A stretch of 44,937 bases of DNA from a phage. This document shows, one piece after another, positions 1-44,937 of the stretch (positions are counted from its first letter, which is position 1; the number at the start of each line of letters is the position of its first letter). The notes beneath the pieces were generated by a model. The model saw nothing but the letters and a program-made list of their open reading frames with translations, was not told the origin of the DNA and made no database searches. The translations under genes were made by a program, and so were the position numbers. Location of the stretch: NCBI GenBank assembly GCA_025700225.1, contig GCA_025700225.1_4339.1. The stretch is one strand, 5' to 3'.

Positions 1-32
1 AAAAAAAAATCCCGGCTGGGTCAGGGCCGGGA
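1..32 (-). terminator. intrinsic terminator (GC hairpin + T-run on minus strand)
   Basis: 7-bp stem tcccggc/gccggga (10-32); read on the minus strand it is followed by nine T (plus-strand A1-9). Confidence 0.55.
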
Positions 33-285
33 GAAACAGAGAGTAGAGGGATGATACAGGAGGTCGGAATAGTCCTCAAGGCACTGCCATTCCCTGTTAC
101 GGATGTCACCATACGGCGACCAATGGTCTTATGTATCTTGAGTGGATGAAACCAGTATGAAGCGGCCGTTGTTGGGTGTCAACAGAGATTTCCGGCTCGC
201 GTTACCGCACATCGGCTCGACCTTGCCACAGGTCCGCGCGGGTGATGATACCCGGAATGCCCGCAATGTTGTTTATCTTCTGTTG

Positions 286-318
286 ACGAAATAAAACCCG
301 GATTCGCGGTCCGGGTTT
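286..318 (-). terminator. intrinsic terminator downstream of endolysin gene
   Basis: stem aacccgga/tccgggtt with 7-nt loop; on the minus strand followed by TTTATTT; lies 40 nt past the endolysin stop. Confidence 0.55.
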
Positions 319-356
319 CGGGGTGGCGCAAGCACAAACAGCGTAGAGTGATTATA

Positions 357-845
357 TCAACCTTTCACCGCACGTCCAATAGCAACAGCCTCTTGCCACG
401 GTTTACCATCGAACAGTGCCAGTCGCCCGGCTGTACGGCGTCGCAGGCCAAGTAGGGGTTTGCCATTCTGATTAATGAACAACGCCAGCTTAGCCCGCAG
501 AGTCTTAACATCACCCGAGCGCAGTGCCTTTCCTGTGCCGGTAGTAGCAGCAATAACGCCAGCACCCGCGTTAAACACCAGGTCACACACTGCGTCGAAC
601 TGGCCCTGAGTCAGCGAGTGGTGCGCTGCGGAATCAACGGCAGCTACTGCCTTCGCCATATCGCGATTGAGTAGCAGCAGTCCCTGACCCGGCGTGATGG
701 TCTGCCCCGGCTTAACGTCGGCACCGTAATGCCCGAACCCTACGGTCAGGTACTTTTCATCCGGGGTAGCGCGATACGCAGTTCCGCGGAACCCCTCAAA
801 TGCGGCAGTGAAATGCAGCCCATTATCTGAAATGTTTCGAGACAC
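357..845 (-). CDS. endolysin, GH24 lysozyme (T4 E / lambda R-like muramidase)
   Basis: 162 aa; catalytic-region motif FEGFRGTAY...TVGFGH typical of phage lysozymes; GTG start preceded by AAGGAGG. Confidence 0.88.
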   Translation of the reverse strand: MSRNISDNGLHFTAAFEGFRGTAYRATPDEKYLTVGFGHYGADVKPGQTITPGQGLLLLNRDMAKAVAAVDSAAHHSLTQGQFDAVCDLVFNAGAGVIAATTGTGKALRSGDVKTLRAKLALFINQNGKPLLGLRRRTAGRLALFDGKPWQEAVAIGRAVKG

Positions 846-1104
846 GCTTATGTCCTCCTTTCGACTGGTAATGCAGCCACGACTGACGAATCTGTCGCAG
901 CGCTACCAGGGTAATTAATGTTTCCGGCAGCGTCGGTGACATGCTGCCTTGTAACAGGTGGATACAACCGGCAGCGCAGACAATAGCAGTCAGGATATAG
1001 AGCACTCGGCCAAACAGGCCATCGTCTACGCTGGGGTGGTATACGTTAAACAGCGATGTACCCCCGATTGCGAGCATACCGCCAAACCAGAATAACTCAT
1101 TCAT
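823..1104 (-). CDS. holin (two predicted TM helices, highly basic C-terminus)
   Basis: 93 aa from internal ATG at 1104 preceded by GGAGG; hydrophobic segments LFWFGGMLAIGG and VLYILTAIVCAAGCIHLL; overlaps endolysin start. Confidence 0.7.
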   Translation of the reverse strand: MNELFWFGGMLAIGGTSLFNVYHPSVDDGLFGRVLYILTAIVCAAGCIHLLQGSMSPTLPETLITLVALRQIRQSWLHYQSKGGHKRVSKHFR

Positions 1105-1405
1105 TGCCACCTCCGCGACGTGCGATGTATTCTCCGGCGACAATGCCAGAGAGACGGGAATAAATCGGCATCCAGAGAATAGCAATGATGAACCCAAGGC
1201 CCGCTATTTCGCGTTCACCTGCGATACCGAACCATTGAGCGGCCAGAGGTGCACCGAATACGGCGCACGCAAAGCCAGTGGCGAGAAAACAGAGAGCATC
1301 GACAGGGCCGGTAATAGTAGCTTTGTGTTGCCGTAGGCCTATTACCCCGCCAGCTAATGCGGCAGCCAGAAGCCAGCCTGTCACAGTTTCAGTAAATTTA
1401 TCCAA
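1097..1405 (-). CDS. holin-like/antiholin membrane protein (three predicted TM helices)
   Basis: ORF in track 1097-1537; best RBS (GGAGG) precedes a TTG at 1405; three hydrophobic helices; immediately upstream of holin and endolysin. Confidence 0.5.
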   Translation of the reverse strand: MDKFTETVTGWLLAAALAGGVIGLRQHKATITGPVDALCFLATGFACAVFGAPLAAQWFGIAGEREIAGLGFIIAILWMPIYSRLSGIVAGEYIARRGGGNE

Positions 1406-1621
1406 GATGAATCCTCCAGGTGCGTATTTAGTATGCTGTACCTGGAGGATACCACGGTTAGGAATTATCCGAATATCTCTTATTCCAATATTCAGCCAGT
1501 CGTTGTGCGGGTGTCTTCCGGCGCTCATGTAATTCAAGATACGTCGGATGCGTGTTGAAATGTCTTTTACGTGGTGACAGCGGCGCTTTGCCGCTGTGTT
1601 TCAGAATGTCAGTTGCGAGCG

Positions 1622-1825
1622 TCATTCAACCCCTTCCACATGTGTAACTGACCCGCAGTTAGCGCACTCGACGTAATCCGGGAACTGGTCTTTGTATTTC
1701 TGTAACTCGGCTTCTACTTCTTGCAGCTTAAAGTCCAGGTTTTGGTAATCCTCAAATTTAACCCACTTCCCGTTTCTGTCTATGAAATGGTTATCAGAAC
1801 CATACTTTGAATACCTGGTTACCAT
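1622..1825 (-). CDS. hypothetical early protein
   Basis: 67-aa ORF packed in the leftward small-gene array; CxxC motif near C-terminus. Confidence 0.5.
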   Translation of the reverse strand: MVTRYSKYGSDNHFIDRNGKWVKFEDYQNLDFKLQEVEAELQKYKDQFPDYVECANCGSVTHVEGVE

Positions 1826-1826
1826 C

Positions 1827-2030
1827 TTATTTCTCCTGTTTACCTAATCGTTTCGTTGAACATGTTGCGCGCACCTCGGTATCAATCGGCTTATCACCCT
1901 GAAACAGAAAGTGCACGTTCTCTGCGTTGCGTGCCGCAGCCTGGCACGCCTCCAGTGAGTAAAACGTTTCTGTTGCCGCTAGTTGTAACTGGCCTGCGGT
2001 CAGTGTCCAGATGAAAAGGAGCGTTGTCAT
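1827..2030 (-). CDS. hypothetical protein with hydrophobic N-terminus
   Basis: 67-aa ORF; N-terminal hydrophobic stretch TTLLFIWTLTAGQLQLAA; abuts neighbouring genes. Confidence 0.45.
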   Translation of the reverse strand: MTTLLFIWTLTAGQLQLAATETFYSLEACQAAARNAENVHFLFQGDKPIDTEVRATCSTKRLGKQEK

Positions 2031-2509
2031 TCAGTAATTACCCCGCATTTAGCACAACGCCGGTGTTCTTCACCGTTAGGGTAATAATACTCCCACTCAT
2101 GTTTGCATTTCTGGGTATCTTCTTTCGGTTTGTATTCCTCGTCGTCCCACTCGCGCTTACCGCATTCACAGCAAAACCGACTACCAGGCACGTTGTCCGG
2201 GTTGCCTTCGCCAAGAAACAATCCAGGAGCGATAATCCAATTGTGGTCGCATTCCTGAGTATCATTCTTACGGCAACCAGATTGCTCCGGCTCATGCGGA
2301 AACTTATTAACCAGCACTGATATTTCTTCCTGCAACTCAGACACCAGCGCCGAAGCATCACGTAACTGGTTCTTAAGTGACAACACCTCATGTGCCAGGT
2401 CTTCGCACTGTTGCTTGTATGGGTTGTTCGTTAGCTGCTGCCGTAGTTGGTTAAGCAGGAACTCGATTACTGCGTCGTTGTTACTCACCATCACCTTCCC
2501 CTTCTTCAT
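2027..2509 (-). CDS. Cys-rich hypothetical protein (putative zinc-ribbon clusters)
   Basis: 160 aa; C-terminal half has clustered Cys (GCRKNDTQEC, FCCECGK, RCAKCG); start may be ATG at 2491, which has a better SD. Confidence 0.6.
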   Translation of the reverse strand: MKKGKVMVSNNDAVIEFLLNQLRQQLTNNPYKQQCEDLAHEVLSLKNQLRDASALVSELQEEISVLVNKFPHEPEQSGCRKNDTQECDHNWIIAPGLFLGEGNPDNVPGSRFCCECGKREWDDEEYKPKEDTQKCKHEWEYYYPNGEEHRRCAKCGVITE

Positions 2510-2702
2510 CGATTAACTCAAACTTACCGTTCGCGTGCTGTATAGCTTCTTGTCCGCAATAATCACATACAACGAGTTTATCGAAGCCGTCGAACTCGTC
2601 ACCAACAACGCAAGATAGTACGAATTTGTGGTCGGTACATACCTCTTGCCGCGGCAGGAAGATTGCGCTAATCGACCCTGCTATTGCTTTAATTAAGTTC
2701 AC
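2481..2702 (-). CDS. hypothetical protein
   Basis: 73 aa; GTG start preceded by GGAGG; CDYCG motif. Confidence 0.5.
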   Translation of the reverse strand: MNLIKAIAGSISAIFLPRQEVCTDHKFVLSCVVGDEFDGFDKLVVCDYCGQEAIQHANGKFELIDEEGEGDGE

Positions 2703-2814
2703 CGTCTACCTCCAGTTCGCCGTAAACATGTTCATTGTCGCCGTCGCATACACCGCAAACTTGCAACTCAGCATAAAGCTGTTCCAGTCGTTCTACCGTC
2801 AGATACTTATACAT
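2689..2814 (-). CDS. small hypothetical protein (41 aa, CxxC)
   Basis: ATG at 2814 preceded by GAGGAGAGA; below the ORF-track size cut-off; overlaps the next gene start. Confidence 0.35.
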   Translation of the reverse strand: MYKYLTVERLEQLYAELQVCGVCDGDNEHVYGELEVDGELN

Positions 2815-2840
2815 CTTCTGTCTCTCCTCTCGTTCGTGTA

Positions 2841-2875
2841 AATGAATAGTAGCCTATTCTATCTTAGTGTGCAAG
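2841..2875 (-). promoter_or_regulatory. promoter-operator motif copy (GAATAG-N4-CTATTC palindrome; TTGCAC...TAGAAT read leftward)
   Basis: member of the repeated motif family; sits 25-60 nt upstream of the leftward gene start at 2814. Confidence 0.5.
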
Positions 2876-2881
2876 TAAATT

Positions 2882-3076
2882 TTATTGGTGTTTTAAATAT
2901 AATCGTTCACTGCGAATCCAGTAGTACCTCGGACGTCTGGCCCACTGACGCCATCGCATAACACGGTACTTGCTGCCGTTTAACGCAACAATAAGACCGA
3001 ATCGCTTTTCTCCGTTTCTACCGGTCCAGGTTACGATGTCATTCAGTTTCATTGTTGCATCTCCTGCAATAGTCAC
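2882..3076 (-). CDS. hypothetical protein
   Basis: 64-aa ORF, basic C-terminus. Confidence 0.45.
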   Translation of the reverse strand: MTIAGDATMKLNDIVTWTGRNGEKRFGLIVALNGSKYRVMRWRQWARRPRYYWIRSERLYLKHQ

Positions 3077-3186
3077 TTCGATTGTTGCGTTTGGTGAAAG
3101 TGTCGCTTTTTGACGACACTAATCTAAAGTTGTACGCTGCTACACAGCAGCGTAAGTCACTCAGTAAAATCCCAAACTATTGAACA

Positions 3187-3396
3187 TCACATTCCCGGCG
3201 GCTCAGGTAAAGGCATCCAGTGTGTTGGTTTCCACGAAGCTCCAGGAATTAGCCACCCATCATCAGCGTCAGGATGTCCCGGAATATAAGTAGCCCACTT
3301 CATACGCCAATCACCTTTATGCCCGAACTCCGTTGCTACGAGAACGCCCGTCATTTTAGGAGGCATCCGCTCACTACACTTAATCCACTTGCTCAT
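3187..3396 (-). CDS. DUF551-like phage protein
   Basis: 69 aa; W-rich pattern MSKWIKCSERMPP...THWMPLPEPP resembles DUF551 proteins. Confidence 0.65.
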   Translation of the reverse strand: MSKWIKCSERMPPKMTGVLVATEFGHKGDWRMKWATYIPGHPDADDGWLIPGASWKPTHWMPLPEPPGM

Positions 3397-3554
3397 AAAT
3401 CGCCTCTCTTCTCAAACGCACCAGCCATTACATTCGCACCAGCTTTCCACGCCCGCCACGCAAGACGAGTCTTAACGTTCAGGTACTCTTTCTTCGAACC
3501 CTTGTTAACGGGCAGCCCCTCGACGACGGCCCACCGTTCAAATGCTTCTCTCAT
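3393..3554 (-). CDS. small hypothetical protein (53 aa)
   Basis: ATG at 3554 preceded by GAGGA; stop overlaps next start (ATGA); fills gap between track ORFs. Confidence 0.4.
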   Translation of the reverse strand: MREAFERWAVVEGLPVNKGSKKEYLNVKTRLAWRAWKAGANVMAGAFEKRGDL

Positions 3555-3557
3555 AAC

Positions 3558-3749
3558 TTAGTAATCCTCGTCTTCTTCTTCCTGATACTCGATGAACGCA
3601 CCCAGGCGCTGCAACTCGGCACACGCCATAAAATACCCCAACGCATCGGCGCGTTCCGAATCTGTCTTAAACTCGGATAGTGGATAACGCTCATAGAACT
3701 TGTTAATCAAAAACGCCTGGTCGAATTTAGTAGCGTCGTAATTACTCAT
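3558..3749 (-). CDS. hypothetical protein (acidic C-terminus)
   Basis: 63-aa ORF in coupled array. Confidence 0.5.
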   Translation of the reverse strand: MSNYDATKFDQAFLINKFYERYPLSEFKTDSERADALGYFMACAELQRLGAFIEYQEEEDEDY

Positions 3750-3952
3750 AACTCAACTCCGTTATGTTTCATAAAACTGTTTAACTTATACCTCCGGTAC
3801 CGCGCTACCTCCTTAGCGTGGGCCAAATGCCACGACTTCCACGGAGTGTATTTCGCCTTTTCCCAGCATTCAACACCAAACTCTGCGGCGCGCAGACCAC
3901 CAACCAGACGCGCCAAACGAAATTTGTTATACGGACTCATACCAACCCCCAT
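3746..3952 (-). CDS. hypothetical protein
   Basis: 68-aa ORF, overlapping stop/start with neighbour. Confidence 0.5.
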   Translation of the reverse strand: MGVGMSPYNKFRLARLVGGLRAAEFGVECWEKAKYTPWKSWHLAHAKEVARYRRYKLNSFMKHNGVEL

Positions 3953-4010
3953 AACGCGTGCACCACATAAACGGCGCTGACAATTAAAATAAACGGGTAA
4001 TTATTCATAC

Positions 4011-4268
4011 TTAGTCCTTAACTCTTACCCAAAACTCACCACAATACCAACACCACATAAGATTCGGCGACTCACGCACCCACCCGTAGTCCTTACGCGC
4101 ACGAATTGGGATAATACCTTTAACGCAATAATAGCCTGTGCGCAGAAACTCAGGGTCGCGGGTCGCAGTACGCCACATATTATAAAACTGCGCCAACCCC
4201 GCACCGCGACGCATAACCCGCACCTTATGAAGGGTGTCCGTAACCTTTTCCAGTTCAGTGTTATTCAT
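4011..4268 (-). CDS. hypothetical protein (Cys/Trp-rich)
   Basis: ATG at 4268 preceded by GGGAGG; track ORF extends to a TTG at 4277. Confidence 0.5.
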   Translation of the reverse strand: MNNTELEKVTDTLHKVRVMRRGAGLAQFYNMWRTATRDPEFLRTGYYCVKGIIPIRARKDYGWVRESPNLMWCWYCGEFWVRVKD

Positions 4269-4471
4269 TAACGGCAACCTCCCTCAGAGTCGTCGGCGCT
4301 AGCATCATGATTCGATGCCGTTCGTAGTGCACGTAAAACTTTCAGCAAATCTTCACATGCCTCAGAAGAAACAGTTGAACCGCCTAATAAAGTAACCTTG
4401 TAATGGTTAACTATGAAATGCACTTCTTCCAGTTCATGATGTTTAAGTTCTTCAAATAATTCTTCCATCAC
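4268..4471 (-). CDS. hypothetical protein
   Basis: 67-aa ORF. Confidence 0.5.
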   Translation of the reverse strand: MMEELFEELKHHELEEVHFIVNHYKVTLLGGSTVSSEACEDLLKVLRALRTASNHDASADDSEGGCR

Positions 4472-4662
4472 TTCGCCCCTTTGAATTTAAAATTGTTGCC
4501 GATGAGTTCCATATCCTGCGCGTATAAAACGGTGAGATACGACCCTGCTAAAGATTTTGCGAAATAGACGCTACACTCTTTGTGGTGTACGAATGAAATA
4601 ACCGCTAGCTCTCCTGTCTCAGTAATCCTTACCAACTGACCCTTCTTAAACATAACCCTCAC
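4468..4662 (-). CDS. hypothetical protein, first gene of leftward early arm
   Basis: 64-aa ORF; RBS GAGGAG upstream; adjacent to divergent control region. Confidence 0.55.
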   Translation of the reverse strand: MRVMFKKGQLVRITETGELAVISFVHHKECSVYFAKSLAGSYLTVLYAQDMELIGNNFKFKGAK

Positions 4663-4675
4663 TCCTCTGTCTCGT

Positions 4676-4721
4676 TTCGATAAGTGAATAGTAGCCTATT
4701 ATATTGGTATGTGCAAGCGAA
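4676..4721. promoter_or_regulatory. promoter-operator motif copy in divergent control region
   Basis: tcgataaGTGAATAGtagcCTATTATATTggtatgtgcaag; near-identical to the copy at 37505-37556 in the opposite orientation. Confidence 0.55.
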
Positions 4722-4892
4722 GATTCGTTGCCGTTGTGATTCTTTGGAGGAGGGTTGTGCCTTTATTCTTTTTACTTGGTAACTAGAGGGCAGGCCTTAA
4801 GGCCTGCCCAATAATAGTTACATTTTTACGGTTGCGAATCTACGGCACTTTAAGAAAATCAGTTACTTAGTAACTTTGAGGGATTTTTACAA

Positions 4893-5035
4893 TAGACTAT
4901 GGCCCTTCCGAACGCGTCAGCGTAACTACACTCAGGACTAACGTCCCGCTCCGTTACATGCCGCGCCGCGGTCGCTTGCTCATACTTCACAAGCTCATGT
5001 GGAGCTTACCATATTTTTAAGTAAAAGTCAATACC
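4893..5035. repeat. conserved ~140-bp non-coding element, copy A (candidate structured RNA / cis-regulatory leader)
   Basis: about 85% identical to 37311-37455 in the same orientation; no ORF; hairpins with compensatory changes. Confidence 0.6.
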
Positions 5036-5078
5036 TGTAGCATCTTTTGTATCTTAGTAACTTTGTTCATGGATTGGG

Positions 5079-5107
5079 TTGCTTTTACATTCCCGCTATC
5101 ATATACT
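5079..5107 (+). promoter_or_regulatory. sigma70-like promoter for the rightward replication operon
   Basis: TTGCTT-N17-TATACT about 30 nt upstream of the GGAGG RBS of the gene at 5139. Confidence 0.5.
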
Positions 5108-5138
5108 TGGCTTCATCAAACAGAGAGGAGGTATATAA

Positions 5139-5321
5139 ATGCAACATTACATGACGCAGAATGAAGTAGCTGAACGTATCGGGGTGACTCGCCAGACAAT
5201 TAATAACTGGTTACGCAGTGGTAAATTCCCTGACTGCTGTATTAAGGTAATGGGCCGCCGATTACCAGGTACATTTGACCGTAATAAAGTTGAAGAATGG
5301 ATTAAGGAGAACGTGAAATGA
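5139..5321 (+). CDS. small HTH DNA-binding protein (AlpA/Xis/MerR-like)
   Basis: 60 aa; MTQNEVAERIGVTRQTINNWLRSGKFP is a classic helix-turn-helix; strong RBS GGAGG. Confidence 0.7.
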   Translation: MQHYMTQNEVAERIGVTRQTINNWLRSGKFPDCCIKVMGRRLPGTFDRNKVEEWIKENVK

Positions 5322-5551
5322 TTGGTCGTATGGGTTGTAGCTATAGAGAAGACGGCAGTGTTAAGCATTATTTTAAAATAGCATCTGCTATCTCAGCAGA
5401 AGGTTGTTACGTTGAACTTTTCCCTTACACATTCCGTGGGCCTACTAAGATAGTTAAATACTCTATCGAGGATATTTTGGATTGCCGGTTTTTCCAGACA
5501 GAAGTTGAATGGGTGAACGCCGCCAATATTAAAAAGAAACCCCAACGCTAG
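5318..5551 (+). CDS. hypothetical protein
   Basis: 77-aa ORF, ATGA-coupled to the upstream gene. Confidence 0.5.
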   Translation: MIGRMGCSYREDGSVKHYFKIASAISAEGCYVELFPYTFRGPTKIVKYSIEDILDCRFFQTEVEWVNAANIKKKPQR

Positions 5552-5601
5552 AACGTCGGGGCTAAGGTACAAATCATCAAAGTAAGCACAAGGATTATAC
5601 A

Positions 5602-5730
5602 ATGACAAAGTTAATTGTTCCACAACTACGCCGTCAGAGACACGGCGCTGATTTCTTCGCACCTGTGAAGATGAACCGCGCTATGCGCCGTATGCAGGAA
5701 GCTTTAGAACGTGCGGAGAAAAAGAAATGA
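5602..5730 (+). CDS. small basic hypothetical protein (42 aa)
   Basis: ATG preceded by AAGGA; stop overlaps primase/helicase start (ATGA). Confidence 0.35.
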   Translation: MTKLIVPQLRRQRHGADFFAPVKMNRAMRRMQEALERAEKKK

Positions 5731-7934
5731 ATATCATCTTCGCTACCCTTAGAAACACGTTCGATAAAAACCCGGTCGCGCGCGAGATGCCACTGGAACA
5801 GTTTGTCGAGTTTGTGTGTGATACGTCGAAACGTATGTCCGTCGACCCGTCGTGGACAAAAGAAGAATACGACGCAGCTAAGATTAAGCAGAAGGCTATC
5901 GCTCCTGTTGGTGGTCGCCGTAAAAACGCGATACTCGAAGACAGCGTGGTTAAGTTCGACTTCGACCATCTTACACGCGCGCAGTACCGCGACCTTACCC
6001 GCAAATTCAAGAACGCGCCGTTCTTCAATATTCTGCATACAACGGCGTCGCACCAGCACGCGTGCAAGAACGGTGACTACGCGTTCCGTGTTCTTGTTCC
6101 TGCACGAACCCCGTTTAACACTAACGATGCCTGGATGGTGCAACGCGCTATTTGCGCAGAGTTAGAGATTGACGAATCTCTTCGCGACCACTGCACAGAG
6201 GACGGCAACCGTCTTATCTACCTGCCGCATAAAGAGTCGAAGATAACTGTTACAGAAGGTCGTGTTATCCGCGCCGAACGCTACATAAAAAAAGCTGAGG
6301 GGATGGGGCTTAAGAAACGTGAAGCTAAGACACTTGCCGCCGATGAGCACGGTCTTAACGCGGATATAGCGCATTTTTGCGAAGCAGAGTTGGGCCTTGA
6401 AGCGCTGTCGTCAGGTCGTGGATACGAAGTACCATGCCCCAACGAACACCTGCATACGGGGAAAGGCTCCACCAGTATCATGTTAGATGGTAAAGAGGTG
6501 CGTTTTGTATGTCAGCATACTAACAACGGCTCGTGCACTGAACTTAACCGCCGCCAGCATCTGGCCTTGCGTATGTGCGGTTTACCAGATGAACTGAACG
6601 TTGATAAGCAGCCAATCAGCATCAACAGTATCCGCGCCGCGCTCCCAGATTTACCGGAAGAAGAGATTGAAGAACTGCACCGTACAGAAAACGAAGAATC
6701 GGTAACTTGCACGCTGGAAGACCTTGAAGAAGAGGATGAGTTACCGGAACCGGTAAAGGCCGATTTCGTCGTCGAGGGCTACATGCCGTCAGATTGCATA
6801 TGGGATATCGTCGGTGAGTCCGGCACATATAAGTCTTTCTACACCCTGGGCATGATGTACCTTAGCGCCGCCGGGTACCGGTTCGCAGGCGCTGATACGC
6901 AGCGCTGCCATCACTTCTACATTGACGGGGAAGGCGGCGCGGCTACACGCACACGTATTGACGCACTGGCGGCTAAGTACGGAGAGGAAGGCAAGAACTA
7001 CATCCACGTTATCGATATGGGTGAAGTCGGAAAACTGAAAAGCCTGATTAAGCTGATGCGCGAAACTGCTGGCGACGAGCCAATTGGCATGGTTGCGTTC
7101 GATACCCTCAACCAGACGCTGGCCCTGACTATTGATAAGTTCGACGAGAATAGCTCATCAACGGCAATCGGTATGGGTAAAGTTATCGCCATACTGAAAG
7201 AAGTCCGCGATGCGACTAAAGCTGCCGTTGGAGTTGTACACCACACGCCAAAAGGCGGAAAGAAAGCCCGTGGTAGCGGTGCGCTGTACGCGGGCGTGGA
7301 CGTTGAACTGACAATTGAGCGCGCAACAGACCGCCAGATTAACGTCTCGCACACTAAATTTAAGCACGGGCCGCAACAGAAAACGATTGGTATGGTGCTG
7401 GAGCCGGTGCAGTTTCGTGAAGCCCCTCCACCGAAAGAGTACCGCGCGGTAGAGTTCATCGGTAGCACCGAGGAATACGGCGCAATCGTAAACCTTGACC
7501 TGCCGGAACCCCATAAGGCGCTCGTGTTAATGCCGTGGGGCTTTGAGCCGTTCAAGACAGATGAGGAAAAAGAGCGGGAAGAAGGGCTGTCTAAAGAAGG
7601 GAAAGAAAAAGTAAAGGAAGAAGTTAAACGCGGCAGGGATGAAGTAAGGAAGGAGTCAATACTCTCGGCACTCGAAGACCTGCAACAGTCCGACGACACT
7701 GGCCGCGGGTTTACACAACGGCAGATAGTAGCCAATTCTGGCGACCACTCTATAACTAACCACCATCTTGAGAAGATGCTGAAAGACGGTGAGTTGATGT
7801 TGGGGTGTGACGTTAACGGTGAGGTGATACCGGGAACATACCGGATACCAGAAAAGATGGGGGACAGGCTGAGGCCGAAGACAGTGTACGAACCGAATGA
7901 AATGCTGGTAGTGACCGAGGAGGATTTGGAATGA
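5727..7934 (+). CDS. DNA primase/helicase (N-terminal primase-like region plus P-loop NTPase/helicase domain)
   Basis: 735 aa; Walker A-like GESGTYKS and a second nucleotide-binding region; Glu/Lys-rich C-terminal extension; sits in the replication module. Confidence 0.8.
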   Translation: MNIIFATLRNTFDKNPVAREMPLEQFVEFVCDTSKRMSVDPSWTKEEYDAAKIKQKAIAPVGGRRKNAILEDSVVKFDFDHLTRAQYRDLTRKFKNAPFFNILHTTASHQHACKNGDYAFRVLVPARTPFNTNDAWMVQRAICAELEIDESLRDHCTEDGNRLIYLPHKESKITVTEGRVIRAERYIKKAEGMGLKKREAKTLAADEHGLNADIAHFCEAELGLEALSSGRGYEVPCPNEHLHTGKGSTSIMLDGKEVRFVCQHTNNGSCTELNRRQHLALRMCGLPDELNVDKQPISINSIRAALPDLPEEEIEELHRTENEESVTCTLEDLEEEDELPEPVKADFVVEGYMPSDCIWDIVGESGTYKSFYTLGMMYLSAAGYRFAGADTQRCHHFYIDGEGGAATRTRIDALAAKYGEEGKNYIHVIDMGEVGKLKSLIKLMRETAGDEPIGMVAFDTLNQTLALTIDKFDENSSSTAIGMGKVIAILKEVRDATKAAVGVVHHTPKGGKKARGSGALYAGVDVELTIERATDRQINVSHTKFKHGPQQKTIGMVLEPVQFREAPPPKEYRAVEFIGSTEEYGAIVNLDLPEPHKALVLMPWGFEPFKTDEEKEREEGLSKEGKEKVKEEVKRGRDEVRKESILSALEDLQQSDDTGRGFTQRQIVANSGDHSITNHHLEKMLKDGELMLGCDVNGEVIPGTYRIPEKMGDRLRPKTVYEPNEMLVVTEEDLE

Positions 7935-8128
7935 GCGGTAAATTTAAAGAAGTTAGCGACGAACTGAAAGGTAATAAATACATGAACCACAGAGGTGAGA
8001 TAGTAGAAGTCCTGAATGTTACTACTTATGGCCGTGGTTACCATGTTATATACAGTTACACAGAGGCGTACAGCGTATACTGCGGTCTTGGTAAGTTTAG
8101 GAAAAGATATCCGATAAAAGTAGAGTAA
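7931..8128 (+). CDS. hypothetical protein
   Basis: 65-aa ORF, ATGA-coupled to primase/helicase. Confidence 0.5.
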   Translation: MSGKFKEVSDELKGNKYMNHRGEIVEVLNVTTYGRGYHVIYSYTEAYSVYCGLGKFRKRYPIKVE

Positions 8129-8152
8129 AAAGAAAGGGGCGTTAAGCCCCTT
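8121..8152 (-). terminator. hairpin terminator for the leftward XRE gene
   Basis: stem aaggggc/gcccctt; on the minus strand followed by TCTTTTTACT; XRE stop codon lies in the loop. Confidence 0.5.
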
Positions 8153-8366
8153 GAGTCTGGTCTCCGAAAGCCAACCACTCTGGTTTAACTTCGAGAACTT
8201 CCGCGAGTTTAAACAGAGTGGTTCGACGGACATCCTGAGTTACGCCGAGGGCCAGTTGATTAATTGCCCCCTGGGAAACGCCGACCAGAGTAGCTAAACG
8301 GCGCTGAGACAGGCCAAGCTCTTTACGGCGTTGCTCCATACGAGCGCCAATTGGTGACTGTTGCAT
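8142..8366 (-). CDS. XRE-family HTH transcriptional regulator (Cro/CI-like)
   Basis: 74 aa; LSQRRLATLVGVSQGAINQLA matches the XRE HTH pattern; AAGGAG RBS; lone opposite-strand gene inside the rightward operon. Confidence 0.8.
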   Translation of the reverse strand: MQQSPIGARMEQRRKELGLSQRRLATLVGVSQGAINQLALGVTQDVRRTTLFKLAEVLEVKPEWLAFGDQTQGA

Positions 8367-8387
8367 AATGATTACTCCTTAGCTGAT

Positions 8388-8415
8388 TGATATGTGAATA
8401 GTAGCATATTAATTT
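8388..8415 (-). promoter_or_regulatory. promoter-operator motif copy upstream of XRE gene
   Basis: gtGAATAGtagcATATTA 20-50 nt upstream of the XRE RBS. Confidence 0.4.
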
Positions 8416-8429
8416 TTTGATAAAAAGCG

Positions 8430-8458
8430 TTGACAGGTGAATAGTTGGCTATTATAGT
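8430..8458 (+). promoter_or_regulatory. consensus sigma70 promoter with embedded palindromic operator
   Basis: TTGACA-N17-TATAGT; spacer contains GAATAG-ttgg-CTATTA; divergent from the XRE gene. Confidence 0.7.
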
Positions 8459-8491
8459 TAGCTCATACCAAACGAGAGGAGAGAAAGAAAA

Positions 8492-8668
8492 ATGGCTAAG
8501 AGAAAAGATTACGACGCCAACTGGAAAGTATGGTTTCCTGATTTCATACTTGAGGGTCGTGGTAATGTTAAAGGTATGGTTGTGCAAGCATTTAGCTATA
8601 TACCAGAAAACATGCAGAAAGATATTTTGAAAGAACTTAAAACTATCTCAGAAGAGGAGAACAAATAA
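8492..8668 (+). CDS. small hypothetical protein (58 aa)
   Basis: ATG at 8492 preceded by AGGAGAGA, downstream of promoter 8430-8458; stop overlaps next ATG. Confidence 0.45.
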   Translation: MAKRKDYDANWKVWFPDFILEGRGNVKGMVVQAFSYIPENMQKDILKELKTISEEENK

Positions 8669-9198
8669 TGTTAGAGAAATTCTTAGTATTACTGGAACGT
8701 TTCGTAGTTGCACACGAACTGATTGCTGCTAACAGCGTTCGCCGTACGGAACTGCCGAAGGCCATTACTGCGCCGTATGGTAAAGGCGCCGCGCCGCTAG
8801 AAGTAGAGACGGTAGTGTATACCAAAGAGGCGGTAGCCGAGTGCGCTGAAGAAGCAACAAAAGAAATCCCGGTCGAAGGTGAAGACGTCGTTGATACTAA
8901 ACCGGCAGAGGAAGAGAAGCCAAAACGCAAGCCGCGTAAAGCTAAAGTAGAGGAACCTGCGCCAGAGCCGGAAGAAGAGAAGGAAGAAGTCGATTATCAG
9001 TCTCTGCGTGACCAGATTCAGGCTATCGACGATGCGATTAACGAAGGCCCGAGCGATGCCGCGTGTGATGATTCTGATGAACTGCTGGAAGAGTTCACCG
9101 GTAAGAAGATGAAGATTGCCGCGATTAAAGACGAAGACCTGGCTGAATACCTGGAACGTCTGACGGCGATTAAGAACAAGTATTTCGAAGAAGAATAA
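8668..9198 (+). CDS. highly acidic hypothetical protein
   Basis: 176 aa, strong excess of Asp/Glu (EEEKPKRKPRKAKVEEPAPEPEEEKEEVD...). Confidence 0.6.
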   Translation: MLEKFLVLLERFVVAHELIAANSVRRTELPKAITAPYGKGAAPLEVETVVYTKEAVAECAEEATKEIPVEGEDVVDTKPAEEEKPKRKPRKAKVEEPAPEPEEEKEEVDYQSLRDQIQAIDDAINEGPSDAACDDSDELLEEFTGKKMKIAAIKDEDLAEYLERLTAIKNKYFEEE

Positions 9199-9211
9199 CT
9201 ACTTAACTTAT

Positions 9212-9235
9212 GGTGCCCTCAGTAGCGAGGGCACC
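9212..9235 (+). other. 9-bp GC stem-loop (attenuator-like, no T-run)
   Basis: ggtgccctc-agtagc-gagggcacc directly upstream of the conserved GAGGGTCGGAAA initiation region. Confidence 0.4.
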
Positions 9236-9253
9236 AAACTGAGGGTCGGAAAC

Positions 9254-9490
9254 ATGATTATTAAAGATATCAACAACGATGAAGCCAGAGTTAGCCTTGA
9301 GGTTCGCAACACGATACAGGGAAAGCAGAAAAGAGTAACCCTAGATTTCGACCCTGCGGATGAGATGAACGGGCTGTCGTTCATGGAATATACGCCTGAT
9401 ATGGCGCGCGAACTTGCTAAAGCACTTATTTCCGCCGCAGATGAAGCGGAGGCTATGCTGGACGAACTTGACTTTTATAGTTTTGAATGA
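9254..9490 (+). CDS. acidic hypothetical protein
   Basis: 78 aa; conserved initiation region GAGGGTCGGAAACATGATT. Confidence 0.55.
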   Translation: MIIKDINNDEARVSLEVRNTIQGKQKRVTLDFDPADEMNGLSFMEYTPDMARELAKALISAADEAEAMLDELDFYSFE

Positions 9491-9501
9491 GGGTCGGAAA
9501 T

Positions 9502-9774
9502 ATGATTTACCAACTATATCGCGCTGTAGACAGGCGGGATAACACAGAGGCGCTATGGCTGTTACGTGCCCCGTCCGGCGCGCACCAGATGGACGAGATG
9601 GCGTACTTAGGCAAAGTACCACGGCCTAAAGATATAGGCCGTCACGTGTCGCAGATTAAGCGCACGACTTTCGCCAAACCTGACTTTTATGTCTTCGAGT
9701 CGATGTATGGGTGGGCTATGCATTGCCAGCACCAGACCAGACATTTAATTGACCAGTGGGAGAACAGGGTATGA
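9502..9774 (+). CDS. hypothetical protein
   Basis: ATG at 9502 preceded by GAGGGTCGGAAAT; track ORF extends to 9487. Confidence 0.5.
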   Translation: MIYQLYRAVDRRDNTEALWLLRAPSGAHQMDEMAYLGKVPRPKDIGRHVSQIKRTTFAKPDFYVFESMYGWAMHCQHQTRHLIDQWENRV

Positions 9775-10115
9775 CTGATAAATGGTGGCTTAATTTGCGC
9801 AGCGGTGACAAAGTTTACACCGTCGGCGACCGCAGAAAGAACAGTGGTGCAGCTACTGTGCTGCAAAACGGTAGAAAGTACATCCACATTGCGCATGAAG
9901 CTCGCGTGCTACGTGTGAATAAATCGTCTGGCAGACTTGAGGATTACCCGAAAACATTAATATACAAAAGTGAAAAGCATCACATGTCTGCTGTTGACGC
10001 AAGACGTAAGTTCGCGGGGATGCTGCAACAGTTAAGCGACTTACATCGCGATGATTCTTTCATACCAACAGAAGAACAGTTACAGGCATTAAACTTGTAT
10101 TTGGAGAGTTTATGA
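9771..10115 (+). CDS. hypothetical protein
   Basis: ATG at 9771 overlapping upstream stop (ATGA); 114 aa. Confidence 0.5.
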   Translation: MTDKWWLNLRSGDKVYTVGDRRKNSGAATVLQNGRKYIHIAHEARVLRVNKSSGRLEDYPKTLIYKSEKHHMSAVDARRKFAGMLQQLSDLHRDDSFIPTEEQLQALNLYLESL

Positions 10116-11356
10116 TGATTCTAAAAGAACGCGGCGGCAATAACGACGTACACGCCCTGCTGTCGCCGTCAGGTGCTAAAAAGTGGCTGGCGTGCAGCGC
10201 TTCGTTAGCCTGTGAAAAAGATATCCCGAACACGTCCGGTAAAGCTGCCGTATTAGGCACGGCTATGCACACAATATCTGAGATTCACTTGAATCAGTAC
10301 ATCAAGGGCACTGCGCTACCGTTAGAGCGTGAAGTCGGTGCTTACGTGCTGGATGAGGGTAAAGGCCAGATTAAGGCACTAATCAGCCCGATGAAAGGCG
10401 CGGTACTGATTACGGCGGATATGATTGAGCAGGTTCGCAAGTACACAGACTACTGCAAAGCTATTATCGATGTAGCGACTTACGCCAAGCTGGAAATGCG
10501 CGTCAATCTTACTGAGGTATTGCATCCTGGCTACGAAGGTGTCGAGACGTTCGGGACTGCTGACCTTGTTGCCGTACAGGAACTGGCTAACACCGACGAG
10601 TACATGCTCATTATCGGAGACCTGAAAACTGGACGGCATCGTGTTGAAGCGAAAGAAAACAAGCAGCTTATGCTTTACGCTCTCGGTGTTTATCGCCGAC
10701 TCAAGAGACGTTATAGCATCACCGTGGTTCGTCTGGTCATCTTCCAGCCGTATGCTGGCGGTGCGTCGGAGTGGGACATATCGGTTGAAGGTCTGGAACT
10801 GTTCGCTAAGTTCGCGCAGAAACGTGCGCTGTTAGCTCTTGATGCGTATTTCCGTGGCAAGAAGAACCTGAAAGCGTCAGACTTCAAACCGTCGGTGGAC
10901 GGTTGCCAGTGGTGCCGGTTCTCTGAACAGTGCGCTGCGCGTACAAAGACGGTTAATTCTGTACTGGCAGAAGAACTGGATGGCGACTTCGCGCTGGAAC
11001 TGACGCCAGAGCAACTTGTAGCTGAATATGAGAAGTTGCCGTTGTTGCGCCAGCATATCGACAAGGTAGAAAAAGCGATGTCTGCCGCGTTGCATTACGG
11101 TAAGAAAGTGCCGGGATACAAGTTGGTGGAAGGCCGTCCGGGTAATCGTGCGTGGAAAGACGCCGACAAGGTGGCTGAGAAATACGGCGACAAGCTGACT
11201 AAAGAAGTGCTCATGACGCCGACCGAAGCGGTTAAGGTTATCCCGGAAGAAGAACTGAAAGACTTCATCACACGTAAGCCAGGTTCACCATGTGTAGCAA
11301 CGGTAGACGACAAACGGCCTGAGTGGAATCAGGTAACAGAGGAGGATTTAGAATGA
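10112..11356 (+). CDS. PD-(D/E)XK exonuclease, Cas4/RecB-like with Fe-S Cys cluster
   Basis: 414 aa; N-terminal LACSASLAC and C-terminal CQWCRFSEQC (CX2CX5C) as in Cas4/AddB nucleases; replication-module context. Confidence 0.75.
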   Translation: MMILKERGGNNDVHALLSPSGAKKWLACSASLACEKDIPNTSGKAAVLGTAMHTISEIHLNQYIKGTALPLEREVGAYVLDEGKGQIKALISPMKGAVLITADMIEQVRKYTDYCKAIIDVATYAKLEMRVNLTEVLHPGYEGVETFGTADLVAVQELANTDEYMLIIGDLKTGRHRVEAKENKQLMLYALGVYRRLKRRYSITVVRLVIFQPYAGGASEWDISVEGLELFAKFAQKRALLALDAYFRGKKNLKASDFKPSVDGCQWCRFSEQCAARTKTVNSVLAEELDGDFALELTPEQLVAEYEKLPLLRQHIDKVEKAMSAALHYGKKVPGYKLVEGRPGNRAWKDADKVAEKYGDKLTKEVLMTPTEAVKVIPEEELKDFITRKPGSPCVATVDDKRPEWNQVTEEDLE

Positions 11357-11604
11357 TTCGTAAAATGTTCAGAGTACTTGGCGGGTTTGTAGCGTGTATT
11401 GTTTTCTGGGTTCTTATGCTTCCTCTGACGATACCAACATTTGTCTTAATGTGCCTTACGGTGTGTATAACGCAAACACGTGACATTGAAGCCATCCTGA
11501 ATGACAAATCGTGGAAGACACAGGCGCTTCGTTCCATAAACAACATGAAATGGCCAAACAAGTATATTGAGATAGTTGAGAAAATAACTGGCTGGAAGTG
11601 TTGA
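11353..11604 (+). CDS. small membrane protein (two predicted TM helices)
   Basis: ATG at 11353 coupled to upstream stop; hydrophobic VLGGFVACIVFWVLMLPLTIPTFVLMCLTVCI. Confidence 0.5.
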   Translation: MIRKMFRVLGGFVACIVFWVLMLPLTIPTFVLMCLTVCITQTRDIEAILNDKSWKTQALRSINNMKWPNKYIEIVEKITGWKC

Positions 11605-11629
11605 CACCTGAATAGTTAGCTATTATAGT
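11601..11629 (+). promoter_or_regulatory. consensus sigma70 promoter with embedded palindromic operator
   Basis: TTGACA-N17-TATAGT with GAATAG-ttag-CTATTA in the spacer; 55 nt upstream of the SSB-like gene. Confidence 0.7.
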
Positions 11630-11686
11630 TCTAATCACTGGCCGGGCAGCTTCCCGGAGTAAACTGAAAAACTGAGGAATCGAGAG

Positions 11687-12316
11687 ATGGGTATTAAGCT
11701 GAATCTGCGTAAAGTAAACACTGCTTGGGTTAACGTATTCGAACGCGAAAAAGACCGTGAAAACGACGATGGCTCTATCACTAAAGGTCAGTACAGCGCA
11801 ACTATCATCATGCCGTCTGACCATGCGCAAATCGACGAAATGTACGACACCGTTTACGCTGTAGTTGAAGAGGCGTTGGGTGCAGCCGCTGCCGAGAAAT
11901 GGATGAAGTCCAACTACGGCGAAGGTAAGCACATGGATAAATGCGCGATTAAAGACATTGCCGAGCGCGACAATCCGTTTGAAGACTTCCCGGAAGGCTT
12001 CTACTTCAAAGCGAAGGCACAGAAACAGCCGCTGATTGTAACCTCTAAAAAAGGTGAGACTCAGGTAGAGCAGGACTTCAACGTAGACGGCGAGCAGATT
12101 GAAGGCGAACAGGTTTACAGCGGCTGCGTCGCTAACGTTAGCGTTGAAATCTGGTTCAGCCAGAAATACAAAGTCCTCGGCGTTAACCTGCTGGCGATTA
12201 AATATGTTGGCGAAGGTAAAGCGTTTGGTGGTTCTAAAGTTGCAGCCAGCGTCAATGACCTGGAAGACGACGAAGAAGATGAAGCACCGCGCCGCGAACG
12301 TCGTCGCCGTGGTTAA
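11687..12316 (+). CDS. phage ssDNA-binding protein (DUF2815-like) with acidic tail
   Basis: 209 aa; acidic C-terminal tail DLEDDEEDEAP typical of SSBs; precedes DNA polymerase. Confidence 0.7.
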   Translation: MGIKLNLRKVNTAWVNVFEREKDRENDDGSITKGQYSATIIMPSDHAQIDEMYDTVYAVVEEALGAAAAEKWMKSNYGEGKHMDKCAIKDIAERDNPFEDFPEGFYFKAKAQKQPLIVTSKKGETQVEQDFNVDGEQIEGEQVYSGCVANVSVEIWFSQKYKVLGVNLLAIKYVGEGKAFGGSKVAASVNDLEDDEEDEAPRRERRRRG

Positions 12317-12335
12317 TATCTGAATATGTTTAATT

Positions 12336-12358
12336 AAGGCCCTTTATTGGGCCTTTTT
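12336..12358 (+). terminator. intrinsic terminator after SSB-like gene
   Basis: stem aaggccc/gggcctt followed by TTTTT. Confidence 0.7.
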
Positions 12359-12374
12359 ACTAAGGGTCGAAATA

Positions 12375-12518
12375 ATGATTTTCTGTAAGCACGTATACCG
12401 CTATATAAAACCGCTTCCGTGGTACGCGGATGAGTACCGGCATGTGTGGATTTGCCGTGATTGTATGAAAATAAGATTCAGCGAAACGAAGGCACTGGAT
12501 TTAAGGAAAAAGAAATGA
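12375..12518 (+). CDS. small basic hypothetical protein (47 aa)
   Basis: ATG preceded by AAGGGTCGAAATA motif; stop overlaps DNA polymerase ATG (ATGA). Confidence 0.35.
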   Translation: MIFCKHVYRYIKPLPWYADEYRHVWICRDCMKIRFSETKALDLRKKK

Positions 12519-14698
12519 ACCGCTACTTATACTTAGACTTTGAAACCTTCTCCGAAGCCGATTTGAAGAAAGTCGGTTCTTATGCTTACGCCGAACATCC
12601 GACTACCGAAGTGCTTATCTGCACCTATGCCTTTGATGATGAACCGGTTCAGGTATGGGACTGCACTGACGGCAGCGATATGCCGGGAGATTTGCACCGC
12701 GCGTTACGCCGTCTGGTGAAGCCAAACAGCCGTATCAAGATGGTCTGGCACAACGGCTCAATGTTCGACCGCCTCATCATGAAGAACTGCTGGGGCTTTG
12801 ATATCCCGGTCAGCAATACCATCGATACGATGATTTGGGCGTTTCGTCACGCGCTGCCAGGTTCACTTGACGCATTGTGCGAAGTGCTGGGTGTATCCGC
12901 CGACAATGCGAAAGATAAACGCGGCAAGGCGCTGATTCAGCGTTTCTCAAAACCTACGCCGAAGAACTACAAAATCCGCCGCTACACCGCCGAAACACAC
13001 CCGGACGAGTGGGCGCTGTTCATCAAGTACGCCGTGAGCGACATCACCGCGATGCGTGAAGTCTTTCATAAGCTGCCGCGTTGGGGTAACTCCGAGTTCG
13101 AGGACCGCGTACTGGAACTGGACCAGTTAATCAATGACCGCGGGTTTAAGGTTGACGTTGCACTGGCGGAAGCCGCGATTGAAGCCGTAGAGAAACACAA
13201 GGCGCAGTTGCAGGAAGAAGCTCAGCGTAAATACGGCGGCTCACTTACCGGTAAAGACTTCCTGCCGATTCTGCGTGAACTGGCTCCTGCGCATCGCATA
13301 CACAACGCGCAGAAGTCGACGCTTAACGACCTGCTGGCGGACGAGGATTTACCGGACGACGCGCGCACGATTATCGAAATGCGCCTCGGGGCTGCGTCTA
13401 CCGCGTCAACGAAATATAACCCGCTGCTGTTAGGTCGCTCGTCGGACGACCGCCGCCGCGGTTGCATCCAGTACGGCGGAGCTAAGCGTACATTACGATT
13501 CGCCGGTAAAGGCTTCCAGCCGCAGAACCTGGCGCGCGGGTACTATCATGACGATGAGCTGGATAAAGGGATTTCTGCGTTGCTGAAAGGACGTGCTCAT
13601 CGTCGGTTTGATGTAGCCAAGCTAACGGCGTCAACAGTGCGTAGCTGCATCATCCCGGAAGCCGGGCATAAGTTTGTTGTTGCCGATTACTCTAACGTGG
13701 AAGGCCGTGGCCTGGCGTGGTTGGCGGGCGAAGAAACCGCGCTTGATACGTTCCGCGCCGGGCTGGATATTTACTGCGTAACGGCTGGCAAGATGTTTGG
13801 CCTGGAACCAGATTACATTAAGAAAGAACGTAAAGACTTACGCCAGATTGGTAAAGCCTGCGAATTGGGCCTTGGGTACGCTGGGGGTGTCGGGGCTTTC
13901 GTTCAGTTCGCCAAGAACCTCGGCCTTGACCTCGTAGACATGGCTAAGACAATGGCGGGTACATTCCCCGACCATATCTGGGCCGCTACGGCACGGGGTT
14001 ACGAGTGGGCTCGTATTCAGGAAGCTAAGCGCCCCCCGCGTCCGGGTGAAAAGGACGACAGACCATCATATATCCTTGATAAGAAAGTCTGGCGTACATG
14101 CGACGCGATTAAGCGTATGTGGCGTGAGTCTCACCCGGAAACAGTAGCTTTCTGGCGAGATATTGAAGACGCGGCTATGGCAGCTATCCGCAATCCAGGT
14201 AAAGAGTTCACCGCAGGGCCGCGCGGTGTTAAGTTTTCGCGTAACGTAGAAACAGACAACAACGGCAACAAAGTCGCCGGTTGGTGGCTGCGCATGACGT
14301 TGCCGTCCGGTCGCGTTATGTCTTACCCGGGTGTAGGATTGAGCGTGTCGAAAGAGACAGACGAAGACGGGAAGGTGTCTACTAACGTGCGCATCAAGTA
14401 CCAGGGTGAAAACCAGTTAACCCGTCAGTGGGGCTTCCAGTACACCTACTCCGGTAAACTCGTGGAAAACTGTACGCAGGCGCTGTGCCGTGATTTGCTG
14501 GCCAATGCGCTGCTGAACGTAGAGGCAAACGGCTACCCGATTGTACTTCACGTACACGATGAGATTATCTGCGAGACGCCAGATTTACCGGAATACAATG
14601 TCACAGAGCTTGAGCGGTTGATGTGTTCGCTGCCTGAGTGGGCTGAGGGGTTCCCTCTTGTGGCAGAAGGTGCGGAGATGAAGCGTTATGCTAAGTAA
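12515..14698 (+). CDS. family A DNA polymerase with N-terminal 3'-5' exonuclease domain
   Basis: about 727 aa; DnaQ-like Exo I motif YLDFETFS; polymerase motifs C-terminal (VHDEIICE); start taken at ATG 12515 with AAGGA RBS (track ORF begins at 12461). Confidence 0.88.
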   Translation: MNRYLYLDFETFSEADLKKVGSYAYAEHPTTEVLICTYAFDDEPVQVWDCTDGSDMPGDLHRALRRLVKPNSRIKMVWHNGSMFDRLIMKNCWGFDIPVSNTIDTMIWAFRHALPGSLDALCEVLGVSADNAKDKRGKALIQRFSKPTPKNYKIRRYTAETHPDEWALFIKYAVSDITAMREVFHKLPRWGNSEFEDRVLELDQLINDRGFKVDVALAEAAIEAVEKHKAQLQEEAQRKYGGSLTGKDFLPILRELAPAHRIHNAQKSTLNDLLADEDLPDDARTIIEMRLGAASTASTKYNPLLLGRSSDDRRRGCIQYGGAKRTLRFAGKGFQPQNLARGYYHDDELDKGISALLKGRAHRRFDVAKLTASTVRSCIIPEAGHKFVVADYSNVEGRGLAWLAGEETALDTFRAGLDIYCVTAGKMFGLEPDYIKKERKDLRQIGKACELGLGYAGGVGAFVQFAKNLGLDLVDMAKTMAGTFPDHIWAATARGYEWARIQEAKRPPRPGEKDDRPSYILDKKVWRTCDAIKRMWRESHPETVAFWRDIEDAAMAAIRNPGKEFTAGPRGVKFSRNVETDNNGNKVAGWWLRMTLPSGRVMSYPGVGLSVSKETDEDGKVSTNVRIKYQGENQLTRQWGFQYTYSGKLVENCTQALCRDLLANALLNVEANGYPIVLHVHDEIICETPDLPEYNVTELERLMCSLPEWAEGFPLVAEGAEMKRYAK

Positions 14699-14819
14699 AC
14701 TGATTATCGCGGTACTGGCGGGATTCGCCGCCGGTGTCTATTGTCACGAGGGGCAATACGGCATGATTGTCGCCGTATTGGGTATGTTAGTAGCAATTTA
14801 TCTGTGGGTGCTGGAATGA
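14688..14819 (+). CDS. tiny membrane protein (43 aa)
   Basis: ATG overlapping end of polymerase gene; hydrophobic; first of three ATGA-chained mini-ORFs. Confidence 0.25.
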   Translation: MLSKLIIAVLAGFAAGVYCHEGQYGMIVAVLGMLVAIYLWVLE

Positions 14820-14905
14820 AAATTTACTGGTTATACGAAGAAGACTGCCGAATCTGTCCGCGCTGCGGGATTGAGCATACGAAACGTGAGGGGTGTGTAT
14901 TATGA
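14816..14905 (+). CDS. tiny Cys-rich peptide (29 aa)
   Basis: CRICPRCG motif; ATGA-chained. Confidence 0.2.
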   Translation: MKIYWLYEEDCRICPRCGIEHTKREGCVL

Positions 14906-15054
14906 CAATGTTTGTATTTTGGACGATAGTAACCATGCTCGCACTGTTACTCGGTGCAGGAATAGCCGCGGTGTTCTGTTATGGCCTGTTCTTTAAGTTT
15001 GTCGGTGTTGCCGTTCTAGGAGGGGCTTTCCTTACTTGGGTTCTGCGATCATGA
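14902..15054 (+). CDS. tiny membrane protein (50 aa)
   Basis: hydrophobic throughout; ATGA-chained to the VRR-NUC gene. Confidence 0.25.
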   Translation: MTMFVFWTIVTMLALLLGAGIAAVFCYGLFFKFVGVAVLGGAFLTWVLRS

Positions 15055-15335
15055 CCCCGGAAGGCAAAATACAGAAATACGCGAAAGAGCGATTCGAGGC
15101 CCTCGGAGGCCTCGTTAGAAAATTGTCGTACGAAAATAGAGTAGGCGCCCCCGACCTGTTAGTAATCCTCCCCGGCGGCATCATCTGGTTCGTCGAGGTG
15201 AAGAAAGACGAAAATACGAAGCCAGACCCGCACCAGCTACGTGAGCACGAACGGCTGCGTAAACGCGGTGCAAATGTTTTTGTCGTTGGCTCGTTTAAAC
15301 AGGTTGACGACCTAATAGCAAACTATTATAGTTAG
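15051..15335 (+). CDS. VRR-NUC domain nuclease (PD-(D/E)XK)
   Basis: about 94 aa; GAPDLLVILPGG...FVEVKKDE carries the D...EVK signature; frequent partner of SNF2 helicases in phages. Confidence 0.75.
   Translation: MTPEGKIQKYAKERFEALGGLVRKLSYENRVGAPDLLVILPGGIIWFVEVKKDENTKPDPHQLREHERLRKRGANVFVVGSFKQVDDLIANYYS
15304..15332 (+). promoter_or_regulatory. consensus-like sigma70 promoter with perfect palindrome TAATAG-N4-CTATTA
   Basis: TTGACG-N17-TATAGT inside the 3' end of the VRR-NUC gene, 35 nt upstream of the next gene. Confidence 0.55.
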
Positions 15336-15365
15336 TCCTACACCAACAATATAAGGAATTGATAA

Positions 15366-15557
15366 ATGAAACACGAATATGACCGCAAGCCCGCACGTGA
15401 CATCGTACCTGGGGACATGATTTTCAACGTTAAGACGCGCCAGCCTGTTGCCGTTGATACCGTGTTCGTCGAGTCGAACGGTAAACTGGTTATCGAGGAC
15501 GTAACAGGTAACGTTACGGCGTTCGGGCGTAAAGAACTGGTGCTGGTGGCAAAATGA
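15366..15557 (+). CDS. hypothetical protein
   Basis: 63-aa ORF with RBS AAGGA. Confidence 0.5.
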   Translation: MKHEYDRKPARDIVPGDMIFNVKTRQPVAVDTVFVESNGKLVIEDVTGNVTAFGRKELVLVAK

Positions 15558-16237
15558 TTGTCTGGTCATTGTTTGACGGTTCGGGCCTTATGGCCCAACC
15601 GTGGGCAGAAGCGGGCCATACTTGCTATTGTTTCAACTACGACGGTGCCGACCACGGAGACTACGCACGATTGGGCGCAAAAGTTGAACATGAAAATATC
15701 CACTATATAAACGCGTGGATTGATAATAAATTCGACTTCGACGTTGCTCCTGATATTATTTTCGCGTTCCCTCCGTGCACAGATTTAGCCGTTAGCGGCG
15801 CGGCTCATTTCGAAACGAAGCGGAAGAAGAATCCGACGTTCCAGGTAGAGGCTGTGATTACATGCAAAGTGGCGGCGCGTCTGGCTAAAAAGTACAACGT
15901 ACCTTATATGATTGAGAACCCGGTTAGTGTTCTTTCGTCTCTATGGCGTAAGCCCGACTACGTGTTCAATCCGTACGAATACGGCGGGTATTTACCGGAA
16001 GACGACACGCATCCAATGTTCCCTGAATACATAAAACCTCGGGACGCGTACCCTAAGAAGACATGTATTTGGGCCGGTAACGGTTTTGTTATGCCCGTTA
16101 AATCATGTGTTGCCGTTGGTGATGGGTACGCAGACCAACACAATAAATTGGGCGGTAAATCAGTGCGGACAAAAACAATCCGCAGCCTTACTCCGCGGGG
16201 TTTCGCAAAAGCAGTTTACGAGGCAAATCATGTCTAA
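15554..16237 (+). CDS. minimal DNA (cytosine-5) methyltransferase-like protein
   Basis: 227 aa; motif I LFDGSG, motif IV-like FPPCTD (catalytic Pro-Cys), motif VI-like ENP, C-terminal RSLTPRGF; too short for a normal target-recognition domain. Confidence 0.65.
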   Translation: MIVWSLFDGSGLMAQPWAEAGHTCYCFNYDGADHGDYARLGAKVEHENIHYINAWIDNKFDFDVAPDIIFAFPPCTDLAVSGAAHFETKRKKNPTFQVEAVITCKVAARLAKKYNVPYMIENPVSVLSSLWRKPDYVFNPYEYGGYLPEDDTHPMFPEYIKPRDAYPKKTCIWAGNGFVMPVKSCVAVGDGYADQHNKLGGKSVRTKTIRSLTPRGFAKAVYEANHV

Positions 16238-17654
16238 GTTTCAAAGGCGCGAATACCAGAAGCTCATGACTTCGTTCATGTTGCGACACCATCGCTGCAA
16301 CATATGGGCAAGCATGGGTGCCGGGAAGACTGGCAGCGTACTGTGGACGTTAAACCGCCTGTTCCGCAACGGGCAACTTACGGACGACGACCGCGTGTTA
16401 ATACTCGCCCCATTACGCGTTGCATCAGGCACGTGGCCCGCCGAACAAACTAAATGGGGTTTCCCGTGTCTGCGTGTCGTAGATGCGACCGGTTCAGAGA
16501 AGCGCCGTATAGCGGCGCTGGAGTCTGACGCCAACGTGGTGTGCACTAACTACGAAGTTATCGAATGGCTGATCGACTATTACGGCAAAGACGACTGGCC
16601 TTTCACTGTTATCGTTGCCGATGAAAGCACGAAGCTCAAATCGTTCCGTAGCCGTTCTGGTGGCAGCAAGCGGGCAAAGGCGCTCAGTAAGGTCGCGTTT
16701 GGTAAGGTTAAGCGTTTCATTAACCTGACAGGTACACCGTCGCCAAACGGTCTCAAAGACCTGTGGGGCCAGAACTGGTTTATAGACGCGGGCGAGCGCC
16801 TGGGGTCTTCATATACAGCATTCACCGACCGCTGGTTTAACTCAGTGCAGAAAGGAAAATCAGCAATGGCGCGCGAGTATCATGCGCGCCCGGGCGCAGA
16901 TAACGAGATTCACCAGAAGATGAAGGACATTAGTCTCACGATTGACGCTGCCGAGTGGTTTGGGTGTGAAGCGCCGATTATTGTACCGGTTGAAATCGAC
17001 CTGCCGAAGAAAGCGCGCCAGGCGTACATCGATATGGAGGAGAAGTTATTCGCGGAACTGGAGAGCGGAGAAGTTGAAGCGGCTAACGCTGCGGCGAAGA
17101 CGTCGAAATGTTTGCAGATTGCATCCGGTGCTGTATATGTGTCAGGGCCAGACGGCGAAGCAACGAAAGACTGGGAGAAAGTGCACGACACGAAACTGGA
17201 TGCGCTGGAGTCAATTGTTGAGGAGTTGCAGGGTGCGCCGTTACTGGTGGCCTATCAGTTCAAGCACGAACTTGAGCGCATCCTTAAGCGATTCCCGCAG
17301 GCGCAGGCGTTCGCAAAAGGCTCTAAGGGTAATAAGCAGATGGAGGCGTGGAACCGTGGTGAAATCGAGATTTTGTGTGTGCATCCTGCGTCAGCTGGCC
17401 ACGGCCTCAATTTACAGGACGGCGGGCACCATCTGGCGTTCATTTCACAAGGCTGGAACCTTGAGCACTATTTACAGGTTGTCGAGCGTATAGGCCCGGT
17501 ACGCCAGAAGCAGGCAGGCCACGAGCGACCGGTGTTCCTGTATCACATCGTTGCTAAAGACACGCTGGACGAGGTTGTTGCCGCGCGTACAGACGAGAAG
17601 AAATCGGTCCAGGAAGAGTTGCTTAATTACATGAGGAGACGAGGTAAGAAATGA
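16230..17654 (+). CDS. SNF2-family helicase
   Basis: about 474 aa; Walker A ASMGAGKTGS, DExx box IVADESTKLK, helicase C region; start at ATG 16230 overlapping the methyltransferase-like stop. Confidence 0.85.
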   Translation: MSKFQRREYQKLMTSFMLRHHRCNIWASMGAGKTGSVLWTLNRLFRNGQLTDDDRVLILAPLRVASGTWPAEQTKWGFPCLRVVDATGSEKRRIAALESDANVVCTNYEVIEWLIDYYGKDDWPFTVIVADESTKLKSFRSRSGGSKRAKALSKVAFGKVKRFINLTGTPSPNGLKDLWGQNWFIDAGERLGSSYTAFTDRWFNSVQKGKSAMAREYHARPGADNEIHQKMKDISLTIDAAEWFGCEAPIIVPVEIDLPKKARQAYIDMEEKLFAELESGEVEAANAAAKTSKCLQIASGAVYVSGPDGEATKDWEKVHDTKLDALESIVEELQGAPLLVAYQFKHELERILKRFPQAQAFAKGSKGNKQMEAWNRGEIEILCVHPASAGHGLNLQDGGHHLAFISQGWNLEHYLQVVERIGPVRQKQAGHERPVFLYHIVAKDTLDEVVAARTDEKKSVQEELLNYMRRRGKK

Positions 17655-17830
17655 AACTTAATACAGCGTTAACAGTTTTGTGGCTATTCTGCCGAGTGTT
17701 GCCTGGGTCAGTATTATTATTGTGCGGTATCTTGGACGAAAAAACATTTGATGCGGGCTTGATGGTGGGTGCAGGAATGATGTTGTTGGCTGCGGGCATT
17801 GCAGAATTGTATAAGGATTTTAAGAAATGA
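17651..17830 (+). CDS. small membrane protein (59 aa)
   Basis: ATGA-coupled to SNF2 stop; two hydrophobic segments. Confidence 0.35.
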   Translation: MKLNTALTVLWLFCRVLPGSVLLLCGILDEKTFDAGLMVGAGMMLLAAGIAELYKDFKK

Positions 17831-17964
17831 ATATCATAGCTCCGATTCCGGCATTGCAAAAACGTATCAAGGAACTCGAAGAAGAGGTTCTACGACTACG
17901 ACAGCAAAGAGACGCTGCTAATGCGCAACTGGCGTTTGTACTGGAGAAGTTATCAGAAGAGTAG
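17827..17964 (+). CDS. small coiled-coil protein (45 aa)
   Basis: ATGA-coupled; heptad-like KELEEEVLRLRQQRDAANAQLAFVLEKL. Confidence 0.35.
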   Translation: MNIIAPIPALQKRIKELEEEVLRLRQQRDAANAQLAFVLEKLSEE

Positions 17965-17966
17965 AG

Positions 17967-17997
17967 AAAAGGCCCCGTTTGGGGCCTTATTTTTTTT
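17967..17997. terminator. bidirectional intrinsic terminator at the convergent junction
   Basis: stem aaggcccc/ggggcctt followed by T8 on plus; placed between the end of the rightward operon and the tail-fibre stop. Confidence 0.75.
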
Positions 17998-19753
17998 ACA
18001 CTAGTTTTGTAACAGTAAAAGCGAATGCGCTTGATATACCTGCGCCGCCGACAGTGTTCCTCAGTGTAACCCTGAAGCTGGTTGTGCTGGTGTATATAAC
18101 ATCACAACTCACGGAATCAGGGGCGCTTACAGGGGTTACTTGCACTACGTATCCGTTGGAGGATGCCGCTAAGGCATGGGAAAATGTTACATCGTAAACT
18201 CCGGTTGCTACCTGGTTAACTGAGGACACACCAGGGGCGATGTTGATGGTTCCGTTGGCATTTATCTTACCAGAGCGAGGAATGCTGCCCGCAGATACAG
18301 AAGTAGTCTTACTGGTTTGTTCCATGAACGTACAACCAATATCAATTACTTCGCAATTAGCGCCGGTAACCCAGTACGGCCTTGCGCTACTTGGCACATA
18401 AGAGCCTACACTCTGGAATGTTGTTCCGTTGAGGATTACGGTCACCTTGCCGCCGCCTGAACTTGTGATATTTAAGTTCTGTATGGTGTACATGGAACTG
18501 CTGACACGGTGGAAATTACCACCGTTAATGACTACGGTGACAGGGCGGGTTCCTGTATTATCAATTACAAGGTCCGCTCCACCCTTATTTGCTTCGAAAT
18601 ATGGATTGTTCAGCACGAGTGCACCGGAACCATTTAAGCCATTCACCGCGATGTTCATTCCACCAGTGCTTAAATTATCTTGGGTACCATTACCCTCGCA
18701 GGTTAACCCTGTAATGGTGTCACCTGCACCCCAGCTGTCACCTAAAATGCCCCAATCTGAATTATCGCTTGCAGTAATGCGGTTAAAACTAACTGCGTTT
18801 AACTCTGAACCAGTACTACTAGCAAGCACTCGGAGGCCGATGCGGTTAGATTGCAGATACACATTATCCAAATCTGAGGTCAATACATCCTCCAGACGAA
18901 GACCTTCACCGTTAGTGTGCCCGTACGATACGAAGTCATGTAGGCGCGTATACGCCTTGCCTTTAATATGCATGCCGTAAGAAGTGCTGTTTCCTTTAAG
19001 GGTGAAGCCGCCAACGGAGTCGTAAGCATGTACTCGTTGAGATGTGAATGTGCTGTCCCCGAGCATCTTCATGTTAAAATCGGCAACCTGACAGTTGAAG
19101 ATTGTCTCTGCCATATTATCGCCGGAGTAGTGCGCACGAACTCCAGGAGACCCAATAAAGGCAGCGTCAAAGTTGCCATAATCAAGGACGAGGGGGGTAT
19201 CTACGTCATAAACCCCATGCTTTATTTTCAGAGCCCCGCCTAAAGGCCAATTAGTTAAGGGGTCCTGGTATATAGAGGAATCAATGCGACCTATCACATC
19301 GGACACCGATTCGGTATTACTGTATGCCACGAGGTCAGCGCCTTTACCTTCGTCGGGGTTCGCGAGGTCAGCCCTCAAATCAGGGTCCGTTTGTGGCTTC
19401 CAGTTAGCGTTACCAACCGGGTTAAACGACGCAGGGACAACAACCGGCAGCGTACCAGCGTATGAGTACCACGTCTGGCTAACCGGGTCGTAAACCACTT
19501 TGTCGCGGTCATTAACTGTTAACGTACCGCCGGTGGAAAAGTCCCATGACACCGGAGAAAAACCTGCGTCGCGTAACACCGCAGGAAGCGTCTTCTGTGT
19601 CTGCCCTGTAACGGCATTGGTTGCGTAATCAATATCGGCACCGCCAGCGACACCCCCGGATTTGCCGGTGATGACCTCAGCTTCAAAAATCTGATGTTTC
19701 TTGGCGGTCTGTAAATCCGCCAGACTTAAAACGTCACCGCATCCGCTTGACAT
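17996..19753 (-). CDS. tail fibre / tailspike-like receptor-binding protein
   Basis: 585 aa; last gene of the tail operon; Gly/Asn/Thr-rich repetitive central region of the kind seen in beta-helical phage fibres. Confidence 0.65.
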   Translation of the reverse strand: MSSGCGDVLSLADLQTAKKHQIFEAEVITGKSGGVAGGADIDYATNAVTGQTQKTLPAVLRDAGFSPVSWDFSTGGTLTVNDRDKVVYDPVSQTWYSYAGTLPVVVPASFNPVGNANWKPQTDPDLRADLANPDEGKGADLVAYSNTESVSDVIGRIDSSIYQDPLTNWPLGGALKIKHGVYDVDTPLVLDYGNFDAAFIGSPGVRAHYSGDNMAETIFNCQVADFNMKMLGDSTFTSQRVHAYDSVGGFTLKGNSTSYGMHIKGKAYTRLHDFVSYGHTNGEGLRLEDVLTSDLDNVYLQSNRIGLRVLASSTGSELNAVSFNRITASDNSDWGILGDSWGAGDTITGLTCEGNGTQDNLSTGGMNIAVNGLNGSGALVLNNPYFEANKGGADLVIDNTGTRPVTVVINGGNFHRVSSSMYTIQNLNITSSGGGKVTVILNGTTFQSVGSYVPSSARPYWVTGANCEVIDIGCTFMEQTSKTTSVSAGSIPRSGKINANGTINIAPGVSSVNQVATGVYDVTFSHALAASSNGYVVQVTPVSAPDSVSCDVIYTSTTSFRVTLRNTVGGAGISSAFAFTVTKLV

Positions 19754-19765
19754 ATAGAGTCCTCT

Positions 19766-22321
19766 TTAATAAAAACCGTTGCTGAATCCGTCGGAGAAAC
19801 CGCGACCGAAAGGTGCGACGCCGTCGTATTTGTAGAAACCTTCATCATAGTTGTAGCCTGTAATCTTAACCGTGCGGTCGTCGCCAGGGTCGATTGAAGA
19901 GACAACTATCCTCTGTGCATTATGCCTTGCTTCGTTGCCGAATGAAAACTCAGTTTTTAGCGCACTATTCCCTGTATAGATTGCTTCCTCCGGCGCAGAG
20001 AGCATAATAACCTCGCGGTCGTGGCTTCCTTTGATAACAGAAATACTCTGCACCGAGCCGTCGCGCTTCTTGAGGATGATTGAGTGGTCGTCTCCAGGAG
20101 TGAAAGTAACAGGCTGTGACAGCGTCAACGTAAGCCCATTAACGGCGACAACATAACCATCCTGTGGCGCGATACGAGAACCTTTAACCACGCTGATTAC
20201 ACCCCCAGGTGTAGCGAGCGCACCCTCTTCAGTAGCTTCGAACTCAACGACAACTTTGCTTAACGCATTGCGCTGGTATCGACGCCACGCCAGCCAGTAC
20301 GCCTGTTGGTAGTTGCGCACGCCCTTAGACTCATATTCCTCGGTGTTAGCACCGAGTTCCTCAGGGATATAAATGGTTTCCTGTACGTTCGTATCGGGGT
20401 CGATGTATGAGAACGACAGGCTATCGTAAGTCGTAGAATCGTTGAAAGTGCGTGTCCATTTCTCCGTACCGGTTGTTTTGCTGCGGTGAGTGAATACCAT
20501 TTCAGGTCCTGCAACCGGTCGGTCGAAGCGCAGCATAACATCCGCGCCTTTACGATACGCAGTACAGAACACGGCTTCCGCTATGGTCTGGACGATATCC
20601 TGCATCGTGGTGTCGTAATCATCGAACGTGTAACAGAATTGTCCGGCTAACTCACTGCCGAAATAGGATTCAATTTCTTCCTGAACGGCGAGTAACTTAT
20701 CCATGTTTGCAGTCGTCAGCTCCAGATTGCCGACAGCCGGGTCGCGGGCCAGTCGGATTAGCGACTGCACAGCCTGCGTGTTCGGCGTCATTACCGTGTC
20801 AAATACACCGTTGCCGAGGTATTTATAACACATCTCGGTCGCAATCATGCGCAGTTCCGGGTTGTCGATACTGGCGGCACGCGGTGTCTGTTTACGTGCG
20901 CAATGTACAGTGGTCCGGTTGCCGTAATGTGGGGTCGTGTCCAGTGACTGCCCGTACAGGTTAATGAAGGTTATTTCGTCGCTTACTGTCCCTTCGTAAT
21001 CCTTATCAAAATTAGTTATACGGCGCATACGGGCGCGGAAGCGCGATGCTGTTGGCAACTGCCCATAGATAGACGTACCGACATAATCCGTACTATTACC
21101 AGTAATCGTGGCCTGCACAGTGTATATATCGCTTAACGGATTACGTTGCGAGTCAATCATCTGGTACTGGAGTTCTACTGTTACGCTGGTGCGGTTATAG
21201 CCGCCGTCGTATTTGTAGAGGCCGTTTTGCCCCGCAACGTTAACGAGCACCCGGTCAACTTCACCGCGCACCATGTAATACCAGTCGGTAAGCGACACAT
21301 CATAAGTGTTGCTCGGGCCTATAAACGTATCTGAACGCTCGGTTAAGGTGTACGTCTGCCCGCTGGTTAACGCGGCCCAGTTGGACGCTCCGTTTACCGC
21401 CAGCCTGACTTCGAAGTCGTCAACGTATAAAACCTCAAACGAGCCGTTCAGGTTAGTGACGTCAGCGACGTCAAAGTTGCTGAGCACCGCCACATCGCCA
21501 ACGCTAAGAAACTCCGAAAACGCAGAGTCGCCGGACGGGTCGTAGATATACCCGGTGTTAGAAATACGCTTGGCGGTTCCGTCGGCGCTTGGGTTAGCCC
21601 CAATATCGTTTGGCGCTTTCAATACAATGCCGTCTACATCATCATTGGAGTAGGTGACGTATAACTTCTGGTCAATGATATCGCCGATTTGCAACTGCGG
21701 TGATGTCGTATTGTTGGGTGATGTGTATGGTGCATACACGGCAACAGACGACCCCGTAATGTCGCTTATCAGGGTGTCACCTTCTGTAACGCCGTCTGCT
21801 TCAATATGCAGATGTCCGCGACCGGCGTCATAGTAAGAATACTCAAGCAAAGCACCGGTAGAATTGAACGCCTTATACGTTTGCATCAGGTCATTAGGGA
21901 TGGTCTGCACGGTGCCGCAGATGTCATAAGAGCGCTCGTACGGCCGCGGCTTGTTTGAGCGGTCCGTGAGGCTGTTGTTTGGTGATGTTGTCTGATTGTT
22001 TGTCGCCGTGTAGTTGGCGTTGGCCGACATGTTAAGACCAAACAGTTTTGCTATTGGCTTGAGGATAAAACCAAAGACCTTACTAACCGCACCAAGCGCA
22101 CCACTACCAGCACCCTCGATAATGTGGTAAACCGCTTCTTCATCTTTAAGTGCATCGAAGTCATCGGTTACGTCAGTATCCTCTCCGATTTCACCGAGGT
22201 AGACGCGCACGGGCACACCGTCCGGGATACGGTTGACTACAAACTCCATCGGCATCCCGGTGTGCTTTGTGCGGTCGAATGCTCCGTCAGCGTTTCGTGT
22301 GTAATGCAGGATTATCGCCAA
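19766..22321 (-). CDS. tail tip / host specificity protein (J-like central fibre)
   Basis: 851 aa; follows the NlpC/P60 tail assembly gene as lambda J follows K/I. Confidence 0.6.
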   Translation of the reverse strand: MAIILHYTRNADGAFDRTKHTGMPMEFVVNRIPDGVPVRVYLGEIGEDTDVTDDFDALKDEEAVYHIIEGAGSGALGAVSKVFGFILKPIAKLFGLNMSANANYTATNNQTTSPNNSLTDRSNKPRPYERSYDICGTVQTIPNDLMQTYKAFNSTGALLEYSYYDAGRGHLHIEADGVTEGDTLISDITGSSVAVYAPYTSPNNTTSPQLQIGDIIDQKLYVTYSNDDVDGIVLKAPNDIGANPSADGTAKRISNTGYIYDPSGDSAFSEFLSVGDVAVLSNFDVADVTNLNGSFEVLYVDDFEVRLAVNGASNWAALTSGQTYTLTERSDTFIGPSNTYDVSLTDWYYMVRGEVDRVLVNVAGQNGLYKYDGGYNRTSVTVELQYQMIDSQRNPLSDIYTVQATITGNSTDYVGTSIYGQLPTASRFRARMRRITNFDKDYEGTVSDEITFINLYGQSLDTTPHYGNRTTVHCARKQTPRAASIDNPELRMIATEMCYKYLGNGVFDTVMTPNTQAVQSLIRLARDPAVGNLELTTANMDKLLAVQEEIESYFGSELAGQFCYTFDDYDTTMQDIVQTIAEAVFCTAYRKGADVMLRFDRPVAGPEMVFTHRSKTTGTEKWTRTFNDSTTYDSLSFSYIDPDTNVQETIYIPEELGANTEEYESKGVRNYQQAYWLAWRRYQRNALSKVVVEFEATEEGALATPGGVISVVKGSRIAPQDGYVVAVNGLTLTLSQPVTFTPGDDHSIILKKRDGSVQSISVIKGSHDREVIMLSAPEEAIYTGNSALKTEFSFGNEARHNAQRIVVSSIDPGDDRTVKITGYNYDEGFYKYDGVAPFGRGFSDGFSNGFY

Positions 22322-22677
22322 AATTCAATCTCCGTGTACGTGTCTCTGAGGTCAGAAAGGCGGTCGAGACGCACCTGACGTGACGCCATCTCGCAATGAC
22401 TCACCATACCATCAAAATACACCCCAGCGTGCCACACAATACGCCCGCTACGGCGATAACCAAGCAGAACAGCACACATGTTTTCAGGCTTATCTATCTT
22501 CGTTAGCCCTTTCGGGTTACGGTGGCCCTGCTCAAATGCCGTGTCTATCGCCGTTGGGCTGGTTACGTCGAAAGCGGGGGTATCAAGCCCCGCATCTGCA
22601 CGCACCATGCGGACATGCTGCCAGCAATTACGCTTACGGAAATCATACGGCAGCCCGGTATAATCGTTGATATTCAT
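22312..22677 (-). CDS. tail assembly protein, NlpC/P60-like (lambda K-like)
   Basis: 121 aa; candidate Cys/His catalytic residues (NCWQH, WHAG, SHC). Confidence 0.6.
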   Translation of the reverse strand: MNINDYTGLPYDFRKRNCWQHVRMVRADAGLDTPAFDVTSPTAIDTAFEQGHRNPKGLTKIDKPENMCAVLLGYRRSGRIVWHAGVYFDGMVSHCEMASRQVRLDRLSDLRDTYTEIEFWR

Positions 22678-23189
22678 GTTGTCAGAAGACCGCGAAGTAG
22701 TGGTATCTCTTTAGGTGTCATCAGTATACCAGTGCTTCGTTGGTTCAGCATAGGTGTACCGACGTCCGCCGAGAACTCGCCTTTCTCCTGGTTGATTGCC
22801 TGCAACTCATACACGACAGGACCATCTGCAGGGTACGACAGGTCTGTGCTGACGTAGCGCCGGAAGATGAACTTCGGCAACTCGGTATTACTCATCGGAA
22901 TTTTATCCATCTCGTCGTCAAGTTGATTGAGGATATCCGGCAGAGTAAACGTCGTCGTCTGGTCCATATCGCTGTTGTTAGCCGCCCCCGACGCCTCCAT
23001 CGGGGTGGGATCGAACGTGATAGTTTCGCCAGTCTCCAGTGTTGCCGTAAGTTCCTGTAACCCGCGCACAAGATAGTACGTCTTCGACAGCAATGGGTGG
23101 CTGATTTGCAATGTGATGTAATCCATCTCGCCGTCTGGGTTTGACGCGAGCTTACGGCGATAGGCTGCTTCTACTGATTCCTGGCTCAT
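22674..23189 (-). CDS. minor tail protein (L-like position)
   Basis: 171 aa; position between distal tail and K-like genes. Confidence 0.5.
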   Translation of the reverse strand: MSQESVEAAYRRKLASNPDGEMDYITLQISHPLLSKTYYLVRGLQELTATLETGETITFDPTPMEASGAANNSDMDQTTTFTLPDILNQLDDEMDKIPMSNTELPKFIFRRYVSTDLSYPADGPVVYELQAINQEKGEFSADVGTPMLNQRSTGILMTPKEIPLLRGLLTT

Positions 23190-23192
23190 AAG

Positions 23193-24578
23193 TTAACCGT
23201 CCACATTAAAATCAATACGGGTTATATATTTACTACCCCACGCAGAATTAGCTTGGGGAATGGCGGCGTAATCGTCAACAGCCTGAACGTTTATCACGGA
23301 GCCGTCGGAATAGGTAACGTCAATACTTGTTGCGCCGTTCATTGCTACTTTTGCCGATGCCGTTGGTCTGGTCGCAGGGGTTGTTGGCGCTGCGATATAT
23401 GAAGTTCTAAGTGAACCTGGCTCTAGTTGTAGTATATTTGCGTAAAAAACTGACCCTACAGGGATTACGTGGTCCCCCGTCGCTGCGCGAACACGTAACT
23501 GGGCTGTGTAGGTTTCGGTTACTTGGGCGGTGTAAGTGGCGGAAAAGAAGATAGAGCCATCGCCCATAATGTATGTGGTTACGTCAGAATATCCGCTGTC
23601 GCTAATATATTGCCCGTCTAACAGGTCGATGAATACACTAGCGGCAGCGGTTGATAATCCTGCCATTCTAATGCGCAATCTCCCGTAAGAGCCGCGTATA
23701 ACCCCCGAAAATGTTACAGAGTCGCCAGATGAAATATCTACATTAGAACTAATAAATGTAGCATCTTCTCTGGATGTCAATGTTGTTATTTTTCCGGCAA
23801 CCAGTAGATTATTAGGATCGACCTCTGACTCTACTGAAATCTGATTTGTCGAAAACCCCCACTCAGATGGGTTTTGACTTTCATTAAATAGGTTTTTGCT
23901 GCTATCCTCAGGCGGAACACGACCAACTGCCACCCCATCAATAAACGTAATGGGCCATTCATTAGCAACTGACTGCACAAGATTGCCGTTTCTGTTGATG
24001 TAGTAAACCTGTGGCCCTTCGTAAACGATACGGCTATCAAGAGTCGACGCCAGAAGGTTAATCGGCGGATAACCGGCAGGGCCTTCGTTACTCCAGATAC
24101 GAGGGAACGTTGTTTCGTAGTTCGCGTATATCTTAAGGAAACTGCCCAGACAATCCCCGTAACAGCCATACAAATCTGGCAGATTGTTAATCAGGCACTG
24201 GTTCTCAAGGTCCTGGAACGGTGATTTCTCAGCGGTTGCCGTGAAAGTTATCGTCCAGTTAATCCCGTCTTCCGTAGACTCGGCGATGGTGGACGTAATG
24301 GTTACCTGATAATCCGCGATACCCATGCCGAAGTCGTGCGCCATCCAGAAACTGGACGCGCCGCCGTCTACTTTCTCAAGAAACGCAAGGAAAGTCTGGC
24401 GTCCAAGCGCGGAGGTGATGAGCGTCACACTTACAGGGAACACGTCGTAATACGTGTCACGCCCCTGACGGACGCCACCTCCAGCTAAATCAACACTCCA
24501 GACGTTGTTACGTCTGGTCATTGAGTAGCCTTTTGATACCACAGGCTTAAGGCTACGTGGAAAAAATAAGTCACCCAT
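23193..24578 (-). CDS. minor tail protein (distal tail protein-like, M position)
   Basis: 461 aa; first gene after tape measure. Confidence 0.5.
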   Translation of the reverse strand: MGDLFFPRSLKPVVSKGYSMTRRNNVWSVDLAGGGVRQGRDTYYDVFPVSVTLITSALGRQTFLAFLEKVDGGASSFWMAHDFGMGIADYQVTITSTIAESTEDGINWTITFTATAEKSPFQDLENQCLINNLPDLYGCYGDCLGSFLKIYANYETTFPRIWSNEGPAGYPPINLLASTLDSRIVYEGPQVYYINRNGNLVQSVANEWPITFIDGVAVGRVPPEDSSKNLFNESQNPSEWGFSTNQISVESEVDPNNLLVAGKITTLTSREDATFISSNVDISSGDSVTFSGVIRGSYGRLRIRMAGLSTAAASVFIDLLDGQYISDSGYSDVTTYIMGDGSIFFSATYTAQVTETYTAQLRVRAATGDHVIPVGSVFYANILQLEPGSLRTSYIAAPTTPATRPTASAKVAMNGATSIDVTYSDGSVINVQAVDDYAAIPQANSAWGSKYITRIDFNVDG

Positions 24579-24678
24579 TATTAAAACCTCGATAGATTGG
24601 ATGTTATGGCAAGGATAACATGGAGGGGAAGCCTAAACTACACCATACATATGGCCCTTTCGGGCCATATTTTTGTTA

Positions 24679-26991
24679 CTACTTAAAGCCAGGTGCGTTT
24701 CTTGTAGCCTTCCTCGCTTTCGATATTTTGCTGTTGCTATTCTGCAAAGAGGCGGCCACTTGCTCTTCTATGATGATACGTAAACGTCCTTCATCGTCCT
24801 GTTCAACGCTGGTGTTGCCAATTTGTGCGCTGGTGTTATTTATAATGCTGATATTGGCTGGGCCGGAAGAAGACCCGTTTTGCCCCATAATCTCTTTCAT
24901 TTGCTGCGCGGTGCGGACACGTGACGCCCCCGCTGGCATAATTACCTCAGGCTTACCGCGTTCTGCGATGGTAGATGCTTGCCCTGCGGATAACTGACCA
25001 CCCTGCTCACGTGCCGACCGGATAGCTGAAACCTGCGCCATGCCCGCACCAACGGCAGCGGCAGCGGCTACAGGGGCCAGGAACGGGCCAACTACAGGGA
25101 TAGCCGCCGTGGACTTGTACGCCTCGATAGCTGCGGTGTAAGTGGCTATGGTGGCCTGTACGATAGCGAATGCCTTATACGCGCCAGAGGCCTCGCCCAA
25201 CGCAGACCCGATGTTTGAGGCCATGTTACCGAAGGCGGTTGCCGTTGCGTCGGCACGCTTGGTTGCGTATTGCTCATTGATGGCGTTAAGCGCGGCCTGA
25301 TACTGCTTCTCACTAATAAGCCCCTGCTCACGGTACTTATCAGCTACCGCCAATTTCTGCTGTTCCTGGATGTCGAGAAGCTCAAGCTCAGTAGCGTTCT
25401 GGCCCATAATCTGAGCCATGAAGTCGTCGCCTTTCTGTTGCTTTTCCTGGGCTTCTTTCTGGCGTTTGTCCAGTTCATCTTGTCTGGCCTGCTCGGCTGT
25501 GAGCATAATTTGAGTTTTGGCGTTTTCGTACTGCTGCTGGCTTATCGTTCCGGCGCGGTTGAACTCCTCCAGTTTCGCCAGTTTCTGTTCTTCTGCCGCC
25601 GTGATACGAGAAATTTCGTCTCCAGTTGTGCGGTCAACCGTAGCGAGGAAATCTTCCGCCGCTTTTTTCTGACGTTGTGCTGCCGTTTCTTCACGTTTGG
25701 CCTGCGCCGCCAGACGTTTCTCGTTCGATTTAGCCTCTCGGTCTGCCTTCGCTTTTTCGGTCGCGTCGATGCGAGCGATGTCTTGCTGCGCTTCCGCATC
25801 CCGGGCCGCGTTATACGCGGCTATCTGCTCTTTGGTGACAGCGTCACGTTTAGCGAATGCCTGCTTATCAAGTTCAGCTTGCGCCCGGATACGCTCACGG
25901 TCGCTTAAGATGGCAATTTGCTGATTCTTAACGATAGCTTCGTTCTGTTCCTGGAATCTCTGCGTGGTTGAGTTAACGTTACGACCGAGATTCTTTTGGG
26001 CCTCCGCGGCGGCATTTGCTGACTTCTCTGCGTTTTCCAGTGCCGTTGCATTTTTGTTGGCGTTGTCCGTCAGGCGGATAAGTTCCGGGTTCAACTGTTT
26101 TGTGTTACCTAGCCAGTCGGTAAACACATCGGCGATGCGACGGGCATTCTCGGCAGTTGGCGCTTTGTTAAACGCGCTCTGCGCCGCTATCATCTCCAGC
26201 GCCTGGTCACGGTTAACCCCAAACTTACCGCTAAGCTCTGCGATATTCTGCGCCAGCATGTTGACGCCTACGATGTTACCCTCGTAAGTGCCCCCGAGTT
26301 TTTCTAACGTGTCGCCTACATCCGCACCTTTAGAGACCAATGCATCATACTGGCTGATAGCTGATGCTGTGGATGCTTTCCATGTCTCCCATGATTCTGC
26401 GTCCTCACGAACAGCTTTAGCTGTTTGCTGTGCGATAAGGTCTGCGTTAGCCTTAGCCAGAGCAAGCTGAGTCTCCGCCGCTTCTCGGCTTATTTGGGTA
26501 AGCTGTATGAGGCCGTCTGTCAGTTCGAGAGAGCCGGACGCCGTTTGCTGGAAGGTGTCTTTTAACTGTTTCTGCGCGGCTTCGAGGTCTTTTGAACTAC
26601 CTTCTGCTTCGGTTAGCGATTTGTACAGGACACCGCCAACAGCCGACGCAAGCGCAATTACAGCCCCAAGCACCGCCCCACCAGGGCCAAAAGCACCCGC
26701 AAGCTGCGAGCCTTGTTGCCCGATTGCTACGAATGCGGACGTACCGGACTGCAACTGGACAACCATGTCCTGTACCTGGAAGCCAACCTGCCCTGCGGCG
26801 TTACGGAATTTAGCGAAACCGTCAGAGGCCGCTTTAGAGGTAGCTGTGTTAACTTTATTAACATCTGGGGTCAGCTTGTTTACTGCGGTATCCGCACGGT
26901 CTGCAGACGACGTCATAGCGTCAAGCTGTTTGGCAGCTACGTCAGCACCTTCTGTTTTTACTCTGGCGATTAGGGAAGCCGTATCAGCCAT
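24679..26991 (-). CDS. tail tape measure protein
   Basis: about 770 aa; Ala/Gln/Lys-rich coiled-coil throughout; ATG at 26991 preceded by GAGGG (track ORF begins at a TTG, 27006). Confidence 0.85.
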   Translation of the reverse strand: MADTASLIARVKTEGADVAAKQLDAMTSSADRADTAVNKLTPDVNKVNTATSKAASDGFAKFRNAAGQVGFQVQDMVVQLQSGTSAFVAIGQQGSQLAGAFGPGGAVLGAVIALASAVGGVLYKSLTEAEGSSKDLEAAQKQLKDTFQQTASGSLELTDGLIQLTQISREAAETQLALAKANADLIAQQTAKAVREDAESWETWKASTASAISQYDALVSKGADVGDTLEKLGGTYEGNIVGVNMLAQNIAELSGKFGVNRDQALEMIAAQSAFNKAPTAENARRIADVFTDWLGNTKQLNPELIRLTDNANKNATALENAEKSANAAAEAQKNLGRNVNSTTQRFQEQNEAIVKNQQIAILSDRERIRAQAELDKQAFAKRDAVTKEQIAAYNAARDAEAQQDIARIDATEKAKADREAKSNEKRLAAQAKREETAAQRQKKAAEDFLATVDRTTGDEISRITAAEEQKLAKLEEFNRAGTISQQQYENAKTQIMLTAEQARQDELDKRQKEAQEKQQKGDDFMAQIMGQNATELELLDIQEQQKLAVADKYREQGLISEKQYQAALNAINEQYATKRADATATAFGNMASNIGSALGEASGAYKAFAIVQATIATYTAAIEAYKSTAAIPVVGPFLAPVAAAAAVGAGMAQVSAIRSAREQGGQLSAGQASTIAERGKPEVIMPAGASRVRTAQQMKEIMGQNGSSSGPANISIINNTSAQIGNTSVEQDDEGRLRIIIEEQVAASLQNSNSKISKARKATRNAPGFK

Positions 26992-27256
26992 CTTCTCTGC
27001 CCTCAAATATTCCGTCTAAGCCCATGATAACCTCGGCTTCGAACAAACTTATGCCGTAACCGGCGACATCACGAAACGCTACCAAATCTTGCCATTTGAG
27101 CGCATCGCGCGGGATTATAACGATAGTATCATCTGTTTCGCGCTGTAGGAATTTAATGGCACGGTATTTCTCGAACACGTCGATAAGAGAAACGGGGCAT
27201 TCAGGCCCCGTCGCTTCTTTCATCTGCGGTTCTTTAATCACGCCCATTGCAATCAA
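26984..27256 (-). CDS. tail assembly chaperone T-like segment (probable frameshift extension of G)
   Basis: 90-aa ORF in the -1 frame relative to the upstream chaperone; overlaps tape measure start. Confidence 0.45.
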   Translation of the reverse strand: MIAMGVIKEPQMKEATGPECPVSLIDVFEKYRAIKFLQRETDDTIVIIPRDALKWQDLVAFRDVAGYGISLFEAEVIMGLDGIFEGREDG

Positions 27257-27345
27257 AGCCGCCTGGTGCCCCGCCGCGATGTCGTCGAATTGCTTACGCT
27301 TGTGACGGTCAACAAAACACCATTGCGCAAATTCATACAGCGCTT

Positions 27346-27762
27346 TTACTTTTCAGATAGTTTCTCGCGGCTATCGGTGTGATGCTTAACTACGGCCTCC
27401 GCCAGCCCACTGTACTGGTCGAATAGGTTAGCCAGCGCCTCTTTGCTGAACGGTTCGTCGAATGACCAACCGGTGACGATTTCCACGGCAAGCTGCTTGT
27501 TCAGGTCCATCACCCGCCAACCCTTCTCATCGTTATAGCGCGCCCAGTTATTCAGCGCCTCGCACTCTTTATCTAATGGCGCAAGTTCTTCCGTAAGGCG
27601 TCGAATTGCCGTTGTGTAGGCGCGGCCTGCGCGAACACCGGCATCGCAATCGGGGCCGATAACCTGCAGCCATTCACCGGAATCTTTACCACTCGGCAGA
27701 AGGATGGGCATTTTAGTGCCTACAGCATGGCGGTCAGCAAAATAAAAATCAGAAAGTTTCAT
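27346..27762 (-). CDS. tail assembly chaperone (G-like)
   Basis: 138 aa; immediately upstream of the T-like ORF and tape measure. Confidence 0.55.
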   Translation of the reverse strand: MKLSDFYFADRHAVGTKMPILLPSGKDSGEWLQVIGPDCDAGVRAGRAYTTAIRRLTEELAPLDKECEALNNWARYNDEKGWRVMDLNKQLAVEIVTGWSFDEPFSKEALANLFDQYSGLAEAVVKHHTDSREKLSEK

Positions 27763-27867
27763 TCTTTAATCCTTTGGTTAAGAGGTTACTGGTTAAGATT
27801 AACGCGCCAGACGGGAACCACCCGCTTTTCGTGTGCGACACTAGGCGCAAACTTATTCTAGCACACT

Positions 27868-27905
27868 ACTTGCACACCCCAATATAATAGGGCACTATTC
27901 ACCTG
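27868..27905. promoter_or_regulatory. promoter-operator motif copy (TTGCAC...TATAAT rightward; TAATAG-N4-CTATTC palindrome)
   Basis: 35 nt upstream of the plus-strand island gene at 27924; reverse reading faces the chaperone gene. Confidence 0.55.
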
Positions 27906-27923
27906 TAACTTACTGAGGAAATA

Positions 27924-28253
27924 ATGATGCGTAAATTAGTATTAGCTCTGGGGTTTATGTCTTTTGCTGCTTTCGGGTCCCCGTGCGAACAGGTATTTAG
28001 TGAATCTGTTCTTATGACTTCTGGCGTGCTTGAGAAAGCCGACATTACTATCGTAAAGGCATTTAGGGACTCTACAGTTCGTGAATGCGAGGCCGCCGTA
28101 GAGGTCGGTAAATCAGGCCTACCTCCGCAGGCCGTAACATACACGGTAATACGTTCGGTAGAGAAAAACGGGGACGCGTTTTACAGCCTACTGACAGCCA
28201 CCCGCCTGCAAATGGTAGTGACCGGATGGGCAATAGGCGCAGAAAGTAAATAG
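27924..28253 (+). CDS. secreted/periplasmic hypothetical protein (signal peptide)
   Basis: 109 aa; N-terminus MMRKLVLALGFMSFAAFG; two Cys; RBS GAGGA. Confidence 0.6.
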   Translation: MMRKLVLALGFMSFAAFGSPCEQVFSESVLMTSGVLEKADITIVKAFRDSTVRECEAAVEVGKSGLPPQAVTYTVIRSVEKNGDAFYSLLTATRLQMVVTGWAIGAESK

Positions 28254-28318
28254 TCGCCTTTATTTAAATGAATGCACTGTGGTTAAATAGGACAAATCCT
28301 AAACACGAGGAAGTAGGC

Positions 28319-29449
28319 ATGGCCCAGAAGAAAATAACCGACGAACAGTTACAGGAAGAATTGAACGCCGGGATGAAGAATATCGATATCGCCCGTAAAT
28401 ACGGAATCTCAGACCGCGTTATCCGAATCCGTAAAGCGAAGCTGGCGAAGAAAGGTGTAGGCCACGGGCGAGACGTAAGCCACCTTGTACCAGACGGCTA
28501 CAAAATTAAAGGCACGTCGTCTCTGGTGGACGAGTTCGGCAACACCAAATTGCAGTGGGTTAAGACCGACACTGATGCCGAACGGCAGGTCGAGTTGATG
28601 AAAGCTGTAATCGAGGGCATGAAGTCAGAGATTACGCCCGTTGCGCCAGTTAAGGCCGCCAGGACTAAACGCGACGACAAGCTGCTTAACCTGTACACCG
28701 TGTCTGATTTCCATCTCGGCATGTTAGCCTGGGCGGACGAGAGCGGCGACGACTGGGATATGAAAATCGCGGAGGACTTATTTTCACGATGGTTTGACGC
28801 GGCATTCCAGAAAGCACCGGATGCCGGTACGGGAGTTATTAATCTTCTTGGCGACTTAGCTCACTTCGATAGTCTGGATGCCGTTACGCCCGCAAGCGGT
28901 CATGTCCTTGACGCTGACACGCGCTACCAGAAACTTGTTCGCTACATGATTCGCATGGTGCGCCGTGTCGTCGATATGGCACTGGTTAAACATAAGACTG
29001 TTCGCTTGCTTATAGTTCAGGGAAACCACGACGAATCCGGGATGATTTGGCTGGCGGAGATGTTTAGCACACTGTATGACAACGAGCCTCGTGTATTCGT
29101 CGATACGTCGCCGGATGTATATAAGATGGTGCAACACGGCAAAACTACGCTGTTCTTTCACCACGGACATAAGGCACGCTTCGACGCAATCGAGCCTGTT
29201 ATGATTGCCAAGTTCCGCAAAGCGTTCGGCGAGAGCGTCTACAGTTACGCTCATGTAGGCCACCTTCACCACCAGAAGATTGTCGAAAGCCGTAACATGG
29301 TTGTTGAACAACACCGCACCCTGGCTGCTAAAGACGCCTACGCCTCACGCGGCGGATGGATGTCAGGACGAAGTGCAAACGTAATTACTTATAGCGACCA
29401 ATACGGCGAGGTTGCTCGTTTAACTATTTCACCGGAGATGTTGGGATGA
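28319..29449 (+). CDS. calcineurin-like metallophosphoesterase with N-terminal HTH-like region
   Basis: about 376 aa; SDFHLG (DxH), GDLAHFD (GDxxD), GNHDE, FHHGH, GHLHH; N-terminus IDIARKYGISDRVIRIRKAK; start at ATG 28319 with GAGGAAG RBS. Confidence 0.78.
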   Translation: MAQKKITDEQLQEELNAGMKNIDIARKYGISDRVIRIRKAKLAKKGVGHGRDVSHLVPDGYKIKGTSSLVDEFGNTKLQWVKTDTDAERQVELMKAVIEGMKSEITPVAPVKAARTKRDDKLLNLYTVSDFHLGMLAWADESGDDWDMKIAEDLFSRWFDAAFQKAPDAGTGVINLLGDLAHFDSLDAVTPASGHVLDADTRYQKLVRYMIRMVRRVVDMALVKHKTVRLLIVQGNHDESGMIWLAEMFSTLYDNEPRVFVDTSPDVYKMVQHGKTTLFFHHGHKARFDAIEPVMIAKFRKAFGESVYSYAHVGHLHHQKIVESRNMVVEQHRTLAAKDAYASRGGWMSGRSANVITYSDQYGEVARLTISPEMLG

Positions 29450-29934
29450 AAGATATTGTGATTTTCGATTTAGACGGGACATTGGCGGATGGTACTCATC
29501 GTTTACACCTGCTGCCAAAAGACAACTACGGCGAAACCTGGGCGTGGAAGCCTTTTAACATGGCCTGTAAAGATGATGCGCCGATATATGACAACATTCA
29601 CTTGTGCAACACGCTGTGGCACACGGGGATAACCATAATCATACTTACCGGGCGAAGCGACGACGCCGAAGAAGAAACCCGGGAGTGGTTACACAAAAAC
29701 AATGTCAAGTTCGACGTTCTGTTAATGCGTAGCAAACATGACAACAGAAAAGACATCGTAATTAAAGAAGAAGTGTTGCGCGCTATCGGGTTAGAAAGAA
29801 TCTTGTGCGCGTTCGACGATTCGCCCGCGGTGATTAAGCATTTCCGCAGCTTAGGAATCACTACGCACGCGGTTACGGAATACGACTGCAACGGTACTTC
29901 TACACACTTAAAATCACACGGGGGCGATAAATAA
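29446..29934 (+). CDS. HAD-family phosphatase resembling the T4 Pnk 3'-phosphatase domain
   Basis: 162 aa; motif I FDLDGTL, motif II ILTGR, Lys motif, FDDS; C-terminal stretch RKDIVIKEEV...FDDSPAVIKHF parallels T4 Pnk as recalled from memory; ATGA-coupled. Confidence 0.75.
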   Translation: MKDIVIFDLDGTLADGTHRLHLLPKDNYGETWAWKPFNMACKDDAPIYDNIHLCNTLWHTGITIIILTGRSDDAEEETREWLHKNNVKFDVLLMRSKHDNRKDIVIKEEVLRAIGLERILCAFDDSPAVIKHFRSLGITTHAVTEYDCNGTSTHLKSHGGDK

Positions 29935-30488
29935 TGGCTAAGGTAATCATTCTTAACGGCCCTGCAGGTTGCGGTAAAGATACGCTCGCTATGGCGCTGG
30001 TAGAAATGGGCTTCGCGAAAGGAACAACCAGCTTCAAGAATCCAATGTTCAATATCGCTCTCGCGGCATTAGGGCCGGATGCCTATCACGAGTTCCTCGA
30101 TGGTTACGACGACCGGGCGCGGAAAGAAAAGCCAGAAGATTTTCTAAACGGTCTGTCGCGACGTCAGTTCATGATTGCTATCTCTGAACAATTCATTAAA
30201 CCGGTATTTGGTAGTGAGTATTTCGGCAAGTATCTAGCCGAAAACTTGCCCGACGGCGACGAAATTTTCGTAGTGTCCGACGGCGGATTTGCCAGTGAAG
30301 TAGCCCCTATCGTCGCCGCAGGGCATGATGTGCGAATCGTTCGCCTTCATCGTGACGGGTACACGTTTGACGGTGATAGCAGGGGATATCTGTACGATGT
30401 TAGTGGTGTAAAAGATTACGAAGCCTACATCATACCCGGTGACGTTAAATCTAACGTTATAGACATCGCTTTAAAATTAGGTTTGTAA
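29934..30488 (+). CDS. P-loop kinase, dNMP-kinase-like (T4 gp1-like)
   Basis: 184 aa; Walker A GPAGCGKDT; overall pattern resembles phage deoxynucleoside monophosphate kinases; TAATG-coupled. Confidence 0.7.
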   Translation: MAKVIILNGPAGCGKDTLAMALVEMGFAKGTTSFKNPMFNIALAALGPDAYHEFLDGYDDRARKEKPEDFLNGLSRRQFMIAISEQFIKPVFGSEYFGKYLAENLPDGDEIFVVSDGGFASEVAPIVAAGHDVRIVRLHRDGYTFDGDSRGYLYDVSGVKDYEAYIIPGDVKSNVIDIALKLGL

Positions 30489-30516
30489 GAAAAAGGCCCC
30501 GAGAGGGGCCTTAGTT
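30488..30516. terminator. bidirectional intrinsic terminator
   Basis: stem aaggcccc/ggggcctt, loop gaga; T-rich flank on both strands; between kinase stop and major tail protein stop. Confidence 0.75.
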
Positions 30517-31689
30517 TTATGCGTAGGTGATACGCTGGATAACGATAGACGACTGATACTGGTTGCCGGTGGCCTGGCCTTCAATAGACTGAGTGATTGA
30601 CTCTGGGCCGCCAATCTCAGGTGTAACCGCCGTAAGCTCCGCGCGTTTCAGGCTGAATGACATAGCCCCGTTTACGCCCGCCAGAATAGAGTTAATCTCT
30701 ACCTGTTGCTCGTTGATAAACTTCTGAATCATAGCCATGTCGTACAGCTTACCCGCGATGGAAAAGGTGTTAGCCGCACGGCCTCGTTCAACGAACGCTA
30801 CGTTACTGTTGCCGAGTTCGAACTGGGCGGAGGCACCGTTATTGTTGGTGATGGTCAGCGTGTCGCAACGCAACGGCGACGTACCATCGAACACTGACAC
30901 ATCAACCGAAGAGAACGGCTCGTCGGTGAAGGTGACCGTAGAGAAGTCGGATCCAGCTGGAGGCGCGGTAAGAATCTCCTGACTCAGGCCGATGAACGGG
31001 AAGCTGCCGGTTACCATCGCGTTAACCGCCTGCTCGATGGTAAAGCCAGAGATTTCCACACCTTTGGTCAGCATGTACGCGTCAGGGTTTCCGCACTGGC
31101 CTTTGAACCAGGTCAGGATAGAGAACGTTTTACACGCGTTGCCAGTTTCCAGCTTGTCGCCGGTTTTAGCATCGGTCGTTACAGTTTCTGCGGTAAGCGT
31201 GTGCTGAATACCTGCACCCGTTACGACAAGAGCGGAAACTTCGGTAACGATGAACGGCTTAGCGTTATCTCCAGTCAGACCGGTGAACGCAATCAGGTCA
31301 CCCACTTCAACACCGTCGGTAATGAAGCTGCCAGATGCGCGGGTGAACGTTTTACCGGCCGGCGCTACGGTAATAGAGGCTCCAGTAATCTCGACGCCCG
31401 CCTGCCATGTAGAGGTCATTGCGCCTGCAAGGAAATCATCCTGACTTTTCGAGCTAAGCTCGATGGCGTATTCACCAGTTACCTGTTTGTTACCTGTGCG
31501 GATAGACGTGGTTTCACGGCTGCCGTCCAGTTCGTTGGAGGTCAGCGCGTCGCGCGTTACCGCGGGAACACCGCCAGTATTGCGCAACGGCGACCATACC
31601 GGGGAAGTCGGTGTTACGCCCGGGGTAGTTTCCGCCACATAGAATTGCGCGGTGTTCGCGCCCTTAAAAGGAGTTGTAGCCATATTCAC
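30517..31689 (-). CDS. major tail protein
   Basis: 390 aa; Thr/Gly-rich; positioned after head-tail connector genes and followed by a strong terminator. Confidence 0.65.
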   Translation of the reverse strand: MNMATTPFKGANTAQFYVAETTPGVTPTSPVWSPLRNTGGVPAVTRDALTSNELDGSRETTSIRTGNKQVTGEYAIELSSKSQDDFLAGAMTSTWQAGVEITGASITVAPAGKTFTRASGSFITDGVEVGDLIAFTGLTGDNAKPFIVTEVSALVVTGAGIQHTLTAETVTTDAKTGDKLETGNACKTFSILTWFKGQCGNPDAYMLTKGVEISGFTIEQAVNAMVTGSFPFIGLSQEILTAPPAGSDFSTVTFTDEPFSSVDVSVFDGTSPLRCDTLTITNNNGASAQFELGNSNVAFVERGRAANTFSIAGKLYDMAMIQKFINEQQVEINSILAGVNGAMSFSLKRAELTAVTPEIGGPESITQSIEGQATGNQYQSSIVIQRITYA

Positions 31690-32102
31690 AGCCTCTTGGT
31701 GAATGCAATAAAGTTAATCGACAATGGTCTTTTGGCCCATCCATTTTCTACAATCAGCGGCCCCAGGCTAACCGATTGCACTTCGGCGCAGATGTCGTTA
31801 CGTGAAAAAGACTTACCTGCTTTGAATGCCGTGTTAAGTAAGTCTGCCATTTTATTGATTGGCGCGCTACCTTTCACCGATGCGTAGTTAATGTCCACCT
31901 GATAAATACCAGCGCGTTGCTCTGTGAAAAATAAGTCAGCCTGCTCGGTATCCGCCAGTAGCATGTAGCTAGCCAGGTATGGCGTATCGGTTGACGTCGG
32001 CGCGTCGATATTCTCAAGCGCAACTTTGATGCCGTTGGTGTTTCCGAAGGCTACCAGCGGCACGTCGAACGCTTTGGTTAAGTCCTCAAAGTAGCCCATC
32101 AT
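31686..32102 (-). CDS. tail completion / tail terminator-like protein
   Basis: 138 aa; position immediately upstream of major tail protein. Confidence 0.45.
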   Translation of the reverse strand: MMGYFEDLTKAFDVPLVAFGNTNGIKVALENIDAPTSTDTPYLASYMLLADTEQADLFFTEQRAGIYQVDINYASVKGSAPINKMADLLNTAFKAGKSFSRNDICAEVQSVSLGPLIVENGWAKRPLSINFIAFTKRL

Positions 32103-32494
32103 TTCACCTTGTTGGCTTCTTCATTAATTAGCTGCTGGAAGCGTGACACGTTAGTCCTGACGAAGCCTTGCGGAGCCTGTTGAGACCAACCGTACTCCAG
32201 CCGTTGTGCATACGGCAGGTTATTAGTCAGCGTAAACTCGTGCCAGTCTGCGGCTTTCAGCACGAAACTAGTGGCGTTTCCGGTTGCGGTGTTTCCCGAT
32301 TTATCCGTAGCATCTGTAGTTCCAGAAGCGGGAGTTCCGCCAGACGCCATCCAGTTCATGCGAAAACGCCCGGTGTCTACCGGACTCGCCTTTATAATAG
32401 CGGAAAACAGCTTGATAGACACCTGACGCATCACCGTTTCAGGGTTCTTCTTCGCCTTCTCGACGAACTTAGAGACATCAAGCGCGAAACTCAT
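32099..32494 (-). CDS. head-tail joining protein (HK97 gp10-like)
   Basis: 131 aa; ATGA-coupled in the connector cluster. Confidence 0.5.
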   Translation of the reverse strand: MSFALDVSKFVEKAKKNPETVMRQVSIKLFSAIIKASPVDTGRFRMNWMASGGTPASGTTDATDKSGNTATGNATSFVLKAADWHEFTLTNNLPYAQRLEYGWSQQAPQGFVRTNVSRFQQLINEEANKVK

Positions 32495-32850
32495 TTTCTC
32501 ACCTGAATGAAGTAAGCCACGACATCATCGTTAACCATCTTCTTCTCGATGGCTTCTACCGACCACTGCTCGCCGCCGAATTGCACCTTGTCTTCCATCT
32601 TCGGGACGACGCTGTAATCGGCTTTAACAATCATGTCTCCCGCCTGAATGGTTGTGCCGTTAACCAAGCCCGCGTTAACCGGAACAGGTACGGCTTTCAG
32701 CGGCAGCACTTCATCCGCAGACCAGATGTACTCTCCGAGAACCTCATCCCACACTTTCGAGCCAGCGCGAACCAGAGATACCGTGCTACCGAATTTGGTT
32801 AGCAGGCGTGTACCTACGCCCTGCATACGTTTACTAAAGGCGGTGCTCAT
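32491..32850 (-). CDS. head closure / head-tail adaptor protein
   Basis: 119 aa from ATG 32850 overlapping upstream stop; track ORF extends to 32904. Confidence 0.5.
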   Translation of the reverse strand: MSTAFSKRMQGVGTRLLTKFGSTVSLVRAGSKVWDEVLGEYIWSADEVLPLKAVPVPVNAGLVNGTTIQAGDMIVKADYSVVPKMEDKVQFGGEQWSVEAIEKKMVNDDVVAYFIQVRK

Positions 32851-33464
32851 TACGCGGCCTCCAGTCTCGAGATAACCAGTAGTGCTGACGGTGCGGTACC
32901 CCATGCGGTTACGGTAGCCGCTTGCGGATATACGCCGCCGAAGTTCGTCCCGGCGCTGTCACGCATAATCTGAACTGCAAATGTTTGCCCTGCGGTCGGG
33001 TTAATCACTACACGGGATTCAATAGGAATGGTGGTTTCCGCGCTAACCAGTTTCGTAGCTGCCGGCGAGCCGTATTGCGCGCCGTTTACCAGAATGCGTG
33101 ATAACAAGATAGACGTGCCGCTGGCCCCTGTTCGCCCGGCCTGTAACTTGATGCGAACGGCGTAGTTACCGGCGGTGTTGAAAGTCACCAGACCCGCCGC
33201 GTTAATCATAACCGGGTCTGAGGCGCTACCTTGCGCGGAACCGAAGGTTAGTTGCAGTGCGGTATCGACAGCGGACGGAGCCTGGGTGACAGTAGACGCG
33301 GCGCGTAGCACCTCAACCTCTTTCACGCCAGGAGTGACATAAATAGGTGAGTCAGCCATTTGAGTGAGAACACCACGTAACTTAGCCGGTGTGATTAGCC
33401 CGGATGTGTTATCCGGCAATTCAGACCCGATTAGCGTAAATATCTCTGTTTTAGTCTTCGCCAT
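32850..33464 (-). CDS. hypothetical virion protein
   Basis: 204-aa ORF in the connector cluster. Confidence 0.5.
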   Translation of the reverse strand: MAKTKTEIFTLIGSELPDNTSGLITPAKLRGVLTQMADSPIYVTPGVKEVEVLRAASTVTQAPSAVDTALQLTFGSAQGSASDPVMINAAGLVTFNTAGNYAVRIKLQAGRTGASGTSILLSRILVNGAQYGSPAATKLVSAETTIPIESRVVINPTAGQTFAVQIMRDSAGTNFGGVYPQAATVTAWGTAPSALLVISRLEAA

Positions 33465-33466
33465 TT

Positions 33467-33979
33467 TTAACCCCGGTACACGTTAAACGAGAAGCCATTG
33501 TTAAGGCCGCCGCAAAGAAGCGGGCGTAAGGCGTCATCCGCTGCGGTAATAGCAGTTGTAGCCCCACTGTTGCCGTTGTTGAAGTAAGTCACTGTTACCG
33601 CACCCTCTACGCGCTCGGTCTGTACTGAACGCCCGTCCGAGTTGGCGCGCACCTCTGTACCCGAACCGTATGTTACCGCAGCGATTACCTGCGCAAGAAT
33701 TACCTGCTTAGGAATTATATTGTTAGCCACAGGGAAGCCATTCAGCGTTACCCCGGTGCGTGGGTATGCCAGCGACTGCTCGGCGGACACACGGCGACCG
33801 CACATCTGCGGTTCGGACAGGCCGGCGTACGTTGCTCCATTTCGCAGGGCTACTTCGGCATCTGTATCGTCAACAGGTAGCTCAAGACCATAATTAGCCG
33901 CTAACGCGCGGGCGTCAGCCAGACTAACGTAACTGTCAGCATTCGGGACTATTGACCCGTCTTCCACGATTAGCGGCAT
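33467..33979 (-). CDS. putative head-tail connector protein
   Basis: 170-aa ORF between capsid-associated and connector genes. Confidence 0.45.
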   Translation of the reverse strand: MPLIVEDGSIVPNADSYVSLADARALAANYGLELPVDDTDAEVALRNGATYAGLSEPQMCGRRVSAEQSLAYPRTGVTLNGFPVANNIIPKQVILAQVIAAVTYGSGTEVRANSDGRSVQTERVEGAVTVTYFNNGNSGATTAITAADDALRPLLCGGLNNGFSFNVYRG

Positions 33980-33982
33980 AAA

Positions 33983-34162
33983 TTATTCCTCAGACTTACG
34001 GCGACGACGTTTAGTACCACCGCCGTTGTTGTGCGCTTCTTCGTTATCTGGTTGCGTTGCTACAAGCTCATCTGCATCTACAACACCGCGCACTGGCATC
34101 ACCTGACCATCAACCATACCAACATGGGTGTACTTTTCGCGGATTACATAATTATCTGCCAT
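33983..34162 (-). CDS. small hypothetical protein (59 aa, basic C-terminus)
   Basis: ATG at 34162 preceded by AAGGAAAGG; ends KRRRRKSEE; below track cut-off. Confidence 0.35.
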   Translation of the reverse strand: MADNYVIREKYTHVGMVDGQVMPVRGVVDADELVATQPDNEEAHNNGGGTKRRRRKSEE

Positions 34163-34198
34163 GACCTTTCCTTATTACGGCCCCGAAGGGCCGTTGTA

Positions 34199-34549
34199 TT
34201 AAGACACAGTTGCTACAGTGCTGCTGGAGATAATATTACCATACACATCGTGAACAACCACTTTATACGTGCCTGAATCTGCGGTAGTAGTGGACGCCTT
34301 CGCATAAGAAGCAGCGTTTGCGCCAGCGATAGCGTTGTTATCTTTGTACCACTGGTAGGAGTACGGTGCCAGACCACCAGTAACGACTACGGTCAGGGTC
34401 ATAGTCTGCCCGGCGGTTACTGCCGTAGTGGCAGCCAAAGCGGTAGAAAAAGACGCAGGTGAAATGTTCACCATGTCGATTTCCAGTTGACCGTCGGCCG
34501 GACCGTCGTCAGTTACACCGGTGGTGCGACGCTTGATTACATCAACCAT
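34199..34549 (-). CDS. Ig-like domain protein (candidate capsid decoration)
   Basis: 116 aa; YQWYKDN...GTYKVVV pattern typical of Ig-like folds. Confidence 0.55.
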   Translation of the reverse strand: MVDVIKRRTTGVTDDGPADGQLEIDMVNISPASFSTALAATTAVTAGQTMTLTVVVTGGLAPYSYQWYKDNNAIAGANAASYAKASTTTADSGTYKVVVHDVYGNIISSSTVATVS

Positions 34550-34561
34550 GTTAAATCTCCT

Positions 34562-34816
34562 TTACGATTCAATTACGCCAGCGGCGCGAAGTTGCGCCAG
34601 AAGTGCGTTCAATTTAGTACCTACTGCGTTAACCGCGGTCTGCGCGGACGTAGCCACGGCAGCGGCGTCTTCGCCAGTAACGGTCTGTGATCCGATGTTC
34701 GTTACCGCAGCGCCTTTCTTAACCAGTCCAGCGGTTTCTGCCGTTGCTTCTGGCACAACACTGCTGAAATCGGTGTTCTCAAGGCTGCGCGGTAAGCCCT
34801 TTCCGGTCTTAGCCAT
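34562..34816 (-). CDS. hypothetical head protein
   Basis: 84 aa, Ala/Thr-rich; directly downstream of major capsid gene. Confidence 0.5.
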   Translation of the reverse strand: MAKTGKGLPRSLENTDFSSVVPEATAETAGLVKKGAAVTNIGSQTVTGEDAAAVATSAQTAVNAVGTKLNALLAQLRAAGVIES

Positions 34817-34875
34817 AATTTACCTCTTAGTAAATGAAAAGAGGGACCGAAGTCCCTCTCGATTATAACTTAACC

Positions 34876-35925
34876 TTAAGCCCCTACACCAGTTACCAGG
34901 AAGGCAATCGGTACATGCTTACGATCAACAACGCGGTTCCAGTTGGAGGCGTTCGACAGGTCCTGCCAGGAAGCAGAGCGGGCTACGGTTTCAGTACCGT
35001 TACCGGTGATTACCGCGCTGGTGAAGCTGTAACCCAGCGGATGCAGCAACCAGGTCTTACGGGTCCACAAGGTTTCGACGCCACCGCCGTTACCGCGAGA
35101 TGCTTCGCGCTCGTATTCCAGTGGATTAGACGGATTGCCTTCGCCATAACCGATAGCGCCGTTGCCGAAGATGATGGAGATGAACTTACGGCTAGAGCCG
35201 GTGCCAACTACAGTCATGCTGTCGTCAACAATCACACGGTAGCCCTGGTAGGTGGCAAACATGGTGTTGTTGTCGGCGTCGCGGATGAAGTCAATAAGCT
35301 GCTGCTTACGCGCCTGTGCATACACAAAGCTATGCATCGCGATTGCACCCAGCACTTCACCACCGTTACCCATCAGAGCATCGCCCATAGTCTGGGTGGC
35401 GTCGATAAACGCGCCGGAGTCGAAGCCCAGAGTTGCAGACACGTCGATAACCATGTCGTTCTGCTCGTGGTAAGCATCGGTTGCGGACACGTTGTCGTTA
35501 TACAGGCCGAGAGCGGTGGCAATCAGACGACGCTGCGCCTGACGCTGCCAGAAGTTATCCAGACGAGCGGCAACAGATTGAAGCGGGTTCTGGCTGGTCA
35601 GTTCAACGGTCAGGTCGGCCTGCCCGAAACCTTCGTTCAGATAAGCGACGCGTGCCATCATCTCGCCGGTTTGTACGTTGCGCGGGGTTGCGATGTCCTG
35701 ATACACGTCGTTCGAGTAGTTCGGCTCGATAGAGGTATCAATCGCTTTCCAGAAAGGAATATTAGCGATGTTGGACGGGCCGCGAGCAATCTCTGCAGCG
35801 TACGGGGTCGGGGTCAGGATGCCGGACTGGAAGAACGCAGTTTTCTCTACCGGGTCCTCAGTCATATAAGACAGAAGGACGGGTACGTTGCCAGTTACGA
35901 TATCGCCGATAGTGGTAATTGCCAT
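34876..35925 (-). CDS. major capsid protein
   Basis: 349 aa; follows scaffold gene; strong RBS context. Confidence 0.8.
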   Translation of the reverse strand: MAITTIGDIVTGNVPVLLSYMTEDPVEKTAFFQSGILTPTPYAAEIARGPSNIANIPFWKAIDTSIEPNYSNDVYQDIATPRNVQTGEMMARVAYLNEGFGQADLTVELTSQNPLQSVAARLDNFWQRQAQRRLIATALGLYNDNVSATDAYHEQNDMVIDVSATLGFDSGAFIDATQTMGDALMGNGGEVLGAIAMHSFVYAQARKQQLIDFIRDADNNTMFATYQGYRVIVDDSMTVVGTGSSRKFISIIFGNGAIGYGEGNPSNPLEYEREASRGNGGGVETLWTRKTWLLHPLGYSFTSAVITGNGTETVARSASWQDLSNASNWNRVVDRKHVPIAFLVTGVGA

Positions 35926-35927
35926 TA

Positions 35928-36629
35928 TTATTTCCTCAGGGCTTTAAGTTGCCGTTCAAATTCGGCAGGGTTCGATTTGTACAGAGCTAAACGCTCCGCT
36001 TCGTTCATGTCTTTAAACGCTGGTGCGGCCCCGCCGCCTTTGCCACCGGAAGCCCCGCCGCCGGAAGCTGCATTTGCTTTAATCAAATGCGAAAACGCTT
36101 TGTGTTCACGCAGGTATTTGCGGAACTGTTCAGGGTCAGTCGTGATTACATTGCCATCTGCACCGACAAACTTAGTAACCACATCATCGCCCTCAAACTC
36201 AGTCTTAACGAACGGAGCAAGAATGTCTACTGCTTCCGGTGTAATGAAGTCACCCGCGAAAGAGCCTAACACTGCTTTACGTTCGCTGCCGAGGATGCGC
36301 TCTGCCATTTTGGAGATGCGACCGTCTTTCTCGGCTAACACCGGGTCATACTGGCTACGAATCGTCTTTTCGAACTCGTCCATCTTACCAGCGGCTTTTA
36401 ACGCCTCCTGGTGTGCGCGCTGCCGTTCTTCTTCGGCCTCTTTTGCTTTACGAGCAGCTTCTTTCTTCTCGTTCAGCAATGCTTCCTGGTTAGCCTTAAG
36501 CCCGGCAACTTCTTTCTCAATCAGCGCCTGAACTTCTTCGGCTGTGTACATTTTAGGAGCGTCACCGCCACCTGATTTATCTTCTGCCCCAGCTTCTTCC
36601 TGGAACGGATAACGTAAAAAACGATTCAT
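35928..36629 (-). CDS. scaffolding protein
   Basis: about 233 aa; charged coiled-coil EEVQALIEKEVAGLKANQEALLNEKKEAARKAKEAEEERQRAHQEALK; directly upstream of capsid gene; start ATG 36629 (track extends to a TTG at 36683). Confidence 0.6.
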   Translation of the reverse strand: MNRFLRYPFQEEAGAEDKSGGGDAPKMYTAEEVQALIEKEVAGLKANQEALLNEKKEAARKAKEAEEERQRAHQEALKAAGKMDEFEKTIRSQYDPVLAEKDGRISKMAERILGSERKAVLGSFAGDFITPEAVDILAPFVKTEFEGDDVVTKFVGADGNVITTDPEQFRKYLREHKAFSHLIKANAASGGGASGGKGGGAAPAFKDMNEAERLALYKSNPAEFERQLKALRK

Positions 36630-36711
36630 AGTCAGTATGTCCCCTGGACGTTGGAATCCGGGCCACCCGGATTTACATGTCAAGAATAAATTATTCCAAC
36701 ATGCAAGGCAA

Positions 36712-36975
36712 CTATTCCAGAATATTCCTTACATAATCCTGCAACATGAACACTTTCAGACGCAGTTGCCGTACACATTCGGCGTTCTGGACATCAATAG
36801 CTAAATCCTCGTCAGCGTCGTTACTTGGTGAGGCCAGCTTGCACGGAGGCTGCATCATCGTCGTATCCGGGGATGGAATTAGCGTTTGCGACGGCGCGAG
36901 ATTTGAGCAGGACGCGAGCATCATCGAAAGTGCACACGCTGCGGCCGGGCGTTTTAATGTACTTAACGACTTCAC
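36712..36975 (-). CDS. Rz1: o-spanin (Rz1-like outer-membrane lipoprotein), overlapped with Rz
   Basis: 87 aa in the +1 frame of Rz; lipobox LASC after signal peptide; Pro-rich mature region; GTG start with GAGG. Confidence 0.55.
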   Translation of the reverse strand: MKSLSTLKRPAAACALSMMLASCSNLAPSQTLIPSPDTTMMQPPCKLASPSNDADEDLAIDVQNAECVRQLRLKVFMLQDYVRNILE

Positions 36976-37207
36976 GGGTGATTACCTCAGATTCAGTCTT
37001 GCCTTTGGAATCGGCGGCGGCGGCCTTAGATTCATCCTGCTGCTGCCGTTGTGTTTTCTTCGCTAACTCAGCCTGTGCTTTCCGCTGTTGCTGCGAAACG
37101 AGATTCGCCCGACCTTCGTTCCAGCCGCTGCGATACTGGTAGATTCCGTAGCCGTATGTCAGGAGGATGAAACATGCTCCTGCTACGACAGTTGCGTTAA
37201 GATTCAT
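36821..37207 (-). CDS. Rz: i-spanin (Rz-like)
   Basis: 128 aa; N-terminal TM VVAGACFILLTYGYGIY, then Gln/Ala/Lys-rich periplasmic coiled-coil; RBS AAAGGAGAAAC. Confidence 0.65.
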   Translation of the reverse strand: MNLNATVVAGACFILLTYGYGIYQYRSGWNEGRANLVSQQQRKAQAELAKKTQRQQQDESKAAAADSKGKTESEVITREVVKYIKTPGRSVCTFDDARVLLKSRAVANANSIPGYDDDAASVQAGLTK

Positions 37208-37229
37208 GTTTCTCCTTTCTCGATAAGTA

Positions 37230-37255
37230 AAGCCCCGCCCTAAAGCGGGGCGCTA
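37230..37255 (-). terminator. GC hairpin upstream of Rz (attenuator/terminator on minus strand)
   Basis: stem gccccgc/gcggggc; on the minus strand followed by TTTACTTATC and then the Rz RBS. Confidence 0.45.
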
Positions 37256-37310
37256 GTCCTTATCATTTAAACATAGAAACGGCGTAATCTTAAGATAATT
37301 CTCAGACAAG

Positions 37311-37455
37311 TAGACTGGCGGCCTTCCGGATACGTCAGCGGAACTACACTCAGTGCTTACGCACCGCTCCGTTCCCTGCCGCAACGCGGTCGCTTGCGAT
37401 AACTCACAAGCTCAGGTGGAGCTTAGCATATTTTTAGTGAAAAGTCAACTATTAG
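37311..37455. repeat. conserved ~140-bp non-coding element, copy B
   Basis: about 85% identical to 4893-5035, same orientation; stem positions covary. Confidence 0.6.
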
Positions 37456-37504
37456 AATAGTTTTATTCCATTTTTACAATTGAGTGTAATAATTGGAATA
37501 GTCG

Positions 37505-37556
37505 GTATCTGTGCTTGCGTACACCAATATAATAGGGTACTATTCACTTATCGAAA
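37505..37556. promoter_or_regulatory. promoter-operator motif copy (near-identical to 4676-4721, inverted)
   Basis: TATAAT at 37527-37532 facing the plus gene at 37578; TAATAG-N5-CTATTC palindrome. Confidence 0.55.
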
Positions 37557-37577
37557 CGAGAGATAAGGAACTTAAAT

Positions 37578-37790
37578 ATGAAAGAATTAATTATCGCGAT
37601 ATTGCTGACATTGGCAGTTTCACTGGTAATTGCTGCTGGTATACGTAGCTTAGATAAACACGGGTGTGAGAACTACGGAGATATCACAGGCCGAGAGGTA
37701 ATGTATAGTTACACAACTTGTTATGTAAAAACTGATAGGGGGTTTATCCCTCGTGAAGAACTTAATTTTAGAGCAGCGACACATGAATAA
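37578..37790 (+). CDS. small membrane-anchored protein (moron)
   Basis: 70 aa; N-terminal TM/signal MKELIIAILLTLAVSLVIAAG; RBS AAGGAA; lone plus-strand gene with own promoter and terminator inside the leftward virion operon. Confidence 0.6.
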   Translation: MKELIIAILLTLAVSLVIAAGIRSLDKHGCENYGDITGREVMYSYTTCYVKTDRGFIPREELNFRAATHE

Positions 37791-37792
37791 AA

Positions 37793-37820
37793 CTAAGGCC
37801 CCATAACGGGGCCTTTTATC
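37793..37820. terminator. bidirectional intrinsic terminator
   Basis: stem aaggcccc/ggggcctt, loop ataac; followed by TTTTATCATT. Confidence 0.65.
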
Positions 37821-38280
37821 ATTCCGGCTTAGTAACCTTCGCCGCTTTACTCACGGCCTCTACGCCATCGGCATCGGTAACTTTCACGAAGTATTCGCCT
37901 ACCGCGTTTACTGTCAGAGACAAAGCCTCTTCTGGCGCGTTGACAACTTCCTTCCCGTCTTTGTACCAGGTCAGTGAATACGGCGCTTTACCCGCCTTAA
38001 CTTCTACCGTGATTACCGCACTTCCGTCTACCAGTTCCGCGTCTTTCGGTTGCACAGAGAAATACACGTCACCAGCGTCTTCCAGATACGGAATCTCGTA
38101 GAGCATACCCGCTGCCGTTAGCGCAATACCGGTTTTATCTGCGTACGGCATCTCGTCTACAGGTGTACCCAGTACACTTTCATCTTCAACGTAGGTCACG
38201 TTCTCGCCGGAGCCTGACACGCGGGCGTACTGGACAACACGGCGCGACGGAACATCGGTTACTTTGAAAAAGCCCATCAT
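37819..38280 (-). CDS. Ig-like domain virion protein
   Basis: 153 aa; C-terminal YSLTWYKDGK...GEYFVKVTDADG resembles Ig-like domains. Confidence 0.55.
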   Translation of the reverse strand: MMGFFKVTDVPSRRVVQYARVSGSGENVTYVEDESVLGTPVDEMPYADKTGIALTAAGMLYEIPYLEDAGDVYFSVQPKDAELVDGSAVITVEVKAGKAPYSLTWYKDGKEVVNAPEEALSLTVNAVGEYFVKVTDADGVEAVSKAAKVTKPE

Positions 38281-39323
38281 TATTCCCCTTTCAGATAATC
38301 AGCAACACGTTTATCGAGTTCCGCCATCTGCTTAAGCGTCAGCGGATTCCCGAAACCATCTACAGATATTACGCGAAACTCTTCCGGCGATATACCGCTG
38401 TTGCGGAAAATCTTACCGCGCACCGGGCCTAACGCCTGGTCCTGAAACCACGCTGGTTGTTGCTTAAGGAACTCATAGTAAGTGGTGTCCGCGCTTACTT
38501 GCGTACCGCCATCAGCGCCCCTAGCCGCACGTTTTGCGCCAGCGTCGAGAAAATCGAACTCTGAACTGATTACGGGTGCTGTGGTACTTCGGCAGTTCGG
38601 ATGGGCTGGGGGCATAGGGCCTTTACCAATTTCCCATGTCATGCCATCTCTGGCCCTGCATATTGTGCTGGTACGGCTGTCCAGCGTAGACACCCACTCG
38701 TATTTCTCAATGATGTCGCTGTTCTGCCTGTAAGTCTCGTTGCGGGCTTCGTTAGATATGTGCGAAAGCGCGGTGCGGATTACGGTAGCGGCATTGCGTT
38801 CGGAGATGTCCGCCAGTCCGCCAGAGCCGACCACACTTTTAACAATCTGCCGTGTTGTCTGGCCCTGTACAAAGCCCATCTTAACGCCAGTTATGAGGCG
38901 TGATACCTCCGTTTCACCCCAGCCTTCCATCAGTTTAGTGAAATCAACTGGCTTGTCGTTTAGCGCCAGTGGTTGAAACACGGCGGCGGACCACACCTGT
39001 TCAGCGGTCGGGGTAACAAATTCCGCATTAACGTTAGCCGTGAGTGTCTTCACATTCCACTCAGCCTCATACGCTGCAAGCTCCTTAAGGTCTTCTGTCA
39101 ACTTCGTTTGCCAGCCACCCGTAAGCCCTGTCAGCGCTTCTTCCAGGTCGCGTAACAGTTTATTCAGCCGCGCGGTGCTTCTCCCGTCGTCACCGAACAA
39201 TAGCACCTGCCGTTTGATTTCGTCGCGCATCTCCTGAATGAAAGGCGCAAGGTCTTTCACTTCACCAGATGCGTTGCGTTGCAGCCAAATCTGGTGGCTG
39301 ATTAAGGATGTTAGTAAGCTCAT
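38280..39323 (-). CDS. head morphogenesis protein (Mu F / SPP1 gp7 family)
   Basis: 347 aa; conserved STLDSRTSTICRARDG...HPNCRST signature of the minor head protein family; follows portal. Confidence 0.85.
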   Translation of the reverse strand: MSLLTSLISHQIWLQRNASGEVKDLAPFIQEMRDEIKRQVLLFGDDGRSTARLNKLLRDLEEALTGLTGGWQTKLTEDLKELAAYEAEWNVKTLTANVNAEFVTPTAEQVWSAAVFQPLALNDKPVDFTKLMEGWGETEVSRLITGVKMGFVQGQTTRQIVKSVVGSGGLADISERNAATVIRTALSHISNEARNETYRQNSDIIEKYEWVSTLDSRTSTICRARDGMTWEIGKGPMPPAHPNCRSTTAPVISSEFDFLDAGAKRAARGADGGTQVSADTTYYEFLKQQPAWFQDQALGPVRGKIFRNSGISPEEFRVISVDGFGNPLTLKQMAELDKRVADYLKGE

Positions 39324-39391
39324 AAATAACCCTGTGGCGCTAAAGTTAATAGCATACTATAAGAAAGCCCCTTTCGGGGCTACAGGTGAAC

Positions 39392-40873
39392 TTATTGCTG
39401 GGCGGCGTCCTGCTGTTGCGCCGACTGCGGAATCTCGCCAGTTACCTGAGTAACCGCACCCAACGGCACAGGAGCGTCCTCAATCGCTGTTGTAATCTCC
39501 TCGTCGGTCCAGTCAGTCACCCCGGCCTTACGCAACGCGGCGTAGTAAGCAGTTGCAGGTAGTAAACCGGCGTTAATGTCCGCCATCCACTGCGCACGGT
39601 CTTGCGCGGTCATCGGTTGCAGGAAGAATTCCATATTCAGCTTGAACTCAATCTCCGTGCCTTCGCGTAGCCCCAGCATAGCAGCTACCCAACGCAACGC
39701 CTCTGTGTACGCCATGCTTACGTTACGTGCAATGGTTGCCATTACGGACGTATCAGCGCCGCGTTGCAGGCGGGCAGATTCAGCGGTGATTTGCTGCGTC
39801 GGGGTGATAAGCTGCGCGCCAATCTGGATTGCCTGATTCTCTTTATCCAGCATGTTCTGCTTGGCAAGGTTGTTCTCTCCTGCCTGAACCAGAAACGCAT
39901 TGCCGCCGTAGCCGATGTTATGGCCCGAACGCGACCCCATGCGCACACCGTGTGGGTTAGCTTCTTTCCACTGTTTCATGCTCATATTCTCACCGGGGGC
40001 GATGAACAGAGTTGGCTGACCCACAACGAAGCTGGATTCCTCATTGTCCGCGCTGTTACGGAAATGCCCAATATTAAGCTCGGCCAACGGCAGCAAAGGT
40101 GCATCGTCAATGGTTGCATCGTTGTTGCTTGCACCAATGAACGTGAACGGGATTTTGCCGCGCAACTGTTCGCCGAGTTCCGGGAATATTTCAATTACGT
40201 CTCCCTGGGCACCACCTTCGGCGTCGAAGCGGTAAATGCGCTGGCGGTAGCGCCCGTCAATCAAATCGAGAACGCGGTATTGCTCACCGAATTTGGTCTC
40301 AAATTCCGCGCCAGGCTCAGAGTATTCCCACACCTCGCGCAACACAACCATTGTCACGCGGTTAACTGAACCAACGCGAGTCAGCCGCCAGTTGATGATG
40401 TTCTCTGCGGTATAGAATGCGATGACCGGGTTTAATAACCCTGCGTTCTGTTCGGCTGCCGTTGCGGCGGCGGTCTCCGGGGCGTCCACCAGCAACCCGC
40501 CACGGCCTATCGAGTTAATCTCCATCAGCGTATCCTGCGCGTGCTGCCACAGCCCGACACCTGAACCGTCAGCATTGTGCAACAGGTACTCAAGTTCAGG
40601 CGGGATAATCTGCTCAGGGTCTTTGCGCATCACTGACCCCGTCATCCCCGCCAGCGTGCGTTTGGTGAAATTGTAGCAGATAGCGCCGTTCTCGTATTCT
40701 TCCTGTCGCTGTGCTGCGTAGGTCTGGTCAGGCTCGTTCTTCCCGACGTTGCGCAGATAGCGGATAAGGTCGCCTTCAAGAGCGTGGCGTACCTTCTGCC
40801 ATTTATCGAAGTGATGCAGCCATTCCCGGTGTTTTGTCTTAACACCCTGATTCTGACCGTTCATAGTTAACAT
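39392..40873 (-). CDS. portal protein
   Basis: 493 aa; immediately downstream of large terminase and upstream of the Mu F-like gene. Confidence 0.78.
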   Translation of the reverse strand: MLTMNGQNQGVKTKHREWLHHFDKWQKVRHALEGDLIRYLRNVGKNEPDQTYAAQRQEEYENGAICYNFTKRTLAGMTGSVMRKDPEQIIPPELEYLLHNADGSGVGLWQHAQDTLMEINSIGRGGLLVDAPETAAATAAEQNAGLLNPVIAFYTAENIINWRLTRVGSVNRVTMVVLREVWEYSEPGAEFETKFGEQYRVLDLIDGRYRQRIYRFDAEGGAQGDVIEIFPELGEQLRGKIPFTFIGASNNDATIDDAPLLPLAELNIGHFRNSADNEESSFVVGQPTLFIAPGENMSMKQWKEANPHGVRMGSRSGHNIGYGGNAFLVQAGENNLAKQNMLDKENQAIQIGAQLITPTQQITAESARLQRGADTSVMATIARNVSMAYTEALRWVAAMLGLREGTEIEFKLNMEFFLQPMTAQDRAQWMADINAGLLPATAYYAALRKAGVTDWTDEEITTAIEDAPVPLGAVTQVTGEIPQSAQQQDAAQQ

Positions 40874-40885
40874 TGAATAATCCTC

Positions 40886-42136
40886 TTAAAGTGCGAAAGT
40901 CACCGGGATGTTGATTACTGGTTTAACCACCGGCATCTCGTAAACTACAGGATAGCCGAGAGCGTCCGCCATATGGTCAATGACGCCGTCTTTAGCTGGC
41001 TCTCCGTTATCATCGTATGCCTGCTGCTCCAGCGTCTTGGCTATCTCAGGGCATAAGTGGTCGTTAACCCACAGCTTACCTTTTTCCAGCGCGGTATTCA
41101 CGGCTAAAACACGGTCTTTAACCGGGGGGTTGGCAGATTTAGCGCGAACATCAAACCCGGCCTGCTGGAGTAATGCAATATCTGAGATTGATGCCGAGTT
41201 TGTCTTGCGGTTCTTGCCGCTGGCGTCGGGGTAAACGACGATACGGTGGCCTTGCGACTTCCACTTCTCGGTAATTACACGCACGGTATCCGGCGTATCG
41301 AACAGGCCTTTCAGTTCTGCTACCGCGTGCCAGCCGTCCTTACGTTGCACATAAACGGCGCTCGCGTTCTTCGTAACGTTGAAGTCCTGCCCGATGTACA
41401 AAGTGTCACCCGGTTGAATTGTCTCTTTGCTGCGGTGCTTACGGCGGTCGTATGCATAATACACGCTGCCGGAGGTCAGGTTGACGAACTCACCATTCAG
41501 ATACGCGTTAATCAACTGCGCCGGGTAGGTCTCTGTCAGCGAGCTAATATAATCCGACGGCAGGAATCGCGCATTCTCGTGAGTTGACGCCTGCACCATT
41601 GAGTAACTTGGCGTCGGGTTCTCTTTGAACTTGGCATAGACGAACTTGAACCCTTCCGGCGTCGTGGTGACGGAGATGTGGTTAATTACACCAGGAATAA
41701 CAAGACGCATACGGGCGACGATTTTGTTCCACGCCAGTTCAGCTTTCTCGCGGCTCAATACATCGAGCTCATCCACGCATGCTGCGGCGATTTTGAAACC
41801 CACAATCGAACCGGGGTTATCCATCGAACGACAGATAACCGTTCCTAGCACCGTCTTACCGCGAGTAACCACGACTTCTTTGTCGCCGGATTTAACCAGC
41901 ACATCAAGGCCGAGCAGGTTAGCCGCTTCCTCGAATGTCGGGTAGAAGATGTCACGTATGGCCGGGTATGTCGGGCCGAAGTAGCCCAGGCGCGTACCGG
42001 GGTGCTTGAGCATAAACGTAAGCAGGTCAAGGCAGCCGACAAACGTCTTGCCGCTGCCGAAGCCGCCGACATAGGCCTTATATTTGTTATCACAATTCAG
42101 GAACAGCGCCTGTGGTGCGGATAGCTGAATACTCAT
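40886..42136 (-). CDS. terL: terminase large subunit
   Basis: 416 aa; Walker A GGFGSGKT, Walker B AACVDELD, C-terminal nuclease region. Confidence 0.88.
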   Translation of the reverse strand: MSIQLSAPQALFLNCDNKYKAYVGGFGSGKTFVGCLDLLTFMLKHPGTRLGYFGPTYPAIRDIFYPTFEEAANLLGLDVLVKSGDKEVVVTRGKTVLGTVICRSMDNPGSIVGFKIAAACVDELDVLSREKAELAWNKIVARMRLVIPGVINHISVTTTPEGFKFVYAKFKENPTPSYSMVQASTHENARFLPSDYISSLTETYPAQLINAYLNGEFVNLTSGSVYYAYDRRKHRSKETIQPGDTLYIGQDFNVTKNASAVYVQRKDGWHAVAELKGLFDTPDTVRVITEKWKSQGHRIVVYPDASGKNRKTNSASISDIALLQQAGFDVRAKSANPPVKDRVLAVNTALEKGKLWVNDHLCPEIAKTLEQQAYDDNGEPAKDGVIDHMADALGYPVVYEMPVVKPVINIPVTFAL

Positions 42137-42678
42137 TCCTCTACCTCACCCATATTCGTTGTTACGATTTTACCTACAGGCTCCGCGACACTGAAAATAA
42201 TCTCAGTCGGTGCTGTTTCTTCGGTGGATTCAACTGGTTTCTCTTTGCTAAGGCCCAGCTTAGCCGCCGCAAATGTAGCGGAGATGCCCGCGGCGCCTGT
42301 CTCGGTGAAATACGCCTCTTCCAGTGCCTGTGCGGTTTCATAGGCTTCGGCAAACGCCGGAATCTCGCGCAGCCACAGCTTAATAATCGGGATAGTGACG
42401 CCGATATGTAAGGCGAAGCGGGCCAGTGACGGGGGTTTATCCTGAATAAGCGGTCGTTCATCACCCTTGGACGTAGGTACGAGTTCCCATGAGTTGCGGT
42501 CAAAGAACCGGATTAACTCATCGCAATAATCCGGGTCCCACAATGCAGCAGAATTACGGGAAGACTGGTAAAGGCTCTGTTTGCCGCGCGGTCGTTTACG
42601 GCGACGATTGGCGCTAACCGCCTCTTCATGTGCAGCTTGCACCACCTCAGGTGATGGTTGCTTAAGTGTAAGTTTCAT
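42133..42678 (-). CDS. terS: terminase small subunit (putative)
   Basis: about 181 aa from ATG 42678 with GGGGG RBS (track extends to 42717); basic N-terminal region; position directly upstream of terL. Confidence 0.55.
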   Translation of the reverse strand: MKLTLKQPSPEVVQAAHEEAVSANRRRKRPRGKQSLYQSSRNSAALWDPDYCDELIRFFDRNSWELVPTSKGDERPLIQDKPPSLARFALHIGVTIPIIKLWLREIPAFAEAYETAQALEEAYFTETGAAGISATFAAAKLGLSKEKPVESTEETAPTEIIFSVAEPVGKIVTTNMGEVEE

Positions 42679-42769
42679 ATAACCCCCTGACATATGCGTC
42701 TGACCATCAGAGCGCATCAGACGCGCCCTACGCGTCTAAAGGGATTATATAAGGGGATTGGGCGGGATG

Positions 42770-42796
42770 TACAGAAAAGCCCTCCGTAGAGGGCTT
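42770..42796 (-). terminator. intrinsic terminator after the leftward early gene cluster
   Basis: stem agccctc/gagggct; on the minus strand followed by TTTTCT; separates small early genes from the terminase operon. Confidence 0.6.
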
Positions 42797-42801
42797 GATG
42801 G

Positions 42802-43023
42802 TCAGACCGAGGTCCAGCTTATACTATTCAGGACATGCGGGCTTTTAGTTCTCTTTACCAGGCCTCTTTTCTCCATATCCTTAAGCTTACGAAGAACAGA
42901 TGCTGTGTCTAAATTGCGGTATTTATAAGATAATATGTTGCGGATATAGTAAGTTGGTTCCCCGTTGCGTATCTTACCCACACAATCAAGGACATCCGCA
43001 TCCAATATTAGTGAAATTTTCAT
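42802..43023 (-). CDS. hypothetical protein, possible winged-helix DNA-binding
   Basis: 73 aa; LDTASVLRKLKDMEKRGLVKR resembles a recognition helix plus wing. Confidence 0.45.
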   Translation of the reverse strand: MKISLILDADVLDCVGKIRNGEPTYYIRNILSYKYRNLDTASVLRKLKDMEKRGLVKRTKSPHVLNSISWTSV

Positions 43024-43135
43024 CTCTTACTCTCCAATCAGTTGTATAGGCCGTGTCGCGGTGCTCTTTTACCATCTCCGCCATAATGGTCGTTAGCTAC
43101 GGGAATGGCCCAGGTGTTAGGGATGATTAGTAGTC

Positions 43136-43294
43136 TCATTTGAAGAAACCATCCTTGACAAGCTGACGGTATAGTTTAGCTGCGTAACGCTCTGCCTGGC
43201 CTTTGCGCCGAAACATTTTTCCATTAACTGAATACTTGTTCAACTCTGGCTCATAGAAAACTTGGTGGTCGATGTACTCCAGAATACTAATCAT
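43136..43294 (-). CDS. small hypothetical protein (52 aa)
   Basis: ATG preceded by GAGGAGAG; ATGA-coupled. Confidence 0.35.
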   Translation of the reverse strand: MISILEYIDHQVFYEPELNKYSVNGKMFRRKGQAERYAAKLYRQLVKDGFFK

Positions 43295-43551
43295 TCCCCA
43301 CTCTCCTCTCGTGCAATGCGTTGCTCAGTTTTTGTGATACCGCGGCGCGTGAATAACACCGGGCTTGTCTTAACGTGCGTCATAAGACGGTTGTTATAAA
43401 TTACATGGCGCTCACAGTCTACGTCTTTGCTGTACTTGCGAATCGTCATTTCGTTGATGCCGGTTTGTCGGCATGTCTCCGCCATCGTGCCGTATTCTTT
43501 AATCAGGTTCGGAATGCTGGTAATCATCCTAAGAAACTCCGCGTCGTCCAC
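43291..43551 (-). CDS. HTH-containing hypothetical protein
   Basis: GTMAETCRQTGINEMTIRKYSK is HTH-like; start could be ATG at 43527. Confidence 0.5.
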   Translation of the reverse strand: MDDAEFLRMITSIPNLIKEYGTMAETCRQTGINEMTIRKYSKDVDCERHVIYNNRLMTHVKTSPVLFTRRGITKTEQRIAREESGE

Positions 43552-43696
43552 ATTGCATTCGGGTATTTATTATCCCGGTCCTGTACCACGGCAATCATGT
43601 TACCACGCTGCACAAGGCAGAAGTGTCGTTGTTGCTCACCGTTGTAGCGACGCCAGATTGCTTCTTCGATTGCTGCGTTGATGTCACTGAACATAC

Positions 43697-43897
43697 TCAC
43701 CCCACTATCTCGTCACCAAGCCACGCCGTCTCTCGTATATCGTCTACCACGCAAGCGGCGTGCTCACGGCTAATTGCAAAAATGTAGAAACTGAACTTCT
43801 TCCCGTCGGCGTCGATGTGGTTAACCGAGTAAGGTTTCCACAGGACGCCATCGATAACTACTGGCTTAGGCGCTTTCATCTTCTGGCCCGACGACAT
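43697..43897 (-). CDS. hypothetical protein
   Basis: 66-aa ORF. Confidence 0.45.
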   Translation of the reverse strand: MSSGQKMKAPKPVVIDGVLWKPYSVNHIDADGKKFSFYIFAISREHAACVVDDIRETAWLGDEIVG

Positions 43898-44165
43898 TGT
43901 CGTACAGCGGGACTATCACATCAGCCCCGTTCTTTAAGGCCGCGTTCGCCGTGTTGTAGTAAGCCAGGGACGACTCACTCTCGCCAACAAATAACCCAGC
44001 GTACACGTTCGGCTCTTGTTTCATAATGCTGAGAAGAACCTTAAATGCGGCTAACTGGTACTCACCGTTGATAGACAGTTGCCCGCCTAACGTCTGTTTC
44101 TCCGACTCAAGCACCAGGATACGGCGCTCGAGTGATGCGATTGTGATTTTAGGCATTGGTGTCAC
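43866..44165 (-). CDS. hypothetical protein
   Basis: track ORF of 99 aa (GTG start); ATG at 44156 with AGGTGA is an alternative. Confidence 0.5.
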   Translation of the reverse strand: MTPMPKITIASLERRILVLESEKQTLGGQLSINGEYQLAAFKVLLSIMKQEPNVYAGLFVGESESSLAYYNTANAALKNGADVIVPLYDNVVGPEDESA

Positions 44166-44334
44166 CTTTGTTCAGGTTGAAGCGGTTAATCAGTTCACGG
44201 CGCGTCTCGTAAAGCGACTCCACCATTTGCTCAGCTACTGCGATTTTGGTGTTCAGGACGTGCATAACGTGGCTGATATCTACGCCGCTGTTAACAGCCT
44301 CTACCATCATCTTCTCATATTCACGGTCAGTCAT
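44149..44334 (-). CDS. hypothetical protein
   Basis: 61-aa ORF. Confidence 0.5.
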   Translation of the reverse strand: MTDREYEKMMVEAVNSGVDISHVMHVLNTKIAVAEQMVESLYETRRELINRFNLNKGDTNA

Positions 44335-44488
44335 TTTTACGCTCTCCCCATATGCGATTGAGATACTTGTTCTTGTCTGGCCCCGGGAAACTGTTACGTT
44401 TCATCAGTTCCTCGCGTGTCGGGAACGTGGTGTGACTTACTTTACGGCCTACACGTAACGGTTGGCTTACTTCACCATGTTCGCTCAT
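44327..44488 (-). CDS. small hypothetical protein (53 aa)
   Basis: ATG preceded by AGGAGAGAAG; overlaps both neighbours. Confidence 0.35.
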   Translation of the reverse strand: MSEHGEVSQPLRVGRKVSHTTFPTREELMKRNSFPGPDKNKYLNRIWGERKND

Positions 44489-44640
44489 TTCTTCTCTCCT
44501 GCATAAGCTGCTTTCAGTGTCTGCATCGCGGCGAACCAGAACGCGTCCGCGGGTACAGTAGTGCTCAGGTTACTAACGGCAATACGTGCCATCAGTTGTG
44601 CGTCTTCGAATGCTTCGGTATCTGTGATTTTCATTTTCAT
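44485..44640 (-). CDS. small hypothetical protein (51 aa)
   Basis: TAATG-coupled to the upstream gene and ATGA-coupled to the downstream gene. Confidence 0.35.
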   Translation of the reverse strand: MKMKITDTEAFEDAQLMARIAVSNLSTTVPADAFWFAAMQTLKAAYAGEKK

Positions 44641-44852
44641 TATCCTGCGTTGAAAGAGCCAAGTACAATGCCACTTTCTTTTGGTTTCTTGATTTCGGTA
44701 ACTTTTACGTTATCGTCGAAGTTATTCATGGTTGTTGGGTCGTCCTTAGCGCGAACTAAGCTCAATGCTTCTTCCGGGGACTTAGCCCACACCACAAAAG
44801 AATCGTATTGGTCATAATCACACCAGTCGGCTTCTACCAAATATAATTTCAT
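44640..44852 (-). CDS. hypothetical early protein
   Basis: 70 aa; first gene downstream of the promoter at 44887-44916. Confidence 0.5.
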   Translation of the reverse strand: MKLYLVEADWCDYDQYDSFVVWAKSPEEALSLVRAKDDPTTMNNFDDNVKVTEIKKPKESGIVLGSFNAG

Positions 44853-44886
44853 TTCTCTCTACTCCGTTCTCGTTGTCGATGGAGTA

Positions 44887-44916
44887 AATATAATAGGGTC
44901 TAAGGTAATAGTCAAC
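44887..44916 (-). promoter_or_regulatory. sigma70-like promoter with TAATAG repeats, reading leftward
   Basis: on minus strand TTGACT-N18-TATATT; contains two TAATAG half-sites; about 30 nt upstream of the gene at 44852. Confidence 0.5.
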
Positions 44917-44937
44917 TAGTCATTGCAGAAAATAGAT

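Follow-up and report, generated by a model that had tools for sequence, protein, structure and literature searches.

Gene order and transcription signals after the endolysin gene

The window, which here means the whole stretch of DNA that was analysed (44,937 nucleotides), represents the entire ~44.9 kb genome of a Kagunavirus, a K1G-like siphovirus of E. coli within the subfamily Guernseyvirinae, in circularly permuted form. Its first 360 bases have matches in 121 phage records, nearly all of which are Kagunavirus phages of Escherichia. The lysis cassette is located on the minus strand and comprises two holin genes followed by an endolysin gene, whose product matches regions that 505 phage records annotate as endolysin or lysozyme (tblastn). 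When the endolysin protein was scanned against bacterial genomes, only phage-like contigs were recovered, all in one assembly. Downstream of this gene lies the segment examined herein, which extends to the left end of the window (Table 1). The next operon on the circular map has a promoter that begins ~30 nt downstream of the terminator T1, and it contains the small genes found from 44852 downwards on the minus strand, at the window's right end, followed by terminase. The same promoter is labeled “Host promoter6” in the record for phage fBC-Eco01.

Table 1. Features at and around the post-endolysin segment, in window coordinates
Feature	Position	Strand	Description
T1, intrinsic terminator	1..32	minus	7-bp GC-rich stem, 9-nt loop (CCUGACCCA), U9 tail
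CU-rich body of the predicted RNA	33..66	minus	CGACCUCCUGUAUCAUCCCUCUACUCUCUGUUUCU; predicted fully single-stranded
Lineage-specific insertion, ~80 bp	65..147	minus	inside the predicted transcript, separating its predicted start (A at 147) from the CU-rich seed
P1, sigma-70-type promoter	154..182	minus	TTGACA (182-177), 17-nt spacer, CATACT (159-154); 10 of 12 consensus matches
Relic module, 103 bp	183..285	.	between T2 and P1; non-coding
T2, intrinsic terminator	286..319	minus	directly 3′ of the endolysin gene; variable accessory module
P2, extended -10 promoter-like site	320..378	minus	TGGACG, 16 nt, TG-a-TATAAT (359-351); overlaps the endolysin stop codon
Endolysin gene, 162 aa	357..845	minus	from the open reading frame list; upstream neighbor of the segment
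Next-operon promoter	44887..44915	minus	strong sigma-70 promoter, TTGACT-17-TATATT; conserved in Kagunavirus and Jerseyvirus

A first-pass annotation of this DNA described the segment as flanked by two minus-strand terminators, and this description is borne out by fold energies and shuffle-based z-scores for both elements and, for T1, by conservation and covariation of the stem. T1 has the sequence UCCCGGC-CCUGACCCA-GCCGGGA followed by U9, with a fold energy of -13.0 kcal/mol (z -2.66 versus shuffles). T2 is formed by a 10-bp stem (GAAACCCGGA/UCCGGGUUUU) followed by UAUUU, with a fold energy of -14.4 kcal/mol (z -2.38 versus shuffles). A simple consensus terminator scan called neither element, and T1 was missed because its 9-nt loop exceeds the 3-8 nt loop limit of the scan. 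T1 is kept in all relatives examined and is present in 121 Kagunavirus records, and it also ends the lysis operon in those relatives that have no T2. The latter terminator is present in 13 of 42 Kagunavirus loci, where it occurs in several sequence contexts.

The first-pass annotation missed a conserved sigma-70 promoter, here called P1, that points towards T1, as well as the short non-coding unit, conserved across the subfamily, to which it belongs. The predicted transcription start of P1 is near position 147. The homologous site is labeled “Host promoter5” in the fBC-Eco01 record, whose depositors independently annotated both a predicted host promoter and a terminator at P1/T1, without further comment. 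In most Kagunavirus loci, the -35 hexamer of the unit overlaps the stop codon of the endolysin gene.

A second promoter-like site, P2, is the best such match in the first 3 kb of the window (10 of 12 consensus positions plus the TG extension). Downstream of this site is a conserved sequence, ACGCUGUUUGUGCUUGCGCCACCCC, that runs into T2. The metagenome contig L041 keeps the P2 sequence TGATATAAT, as does phage TPH05A, where it is combined with TTGACG and a spacer of 17 nt. A P2-like arrangement, TTGGAC-17-TATATT, is found at the endolysin stop codon of Enterobacter phage phiEap-2. The stretch from P2 to T2 could constitute a second, putative RNA unit of ~55 nt, at positions 344-286 of the window.

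A compact unit conserved across the Guernseyvirinae

In most Kagunaviruses, the promoter, a predicted RNA of ~65 nt, and T1 form a compact unit that sits right against the endolysin stop codon. These three elements together span exactly 101 bp in 35 of 41 loci. In most relatives, the unit also serves the lysis operon as its 3′ UTR and terminator, a role that alone could explain part of its conservation.

The mean identity between phages is 95.4% for the 101-bp core, versus 79.6% for the endolysin gene and 68% for the 150 bp downstream, in a sample that was chosen partly by exact match to the T1 hairpin, which inflates the apparent conservation of the hairpin and not that of the promoter. Within Kagunavirus, the region from the -10 hexamer through CCUCCUG is almost invariant, and the middle of the predicted transcript is more variable.

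We define the family represented by these loci as the Guernseyvirinae post-endolysin short RNA unit. BLAST searches find the Kagunavirus version of the unit in 121 records, a Jerseyvirus version in 328, and a Serratia phage version in five, or ~450 genomes overall. The same layout is positioned directly after the endolysin genes of Jerseyvirus phages (SE2, LSPA1, MA12, PK1, and many IMG/VR contigs) and of the Serratia phages Smarc3, Tsm2, and Otaku, and phiEap-2 carries a weak, longer homologue.

In the Jerseyvirus and Serratia phage versions, the -35 hexamer is TTGACA, TTGGCA, or TTGCCA, which is separated by 17 nt of unrelated spacer from a -10 hexamer that reads GATACT, GATATT, TACATT, or TATATT. 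The predicted transcript then includes G-CUCCUG seven bases after the -10 hexamer, a CAUCC-type motif, a U-rich stretch, and a hairpin with a tail of U7-14, after which a second, stronger promoter serves the next operon. All three groups (Kagunavirus, Jerseyvirus, and Serratia phages) retain CUCCUG. Two additional IMG/VR contigs (L059 and L065) matched a degenerate pattern and have a similar downstream promoter, but they are without the hairpin and promoter layout and score only ~13 bits; these were not counted.

Within Kagunavirus, variable columns number zero of six in the -35 hexamer and zero of six in the -10 hexamer, versus 10 of 17 in the spacer, and the hypergeometric probability that 12 hexamer positions would escape all 10 variable sites is ~0.001 (calculated by hand). 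Likewise, five lineages whose spacers are unrelated in sequence (typical Kagunavirus, the window together with L041, TPH05A, Jerseyvirus, and the Serratia phages) all keep a TTGACA-like hexamer, a spacing of exactly 17 nt, and a -10 hexamer of the form xAxAxT. In the three of these lineages that have no insertion, the seventh base after the -10 hexamer is a purine, which is followed by C(C)UCCUG.

The T1 hairpin exhibits covariation across genera. Compensatory double changes are observed at three of the seven stem pairs (UA/GC, GC/CG, and CG/UA/GC), and the covariation score of the stem was reached by none of 500 shuffles, while controls in which the pairing was slid produced zero compensatory pairs. 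The loop sequence CUGACC is invariant across genera despite the changing stem.

A covariance model built from relatives identifies the unit at positions 2-65 of the window (minus strand) with a score of 80.4 bits (E 2e-16), a value that is partly reached by construction, as the copy from the window is among the 22 training sequences of this model (R1). The model finds exactly one copy per genome, and the match at positions 2-65 is the sole match in the window genome. Only this single-copy result is independent of the training set.

Alignment with relatives reveals that the segment in the window is a mosaic, consisting of P1, an insertion, a CU-rich stretch, T1, and a relic module. Positions 1-63 of the window and the promoter TTGACA-17-CATACT are conserved in all relatives. 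The unit as a whole occupies positions 182 to 1, between the endolysin stop codon and the next promoter, and it shares with the family its position, the promoter, the CAUCCCUCU motif, the U-rich stretch, the hairpin with its CUGACC loop, and a tail of at least seven U residues.

The CU-rich body is predicted to be single-stranded and includes the conserved anti-Shine-Dalgarno sequence CCUCCUG, the CAUCCCUCU motif, and, next to the hairpin, a U-rich stretch. GUUUCU is located directly upstream of the T1 hairpin in the window, where typical relatives have UUUUAU. The window departs from the family layout at one point, in that CUCCUG is present but displaced. Specifically, because of the insertion at 65-147, CCUCCUG lies at positions 63-57, or ~90 nt after the -10 hexamer, versus 7-8 nt in the family layout. 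In the minimum-free-energy fold of the full 148-nt RNA predicted for the window, the seed is partly paired, and this fold is weak (z -0.69).

The insertion is absent from four aligned relatives and has no match in 50,697 phage records, two IMG/VR scans, bacterial genomes, or E. coli genomes. Its sole homologue is on L041, where it is ~92% identical as judged by eye, and two other metagenome matches proved to be chance 20-mers. The insertion exhibits no significant RNA structure (z -0.62 versus shuffles). L041, which carries this same insertion, shows a loss of 19 nt from the CU-rich body as well, but retains CCUCCUG, the promoter, and T1. With its seed ~80 nt from the 5′ end in both the window and L041, and with the 19-nt loss in the latter, the copy carried by this lineage may be altered or decaying.

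Another relative, L027, has a different insertion of 103 nt at exactly the same site, which forms a very stable hairpin (z -4.2) and leaves the seed free. The occurrence of different insertions at one site in the window and in L027 indicates that the 5′ end of the candidate RNA gene is an insertion hot spot.

The relic module at 183-285 is shared at 87-90% identity with Ivi, EcoPhCCP1, fEg-Eco19, L014, L033, and L041, and is thus found in seven phages when the window is included. It has no significant RNA structure (z -0.14 versus shuffles). One reading frame through the module (..NNI(A/E)G(I/T)PGIIT.ADL..) resembles a gene remnant, but gives no sign of purifying selection.

More generally, the post-endolysin locus is a natural hot spot for insertions, which include the T2 module, small ORFs, and the insertions of the window and L027.

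A candidate small RNA and other readings of the locus

We propose that this mosaic, non-coding segment contains the promoter and the 5′ part of a candidate small RNA gene, whose product would act in trans through an anti-Shine-Dalgarno seed, a reading to which we assign a probability of roughly 0.58. The host-type sigma-70 promoter P1 would direct transcription towards T1, which would form the 3′ end of this candidate small RNA. In typical Kagunaviruses, the product would be an RNA of ~65 nt with a single-stranded 5′ end that starts at or beside (C)CUCCUG, the complement of the Shine-Dalgarno core AGGAG. Read from just upstream of the predicted start, the common Kagunavirus form has the DNA sequence AUCACCUCCU, which matches the 3′ end of E. 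coli 16S rRNA at all ten bases. The middle of the RNA would present the C/U-rich motif CAUCCCUCU and then a short U-rich stretch, and its 3′ part would comprise the GC-rich terminator hairpin and a long U tail. This build is typical of Hfq-type trans-acting small RNAs in enterobacteria. Such an RNA may modulate the translation of host or phage mRNAs by pairing with their purine-rich ribosome-binding regions. We infer that P1 is active, that the RNA has the 5′ end predicted here, that its function depends on Hfq, and that it forms base pairs in trans with ribosome-binding sites.

In the window phage, the RNA would be ~148 nt in length because of the ~80-bp insertion, which would place ~80 nt between the start site and the seed. 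Upstream of P1, this phage carries two variable accessory modules, the 103-bp relic and T2. Because T2 ends the lysis operon in the window phage, the RNA unit would depend on its own promoter.

A rival reading is that the locus is only transcriptional punctuation. T1 and T2 would end the lysis operon and insulate the next promoter, the CU-rich stretch would be a 3′ UTR that stabilizes the lysis mRNA, and any transcript from P1 would be a by-product. The first-pass annotation had likewise suggested that the segment might insulate the lysis genes from the adjacent operon, and this suggestion holds insofar as T1 is conserved and stands between the lysis cassette and the minus-strand operon that follows, but the segment also contains a conserved promoter.

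Consistent with a role in punctuation, the element abuts the endolysin stop codon in most relatives, T1 is the sole terminator after the lysis genes there, and the next promoter follows T1 closely. Moreover, target searches yielded nothing significant. The seed matched the 82 translation-start regions of phage Bas70 no better than did shuffled seeds (p ~0.08-0.13), its predicted pairing to the next-operon leader failed to reach significance (p 0.1-0.36) and is absent in a Serratia phage, and 7- to 9-mers complementary to the loop or the seed occur genome-wide at chance frequency.

However, punctuation leaves unexplained why the hexamers are invariant and their 17-nt spacing is fixed while the spacer sequence is free to change, both within Kagunavirus and across three genera, and why an invariant loop is carried by a covarying stem. 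Furthermore, the promoter and seed are intact in the window although T2 upstream uncouples them from the lysis mRNA, and the core is conserved above the level of the adjacent coding sequence. We therefore consider it unlikely, although a serious contender, that punctuation accounts for the whole element.

A broader function for the candidate RNA can also be envisioned. Conceivably, Guernseyvirinae (Kagunavirus, Jerseyvirus, and Serratia relatives) might all use the host polymerase to make an early ~65-nt RNA whose free 5′ end copies the anti-Shine-Dalgarno tail of 16S rRNA, as does AUCACCUCCU in the common Kagunavirus form, and which would act as a general decoy on strong Shine-Dalgarno sequences, or would titrate Hfq, S1, or Rho via its YC-rich tract. 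Host or phage translation would thereby be reprogrammed during lytic infection, with the invariant YUNR-type loop CUGACC as a second contact. We regard this proposal as speculative and quite doubtful.

The arrangement of a promoter, a short RNA, and a strong terminator, with morphogenesis genes downstream on the same strand, is also what would be expected of a cis-acting leader or attenuator similar to lambda PR′-tR′ with its 6S RNA. According to this explanation, antiterminated read-through of T1 would express the small genes, terminase, and structural genes, and the antiterminator could hide among the small phage proteins, most of which are of unknown function. In contrast to this expectation, in Kagunavirus, Jerseyvirus, and Serratia phages, a promoter close to consensus serves the downstream operon immediately after T1, and the gene upstream of P1 encodes an endolysin rather than a Q-like protein. 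An antiterminator family was detected in none of 10 neighboring proteins (Pfam, PHROGs), and none is annotated in the Bas70 record. Nor is there a conserved promoter-proximal, -10-like pause element, as the sequence after the -10 hexamer is TAAATCA, AAACCTG, GGTGTCG, or GTCTTTG. Given a separate promoter for the next operon and no Q-like protein among the 10 neighbors searched, a lambda-like antitermination leader is decidedly unlikely.

The element might instead encode a small protein, either from a sense ORF of 26-39 aa or from an antisense mini-ORF (ATG..CAGGAG.., 6-13 codons) that in the window extends to 32 aa (51..149, plus strand). Hypothetical proteins have been called over the element in three records (Bas70_0074, Ivi ECPH5_11, and EcoPhCCP1 XHQ01469), and the antisense ATG is preceded by GGAG at a distance of 8-9 nt in all three lineages, as judged by eye. 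However, these annotated ORFs are inconsistent in frame, length, and position between records, and the antisense mini-ORF ranges from six to more than 32 codons with non-conservative changes. For example, the variant CAAGGAG (L029 and L032) keeps CUCCU yet alters the antisense peptide. No promoter was identified on the antisense strand.

The first-pass annotation had found no credible ORF in the segment, and the comparison with related phages that it called for as a check yielded no conserved coding sequence. Between the terminators, the longest ORFs measure 32-52 aa. Among the six other phages in which parts of the segment occur, indels disrupt these frames and most substitutions are non-synonymous. 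The variable sites of the conserved core are distributed by codon position as 9/9/6, with no codon periodicity and no excess at third positions. In addition, conserved nucleotide motifs fall in different frames in different lineages, as do CTCCTG and CATCCCTCT in Kagunavirus versus Jerseyvirus (by eye). With inconsistent frames and no codon signal, we reject a small protein as highly improbable.

Finally, the first-pass annotation had raised the idea of a genome end or packaging (pac or cos) site, to which the start of the window exactly at T1, the ends of assemblies L022, L024, and L037 within ~60-150 bp of T1, and the very high conservation of the core could be taken to point. This is extremely improbable and is rejected because the sequence is continuous in relatives (the window junction, at which ...cagaaaatagat meets aaaaaaaaatcccgg, also written aaaaaaaaatcccggctgg, is intact in Sciku, L041, and others) and because PhageTerm analysis revealed no obvious termini in Kagunavirus fBC-Eco01 (PMC9825357). 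The homologous site also occurs at many different coordinates, mostly well inside the records, the BASEL record was deposited as circular, and the features at the site, a promoter and a terminator, are transcriptional. Thus, the left end of the window is an arbitrary cut of a circularly permuted assembly. This cut lies inside the poly-A of T1, and the homopolymer run of A9-11 is a plausible break point for assembly.

Relation to known small RNAs and significance

No Rfam family matches the window at gathering thresholds over its whole length. RF02278, described as “Betaproteobacteria toxic small RNA,” scores 18.8 bits in the window and 21.5-25 bits in relatives versus a threshold of 50, and this family and Neisseria NmsR are the sole Rfam models with any signal, in each case below threshold, in all three phage lineages. 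RF02278 covers Burkholderia ncS03/05/27/62. The staphylococcal RNA RsaE is also a CU-rich small RNA that masks ribosome-binding sites.

Small RNAs of this type, in which an unpaired CU-rich region masks ribosome-binding sites, are an established class that includes RF02278 and NmsR (PMC5688073), the closest analogues of the phage RNA described so far. The unpaired CU-rich region is common to RF02278 and the phage RNA, but the former is a double-hairpin family with two hairpins, whereas the latter has one, the predicted and conserved terminator. Moreover, RF02278 and NmsR occur in unrelated organisms, and there is no sign of common descent. The resemblance would be one of mode of action and not of family membership.

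The candidate can also be compared with Hfq-dependent small RNAs of enterobacteria, such as RybB and OmrA/B, which carry a 5′-terminal seed, and with DapZ and MicL, which are 3′-end small RNAs with their own internal promoter. Features that the predicted phage RNA has in common with such RNAs are a sigma-70 promoter, a 5′-terminal single-stranded seed, a U-rich stretch, a GC-rich hairpin followed by at least 7-9 U residues, and a location at the 3′ end of a protein gene. Among these, the window carries the intrinsic terminator, its U9 tail, and a U-rich single-stranded stretch before the hairpin. In contrast to the bacterial examples, the phage RNA would be encoded by virulent siphoviruses rather than by the host chromosome.

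Lambdoid phages and prophages also produce small RNAs, including lambda 6S (PR′-tR′), oop RNA, DicF, and IpeX. Like the unit described here, these are short phage units with their own promoter and intrinsic terminator near the lysis region. However, lambda 6S is an antitermination leader that is preceded by Q and belongs to an operon without a second promoter, whereas the operon after the phage unit has a promoter and no Q-like gene was found. In turn, oop RNA is antisense to its neighbor, whereas the phage RNA would be transcribed in the sense orientation. The lambdoid RNAs show no similarity to it in sequence, and DicF scores only 13.6 bits, at a different place in the window.

We found no description of a Kagunavirus or Jerseyvirus small RNA in the literature, and the words “non-coding” and “intergenic” are absent from an RNA-seq paper on the Kagunavirus K1B4 (PMC12645636). 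Thus, the locus is a candidate for a conserved small RNA gene of Guernseyvirinae that has not been described previously, of which the window would be an insertion-bearing variant.

Regulatory RNAs of virulent phages are poorly charted, and this unit is found at a fixed position in ~450 sequenced Guernseyvirinae genomes, where the site is variously annotated as nothing, as a spurious hypothetical protein, or in a few records as a promoter or terminator. Annotation pipelines should avoid ORF calls at the unit. Many of the phages that carry it are candidates for therapy against E. coli and Salmonella, and a payload inserted after the endolysin gene would break up this conserved element. Provided that the RNA is expressed, its small size and ease of mutation would make it an entry point for studying how translation or the timing of lysis is tuned in small siphoviruses, and it would allow the idea of virus-encoded anti-Shine-Dalgarno small RNAs to be tested.

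The promoter-like site and the insertion in a related locus

In the minus-strand orientation, an extended −10 promoter-like site (TGGACG-16-TGaTATAAT) is followed first by the conserved sequence ACGCUGUUUGUGCUUGCGCCACCCC and then by T2, the accessory terminator behind the endolysin gene. Together the three may constitute a second RNA unit of ~55 nt. The sequence TGATATAAT is kept in TPH05A and in L041, a metagenome contig that shares the window's insertion, and the TPH05A version carries TTGACG with a 17-nt spacer. Ivi has AATAAT in place of the TATAAT of the window, Golestan-type phages have TATAGT, and Enterobacter phage phiEap-2 carries TTGGAC-17-TATATT at the equivalent place.

The insertion in L027, a related phage locus, ends in 14-bp terminal inverted repeats and lies exactly between the −10 hexamer/start site and CCUCCUG, the seed of the candidate small RNA. 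Its predicted fold, with the whole RNA at −60.8 kcal/mol (z −4.2), is a long hairpin in which the seed stays single-stranded. The insertion may represent either a MITE-like element or an extra 5′ stem-loop.

Coordinates of features in and around the lysis region
Feature	Location	Strand	Remarks
Next-operon leader CATCGACAACGAGAACGGAGTAGAG	window 44853-44886	minus	homologous region in Jerseyvirus L045, L046 and L048
160-aa protein, upstream of holins	window 2027-2509	minus	phrog_6094 match (unknown function)
Rz/Rz1-like spanin genes	L044 (Bas70) 5487-5982; window about 36.7-37.2 kb by synteny		annotated among head genes
Antisense mini-ORF	window 51-149	plus	32 aa in window; 6-13 codons in relatives
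Extended −10 promoter-like site	within window 286-378	minus	overlaps endolysin stop codon
103-nt insertion, different from the window's	L027 about 80-185	minus	equivalent site is window 65-147

Small ORFs and annotated proteins

Small ORF modules have been gained or lost between the endolysin stop and either T2 or P1, the promoter of the candidate RNA (L001, L014, L015, L024, L036, L041; L003, L013, L035). One module in relatives encodes an acidic peptide of 25 aa (MALQEFTNPVKSRDDIDESIGYGEG) with a good Shine-Dalgarno sequence, and another, which overlaps the endolysin stop, encodes a hydrophobic peptide of 30 aa (MTEFDFIFLAIGAGAVVGAFWGAIDAFRKG); the window carries neither. On the antisense strand, every lineage has an ATG with GGAG 8-9 nt before it, and the resulting mini-ORF includes CAG-GAG. 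Neither its length nor its sequence is conserved, and the mini-ORF therefore probably just reflects the CU-rich composition of the sense strand. Short “hypothetical proteins” are also annotated over the promoter-RNA-terminator unit (Bas70_0074, ECPH5_11 of Ivi, XHQ01469 of EcoPhCCP1, and VIPECOTPH05A_00008). Because their frames disagree among deposited Kagunavirus genomes, these are probably over-calls.

Further occurrences of the RNA unit and neighboring genes

Contigs L075-L077 (NZ_JACVEL010000022, 45 and 47) of the Bacteroidota assembly Taishania pollutisoli CZZ-1 also carry the RNA unit, at 71-75 bits, together with a gene for a Jerseyvirus-type endolysin (73-78% identity). They seem more likely to stem from phage DNA that contaminated the assembly than from a prophage. 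In L041, the covariance model of the RNA has a second, weak match elsewhere in the genome (11148-11213, minus strand; 21.4 bits, E about 0.007), of which the window genome has no counterpart.

The CATCGACAACGAGAACGGAGTAGAG leader is almost the same in Kagunavirus and Jerseyvirus despite a different first gene. Its complementarity to the central part of the candidate RNA does not exceed that of shuffled controls (p 0.1-0.36) and is absent from the Serratia phage.

The 160-aa protein matched no Pfam family; its N-terminus is a coiled coil, and it contains four pairs of cysteines in CxxC-like arrangement. In Bas70, the annotated Rz/Rz1-like spanin genes are distant from the holin and endolysin cassette. 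By this annotation and by synteny, no spanin follows the endolysin in the window because these genes sit among the head genes.

Follow-up and report, generated by a model that had tools for sequence, protein, structure and literature searches.

A repeated structured RNA, predicted on the minus strand behind its own promoter, heads two gene units in a Kagunavirus genome

Two copies of a non-coding element

The window analysed here, the whole 44,937-nt stretch of contig GCA_025700225.1_4339.1, is a Kagunavirus genome whose longest direct repeat consists of two copies of one element, A (4893-5031) and B (37311-37448). The repeat search pairs 4893-4979 with 37311-37397 (87 nt, 80% identity) and 4982-5031 with 37399-37448 (50 nt, 86%), in the same orientation and 32.4 kb apart, which agrees with an earlier note on this DNA, and both copies are, as it had said, intergenic. 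A covariance model built from relatives matches the window at copies A and B only (140.6 and 112.5 bits); no third or diverged copy was found with it, the next-best score in the window being 8.7 bits.

Gene order was taken from the annotated relative Golestan and from PHROG matches in the window. Copy A heads a minus-strand unit of small ORFs, holins and endolysin, which would run on to terminase and portal should the window be a whole genome in circular permutation, as the Golestan order suggests. Copy B heads a 19-kb minus-strand morphogenesis unit (Rz, scaffold, major capsid and tail genes) that contains strong same-strand terminators at 34860, 30512 and 27212. Locus A of the window carries a sequence type otherwise seen at the Rz locus, and copy B shares stem variants with types otherwise seen at locus A. 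The features of the two loci, with structures as predicted, are as follows.

5003..5031, minus: copy A promoter, -35 TTGACT at 5031-5026, 14-nt spacer, TG at 5011-5010, -10 TAAGCT at 5008-5003
G4996 or A4995, minus: copy A predicted start
4974..4994, minus: copy A 5' hairpin (H1), GCUUGU-GAAGUAUGA-GCAAGC, from RNAalifold and the single-sequence MFE fold
4908..4971, minus: copy A long irregular stem-loop, basal CCG:CGG, then GGCGCG:CGCGUU and GUAAC:GUUAC
4948-4933, minus: copy A apical hairpin, CGGGAC-GUUA-GUCCUG
4890..4907, minus: copy A 3' tail, predicted single-stranded, AAGGGCCAUAGUCUAUUG
4788..4809, minus: copy A GC-rich hairpin, GGGCAGGCC-UUAA-GGCCUGCCC, read from the sequence and folded
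37420..37448, minus: copy B promoter, -35 TTGACT at 37448-37443, TG at 37428-37427, -10 TAAGCT at 37425-37420
G37413, minus: copy B predicted start
37392..37411, minus: copy B H1, GCUUGUGA-GUUA-UCGCAAGC, 8 bp with a tetraloop, aligned with H1 of copy A in alignment A3
37326..37389, minus: copy B long irregular stem-loop, P3 helix GGAAC:GUUCC
37366-37351, minus: copy B apical hairpin, CGGUGC-GUAA-GCACUG
37307..37325, minus: copy B 3' tail, AAGGCCGCCAGUCUACUUG, from alignment A3
37222..37251, minus: copy B leader terminator, GCCCCGC-UUUA-GGGCGGGGC followed by UUUACUUAUC, from the terminator scan

Two 43-aa minus-strand ORFs overlap the copies. A coding reading was rejected, as every frame is stopped in the commonest variant; the absence of a conserved ORF had been claimed earlier and is upheld. 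Element length ranges from 121 to 124 nt among variants, so that reading frame is not preserved, single-nucleotide indels break the frame, and no frame was found open in every variant. Members of the family are sometimes annotated as an ORF, for example gp08 of phage Jersey.

Promoter and predicted fold

The pattern TTGACT-N14-TGn-TAAGCT, which is exact in copy A, has, allowing up to two mismatches, just two matches in the window, and these form the right edges of copies A and B. Its -35, TG and -10 are conserved across variants, the letters of the spacer and the "n" being variable, and Jersey has an equivalent layout, TTGACT-N14-TGt-TACGCT. Jersey also repeats its -10 hexamer TACGCT three bases downstream. 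The -10 hexamer TAAGCT agrees with the consensus at only three of six positions, and this site is missing from the generic promoter scan. All of the other recognisable promoters in the window belong to a different family, with an AATAG..CTATT palindrome. At locus A a second promoter lies between the downstream hairpin and the first gene. The copy B promoter is the sole credible sigma-70-type promoter upstream of the Rz-scaffold-capsid-tail unit; other minus-strand promoter matches in 17900-37300 reach only 9/12 and occur at chance frequency.

Transcripts begun at these promoters would have untranslated leaders of 206 and 334 nt. The predicted RNA has two stem-loops, a 21-nt H1 that begins 2-3 nt past the predicted start in both copies and a 64-nt irregular stem, and the order is completed by a conserved tail, UUCGGAAGGGCC…CUAUUG. 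Separate predictions for the two window copies agree on this architecture, as do those for 11 of the 13 variant types, and it is kept in Jersey with helix sequences that are largely different (H1 there is ACGCU-UUC-AGCGU). H1 is free to change in sequence and loop; the basal stem and the tail are not. The tail, UUCGGAAGGG...CUAUUG, is near-invariant in Kagunavirus and Jerseyvirus copies and unpaired in the consensus fold, and both it and the internal loop GAGUGUAG are specific unpaired sequences that are strongly conserved. The palindrome AAGCTC-N5-GAGCTT, which the earlier note had counted among its hairpins, shares its right arm with the 5' arm of H1. It was rejected as an RNA hairpin, since it extends across both the -10 hexamer and the predicted start.

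Covariation

All of the substitutions quoted in the earlier note are present, namely GGAC-taac-GTCC against GTGC-ttac-GCAC, a change in AAGCTC-N5-GAGCTT that is confined to its centre, and GCCGC-gcc-GCGGT against GCCGC-aac-GCGGT, and its view that they are non-random is confirmed: among related phages, at least seven combinations of complementary arms occur in the first hairpin, which is the apical stem. Both the apical stem sequence and its loop vary (GUAA, GUUA, GUCA, UGUAG, AUUA, CUCA, CACA). Between copy A and copy B pairing is kept through changes of U-A to G-C (A3 columns 50:85), of C-G to U-A (39:96) and, in the apical stem, of GA:UC to UG:CA. Compensatory changes are seen at A3 columns 39:96, 50:85, 61:73, 62:72 and 63:71, and three Watson-Crick types (C-G, U-A and A-U) occur at 39:96, which is 52:123 in the larger alignment A4.

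Covariation among homologues of related phages was looked for and found. Over 43 distinct variants pairing is kept in 95.5% of cells, and double changes occur at 14 of 26 pairs, counts that overstate the number of independent events because the variants are interrelated and one alignment was fitted to the model. A MAFFT alignment gives 94.9% paired cells and a covariation score of 0.194, against 0.084 in shuffles (0/500). Such abundant compensatory change supports the proposal that the sequence is constrained by structure, as opposed to a neutral duplication.

The third hairpin of the earlier note was described as differing in its loop only. That change is there, but one of the bases concerned covaries with a base 57 alignment columns away. 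On the minus strand this local hairpin, CCGC-GGC-GCGG, is locally compensated in one variant (L041), and the long-range helix is favoured over it by the three-state covariation at 39:96 and by the MFE folds. The two pairings may alternate.

Polarity of the RNA

The minus strand folds better in all 31 of 31 variants, with a mean MFE of -40.2 kcal/mol against -29.2 on the plus strand, a difference of about 11 kcal/mol, and the RNAalifold consensus energies are -20.2 and -10.9, respectively. Fold z-scores against shuffles are -2.9 and -2.1 for the two minus-strand leaders and -0.97 for the plus-strand element. On the shared structure, 77 cells are G·U on the minus strand and 12 on the plus strand; 65 of the minus-strand G·U cells become A·C mismatches if read on the plus strand. 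In H1, 6 of 31 variants have minus-strand U·G wobbles that would be C·A mismatches on the plus strand.

These results bear on a plus-strand RNA, which the earlier note had preferred, either as a 5' leader to the genes at 5139 (HTH) and 37578 (membrane protein) or as a small RNA ending in AAGCUC-N5-GAGCUU and a U-run. Both copies do lie 100-120 nt upstream of these plus-strand genes, and in both the terminator scan picks out AAGCTC..GAGCTT, with ACCATATTTT or AGCATATTTT after it, as resembling a terminator. However, the plus-strand fold is no better than its shuffles and less stable in every variant, and the G-T apposition that had been cited for the plus strand is no evidence for it, since the overall wobble asymmetry points the opposite way. 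The terminator look-alike is absent in Jersey-type copies, where an A-rich run, in place of a U-run, comes after the corresponding hairpin. To the left there is no conserved plus-strand promoter, and the flanks there differ between the loci. A separate promoter at 37514-37547, a copy of a repeated promoter, intervenes between copy B and the membrane gene, and the HTH gene has only a by-eye candidate (5079-5107, TTGCTT-N17-TATACT) that the promoter scan does not list. The plus-strand RNA and terminator reading was thus rejected on fold energy, wobble asymmetry and its loss in Jersey.

What that note had offered as an alternative, leftward transcription from a minus-strand TTGACT-N17-TAAGCT promoter into the leader of the minus-strand genes, is the reading favoured by the fold, wobble and promoter evidence. 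We consider it highly probable, judging from sequence, that each copy encodes a minus-strand structured RNA with its own promoter.

Downstream hairpins

Every locus type has, at an equivalent relative place, a hairpin of different sequence. At copy A the GC-rich hairpin lies ~80 nt past the element; it lacks a good U-tract and is not called by the terminator scan. The copy B terminator has eight pairs, seven of them G-C, and a U-rich tail; it lies 15 nt before the Rz start codon (37207) and is conserved in the B loci of relatives. The copy B promoter is followed 160 nt downstream by a good intrinsic terminator, and since this is the sole credible promoter of the 19-kb unit, read-through seems obligatory. 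Hairpins at A-type loci and in Jersey have poor U-tracts and so may not be terminators at all. The downstream hairpin occurs in at least four unrelated sequences and at variable distance, which speaks for an effect exerted at a distance and makes a local switch by alternative pairing less likely.

Distribution

A search of the whole window against Rfam 15 at gathering thresholds gave no match, and permissive filters on 4660-5140 gave only sub-threshold chance matches on the flanking hairpin; a tRNA/tmRNA scan yielded nothing relevant. No homologue was found in 5,426 E. coli genomes, whether as host or prophage sequence. In a plasmid collection the single match is a 44-kb record with two matching places that appears to be a misfiled phage genome, and pattern scans of IMG/VR give matches solely in Guernseyvirinae-like contigs of ~40-45 kb. 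The copy that is universal adjoins Rz and head genes, not replication genes. The model has no match in Serratia phages Eta and Tsm2, Hafnia phage TS33 or Salmonella phage PSDA-2; PSDA-2 and Tsm2 have significantly structured leaders at the same position, with short motifs in common. A search of the accessible literature found no paper describing the element, and genome papers give only generic promoter and terminator predictions. The passages searched in the one RNA-seq report on a relative (PMC12645636) contain no strand-resolved or non-coding-transcript analysis.

Discussion

A possible mechanism can be outlined from these features. Host RNA polymerase with sigma-70 would start at the extended -10 promoter TTGACT-N14-TGn-TAAGCT, and the first ~110 nt transcribed would form, in order, a short hairpin at the 5' end, the long irregular stem-loop and the conserved tail, left unpaired; a variable spacer, the GC-rich hairpin and the genes would follow. 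Once folded, the nascent RNA would act in cis on the polymerase that is making it, either unaided or helped by a factor from the host or an unrecognised one from the phage, and so carry that polymerase past the hairpin or terminator of the leader and past the strong terminators inside both long units. Because the only credible promoter of the 19-kb unit, that of copy B, has a good terminator 160 nt downstream, we infer, tentatively and with chances somewhat short of even, a cis-acting processive antitermination leader, analogous to HK022 put or to lambda PR'-6S-tR' and unrelated to them in sequence. A stronger form, in which the nascent RNA alone suffices, is conceivable and rather unlikely; the element would then found a new family of antiterminator RNAs, like put in action but not homologous to it, and the first such family from virulent (non-lambdoid) phages.

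Among ~40 small ORFs compared with PHROG, none is annotated as a Q- or N-like antiterminator; most match PHROG families of unknown function, which leaves room for an unrecognised antitermination factor. A motif search and inspection by eye of the leaders found no boxA, ops-like or -10-like pause motif.

The put RNA suppresses intrinsic and Rho-dependent terminators in cis, an activity abolished by mutations in the zinc-binding domain of the RNA polymerase beta' subunit. The likeness of the present element to HK022 putL and putR lies in two related copies, each downstream of a host-type promoter (predicted here) that heads a long operon, in compensatory differences between the copies, and in terminators downstream in both systems. 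As described, put is ~70 nt long and forms two stem-loops with bulges and internal loops; it has two copies per genome that head operons and show compensatory differences, needs no dedicated protein, and in the case of putL directly follows the promoter (PMC9378689). The RNA considered here is also predicted to form two stem-loops but differs in their details, in its length (~92 nt plus a conserved tail), in its host genome, a virulent Guernseyvirinae siphovirus as opposed to a lambdoid temperate phage, and in heading lysis and morphogenesis units instead of early operons. No homology to put was detected with the model, run with filters off on 3 kb of the HK022 immunity region (best score 6.3 bits, E = 0.54), and Rfam holds no put model.

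At lambda PR' a sigma-70 promoter whose -35 is likewise TTGACT is followed by a ~200-nt leader and an intrinsic terminator ahead of the lysis and morphogenesis genes, in a late unit that runs for tens of kb with further terminators inside. Copy B resembles this PR'-qut-6S-tR' layout, with its -35 TTGACT promoter, its leader, a terminator at 37251-37232 and the Rz start at 37207; at copy A the likeness is weakened by the poor U-tract of the hairpin. No Q homologue was recognised among the ~40 small ORFs, and a -10-like pause element in the initially transcribed region reaches a 3/6 match in copy A (AAGTAT at +10) and is not found in copy B. The leader RNA here is, moreover, structurally conserved with covariation, which is no defining feature of the lambda leader. 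The lambda nutL and nutR sites likewise occur as two copies in the 5' parts of two operons with an RNA hairpin in the signal, and the present element shares the two operon-heading copies and the involvement of a hairpin. A search for boxA (CGCUCUUA / GCUCUUUA) upstream of the hairpin, however, gave nothing closer than 2-3 mismatches of 8 in either leader; boxB has a conserved loop, in contrast to the apical hairpin here, which is free to change in loop and stem; and the element is ~4-fold longer, with no N-like family among the ~40 small ORFs (N proteins are poorly conserved). In Bacillus, EAR (eps-associated RNA), like other cis-acting leaders of processive antitermination, is a structured leader RNA that makes polymerase resist downstream terminators whatever their sequence. 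Similarly, the element is predicted to give a long operon a structured leader; the organisms are different and the element has no notable Rfam match.

Other functions for a minus-strand RNA have to be weighed. It may be a stand-alone, trans-acting sRNA of ~165 nt (copy B) or 190-210 nt (copy A) that ends at the downstream hairpin, acts on mRNAs or proteins of the host or the phage, and uses the tail as seed or binding site. This is consistent with a modular cassette at two loci, in which each copy combines a promoter of its own with a conserved structured body and, at the 3' end, a hairpin; with the separate promoter of the genes downstream at locus A; and with the conserved tail (UUCGGAAGGG..CUAUUG), which is predicted to be unpaired. 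Such an sRNA would leave the essential 19-kb unit at locus B with no other credible promoter, so that its transcripts have to run through the hairpin. The hairpin at locus B ends in a U-rich tail; those of the A loci and of Jersey do not have the U-tail expected of an efficient sRNA terminator. Together with the lack of a homologue in E. coli genomes, this makes the sRNA unlikely.

We also regard as improbable a stability or processing element in the 5' untranslated region, in which H1 would guard the long late mRNAs against decay that depends on the 5' end, and the long stem would serve either for processing of the RNase III type or as a barrier to Rho loading along the untranslated leader. 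The long untranslated leaders are in keeping with it, as are the position of H1, which in either copy opens 2-3 nt past the predicted start, and a ~20-bp stem with internal loops that resembles known RNase III substrates. The conserved unpaired internal loop (GAGUGUAG) and tail (UUCGGAAGGGCC) nevertheless exceed the needs of a generic stabiliser, H1 is changeable in sequence and loop, the basal stem and tail being fixed, and the terminator between element and genes is left unexplained.

It is very unlikely that the element acts as DNA, whether as a cruciform, a protein-bound site or a transcription-primed replication origin with a structured primer RNA and an AT-rich stretch. The palindrome AAGCTC-N5-GAGCTT does overlap the -10 and start in both copies, the Jersey -10 TACGCT likewise has an inverted partner (AGCGTA), and copy A adjoins the HTH and primase-helicase genes, with an AT-rich stretch after the element. 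A duplex or cruciform would be strand-symmetric, however, and the asymmetry in wobble pairs (77 vs 12) and the 11 kcal/mol strand difference instead indicate a single-stranded RNA of one polarity. Nor is the universal copy placed beside replication genes, and the palindrome arms shrink to 5 bp, with another spacer, in seven type-7 locus-A variants (L083, L089, L090, L103, L104, L113 and L121). A plus-strand RNA, on the evidence given above, is so improbable that it can be set aside.

Guernseyvirinae comprise hundreds of sequenced phages of E. coli and Salmonella, many of them proposed for therapy, whose genomes carry genes for neither an RNA polymerase nor a sigma factor, nor for any antiterminator that can be recognised. 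At minimum, the element is an undescribed RNA family with good covariation support that has been mis-annotated as a protein gene. Located close behind the predicted promoters of the late units, this structured RNA is also a testable candidate control point for lysis and virion genes. Should it prove an antiterminator that works as RNA alone, phages would have their second such family, put being the first, and long synthetic operons a compact part. In the stronger, RNA-only form of the proposal, a portable cassette of promoter, ~110-nt RNA and hairpin would render the RNA polymerase of E. coli or Salmonella resistant to terminators, and would define the late (lysis and morphogenesis) class of Guernseyvirinae genes without a phage polymerase, a sigma factor or a Q- or N-type protein.

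A Repeated Intergenic Element in Guernseyvirinae

In megablast searches against phage records, both loci match phages of Escherichia, Salmonella, and Raoultella at 80%–91% identity. These belong to the genera Kagunavirus and Jerseyvirus (subfamily Guernseyvirinae), for which the 44.9-kb window is about one whole genome. Gene order was taken from a fully annotated relative, Golestan, and key genes of the window were confirmed with PHROGs. An earlier note had described two intergenic copies of an element in the same orientation and with no conserved ORF, and the description is borne out on each point: 4893–4979 aligns with 37311–37397 (80%) and 4982–5031 with 37399–37448 (86%) in one orientation, both copies lie between genes, none of the three sense frames is free of stops in the commonest variant, and single-base indels distinguish variants from one another. 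Every hairpin difference it quoted is present in the sequence. The two copies form the window's longest direct repeat, and a covariance-model search finds exactly two in the window:

4893–5031, minus strand: copy A, at locus A, by the HTH/primase-helicase module
37311–37448, minus strand: copy B, at locus B, by the Rz spanin gene

A perfect palindrome, GTTACTTAGTAAC, lies immediately left of copy A, and a 13-nt direct repeat, CTTAGTAACTTTG, on either side of it (sites noted with the repeat: 4862–4874, 4866–4878, and 5054–5066); they may represent an operator or else a scar of recombination. Salmonella phage Jersey has comparable palindromes, GTAACTT..AAGTTAC, in its locus-A leader (L057, 38895–38910).

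Two pattern scans of IMG/VR together with the covariance-model search yielded 68 copies from relatives, 43 of them distinct, which sort into ~10 sequence types. By BLAST the element is in 181 phage records, ~43 of which have two copies; the best-matching copy in these relatives adjoins the Rz gene, and the second, at locus A, is confined to a subset of Kagunaviruses. Jersey has a strongly diverged element at locus B (32 bits with the covariance model), and the same search finds none at its locus A. No model match was obtained in the more distant relatives examined or in the E. coli genomes searched. Jersey gp08, a “hypothetical protein” (NC_021777.1, 7265–7456), overlies the promoter and the diverged element (model match 7301–7408) and is unlikely to be a gene; a “hypothetical protein” is likewise annotated across the element in several Kagunavirus records.

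Significantly structured leaders occupy the same place, between the terminator of the head-decoration gene and Rz, in Salmonella phage PSDA-2 (L053, 1075–1215, z = −3.5) and Serratia phage Tsm2 (L055, 1848–1925, z = −2.6). Although the model misses both, AUAGUCUAUU, CAUUCGGAAAG, GCCCUAGCGGCGACC, and an apical hairpin capped by GUAA are short motifs that they share with the element. The family may extend beyond the members shown. Two-copy IMG/VR contigs include L012, L022, L038+L083, L033+L089, L050+L090, L029+L104, L013+L014, L024+L025, L041+L042, and L040+L113. In each one compared, the copies are of different sequence types with an identical fold; divergence with compensation may be selected because it protects against deletions arising from recombination between the 140-bp direct repeats.

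Promoters

Read on the minus strand, both copies carry TTGACT-N14-TGn-TAAGCT at their right edge, and this pattern has only these two matches in the window. The −35, TG, and −10 are kept across variants, the spacer letters and the “n” are not, and Jersey preserves the layout with TACGCT as its −10. The −10 TAAGCT is weak (3/6 against consensus), and a generic promoter scan did not list the site; we take it as a promoter because of the extended −10 TG and the pattern of conservation. Transcription is predicted to start at G4996 (copy A) and G37413 (copy B). In Jersey (7283–7325) the −10 hexamer is doubled at a distance of three bases, TACGCT-ACC-TACGCT, and both hexamers are complementary to AGCGTA of the first hairpin; the doubling is absent from Kagunavirus copies.

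The remaining recognizable promoters of the window all come from a different family, organized around a spacer palindrome, AATAG-N4/5-CTATT; one layout accounts for six copies and another for three. This is the “phage promoter” motif reported in genome papers (PMC9825357).

TTGCAC-N17-TACTAT, with common leader CACTTATCGAAACGAGA: 2842–2862(−), 4684–4704(−), 8394–8414(−), 8437–8457(−), 27882–27902(+), 37527–37547(+)
TTGACA-N17-TATAGT: 8425–8459(+), 11596–11630(+), 15299–15333(+)

The palindrome resembles an operator, to which one of the two small HTH proteins (5139–5321 or 8142–8366) would bind. The element's tail likewise ends with a CTATTG half-site. Within the replication operon, a gene-start context, GAGGAGGATTTGGAATGAG / GAGGAGGATTTAGAATGAT, recurs at two gene junctions (7911–7942 and 11333–11364).

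Fold, Covariation, and Strand

Folded singly, the two window copies independently adopt the same architecture, with which RNAalifold and 11 of 13 variant types agree. Its predicted parts, on the minus strand, are:

H1, the first (5′) hairpin: starts 2–3 nt after the predicted 5′ end
Long irregular stem-loop, 64 nt: basal CCG:CGG, a helix with pair 39:96, a short helix, GUAAC:GUUAC, and an apical hairpin
3′ tail: UUCGGAAGGGCC...CUAUUG, conserved, predicted unpaired

The 31 variants, aligned with MAFFT, have 94.9% of cells paired and double changes in five pairs; they score 0.194 for covariation versus 0.084 for shuffled alignments (0/500), and sliding the partners destroys the pairing. A model-fitted alignment of 43 variants, which leans towards structure, gives 95.5% and double changes in 14 of 26 pairs. 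Pair 39:96 (alignment columns) occurs as C-G, U-A, and A-U, and is not a single inherited event, since close types differ simultaneously in both positions; pair 50:85 occurs as U-A, G-C, and A-U. The apical stem is found as GGGAC/GUCC, GGUGC/GCAC, GGGGC/GCCC, CACG/CGUG, GUGCC/GGCAC, GGGCGU/ACGCCC, and GGGCGC/GCGCCC. Jersey has a perfect 10-bp helix in place of the interrupted mid-stem, and its H1 becomes ACGCU-UUC-AGCGU. Apical loop and stem vary freely; conservation falls on the basal stem, the tail, and an internal loop (GAGUGUAG-like), which marks these three as the likely contact surface. The long-range helix has a competitor in CCGC-GGC-GCGG, a local hairpin proposed in the earlier note, which shows local compensation in one variant (L041); the two may alternate.

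The functional strand is the minus strand, on which several lines of evidence agree. It folds better in all 31 distinct variants (mean MFE −40.2 versus −29.2 kcal/mol) and in consensus folding (−20.2 versus −10.9). On the shared helix set, G·U cells number 77 on the minus and 12 on the plus strand, and 65 cells are wobbles on the minus strand that would be A·C mismatches on the plus; this count is partly biased, since it uses a structure obtained from the minus strand; the energy difference is free of that bias. The minus-strand leaders of the window beat shuffles (z = −2.9 and −2.1), and the plus-strand element does not (z = −0.97). A plus-strand terminator look-alike, AAGCTC-N5-GAGCTT with a T-run, is gone in Jersey-type copies, where the run is A-rich on that strand. 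The earlier note was partly right: its structure-constrained RNA stands, but the strand and target genes it had favored were wrong, the plus strand being rejected on fold energies, wobble asymmetry, and the lost look-alike, and the minus-strand promoter and leader it listed as an alternative is the supported reading.

Transcription Units and Possible Mechanism

A GC-rich hairpin lies 50–100 nt downstream (minus strand) of the element in every locus type, in at least four unrelated sequences. At Kagunavirus locus B it is a good intrinsic terminator (eight pairs, seven of them G-C, then UUUACUUAU) ending 15 nt ahead of the Rz start; the U-tract is poor at locus A and in Jersey. Copy B heads ~19 kb of minus-strand genes (Rz/Rz1, scaffold, major capsid, connector, and tail), with strong same-strand terminators inside at 34860, 30512, and 27212. 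Copy A heads small ORFs, two holins, and an endolysin, and the corresponding unit of Golestan runs on into terminase, portal, and head morphogenesis genes. No other credible promoter was found in the window ahead of the morphogenesis unit, and a strong bidirectional terminator (37795–37815) closes the unit upstream of copy B. From this context we infer that essential late-gene transcription must start at the copy B promoter and pass a terminator 160 nt on.

It is chiefly this that makes us read the element as a leader rather than solely as a small RNA gene. The best-supported explanation, though a tentative one, is a cis-acting leader that controls elongation as a read-through signal: the nascent RNA, once folded, would act unaided or with a host or unrecognized phage factor to make polymerase resist both the leader hairpin and the internal terminators. 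We favor it because the element directly follows a promoter, two copies head the two long units, the cassettes are apparently interchangeable between loci (locus A of the window holds a type elsewhere found at locus B, and copy B has H1 and helix variants common to locus-A types), and no recognizable Q, N, sigma, or RNA polymerase gene was found in the Golestan annotation or by PHROG searches of the window. A further point in its favor, which also speaks against a local alternative-pairing switch, is that the element does not depend on what sequence the downstream hairpin has or how far away it lies. Of the main rivals, a stand-alone sRNA, for which that hairpin would be the 3′ end, is unlikely, and a leader for stability or processing is unlikely to the same degree. 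DNA-level roles are improbable, and the plus-strand reading can be given next to no weight.

The bidirectional terminators at 17969–17988, 30493–30512, and 37795–37815 have arms AAGGCCCC...GGGGCCTT in common, lie at junctions of convergent units, and appear to be a reused module.

Comparison with Known Systems

By analogy, HK022 putL/putR would be closest in proposed working, and the layout is like that of the lambda PR′-6S-tR′ late leader. Membership in the put family was rejected for lack of similarity, and a nut site was rejected, as the element has no boxA and its apical hairpin varies freely. At lambda PR′, a second −10-like element induces sigma-dependent pausing; unlike the lambda Q system, the element has no conserved −10-like pause element, and the searches found no Q homologue. 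Rfam contains nothing resembling it, no description was found in the literature searched, and the one transcriptome study of a relative (PMC12645636) reports, in the passages searched, no strand-resolved or non-coding-transcript analysis. The element is an undescribed structured RNA family in Guernseyvirinae, best read as a promoter-proximal leader of late units. Its interest is moderate to high, and would be high if it is true that RNA-only antitermination operates here.

Follow-up and report, generated by a model that had tools for sequence, protein, structure and literature searches.

We describe a small Cro-like regulator gene, XRE, in a 44,937-nucleotide stretch of phage DNA (the window), whose product is probably a self-limiting repressor acting on many phage promoters, with none of the parts of a lysogeny switch. 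Its candidate operator is a dyad that lies twice beside the gene and recurs in promoters throughout the window; we infer both that XRE binds this dyad and that binding represses.

Judged by its sequence, the window is a Kagunavirus-like lytic phage, syntenic with lytic relatives, and it carries no integrase or other lysogeny gene, in agreement with the original prediction; every ORF has a counterpart in the annotated relatives, among which we found no integrase, partition or plasmid maintenance genes either. Reports on the subfamily agree that it is strictly lytic; its genome papers are inconsistent about a repressor, one listing 'repressor DicA' yet stating that there is none and another reporting none. 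A regulator had been considered unexpected in such a genome, but almost no sequenced Kagunavirus or Jerseyvirus genome is without XRE (~440 records), which by this distribution is a core gene of both genera and is also present in Cornellvirus-like relatives, and its orthologs are routinely annotated as transcriptional regulator or repressor. Literature searches returned no functional study of the regulator and no description of a promoter dyad, although the 2015 'Jerseyvirinae' proposal may mention conserved promoters. Kagunavirus and Jerseyvirus are among the most commonly isolated therapy and biocontrol candidates against E. coli and Salmonella, and recognising XRE as a conserved Cro-type regulator of the lytic cycle, not a lysogeny marker, would clarify safety screening; a Cro-like regulator overturns no current view.

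The regulator gene and its signals

The leftward XRE gene with its RBS (Table 1) stands as first described. Its product matches Pfam HTH_3 (PF01381) over profile positions 2-55 of 55 (E=3.2e-13; 50 bits against a cutoff of 23), and its best sequence match in the PDB is 434 Cro (E=5.4e-7), with residues 6-70 aligned to residues 4-66 of 434 Cro. The AF2 model (pLDDT 78) has five helices, at 5-17, 21-28, 32-39, 48-57 and 63-66, with the helix 2-turn-helix 3 arrangement, and its top Foldseek match is 2cro (TM 0.70/0.78), other top matches being 1adr, 1pra and 3jxb. At 74 aa the protein is Cro-sized and lacks a CI-type C-terminal oligomerisation or cleavage domain; the Guernseyvirinae-type orthologs (window, Bas75, K1ind1, Jersey, VSiP, SE1, L090, L094, L097, L098 and L106) span 71-84 aa. 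Homologs found beyond the family are lambdoid Cro, CI and DicA. With dN/dS of 0.04-0.12, the gene is under purifying selection, and its RBS is invariant in six Kagunaviruses. A 411-aa ORF that overlaps the 3' end of XRE, 6998-8233(-), was judged spurious, being Ser-rich and antisense to the helicase-primase gene.

XRE also has the terminator of its own that had been proposed for it, with the stop codon in the loop (TTA on the plus strand at 8142-8144). A 7-bp stem, 5 of its pairs GC, encloses a 5-nt loop (8145-8141) and folds at -12.4 kcal/mol (z=-3.2), a value equalled by none of 200 shuffles; on the minus strand this GC-rich hairpin is followed by a U-tract, as in rho-independent termination. 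No U-tract follows the stem on the plus strand, so that rightward read-through is likely. Kagunavirus, Jerseyvirus, Cornellvirus and three other lineages all keep the hairpin, with a stem sequence that differs among them.

These features bear on the idea that XRE is an antitoxin, or a regulator like the controllers of restriction-modification systems (C-proteins), serving an adjacent cargo gene. The antitoxins HipB, HigA and MqsA and the controllers C.AhdI and C.BclI are indeed among its fold and Pfam matches, and the variable small genes orf65 and orf58 adjoin it on either side. We give this idea scarcely any probability, as XRE is monocistronic, ends in a terminator at its stop codon and shares its transcript with no toxin, the flanking small genes lie on the other strand and are missing in most relatives whereas XRE is universal, and the dyad is found genome-wide.

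The claim that XRE has its own promoter fared less well. A sigma70 scan of 8367-8491 (-35 and -10 hexamers spaced 16-18 nt apart, at least 9 of 12 matches) gave no leftward promoter above threshold, and the weak candidate in Table 1 was placed by homology with promoters of relatives that match better, namely those of Jersey (TTGCGC-17-TACTAT), L084 (TTGCCG-18-TATAGT), where the dyad sits in the spacer, and L081 (TTGCGT-18-TATAGT); its position in the window is provisional. A reverse-strand promoter built on the TATAAT formed by CTATTATA was rejected because the sole -35-like element, TTGCAC, lies 7 nt away.

Table 1. Features of the XRE locus and dyad-bearing promoter units in the window
Feature	Position	Strand	Details
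XRE/HTH_3 gene	8142..8366	minus	74-aa ORF, ATG start; 434-Cro-like single-domain regulator
RBS AAGGAG	8375..8380 (8380->8375)	minus	8 nt before ATG; read from sequence
XRE intrinsic terminator	8124..8152	minus	stem 8152-8146/8140-8134, then TCTTTTT
Candidate weak XRE promoter	8398..8426	minus	-35 TTTTTA 8426->8421, 17-nt spacer, -10 TACTAT 8403->8398; overlaps O1; placed by homology
Direct-repeat copy 1 (TTGATAtGTGAATAGTAGCATATTA)	8387..8411	plus	promoter-like unit, decayed -10
O1, imperfect dyad AATAG-TAGC-ATATT (AATAGTAGCATATT)	8397..8410		one mismatch; XRE-proximal, 30 nt from ATG
O2, perfect dyad AATAG-TTGG-CTATT (AATAGTTGGCTATT)	8440..8453		inside P2 spacer, overlapping -10
P2, sigma70 promoter	8430..8458	plus	TTGACA (8430-8435)-17-TATAGT (8453-8458); 11/12 consensus
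Xis-like HTH_17 gene	5139..5321	plus	60 aa; Pfam HTH_17 E=1.1e-8; rival candidate dyad binder
Dyad unit	2833..2870	plus	exact dyad 2845-2858; degenerate -10; antisense to surrounding leftward small genes
Dyad-bearing promoter	4677..4705	plus	dyad 4687-4700; heads Xis-like and helicase-primase block converging on XRE
Dyad-bearing promoter	11601..11629	plus	dyad 11611-11624
Dyad-bearing promoter	15304..15332	plus	dyad 15314-15327
Dyad-bearing promoter unit	27874..27911	minus	dyad 27886-27899; before tail gene block
One-mismatch dyad unit	37428..37465	plus	dyad 37440-37453; divergent from 37519 unit
Dyad-bearing promoter unit	37519..37556	minus	dyad 37531-37544; before head gene block

A dyad shared by promoters across the window

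The region 8367-8491 does contain two copies of a motif, as the original prediction proposed, although they are not back to back: the 25-nt copies (8387-8411 and 8430-8454, 80% identical) form a direct repeat with starts 43 nt apart. The second copy falls at the rightward consensus promoter that had also been noted, P2, which shares with the 11601 promoter the rank of best sigma70 match in the rightward block and is predicted to drive orf58, orf176 and the replication genes downstream. The core of the motif is a 14-bp dyad, AATAG-N4-CTATT, represented by O1 and O2 in the two copies. A 20-bp dyad at O1, ATATG-N10-CATAT, was considered as an alternative and not adopted.

The operator motif is genuine, yet it is not confined to this locus: the window has seven exact dyads, against a mean of 0.15 and a maximum of 2 in shuffled sequence, and two more carry one mismatch. 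They make up nine promoter-plus-dyad units in which the dyad keeps a fixed register, in the spacer and overlapping the -10 in all nine, a placement over promoters that suggests repression. These sigma70-type promoters serve the replication, tail and head gene blocks, and the top three sigma70 matches between 4 and 18.5 kb are among them. Two adjacent dyads occur nowhere else in the window than directly upstream of XRE. The 2833 unit is kept in Bas75 and K1ind1. MerR-type activation by a spacer-bound protein was rejected because the spacers already have the optimal length of 17-18 bp. One promoter, 44887(-), has the right half-site alone, without the full dyad, and an Rfam search of the whole window found no family.

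Within the rightward block at ~4.7-17.7 kb no leftward gene other than XRE has homology support, and annotated relatives show the same. To that extent the description of XRE as the sole leftward gene of a 13-kb replication operon holds; the block is not a single operon, however, as it contains at least four dyad-bearing promoters, at 4677, 8430, 11601 and 15304.

The locus had been interpreted as a CI/Cro-like switch, bistable or autoregulated. Autoregulation is plausible, given dyads in the strong divergent promoter and beside the XRE start, and a regulator of the Cro/CI family in its own transcription unit. For a bistable switch conferring immunity, pseudolysogeny or a carrier state, one could point to this same family membership, to the two graded sites between divergent transcription units, and to the dyad of the convergent upstream operon, which makes a double-negative loop conceivable. 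Yet we consider such a switch very unlikely. The two antagonistic divergent repressor genes that it implies are not there: in orf58 and orf176, the divergent neighbours of XRE, no DNA-binding domain was found, and the only other HTH gene is 3 kb away, beyond the helicase-primase gene. The single regulator has no CI-type C-terminal domain, integrase and partition genes are absent, the subfamily is lytic by consistent report, and O1 and O2 are not kept in phase, lying 43-45 bp apart in Kagunavirus and ~64 bp apart in other lineages. The lack of a CI partner, integrase or immunity module leaves a lysogeny-type bistable switch without support.

Conservation and the candidate binders

The XRE coding sequences of the window and Bas75 are 72% identical (43% at third positions), and dS is 1.3-1.8 against other Kagunaviruses; the O1 and O2 units of the same pair, counted from the alignment, show an identity of 93% or more. 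In 37 Kagunavirus loci neither site varies in its half-sites, not even in the 'defective' ATATT of O1, and variation falls only in the dyad centre and the -35-to-dyad linker; the same is seen among 25 distinct O2 sequences, where only the centre varies. P2 is kept in all Kagunavirus loci compared. Similar arrangements recur in other lineages: L090 and L097 have a perfect distal and a one-mismatch proximal site at about -110 and -46, and L090, L094 and L097 contain 3, 3 and 5 exact dyads against 0.04-0.07 expected. In L090 the half-site has changed symmetrically on both arms, giving AATAC-N4-GTATT, and helix 3 of its XRE reads MTQGGIGHIVTG, against VSQGAINQLALG. A word-indexed protein search returned only Kagunavirus relatives at least 74% identical, and so supplied no independent gene contexts.

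Other comparisons count against XRE as the binder. Helix 3 has diverged in Jerseyvirus XRE (VSQSLITHLATG) while the AATAG/CTATT dyad is unchanged, and no sites in that genome are less perfect than those next to XRE. Dyad enrichment is absent from the XRE-bearing Cornellvirus (VSiP, SE1), L098 and L106, and a search of VSiP and SE1 for a lineage-specific operator found P2 identical between both and no conserved dyad near XRE.

The dyad might instead be bound by the Xis-like HTH_17 protein, leaving XRE to regulate something else or its own locus only. All 443 records of the Xis-like gene, none below 60% identity, come from Kagunavirus and Jerseyvirus, the two genera with canonical AATAG-N4-CTATT, and Cornellvirus VSiP has neither gene nor dyad; moreover, between genera with the identical dyad the Xis-like protein is 79-84% conserved and XRE just 50%. 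We nevertheless regard this binder as decidedly improbable. AATAS-N4-STATT dyads are enriched and sit in promoter spacers in L090, L094 and L097, where no Xis-like gene lies within +-10 kb of XRE, which argues that the dyad is independent of this protein. In LM02P1 the Xis-like HTH has diverged (TRQTINNW to SPMTLNRW) and the dyad has not, so that comparison of helix with dyad finds a diverged helix beside the same dyad for each candidate, XRE in Jersey and the Xis-like protein in LM02P1. A PDB search with the Xis-like protein gave no informative relative (best E=0.017). A 14-bp dyad would also be an unusual target for a small protein resembling Xis or the MerR N-terminus, since such proteins, among them lambda Xis, P2 Cox, 186 Apl and BldC, as a rule occupy direct repeats in head-to-tail fashion.

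Timing bears on both candidates. In published RNA-seq of the Kagunavirus K1B4, the XRE ortholog (K1B4_004) is transcribed during infection and falls in the large 'middle' class, outside the four earliest genes, on coarse time points and with strandedness not established. The ortholog of the Xis-like gene (008) is among just those four early genes, a point in its favour as binder. XRE was considered as an early gene of K1B4 and rejected, as the early HTH gene of 183 bp is the Xis-like 008 in that paper's GFF.

A further reading, which we think unlikely, is that a host factor or another phage protein reads the dyad, or that it is an intrinsic feature of the promoters, XRE being an unrelated regulator with host or resident-prophage targets, or a Cro relic. 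The dyad is missing in three XRE-bearing lineages, its right half-site doubles as an extended -10 (CTAT·TATAGT) and stands alone in promoter 44887(-), and XRE has its homologs beyond the family in lambdoid Cro, CI and DicA. Against this, half-sites that are invariant about a free centre, together with the G->C change made symmetrically in the two arms in L090, are the signature of a co-evolving dimeric binder, and speak against both a host factor that does not change and an element intrinsic to the promoter alone. XRE is always flanked by paired sites, and its dN/dS rules out a relic. We know of no E. coli regulator whose consensus matches the dyad.

A model of XRE action and comparable systems

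Our preferred model, with XRE as a Cro-type repressor of many promoters, is as follows. An XRE dimer most likely binds the 14-bp dyad, as dimers of 434 Cro, a protein of the same size, bind 14-bp dyad operators and those of P22 C2 a dyad operator. Since the dyad lies in the spacer and -10 of sigma70-type promoters, an occupied site should block host RNA polymerase. Rising XRE would turn down P2 and the other perfect-site promoters first, and would later limit its own synthesis through the imperfect O1 over the weak XRE promoter, in negative autoregulation; the graded quality of O2 and O1 suggests such ordered occupancy. In Kagunavirus and Jerseyvirus XRE is a monocistronic unit with its own terminator, convergent with the upstream helicase-primase block, and because that block has no terminator before XRE, antisense read-through from it probably also lowers XRE expression. 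With the same dyad in replication, tail and head promoters, XRE would act genome-wide, as a damper or timer of transcription in lytic growth and not as a repressor of lysogeny or immunity. Two further points count against this model: as an early shut-off it leaves the perfect dyads in the head and tail operon promoters unexplained, and the XRE promoter of the window is weak, below the scan threshold.

Should XRE bind the dyad, a 45-kb lytic phage would possess a compact and tractable regulon. In a bolder form, which we hold to be rather doubtful, one Cro-like governor would run nearly the whole host-polymerase programme of a lytic subfamily through promoter dyads, forming with convergent transcription a double-negative timer or toggle, perhaps with a reversible low-expression state, and dyad and recognition helix would have co-evolved (AATAG to AATAC). 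In Kagunavirus and Jerseyvirus this governor would, in addition, lie antisense to a replication block that is itself under a dyad-bearing promoter. If XRE binds the dyad, the regulon would comprise one 74-aa repressor, a 14-bp operator, about nine graded natural promoters and natural specificity variants, and would offer insight into timing in small siphophages without their own polymerase, as well as orthogonal repressor/operator parts.

The structural features of XRE and its sites have their closest analogue in 434 Cro, which together with P22 Cro/C2 and the 434 repressor DNA-binding domains gives the best sequence and fold match (71 aa in 434 Cro and 74 aa in XRE, both with the five-helix XRE fold). 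XRE retains the conserved Gln that opens helix 3, and its candidate operator resembles the 434 operators, which are 14-bp dyads with conserved outer half-sites and a free centre; in both, the sites overlap promoters. However, identity is only ~36-38% in the Foldseek alignments, the half-site is ACAA in 434 and AATAG here, and 434 has a CI partner and tripartite OR/OL, whereas XRE has neither and has about nine single candidate sites over all gene classes. Lambda-type CI/Cro switches likewise have a divergent promoter region with repeated operators by a Cro-family gene, and the lambdoid XRE homolog in Klebsiella phage GZ7 sits at the Cro position; but their second repressor, cooperative tripartite operators and integrase/lysogeny functions are all absent here, and in Kagunavirus XRE is a unit on its own, converging with the replication block.

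The C-proteins C.AhdI and C.BclI are small XRE dimers of a fold similar to the model. They act on a pair of neighbouring dyads, unequal in affinity, ahead of their own gene, so that expression is delayed and self-limiting, and in this they recall what is proposed for the XRE locus. They differ in first activating and later repressing a single operon through closely packed boxes, while the sites here are 43-65 bp apart and in many unlinked promoters. The proposed role of XRE has a likeness in phi29 p4, a small phage DNA-binding protein that acts at several host-polymerase promoters and shapes the lytic programme. Its fold is unrelated, and it activates and represses from upstream positions, unlike the sites here, which all lie in the spacer/-10 and predict repression only. 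DicA, the Qin cryptic prophage repressor, is a larger, prophage-resident, CI-like repressor of dicB; it is ~40% identical to XRE by tblastn, the match lying in records of lambdoid (Stx-converting) phages, and its dicB/dicC context is absent around XRE. In some relatives the XRE gene is annotated 'transcriptional repressor DicA'.

The XRE gene and its genomic setting

The comparative evidence indicates that XRE, a short leftward gene, most likely encodes a Cro-type, self-limiting repressor whose candidate operator is a 14-bp dyad embedded in promoters, and through such dyads it would act on most transcription units of the phage. The protein belongs to a known class; what is modestly new is a candidate regulon of genome-wide extent and operator variants specific to particular lineages. 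The predicted ORF is borne out (74 codons, ATG start, AAGGAG RBS) and its product matches Pfam HTH_3 (E=3.2e-13). The closest solved structure by sequence is phage 434 Cro (E=5.4e-7, aligned over approximately the full length of XRE), followed by the DNA-binding domains of the 434 repressor and P22 C2. An AlphaFold2 model has five helices (pLDDT 78), and a structure search with this model again ranks 434 Cro first (TM 0.70/0.78); the proposal of a Cro-like regulator is therefore supported by domain, sequence and fold.

The genome is of Guernseyvirinae type, a siphophage of 44.9 kb. A megablast search with 7000-10000 matched 445 phage records, nearly all Escherichia Kagunavirus and Salmonella Jerseyvirus, with a top identity of ~86%. 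The genes run in the same order as in Bas75 and K1ind1 (Kagunavirus) and Jersey (Jerseyvirus), lytic phages whose annotations contain no integrase, and no sizeable ORF of the window lacks a counterpart in these three. Only ~27% of the length of the tailspike gene matches any fetched relative, probably because another receptor or glycan is recognised. XRE had been considered unexpected in such a genome, but the subfamily carries it as a core gene, and with dN/dS of 0.04-0.12 it is under purifying selection; synonymous sites are saturated relative to other Kagunaviruses (dS 1.3-1.8), and the coding sequence is 72% identical to that of Bas75, third positions only 43%. Annotations commonly label it a regulator or repressor; published treatments are inconsistent and our literature searches found no paper analysing it. 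RNA-seq of Kagunavirus K1B4 recorded transcription of the ortholog (004) and assigned it to a large 'middle' class.

The dyad within and beyond the locus

Two copies of an operator motif do lie upstream of XRE, as originally predicted, but they form a 25-nt direct repeat and are not placed back to back. The core of the repeat is the 14-bp dyad, of which O1 is the XRE-proximal copy and O2 is embedded in P2, the predicted rightward promoter, which matches the consensus at 11/12 positions; this much of the operator-bearing divergent promoter stands. The motif is not tied to the locus, however. The window contains seven exact dyads, where dinucleotide-shuffled sequence averages 0.15 and never exceeds 2, and a weight matrix built on the entire promoter-plus-dyad unit finds nine units, against one match in total across 20 shuffles. 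The register is constant in all units: the dyad lies in the spacer and its final base is the first of the -10. Units precede the block of Xis-like and helicase-primase genes, the replication genes further downstream, and the blocks of tail and head genes, where perfect dyads are present as well. In 4-18.5 kb, each of the top three sigma70 matches belongs to a dyad unit.

All nine units are kept in position in Bas75; seven units occur in K1ind1 and three to four in Jersey. The O1 and O2 units are at least 93% identical between the window and Bas75, as counted by eye from the alignment. Across 37 Kagunavirus loci from IMG/VR the O2 half-sites are invariant in all 25 distinct O2 sequences, with changes only in the dyad centre and in the stretch linking it to the -35; the O1 half-sites are invariant too, 'defective' ATATT included. 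A dimeric DNA-binding protein classically leaves such a footprint, with half-sites fixed and the centre free to vary, and we read the Kagunavirus pattern in this way.

Features discussed in the text (positions in the window unless another genome is named)
Feature	Position	Strand	Details
XRE gene	8142-8366	-
XRE terminator stem	8152-8134	-	7 bp, GC-rich, then TCTTTTT
Candidate XRE promoter	8426->8421; 8403->8398	-	-35 TTTTTA; -10 TACTAT
Direct repeat	8387-8411; 8430-8454		80% identity, 43 nt apart
O1	8397-8410		AATAG-TAGC-ATATT, one mismatch
O2	8440-8453		AATAG-TTGG-CTATT, perfect dyad
P2	8430-8458	+	TTGACA-17-TATAGT
Dyad units (weight matrix)	2833, 4675, 8385, 8428, 11599, 15302, 37428	+
Dyad units (weight matrix)	27874, 37519	-
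GTGCAAG/ACGCAAG element	~4711-4717, ~2873-2879		initially transcribed region
GTGCAAG/ACGCAAG element	~27863-27869, ~37506-37512	-	initially transcribed region
~45-nt repeat	~4990-5030; ~37408-37450		caagctcaNgtggagcttaNcatatttttaNgtNaaaagtcaa
Dyad-less promoter	44887-44915	-	TTGACT-17-TATATT
Mini-ORF and hairpin	4757-4809	+	hairpin GGGCAGGCCTTAAGGCCTGCCC at 4788-4809
Xis-like gene	5139-5321		HTH_17, 60 aa
Terminator-like hairpin	5538-5563	-	11-bp stem, then TCTTTTT
65-aa ORF	7931-8128	+	phrog_36357, function not assigned
58-aa ORF	8492-8668	+
Tailspike gene	17996-19753	-
Co-oriented XRE/helicase-primase, VSiP (L003)	34477-37128
Co-oriented XRE/helicase-primase, L090	2507-5145
Co-oriented XRE/helicase-primase, L094, L097, L098, L106

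Three further features accompany these promoters. A good sigma70 promoter at the right end of the window, the best promoter-scan match among those without a dyad, whose Jersey ortholog is annotated as a promoter at 42343, has the right half-site (CTAT) alone, doubling as an extended -10, and may escape dyad-based regulation. One subclass of dyad promoters, in which the -35 is weak (TCGATA or GTTACA), shares a conserved GTGCAAG/ACGCAAG ~10 nt downstream of the -10, suggesting a second regulatory element or a shared 5' leader. Finally, a repeat of ~45 nt occurs as two distant intergenic copies, the second overlapping the one-mismatch dyad unit at 37428.

Candidate binders of the dyad

Two small HTH proteins are candidate binders, XRE and the Xis-like protein. 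The latter is a serious rival because it is confined to Kagunavirus and Jerseyvirus (443 records), because the Cornellvirus VSiP lacks both its gene and the dyad, and because published RNA-seq identifies its ortholog as an early gene. Covariation between helix and dyad does not separate the two, since the XRE helix has diverged in Jersey and the Xis-like helix in LM02P1 while the dyad is unchanged in both; further XRE loci from IMG/VR were consequently compared, three lineages being extended to +-10 kb. In these three (L090, L094 and L097) no Xis-like gene was detected within +-10 kb of XRE, yet dyads are enriched in promoter spacers, with 3, 3 and 5 exact copies of AATA[G/C]-N4-[G/C]TATT respectively where 0.04-0.07 are expected. 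L090 and L097 also repeat the layout of the window: upstream of the XRE ATG a perfect site stands at ~110 nt and one with a single mismatch at ~46 nt. In L090 the proximal site falls within a recognisable XRE promoter (TTGCCG-18-TATAGT). In L090, moreover, position 5 is switched in both half-sites (AATAC/GTATT) and helix 3 of XRE also differs; this symmetric change would be hard to explain other than by co-evolution with a dimeric binder.

Against XRE, no dyad enrichment was found in Cornellvirus, L098 or L106 although XRE is present, and the sites near XRE are degenerate in Jersey. Nevertheless, dyads without an Xis-like gene, the symmetric L090 switch, the homology with 434 Cro and the 14-bp geometry make XRE the likelier binder, with a somewhat better than even chance, whereas binding by the Xis-like protein instead seems distinctly improbable.

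Transcription and history of the locus

XRE has its own terminator, as predicted, with the stop codon in the loop (-12.4 kcal/mol, z=-3.2); it is strand-specific, no U-tract following the hairpin on the + strand, and every lineage examined has a terminator hairpin after its XRE stop codon, with differing stem sequences. The separate transcription unit is upheld. No leftward sigma70 match in the window exceeds the scan threshold. The likely XRE promoter is a weak candidate, placed by homology with Jersey (TTGCGC-17-TACTAT), L081 and L084 as read from the sequences, and since it overlaps O1, negative autoregulation would result.

The CI/Cro bistable switch is not supported: the locus lacks a second repressor, XRE has no CI-type C-terminal domain, lysogeny genes are absent, the sites are spread over the genome, and O1-O2 spacing drifts between 43 and 45 bp, reaching ~64 bp in other lineages. 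The original prediction is partly confirmed, in that gene, terminator, P2 and both sites are real while their arrangement and scope were misdescribed. XRE may serve as a timer or homeostat, or in some other capacity. Bas75, whose helicase-primase is the closest to that of the window, is among the BASEL Kagunaviruses (Bas74-76) that could be isolated only on E. coli K-12 cured of cryptic prophages (PMC11990801); conceivably the phage dyads might be cross-recognised by an XRE repressor from a prophage, DicA for example.

XRE is indeed the sole leftward gene with homology support in the rightward block (4.7-17.7 kb), but this block is not a single 13-kb operon, having at least four promoters (4677, 8430, 11601, 15304). 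Outside Kagunavirus and Jerseyvirus (in Cornellvirus and four uncultured lineages) XRE and a helicase-primase gene downstream of it, of a type ~28% identical to that of the window, are co-oriented; XRE there heads a block as Cro does, yet its own terminator is retained behind it. In Kagunavirus and Jerseyvirus a different helicase-primase and the Xis-like module have the opposite orientation, so that XRE appears as a lone leftward gene, and the comparison points to a module having been swapped or inverted at the XRE terminator. As no + strand terminator precedes XRE, transcription from the promoter at 4677 probably passes through it antisense and, because that promoter bears a dyad, a double-negative loop is conceivable.

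Two variable small genes flank XRE. The 58-aa ORF directly follows P2, and neither the fetched relatives nor Pfam and PHROG provided a match to it; in relatives P2 runs directly into the ortholog of the next rightward gene, orf176 (MLEKF...), and the ORF resembles a small accessory gene that has entered a promoter-proximal hot-spot. Between the XRE terminator and the helicase-primase gene lies the 65-aa ORF, which phage 26 shares (92%) but Bas75, K1ind1 and Jersey lack. Downstream of the 4677 promoter, a good RBS, a GTG-started mini-ORF of nine codons and a strong hairpin, separated from the Xis-like gene by ~330 nt of non-coding sequence, may constitute a leader or attenuator. A strong terminator-like hairpin on the minus strand, within the rightward block upstream of the helicase-primase gene, could halt leftward or antisense transcripts.

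Follow-up and report, generated by a model that had tools for sequence, protein, structure and literature searches.

A conserved palindrome over sigma70-type promoters of a Kagunavirus phage as a putative operator for a 434 Cro-like protein

The promoter at 8430-8458 of the phage genome analyzed here is overlapped by an inverted repeat of the form (G/T)AATAG-N4-CTATT(A/C), copies of which lie at promoters elsewhere in the same DNA. This raises the question of whether the palindrome belongs to the promoter itself or serves as the target of a regulator and, in the latter case, which protein would bind it and how much of the transcription program it would control.

The window, by which we mean the whole stretch of DNA analyzed (44,937 bp), was placed by megablast in the genus Kagunavirus (Guernseyvirinae), which comprises virulent siphoviruses of E. 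coli, with 85-89% identity to published genomes; several hundred Jerseyvirus (Salmonella) relatives lie further off. The end of the window (...gaaaatagat) runs on into its start (aaaaaaaaatcccgg...), as in Bas72 and UTEC10, indicating that the sequence is a complete, circularly permuted genome. The junction falls inside a strong minus-strand terminator (CCCGGC...GCCGGG then T9; 1-35 and 44921-44937), which closes the lysis cluster and lies just upstream of the promoter at 44915..44887. The gene map, which is based on open reading frames and the annotation of Bas72, UTEC10, JD01, and buks, is as follows.

1-4653, minus strand: non-structural genes
5139-8128, plus strand: non-structural genes
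8142-8366, minus strand: XRE gene
8492-17964, plus strand: non-structural genes
42717 down to 17996, all minus strand: late structural genes, broken by two plus-strand islands
27924-30488 and 37578-37790, plus strand: the two islands in the late region
44852-42802, minus strand: small-gene cluster upstream of the terminase genes
17967-17994, 30491-30518, and 37795-37815: bidirectional terminators of one near-identical family, AAGGCCCC-N4/5-GGGGCCTT, at module borders

This terminator family is common to all relatives, in which it is the second-ranked palindrome. Neither an integrase nor a cI protein with a peptidase domain is encoded in the window or in the annotated relatives.

Copies of the palindrome and the promoters that carry them

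Searches with KAATAG-N4-CTATTM returned seven exact matches in the window, with cores starting at 2845, 4687, 8440, 11611, 15314, 27886, and 37531, against 0.02 expected from shuffles. When AATAG-N4-CTATT was allowed at most one mismatch, 12 matches were obtained against 1.35 expected, the additional positions being 8397, 39348, 44907, 37440, and 20662. The ten copies listed by the first-pass annotation were thus all recovered at the positions given there, seven of them exact and three (8397, 39348, and 44907) with one mismatch. The match at 37440 is intergenic and was not among the listed copies. The match at 20662, inside a tail gene, scored below 2 with a position weight matrix (PWM) and was rejected as chance. 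The PWM was trained on the ten claimed sites, the high scores of which therefore arise by construction; 11 sites reached at least 16 bits in the scan and the next best match 8.2 bits. Site 37440, which was outside the training set, scored 16.0 bits, about the 95th percentile of the null maximum.

The sites and their promoters are listed below, the position of the palindrome being given as that of the operator, a designation argued for in the next section.

8430..8458, plus strand: P-right, type A, TTGACA-N17-TATAGT (11/12 to consensus; orthologous alignment); the operator core GAATAGTTGGCTATTA at 8440-8453 lies in the spacer and extends one base into the -10; its targets, from 8492 onward on the plus strand, are small genes and an exonuclease
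8388..8415, minus strand: the XRE gene's own promoter, with -10 TACTAT and a weak, A/T-rich -35 region; the imperfect operator AATAGTAGCATATT (8397-8410, one mismatch) lies over the -10
11601..11629, plus strand: type A, TTGACA-N17-TATAGT (11/12), operator 11611-11624, heading the single-stranded DNA-binding/annealing protein and DNA polymerase cluster
15304..15332, plus strand: type A, TTGACG-N17-TATAGT (10/12), palindrome TAATAGCAAACTATTA at 15313-15328, within the 3' end of the preceding gene and heading the methyltransferase/helicase cluster
4676..4721, minus strand: type B, cTTGCAC-N17-TACTAT, with TATAAT over the upstream half-site and operator 4687-4700, heading the leftward early cluster from 4653
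2841..2875, minus strand: type B, operator 2845-2858, internal to the leftward cluster, the end of which is holin and endolysin
27868..27905, plus strand: type B, operator 27886-27899, heading the island 27924-30488 within the late region, which is closed by a terminator at 30493-30512
37505..37556, plus strand: type B, operator 37531-37544, heading a single small gene (37578-37790) in a moron-like cassette closed by the bidirectional terminator 37795-37815
44887..44920, minus strand: type C, TTGACT-N17-TATATT (10/12), heading small genes from 44852 downward; the near-palindrome ACTAGTTGACTATT (minus strand, 44907-44920) contains the -35
39348..39361: degenerate copy AATAGCATACTATA, adjoining a terminator at 39366-39381
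37440..37453, minus strand: candidate eleventh site AATAGTTGACTTTT, one mismatch, overlapping the -35 of the late leader RNA promoter (TTGACT 37448..37443, N17, TAAGCT 37425..37420)

Nine of these copies, that is, all except 39348 and 37440, precede a correctly oriented start codon with a ribosome-binding site by 24-62 nt. The copy at 39348 looks like the decayed promoter of an empty moron slot (39340-39385); the equivalent slot of UTEC10 (40825-41360) is occupied, with a type B promoter that is intact, a pair of small genes, and the terminator. Equivalents of 37440 with one mismatch are present at the same place in JD01 and buks.

Inspection of the promoter elements bears out the description of three plus-strand copies as sigma70 promoters (TTGACA, TTGACA, and TTGACG with a 17-bp spacer and TATAGT), and the copy at 15304-15332 is indeed a perfect palindrome, of 16 bp. 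Agreement with the sigma70 hexamers amounts to 11, 11, and 10 of 12 positions in type A and 10 of 12 in type C, and the only two 11/12 matches in the whole genome are type A copies. In type B, the hexamers (TTGCAC-N17-TACTAT) match at only 7 of 12 positions; the layout is conserved even so, with TTGACG as the -35 of Jerseyvirus. The flanks reported as shared, TTGCAC...ccaaTATAATAGG...CTATTCAC, are present at 4687, 27886, and 37531, and the type B copies have 35-48 nt in common, leader included. Because conservation of the type B promoters reaches far past the dyad, into the -35 and the leader, some of the enrichment is attributable to a single promoter cassette being present in several copies.

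A leader motif, (G/A)AACGAGA(G), was observed downstream of type A, B, and C promoters (8466-8480, 2816-2830, 4660-4675, 37552-37565, and 44860-44875). In some cases it merges with the ribosome-binding site, in others it precedes that site by 10-15 nt; SE1 has the motif as well.

The palindrome as an element separate from the promoter

The position of the palindrome relative to the promoter hexamers differs between the three types. In type A (8440, 11611, and 15314), the -35 is followed after 4 nt by the palindrome, the last T of which is the first base of TATAGT. In type B (2845, 4687, and 8397 on the minus strand; 27886 and 37531 on the plus strand), cTTGCAC is followed after 10 nt by the palindrome, with the -10 TACTAT at a 17-bp spacing and a TATAAT also overlapping the upstream half-site. 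In type C, to which 44907 and possibly 37440 belong, the -35 TTGACT lies within the palindrome, A(A/C)TAG-TTGA-CT(A/T)TT. Jerseyvirus adds registers of 7 nt (JD01 site 41774) and 11 nt. Types A and B share an extended element, TATAATAG-N3-ACTATTCAC, which faces opposite ways relative to the gene in the two types. A -10 hexamer is unidirectional. That the dyad keeps its 5-N4-5 form while sliding and flipping against the -35 and -10 indicates that it is not a promoter part.

Comparison with related phages was consistent with this. Terminators aside, no inverted repeat ranked above AATAG-N4-CTATT in any of the Kagunavirus or Jerseyvirus sequences examined, with 7-9 exact copies per complete Kagunavirus genome (and a further 37 IMG/VR loci) and with four exact and about three one-mismatch copies, extended to TAATAG-N4-CTATTA, in Jerseyvirus. 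Orthologous promoters were aligned through their flanks to avoid selection on the motif, using 34 unique sequences for P15314 and 36 Kagunavirus plus nine Jerseyvirus unique sequences for the XRE/P-right intergenic region. Variation fell in the linker after the -35 and in the central 4 bp, and the half-sites were invariant. Conservation within a genus has low power here, whole intergenic regions being ∼90% conserved; across Kagunavirus and Jerseyvirus, the half-sites of homologous promoters are kept. The imperfect distal half-site of the 8397 operator is likewise conserved in both genera. SE1-like Guernseyvirinae retain orthologous promoters (e.g. TTGCAT-N18-TATAGT and TTGACA-N17-TATATT), and no multi-copy dyad was found in them, the half-sites having drifted. 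The promoters, therefore, do not need the dyad. The claim that sigma70-type promoters share a dimer-sized palindrome overlapping their core elements thus holds, and, judged from its sequence behavior, the palindrome is very likely an operator, an element separate from the promoter.

The principal alternative is that there is no dedicated regulator and that the dyad is a by-product of a multiplied cassette, its half-sites being -10-like hexamers on opposite strands. The right half-site does always contribute to a -10 (TATAGT, TATTAT, or TACTAT), the type B copies share sequence over the length given above, and the reverse reading of 4687, 27886, and 37531 scores 9/12. We nevertheless regard this explanation as unlikely, given that the left half-site of type A lies in the spacer, where sigma70 needs no sequence, yet is invariant; that the 5-N4-5 form is kept in four registers; that the reverse promoters are unconserved in UTEC10 or Jerseyvirus; and that SE1 promoters work without a dyad. 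The related proposal that several copies may fire in both directions is weak: reverse hexamers are present in the window (TCGATA or GTTACA, N17, TATATT; 9/12) but are not conserved in UTEC10, Bas72, or Jerseyvirus.

Candidate binding proteins

The product of the gene at 8142..8366 (minus strand) is a 74-aa XRE/HTH_3 protein that resembles 434 Cro and is the candidate repressor. It matches Pfam HTH_3 with E = 3e-13, and its best sequence match in the PDB is 434 Cro (E = 5e-7, full length). The AF2 model, obtained from single-sequence input, has five helices at a pLDDT of 80.8; the top Foldseek match of this model is 2cro, with C.AhdI at rank 4. The gene is divergent from P-right, and the 125-bp gap between them contains two operator copies 43 bp apart, one of which covers the XRE gene's own -10. 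A divergent gene with an imperfect operator over its own -10 would correspond to the usual logic of an autoregulated repressor.

The operators of phage 434 are 14 bp long, with the form ACAA(G/T)-N4-(A/C)TTGT. AATAG-N4-CTATT fits this layout of 5-bp inverted half-sites around a variable 4-bp center, and two features of a 434-type system were found together, namely a five-helix HTH_3/XRE regulator and operators lying over the promoter core, including that of the regulator itself. Dyads of the same geometry also occur between -35 and -10 beside the genes of distant XRE/cI homologues (LexA-type cI proteins encoded on other contigs), with different half-sites (ATTAG-N4-CTAAT and ATAAG-N4-CTTAT).

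Two observations count against the XRE protein. Its recognition helix differs between the genera (SQGAINQ versus SQSLITH, with 51% identity overall), whereas the core half-site is identical, and SE1 phages possess an XRE homologue but no dyad regulon. Phage 434 Cro and cI differ from each other yet share operators; the helix difference is therefore tolerable but lends the XRE assignment no support. On balance, homology, geometry, and gene arrangement make the 74-aa XRE protein the probable binder of the operator.

The XRE protein of the window shares no more than 80% identity with its counterpart in any database phage, against 85-89% identity of the neighboring genes at the DNA level, and one IMG/VR contig (L007) encodes an XRE protein 100% identical to that of the window together with an RNA element (see below) that is only 83% identical. 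These mismatches point to mosaic exchange of the regulator module. No homologue with more than 44% identity was found outside the two genera in the phage database, and a scan of bacterial genomes returned none above 51% identity. The best bacterial match was a Jerseyvirus contaminant: an 18,987-bp scaffold in a Taishania pollutisoli assembly (NZ_JACVEL010000022.1) carries a Jerseyvirus XRE gene and an intergenic region of the Salmonella-phage type and probably represents phage contamination of that assembly.

The first-pass annotation had proposed that a phage helix-turn-helix protein binds the palindrome and had named two. The XRE protein, 434 Cro-like and flanked by two copies, gives this proposal substance; the other protein, of 60 aa and the HTH_17 (excisionase/MerR-like) type (5139-5321), persists as a rival that would bind the same operator, leaving XRE to act locally or elsewhere. 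The HTH_17 protein matches its Pfam family with E = 1e-8 and is 78-84% identical between Kagunavirus and Jerseyvirus; its homologues are restricted to these two genera and absent from SE1, which is exactly the distribution of the dyad. Furthermore, because its operon promoter lacks a dyad in the window, it could be made before the regulated set. The structured RNA described below, however, shares this phyletic pattern, which thus does not discriminate. For small HTH proteins of the excisionase type, the usual mode is monomeric binding or recognition of direct repeats rather than of 5-N4-5 dyads, and the HTH_17 gene has no dyad beside it and its product no significant solved homologue. Geometry and local arrangement favor XRE, and we consider HTH_17 a quite improbable binder.

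Recognition of the dyad by a host transcription factor is very unlikely. Nothing specific speaks for it beyond an A/T-rich motif that superficially recalls E. coli operators such as those of OxyR (ATAG-N7-CTAT) and TrpR (CTAG), from which it differs in spacing and half-sites. Moreover, the dyad is common to E. coli and Salmonella phages and is lost in SE1, a Salmonella phage with the same kind of host, and two copies lie next to the gene of a phage protein that would fit.

The repeat itself has been published. The fBC-Eco01 (Kagunavirus) genome paper lists seven 20-mers with the consensus tgAATAGTa-ccTATTat-T, predicted with PHIRE as "phage RNAP promoters," and the VB_EcoS-Golestan (Kagunavirus) paper also reports seven PHIRE sequences. 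These belong to the same sequence family as the operators of the window; dyad symmetry, sigma70 context, and a repressor are not discussed in either report and, as far as the literature consulted shows, the sigma70 context, dyad nature, and repressor reading have not been published. Promoters of a phage-encoded RNA polymerase, as labeled for fBC-Eco01, are refuted by gene content, there being no RNA polymerase gene in the window or its annotated relatives, and the hexamers at the sites are canonical for sigma70. A single RNA-seq paper on a Kagunavirus, K1B4, was found; it places an HTH-domain gene among four early genes and maps no promoters. A literature search on Cro-like repressors of virulent phages returned nothing useful.

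Extent of the regulon, the late region, and comparison with known systems

Palindrome-bearing promoters head every non-structural transcription unit except one, the HTH_17/helicase-primase operon. The view that the palindrome overlaps most transcription units and gates the whole program was overstated, as the palindrome is missing from helicase-primase, terminase, and late promoters and from the XRE-proximal RNA promoter.

5079-5107: promoter of the HTH_17/helicase-primase operon, TTGCTT-N17-TATACT, without palindrome
42773..42744, minus strand: promoter before terS, without palindrome
5031..5003, minus strand: XRE-proximal copy of the RNA promoter, without palindrome

The RNA promoters are associated with an ∼140-nt non-coding repeat that occurs twice in the window (4893-5031 and 37311-37448); the elements in and next to it are as follows.

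37312-37415 and 4894-4998, minus strand: two copies of a structured RNA of ∼105 nt (covariance model)
37448..37420 and 5031..5003, minus strand: RNA promoters, TTGACT-N17-TAAGCT
37251-37232 and 4812-4789, minus strand: GC-rich hairpins after the RNA copies

With a covariance model built from 12 sequences, the late-region copy was detected in every complete Kagunavirus genome and the XRE-proximal copy in about 20 of 37 loci. Diverged copies occur at the same late position in the Jerseyviruses buks (36.6 bits) and JD01 (31.8 bits), where the RNA heads the late spanin/scaffold/capsid operon; none was detected in SE1. Covariation was strong: 96.9% of cells are paired, compared with 30-45% when partners were slid, nine pairs have changes on both sides, and none of 500 shuffles reached the observed values. 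G-U pairs fix the strand. Rfam gave no match for the window or for the RNA element, and matches from a degenerate pattern scan of IMG/VR were mostly chance, the covariance model accepting only Kagunavirus contigs.

The interval from the hairpin 37251-37232 to the start codon of the first late gene (37207) contains no promoter, and the tail operon (27762 downward) likewise lacks a conserved one of its own. For late expression, several terminators would thus seem to have to be read through, the late structural operons apparently relying on transcription that continues into them from a separate unit of promoter and leader RNA. The structured RNA may be a late leader or antitermination element, either put-like or dependent on a Q/AlpA-type factor. 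As a hypothesis only, this arrangement recalls lambda PR'/6S/Q and the two put RNAs of HK022, which are ∼70 nt long, have two stems, and lie downstream of PL and PR.

Two further repeats were noted near the late RNA promoter. Upstream of it, at 37447-37462, is an everted perfect repeat of operator half-sites, AACTATT-AG-AATAGTT, and over its -10 and start region (37408-37424) is an inverted repeat, AAGCTC-N5-GAGCTT, the arms of which are conserved and the loop of which differs from one relative to the next. A second regulator might bind at either repeat. The long non-coding region between the leftward cluster and the helicase-primase operon (4700-5139) contains blocks conserved across genera, namely GTTACGTTGCCGTTGTGATTCTT..., the hairpin GGGCAGGCC-TTAA-GGCCTGCCC (4789-4812), and ...CGTTACATTTTTACGGTTGCGAATCTACGGCAC; a block of ∼200 nt from it is duplicated in JD01 (19430-20160). 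This region is a candidate replication origin or further RNA.

The sites, promoter context, conservation pattern, and protein family computed here can be combined with a binder, its binding, the sign of regulation, and its timing, all of which we infer, in the following scheme. The host sigma70-type promoters would each carry a 14-16-bp operator, (G/T)AATAG-N4-CTATT(A/C), for a dimeric phage-encoded HTH repressor, most likely XRE. Since the operator always lies over the spacer and -10 or over the -35, a bound dimer would exclude RNA polymerase. On infection, host polymerase would fire all operator-bearing promoters, that is, those of the leftward early cluster, the XRE gene, the three replication/recombination clusters, the two late-region islands, and the small-gene cluster. 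As XRE accumulated, these promoters would be turned down together, the XRE gene's own promoter, with its imperfect operator, being shut last. Read from the sequence, this most likely amounts to a Cro-like turn-down of early and middle transcription, not to whole-program control.

A broader proposal, which we hold only tentatively and think rather unlikely, is that this virulent siphovirus runs its whole program on unmodified host RNA polymerase through a Cro-only regulon of ∼10 promoters combined with late terminator read-through from the RNA leader. With two such devices, the ∼105-nt RNA would either bring about put-like antitermination in cis or be the place where a Q/AlpA-like factor, e.g. 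HTH_17, is loaded.

Phages of Kagunavirus and Jerseyvirus are common candidates for therapy and biocontrol and offer small chassis to synthetic phage biology; the BASEL collection now includes them. The regulatory map in the literature is wrong at this motif, which is labeled a phage RNA polymerase promoter. Should the predicted binding be true, the sites would provide a compact parts list of promoters and operators and a testable explanation of early shut-off in a phage whose genome contains no gene for a polymerase, a sigma factor, or a known late activator; they would also exemplify a Cro-type protein retained in the absence of cI, with a regulon that has come to span the genome. Such a mechanism is of a classical kind, and the gain lies in annotation and an engineering handle, not in a new principle.

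The closest known system is phage 434, with its Cro and cI proteins and OR/OL operators (and similarly P22 c2 and lambda Cro). The likeness extends to a small five-helix XRE protein of Cro size, with 434 Cro as its best match in sequence and fold; to two 5-bp inverted half-sites around 4 variable bp, with an A..AG half-site pattern, over the promoter core; to a regulator gene divergent from the rightward operon with operators between; and to the proposed turn-down of early transcription in lytic growth. Unlike 434, the phage has no cI partner, integrase, or lysogeny module and so presents a Cro-only arrangement; its ten or eleven operators are spread over the whole 45-kb genome instead of forming two clusters of three; they occupy several registers, including one within the -35; and the half-site is AATAG, not ACAA(G/T), with binding predicted. 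Having neither a paired cI-type repressor nor an integrase, the locus is not a lambdoid immunity region.

In the P1 C1 and mycobacteriophage L5 gp71 ("stoperator") systems, one protein likewise acts at many scattered sites on many units. The P1 C1 and L5 sites are asymmetric and maintain lysogeny, and stoperators act in transcribed regions in an orientation-dependent manner. In the window, by contrast, dyad-symmetric sites are located on the promoters of a virulent phage that has no lysogeny genes. C proteins of restriction-modification systems (C.AhdI) resemble the proposed regulator in being small XRE dimers on palindromic boxes over their own promoter; they regulate one operon by paired C-boxes with an activation/repression switch, and the genes here give no restriction-modification context. 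Set against these examples, the system is unusual only in the number of its sites and in its occurrence in a virulent phage.

Follow-up and report, generated by a model that had tools for sequence, protein, structure and literature searches.

In the rightward replication module of a phage genome, three genes encoding dissimilar small proteins are each headed by nearly the same 20 nt, and the question raised by this locus is why a sequence that reaches beyond an ordinary ribosome-binding site should recur ahead of unrelated genes. The window, i.e., the whole stretch of DNA that was analyzed (44,937 nt; contig GCA_025700225.1_4339.1), represents a Kagunavirus-like siphophage (Guernseyvirinae), which is about 85–90% identical to the Escherichia coli phages CR01, M01, fEg-Eco19, and Bas72 and has about 450 related Escherichia and Salmonella phage records. 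The module containing the repeated sequence, hereafter the block, begins with a promoter at 8430-8458, followed by a 176-aa gene, a hairpin, block 1, a 78-aa ORF, and block 2, continues with a 90-aa ORF, a 114-aa ProQ-C-like ORF, an exonuclease gene, and an 83-aa ORF, and, from a second promoter at 11601-11629, ends with a Gp2.5-like single-stranded DNA-binding protein (SSB)/annealase gene, a terminator, block 3, a 47-aa ORF, and the DNA polymerase gene. The block is taken here as the 3′ half of a putative linker, which would consist of a stop codon or a GC hairpin/terminator, then ACT, TRAGGGT (the Shine-Dalgarno, SD, element), an 8-9-nt purine/A-rich spacer, and ATG, and which appears, in the Guernseyvirinae replication module, to be a constant left boundary for two hypervariable slots, slot A behind the 176-aa gene and slot B behind the Gp2.5-like SSB gene. 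The features of the module in the window are as follows.

8430..8458, plus strand: sigma-70-like promoter TTGACA-17-TATAGT of the slot A transcription unit, matching at 11 of 12 positions; repeat family D1
8668..9198, plus strand: conserved 176-aa gene, phrog_3127, called '13.88 kDa late protein' in the annotation of relatives
9211..9236, plus strand: type-2 GC-rich stem-loop GGTGCCCTC-AGTAGC-GAGGGCACC of 9-10 bp, no U-tract, -19.7 kcal/mol
9240..9259, plus strand: block copy 1, in the slot-A linker, TGAGGGTCGGAAAC + ATGATT, with the SD core at 9241-9246 and an 8-nt purine-rich spacer
9254..9490, plus strand: 78-aa accessory ORF (MIIKD...) between block copies 1 and 2, a rare cassette
9346..9355, plus strand: TTTCGACCCT, the exact complement of the block core, within the 78-aa ORF; pairs with block 1 in the predicted fold
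9488..9507, plus strand: block copy 2, TGAGGGTCGGAAAT + ATGATT, at which the 90-aa ORF is initiated and whose TGA ends the 78-aa ORF
9502..9774, plus strand: 90-aa ORF (MIYQLYR...), phrog_4965, directly behind the slot-A hairpin and block in most relatives
11601..11629, plus strand: sigma-70-like promoter of the SSB, slot B, and DNA polymerase unit; repeat family D1
11687..12316, plus strand: Gp2.5-like ssDNA-binding/annealing gene (Enc34_ssDNA-bd / DUF2815), the left anchor of slot B
12336..12358, plus strand: intrinsic terminator AAGGCCC-TTTATT-GGGCCTT + TTT, -13 kcal/mol
12361..12380, plus strand: block copy 3, in the slot-B linker, TAAGGGTCGAAATA + ATGATT; the DNA polymerase initiation region in most relatives
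12375..12518, plus strand: 47-aa Cys-rich accessory ORF between the slot-B linker and DNA polymerase, with an ATGA overlap with the polymerase start at 12515
12515..14698, plus strand: DNA polymerase A gene, separated from the slot-B linker by the 47-aa ORF

The terminator at 12336-12358 has a 7-bp stem followed by UUU, giving five consecutive U residues when two of the 3′ arm are included, as in an intrinsic terminator. The slot-A hairpin at 9211-9236 is followed by AAACUG and has no U-tract, and it is therefore regarded as a stem-loop and not as a canonical terminator.

The three block copies lie at 9240-9259 (TGAGGGTCGGAAACATGATT, ATG 9254), 9488-9507 (TGAGGGTCGGAAATATGATT, ATG 9502), and 12361-12380 (TAAGGGTCGAAATAATGATT, ATG 12375) and were grouped as a single repeat family, D7, by a repeat search of the window. 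A 19-mer search allowing ≤3 mismatches found two matches in the window and none in 100 shuffled sequences, whereas the raw count of the 10-mer core (≤1 mismatch) was not significant, with 5 observed vs 4.5 expected; all three exact plus-strand matches of this core nevertheless lie 12 nt ahead of a start codon. When the initiation regions (-16 to +6, start codon masked) of the 67 predicted genes were compared in all 2,211 pairs, the mean identity was 6.05 of 19 (sd 2.1), and the block pairs scored 17, 15, and 14 of 19, which places them as top outliers more than 3.7 sd above the mean; one non-block pair (7931/11353) likewise scores 15. The SD element of the blocks reads GAGG or TAAGG and stands 9 nt ahead of the ATG, inside the 5-10 nt spacing of Shine-Dalgarno sequences. 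All three products begin with Met-Ile, and the 78-, 90-, and 47-aa proteins are not paralogues, with a best BLASTP E value of 0.34. Past codon 2, DNA identity among the three genes is only 11-20 of 60, which is at chance level, and the likeness is therefore confined to the block; paralogy of the three genes was ruled out on the same grounds. Block 2 has no preceding hairpin and contains the TGA stop (9488-9490) of the 78-aa ORF. The repeated block is thus a real and non-random observation, and the original prediction was accurate in placing near-identical blocks exactly before 9254, 9502, and 12375, in describing a likeness that exceeds the Shine-Dalgarno core (as the initiation-region scores bear out), in giving Met-Ile as the first residues of all three products, and in stating that two copies follow a terminator or stem-loop, namely, the stem-loop before block 1 and the terminator before block 3.

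The block was then followed in 33 related loci, comprising 11 GenBank regions (L001, L007-L014, L132, and L133) and similarity-filtered IMG/VR contigs; a scan with a slot-A 15-mer returned mostly chance matches in unrelated contigs, and about 21 loci were kept by the similarity filter. In these 33 loci, the block holds two set positions while the gene downstream of it differs; close relatives dominate this sample, so that numbers of genomes cannot be read as numbers of independent events. The presence of the block in related phages had been proposed as a check, with its absence counting against a functional reading, and it is present. Slot A consists of GAAGAAGAATAA, the stop of the 176-aa gene and the constant left anchor of the slot, a few variable bases, a GC hairpin, (TTT)AACTGAGGGTCGGAAWT, and ATG. 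The hairpin in most relatives is of type 1 (GCGGCC-TTCG-GGCCGC-TTT), with only UUU after the stem. The genes found at slot A include MIYQLYR (90 aa, the commonest), a NinX-like gene, MIIKD, MAILVKK, MSNVYK, MSLDIS, an HNH-type ORF, and the exonuclease gene, with a MIYWAIF ORF as a further occupant behind an internal block copy, so that at least nine unrelated ORFs, exonuclease included, stand behind the block among the 33 loci. For example, the exonuclease gene itself lies directly behind the slot-A linker in phage SP-101. Slot B similarly consists of the SSB stop, the terminator, TTTTTACTAAGGGTCGAAAATA, and ATG, and is occupied directly by DNA polymerase in most genomes; in a few, the window among them, small ORFs (MIFCKHV/MFFCKHV or MAAELK) are found there. 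In Jerseyvirus genomes, the terminator structure of slot B is kept with a different sequence, and TATAAGGGTCAAATAA-ATG is retained. Both slots together carry at least 12 different ORFs behind the block, exonuclease and DNA polymerase among them, and the slot A and slot B linkers are identical at 17 of 20 positions.

Extra copies of the block divide tandem cassettes within slot A. Three consecutive copies, each ahead of a different ORF, are found at one locus (L121); the three copies of phage 26 lie in front of NinX, behind the MIIKD gene, and in front of the exonuclease gene; and L104, L085, and LM08P2 have two each. A stem-loop is present at copies 1 and 3 of the window and at all slot-A and slot-B copies of the relatives and is missing at internal copies such as block 2, where the stop codon of the upstream ORF (TGA, TAA, or TAG) falls inside the block. 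The block does not travel with particular genes: the 90-aa gene has a quite different upstream junction, with no block, in phages 26, M01, and EC3-1, and JD01 carries a canonical AGGAGG site instead of the block ahead of its exonuclease gene. The linker is therefore positional, portable, and a similarity breakpoint, as it remains constant while the ORF behind it is exchanged and similarity between relatives breaks at the ATG or within the block.

Conservation of this sequence is high at the level of the phage database. Across the whole database, a 40-nt type-1 unit is found in 266 phage records, 222 of them ≥95% identical, and a slot-B unit in 127 phage records, while 403 of 451 records show 80-90% identity over the surrounding 4 kb; the linker is accordingly better conserved than its neighboring genes. 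Among 13 unique genomes in which slot A is occupied by the 90-aa gene, no variation was seen in the hairpin stem, CTTTAAC, GAGGGTC, or the SD core (TRAGGGT), and the spacer bases vary about like synonymous third-codon positions. Mean column entropy in these genomes is 0.18 for hairpin and block vs 0.35-0.42 for third positions. The hairpin and SD core are therefore constrained or homogenized, and the exact spacer is not.

Exchange at the block was also apparent from the ends of alignments. The 256 BLAST alignment ends obtained for window 5.5-15.5 kb against 30 relatives group sharply into about 12 clusters, each of which coincides with a gene boundary, and three of these clusters lie at block sites (9200, 9475-9510, and 12375-12381); most of the other clusters of the module are at gene boundaries without a block. 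Hairpin types 1 and 2 occur with the MIYQLYR, MAILxKK, and MIIKD genes in all six combinations, and the only sequence shared between the slot-A hairpin and the ORF is the block of about 20 nt, which argues for crossovers inside the block or for repeated precise insertions. The spacer variants (TCGGAATT, TCGGAAAT, TCGTAATT, TAGGAATT, and others) are not linked to the downstream gene, and the block therefore belongs to the constant side of the junction. These patterns imply recombination inside the stretch of about 20 nt that forms the block. Illegitimate recombination could also leave breakpoints at gene starts if selection then kept only products with intact initiation regions.

The two adjacent copies in the window provide a particular case. 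The 78-aa gene was found by tblastn in only three phage records among about 450 relatives; it is absent from Bas72 and K-02, in which the hairpin and block run straight into the 90-aa gene, whereas the window has the layout block, 78-aa cassette, block, 90-aa gene. Crossing-over between the linker copies of two genomes would be expected to leave just such an insertion, with 20 nt of the linker repeated directly on its two sides. Phage 26 has the 90-aa and 78-aa genes in reverse order, and ATGATTTAC is the only stretch at which its two alignments to the window overlap; the cassette has the same 3′ end (...TGAGGGTCGGAAWTATGATTTAC) in phage 26 as in the window, with different genes following it. 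EC3-1 and L003 carry a shorter version of the 78-aa gene without the block-bearing tail. The copies at 9240 and 9488 would thus be the outcome of a cassette event that placed the 78-aa gene ahead of the 90-aa gene, with the 78-aa cassette bringing its own block copy at its 3′ end. A recent common origin of these two copies would account for their near-identity, with no need for selection on every base.

Taken together, these observations make it probable that the conserved linker of hairpin or stop, SD, and ATG has two roles, as a portable ribosome site and as a junction at which accessory-gene cassettes recombine. As a ribosome site, its TRAGGG would pair with 3′-AUUCCU-5′ of 16S rRNA at an optimal aligned spacing, where A or G at the R position can both pair with U; the register of this pairing presumably follows the E. 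coli anti-SD sequence. Such a generic initiation region would drive whichever ORF comes first after the attenuating hairpin or terminator, and at internal copies, the upstream stop inside the block would likely permit termination-reinitiation coupling. A promoter scan found no promoter-like site in or beside the blocks, the nearest being those at 8430-8458 and 11601-11629, and a promoter inside the hairpin-block unit was ruled out by the same scan. There is also no space for a promoter between the hairpin and the SD, and the downstream genes, DNA polymerase and exonuclease included, must therefore be expressed by read-through of the hairpin from promoters 0.7-0.8 kb upstream of it. As a recombination junction, the 20-40 bp of shared sequence would supply homology at which related phages recombine and may be sufficient for annealing-type recombination, probably by the phage's own exonuclease/annealase pair; a PD-(D/E)XK exonuclease and the Gp2.5-like annealase are both encoded in this module. 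This would allow cassettes to enter, leave, replace one another, and change order precisely at the ATG. The linker model leaves unexplained why T and C are conserved after GGG and why the slot A and slot B linkers are so alike, both of which exceed the minimal need of an SD.

A second linker family, GTrACmGAGGAGGATTTrGAATGA, is found at the end of both the helicase-primase and the exonuclease genes, whose proteins both end in VTEEDLE, and across relatives, at least six different small ORFs stand behind its GAGGAGGATTTrGAATGA. As this second family behaves alike, placing conserved initiation-region linkers at variable slots seems to be a general feature of how the module is built.

A more elaborate form of this model, in which the hairpin-block units and the hairpin-less copies make up a dedicated, integrase-free cassette-capture system with a bistable RNA switch, is unlikely. 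Here, the linker would be a preferred crossover site for the exonuclease and annealase of the module, at which ORFs could be captured, stacked, reordered, and immediately expressed, and complementarity between the block and the 5′ arm of the hairpin would tie expression of the captured gene to read-through and upstream translation.

The switch element can also be considered without the capture system, and this too is doubtful as the reason for which the block is kept. On this account, the G-rich block would be retained for pairing in cis, either upstream (with the hairpin's 5′ arm and loop or with the 3′ end of the ORF before it) or with a site inside the gene, so that the SD is exposed only when the upstream ORF is translated or the hairpin forms, a role that could supplement that of the linker. 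In type-1 junctions, the alternative helix CGGCCUUCGG/CUGAGGGUCG is predicted at -15.7 kcal/mol, slightly more stable than the UUCG hairpin at -13.5 kcal/mol, and about half of the type-1 sequences are predicted to adopt it. The preference is opposite in the window, where the slot-A hairpin (-19.7) outweighs the alternative helix (-11.9) and the slot-B terminator (-13.0) outweighs its alternative (-8.8), and the Jerseyvirus slot-B terminator has, by inspection of the sequences, no alternative helix at all; moreover, the hairpin is favored by co-transcriptional folding, and since any G-rich SD beside a GC hairpin gives some alternative pairing, the effect may be trivial. The SD zones of the blocks rank 2, 5, and 7 of 67 genes for predicted pairing, which is odd for a simple strong ribosome site. 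Block 1 is predicted to pair with 9346-9355 with a probability above 0.9 and block 2 with the 3′ end of the 78-aa ORF, so that each block copy pairs elsewhere and no common partner exists. Phage 26 (TTCGACCG) and EC3-1 (TTCAACCC) both carry uncompensated mutations in the complement at 9346, and a conserved long-range helix between the block and 9346-9355 was ruled out because of these mutations and because the partners differ by copy. The stop codons of upstream ORFs inside the internal block copies may be counted in favor of translational coupling. An Rfam scan of 8000-13000 gave, judged by E-value, only a chance snoRNA match.

The original prediction had suggested a shared translational operator with repression of the T4 RegA type. 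In a trans-acting operator, a phage or host RNA-binding protein would read the hairpin-plus-block RNA and repress or activate the next gene, in the manner of RegA or of the T4 DNA polymerase (gene 43) and SSB (gene 32), which control their own synthesis. This is still less likely than a switch in cis, and a trans-acting operator is not supported by the sequence comparisons. Conservation past the SD core in two genera would be compatible with it, as would the ≥95% identity of the 40-nt unit in 222 records against 80-90% for the flanking genes and the agreement of the slot A and slot B linkers at 17 of 20 positions, and in most relatives, DNA polymerase directly follows SSB and is headed by the slot-B hairpin and block, an arrangement reminiscent of the T4 gene 43 operator. 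The spacer bases, however, are as variable as synonymous sites, the same block is used with two different hairpins, and the block follows position and not gene, as in JD01, where AGGAGG replaces it before the exonuclease gene. No RegA/Translat_reg, KH, S1, CsrA, or Hfq domain was found by Pfam in the 37 ORFs of the early region (window 357-17964), which argues against RegA-type or other classical RNA-binding control by an early protein. The 114-aa ProQ-C-like protein encoded in the same operon would be a candidate regulator, but its gene is itself accessory and is missing from phage 26, EC3-1, and SP-101, all of which retain the block. The suggestion that the block marks a co-regulated gene set likewise gave way, as the at least 12 different ORFs exchanging behind two fixed positions are mostly dispensable ORFans and form no coherent regulon.

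An RNA processing site, the other function that had been suggested, is very improbable. Cleavage by a host RNase in the block or at the hairpin-block junction would yield stable monocistronic mRNAs or mRNAs protected by a 5′ hairpin, and a site that lies between a stable stem-loop on its 5′ side and an A/U-rich single-stranded stretch would be compatible with cleavage of the RNase E type; yet, it is exactly this A/U-rich stretch that varies, block 2 and the other internal copies have no hairpin, and no Rfam family was matched. The stems of 6-10 bp are too short to be substrates of RNase III, and an RNase III site was ruled out for this reason. Chance resemblance of ordinary ribosome-binding sites can hardly be entertained, since the unremarkable raw count of the 10-mer core is outweighed by the 19-mer matches, the outlying scores of the three pairs, and the conservation of the block at the same positions in hundreds of genomes.

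Two further resemblances were considered and rejected. The type-1 sequence GCCGCTTTAACWG resembles the rrn boxA sequence, GCTCTTTAACAA, but half of it lies in the hairpin stem and it is missing from the type-2 junction (CACCAAACTG) and from slot B, so that boxA-like antitermination was discarded. Similarly, TTAACTT at 9203-9209 resembles the T7 epsilon enhancer over 6-7 nt, but it is upstream of the hairpin and absent from type-1 junctions.

The linker bears on how phage mosaicism arises, for which the two explanations are homologous exchange at short conserved linkers and random illegitimate recombination that is filtered by selection. Clear cases of linkers are few and comprise the T4 promoter-early stem-loops (PeSLs), some lambdoid boundaries, and one mycobacteriophage case. 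The linker described here sits before a dozen interchangeable ORFs in Guernseyvirinae, of which hundreds of genomes have been sequenced and which are easily crossed and used therapeutically, so that linker-mediated exchange is directly testable. It also marks safe, pre-wired insertion points for payload genes in Kagunavirus and Jerseyvirus phages and cautions annotators that the small ORFs which follow it are accessory cassettes. Should the block prove to be only a well-conserved ribosome site, the finding is ordinary. No description of the motif or of the Guernseyvirinae slots was found in the literature searched; the linker is a clean, testable, and undescribed example of a kind that is not in itself surprising.

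Among known systems, classical morons bring their own promoter and terminator (PMC3029335). The slot cassettes are like morons in being single small accessory ORFs inserted between core genes and unlike them in having no promoter or terminator and borrowing a shared initiation region. The order of promoter, gene for an abundant or stoichiometric protein, hairpin, and enzyme genes in both slots is that of terminator-attenuated operons. As with the T4 RegA and gene 43/gene 32 operators, sequence is conserved around the SD and AUG of several early genes, and the slot-B hairpin is immediately 5′ of the DNA polymerase SD; in contrast to the T4 RegA operators, the block is tied to position, its spacer is variable, and no RegA homologue is present among the 37 early ORFs.

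The PeSLs of T4-type phages are repeated cassettes of stop, promoter, stem-loop, SD, and start, which are concentrated in hyperplastic regions of small ORFans and mediate modular shuffling (Arbiol et al., 2010, PMC2839356; Comeau et al., 2014, PMC4122927). The PeSL motif is the end-point of indels and replacements and the exchange point between otherwise unrelated sequences (PMC2839356; PMC4122927). The linker resembles PeSLs as a repeated, conserved intergenic motif among variable small ORFs, with a stem-loop in the slot copies and a 3′ end formed by the SD and start codon of the next gene, and indels and replacements between relatives end in it as they do in PeSLs. It differs from PeSLs in being shorter (about 20-40 nt), in having internal copies without a stem-loop that consist of just stop, SD, spacer, and ATG, and in its host, a 45-kb siphovirus with a handful of copies per genome. 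In addition, PeSLs contain a strong sigma-70-like early promoter, which was looked for and is not present in the linker, and the linker is therefore not classed as a member of the PeSLs.

For lambdoid phages, short conserved boundary sequences have been proposed as against the illegitimate-recombination model, according to the account given in PMC3029335 (its refs 21 and 22). As far as that account describes them, the linker is like these boundaries in being a short conserved sequence with non-homologous genes on one side and a putative substrate for homologous reassortment of modules, and all four combinations of flanking markers are seen here. Set against the boundaries as portrayed in the same account, it is distinctive in doubling as an initiation region, in following a hairpin or terminator, and in recurring in tandem between single-gene cassettes. 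By analogy with these two systems, the linker is best read as a promoterless counterpart of the T4 PeSLs or of the lambdoid boundary sequences.

Gene order at slot A, the variable position behind the 176-aa gene and its hairpin, is reversed for the 90-aa and 78-aa genes between Escherichia phage 26 (L007, 3924-4429) and the window (9254-9774), a cassette permutation rather than a simple indel. In Salmonella phage JD01 (L012, 4250-4860), where AGGAGG replaces the block (the ~20-nt SD-spacer-ATG linker), the 176-aa gene 3' end, hairpin, ribosome site, and 5' part of the exonuclease gene are tandemly duplicated, with an identical 60-nt junction present twice (gene starts 4291 and 4844); this looks like unequal recombination in slot A. 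The DNA polymerases (window start 12515 and homologous starts) differ between relatives in codons 1 to 3-5 (MSYLFL, MPNLLYL, MQDLLF, MNLLYL, MNRYLYL, and MNTLLYL), while the remainder is conserved, which suggests that precisely the boundary of linker and ORF has been remodelled more than once. The 114-aa ORF at 9771-10115, an operon-mate of the block genes, matches Pfam Phage_ProQ_C_like (30.1 bits; cutoff 27), and its product is possibly RNA-associated; it is carried by Bas72, K-02, and M01, is missing from phage 26, EC3-1, and SP-101, and is accessory.

A second conserved junction family occurs in the window:

7911-7942 and 11333-11364, GTrACmGAGGAGGATTTrGAATGA junction

The helicase-primase and exonuclease genes, otherwise unrelated, share the C-terminal sequence ...VTEEDLE* and both end in an ATGA stop/start overlap. 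At least six different small ORFs follow this junction in relatives (MSGKFKEV, MNIYDFID, MIRKMFRV, MIQVNEMP, MIRKIVYW, and MMVYILTR).

Inside the 78-aa ORF, one element is complementary to the block:

9346-9355, TTTCGACCCT, exact complement of the block core

Its pairing probability with block 1, the copy preceding this ORF, exceeds 0.9 in the predicted ensemble; the complementarity is probably fortuitous, since it is not kept in the two homologues.

Two further repeat types are dispersed in the window:

4893-5031 and 37311-37448, ~137-nt non-coding direct repeat
2837-2859, 4672-4706, 8389-8411, 8425-8459, 11596-11630, and 15299-15333, promoter-like repeat TTGACA-N-GTGAATAGTnGCTATTATAGTT
27869-27902 and 37514-37547, the same element in opposite orientation
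8142-8366, minus strand, HTH regulator, an example candidate for binding the promoter-like repeats

The ~137-nt copies are 80-86% identical, lie 32.4 kb apart, and are each adjoined by a promoter-like repeat. The latter contains AATAG..CTATT, an inverted repeat that overlaps with its -10 region; the element is probably a host-RNAP promoter combined with an operator for one of the HTH regulators. The TTGACA-N-GTGAATAGTnGCTATTATAGTT element agrees with the motif 'tgAATAGTa-ccTATTat-T' described in phage fBC-Eco01 (PMC9825357).
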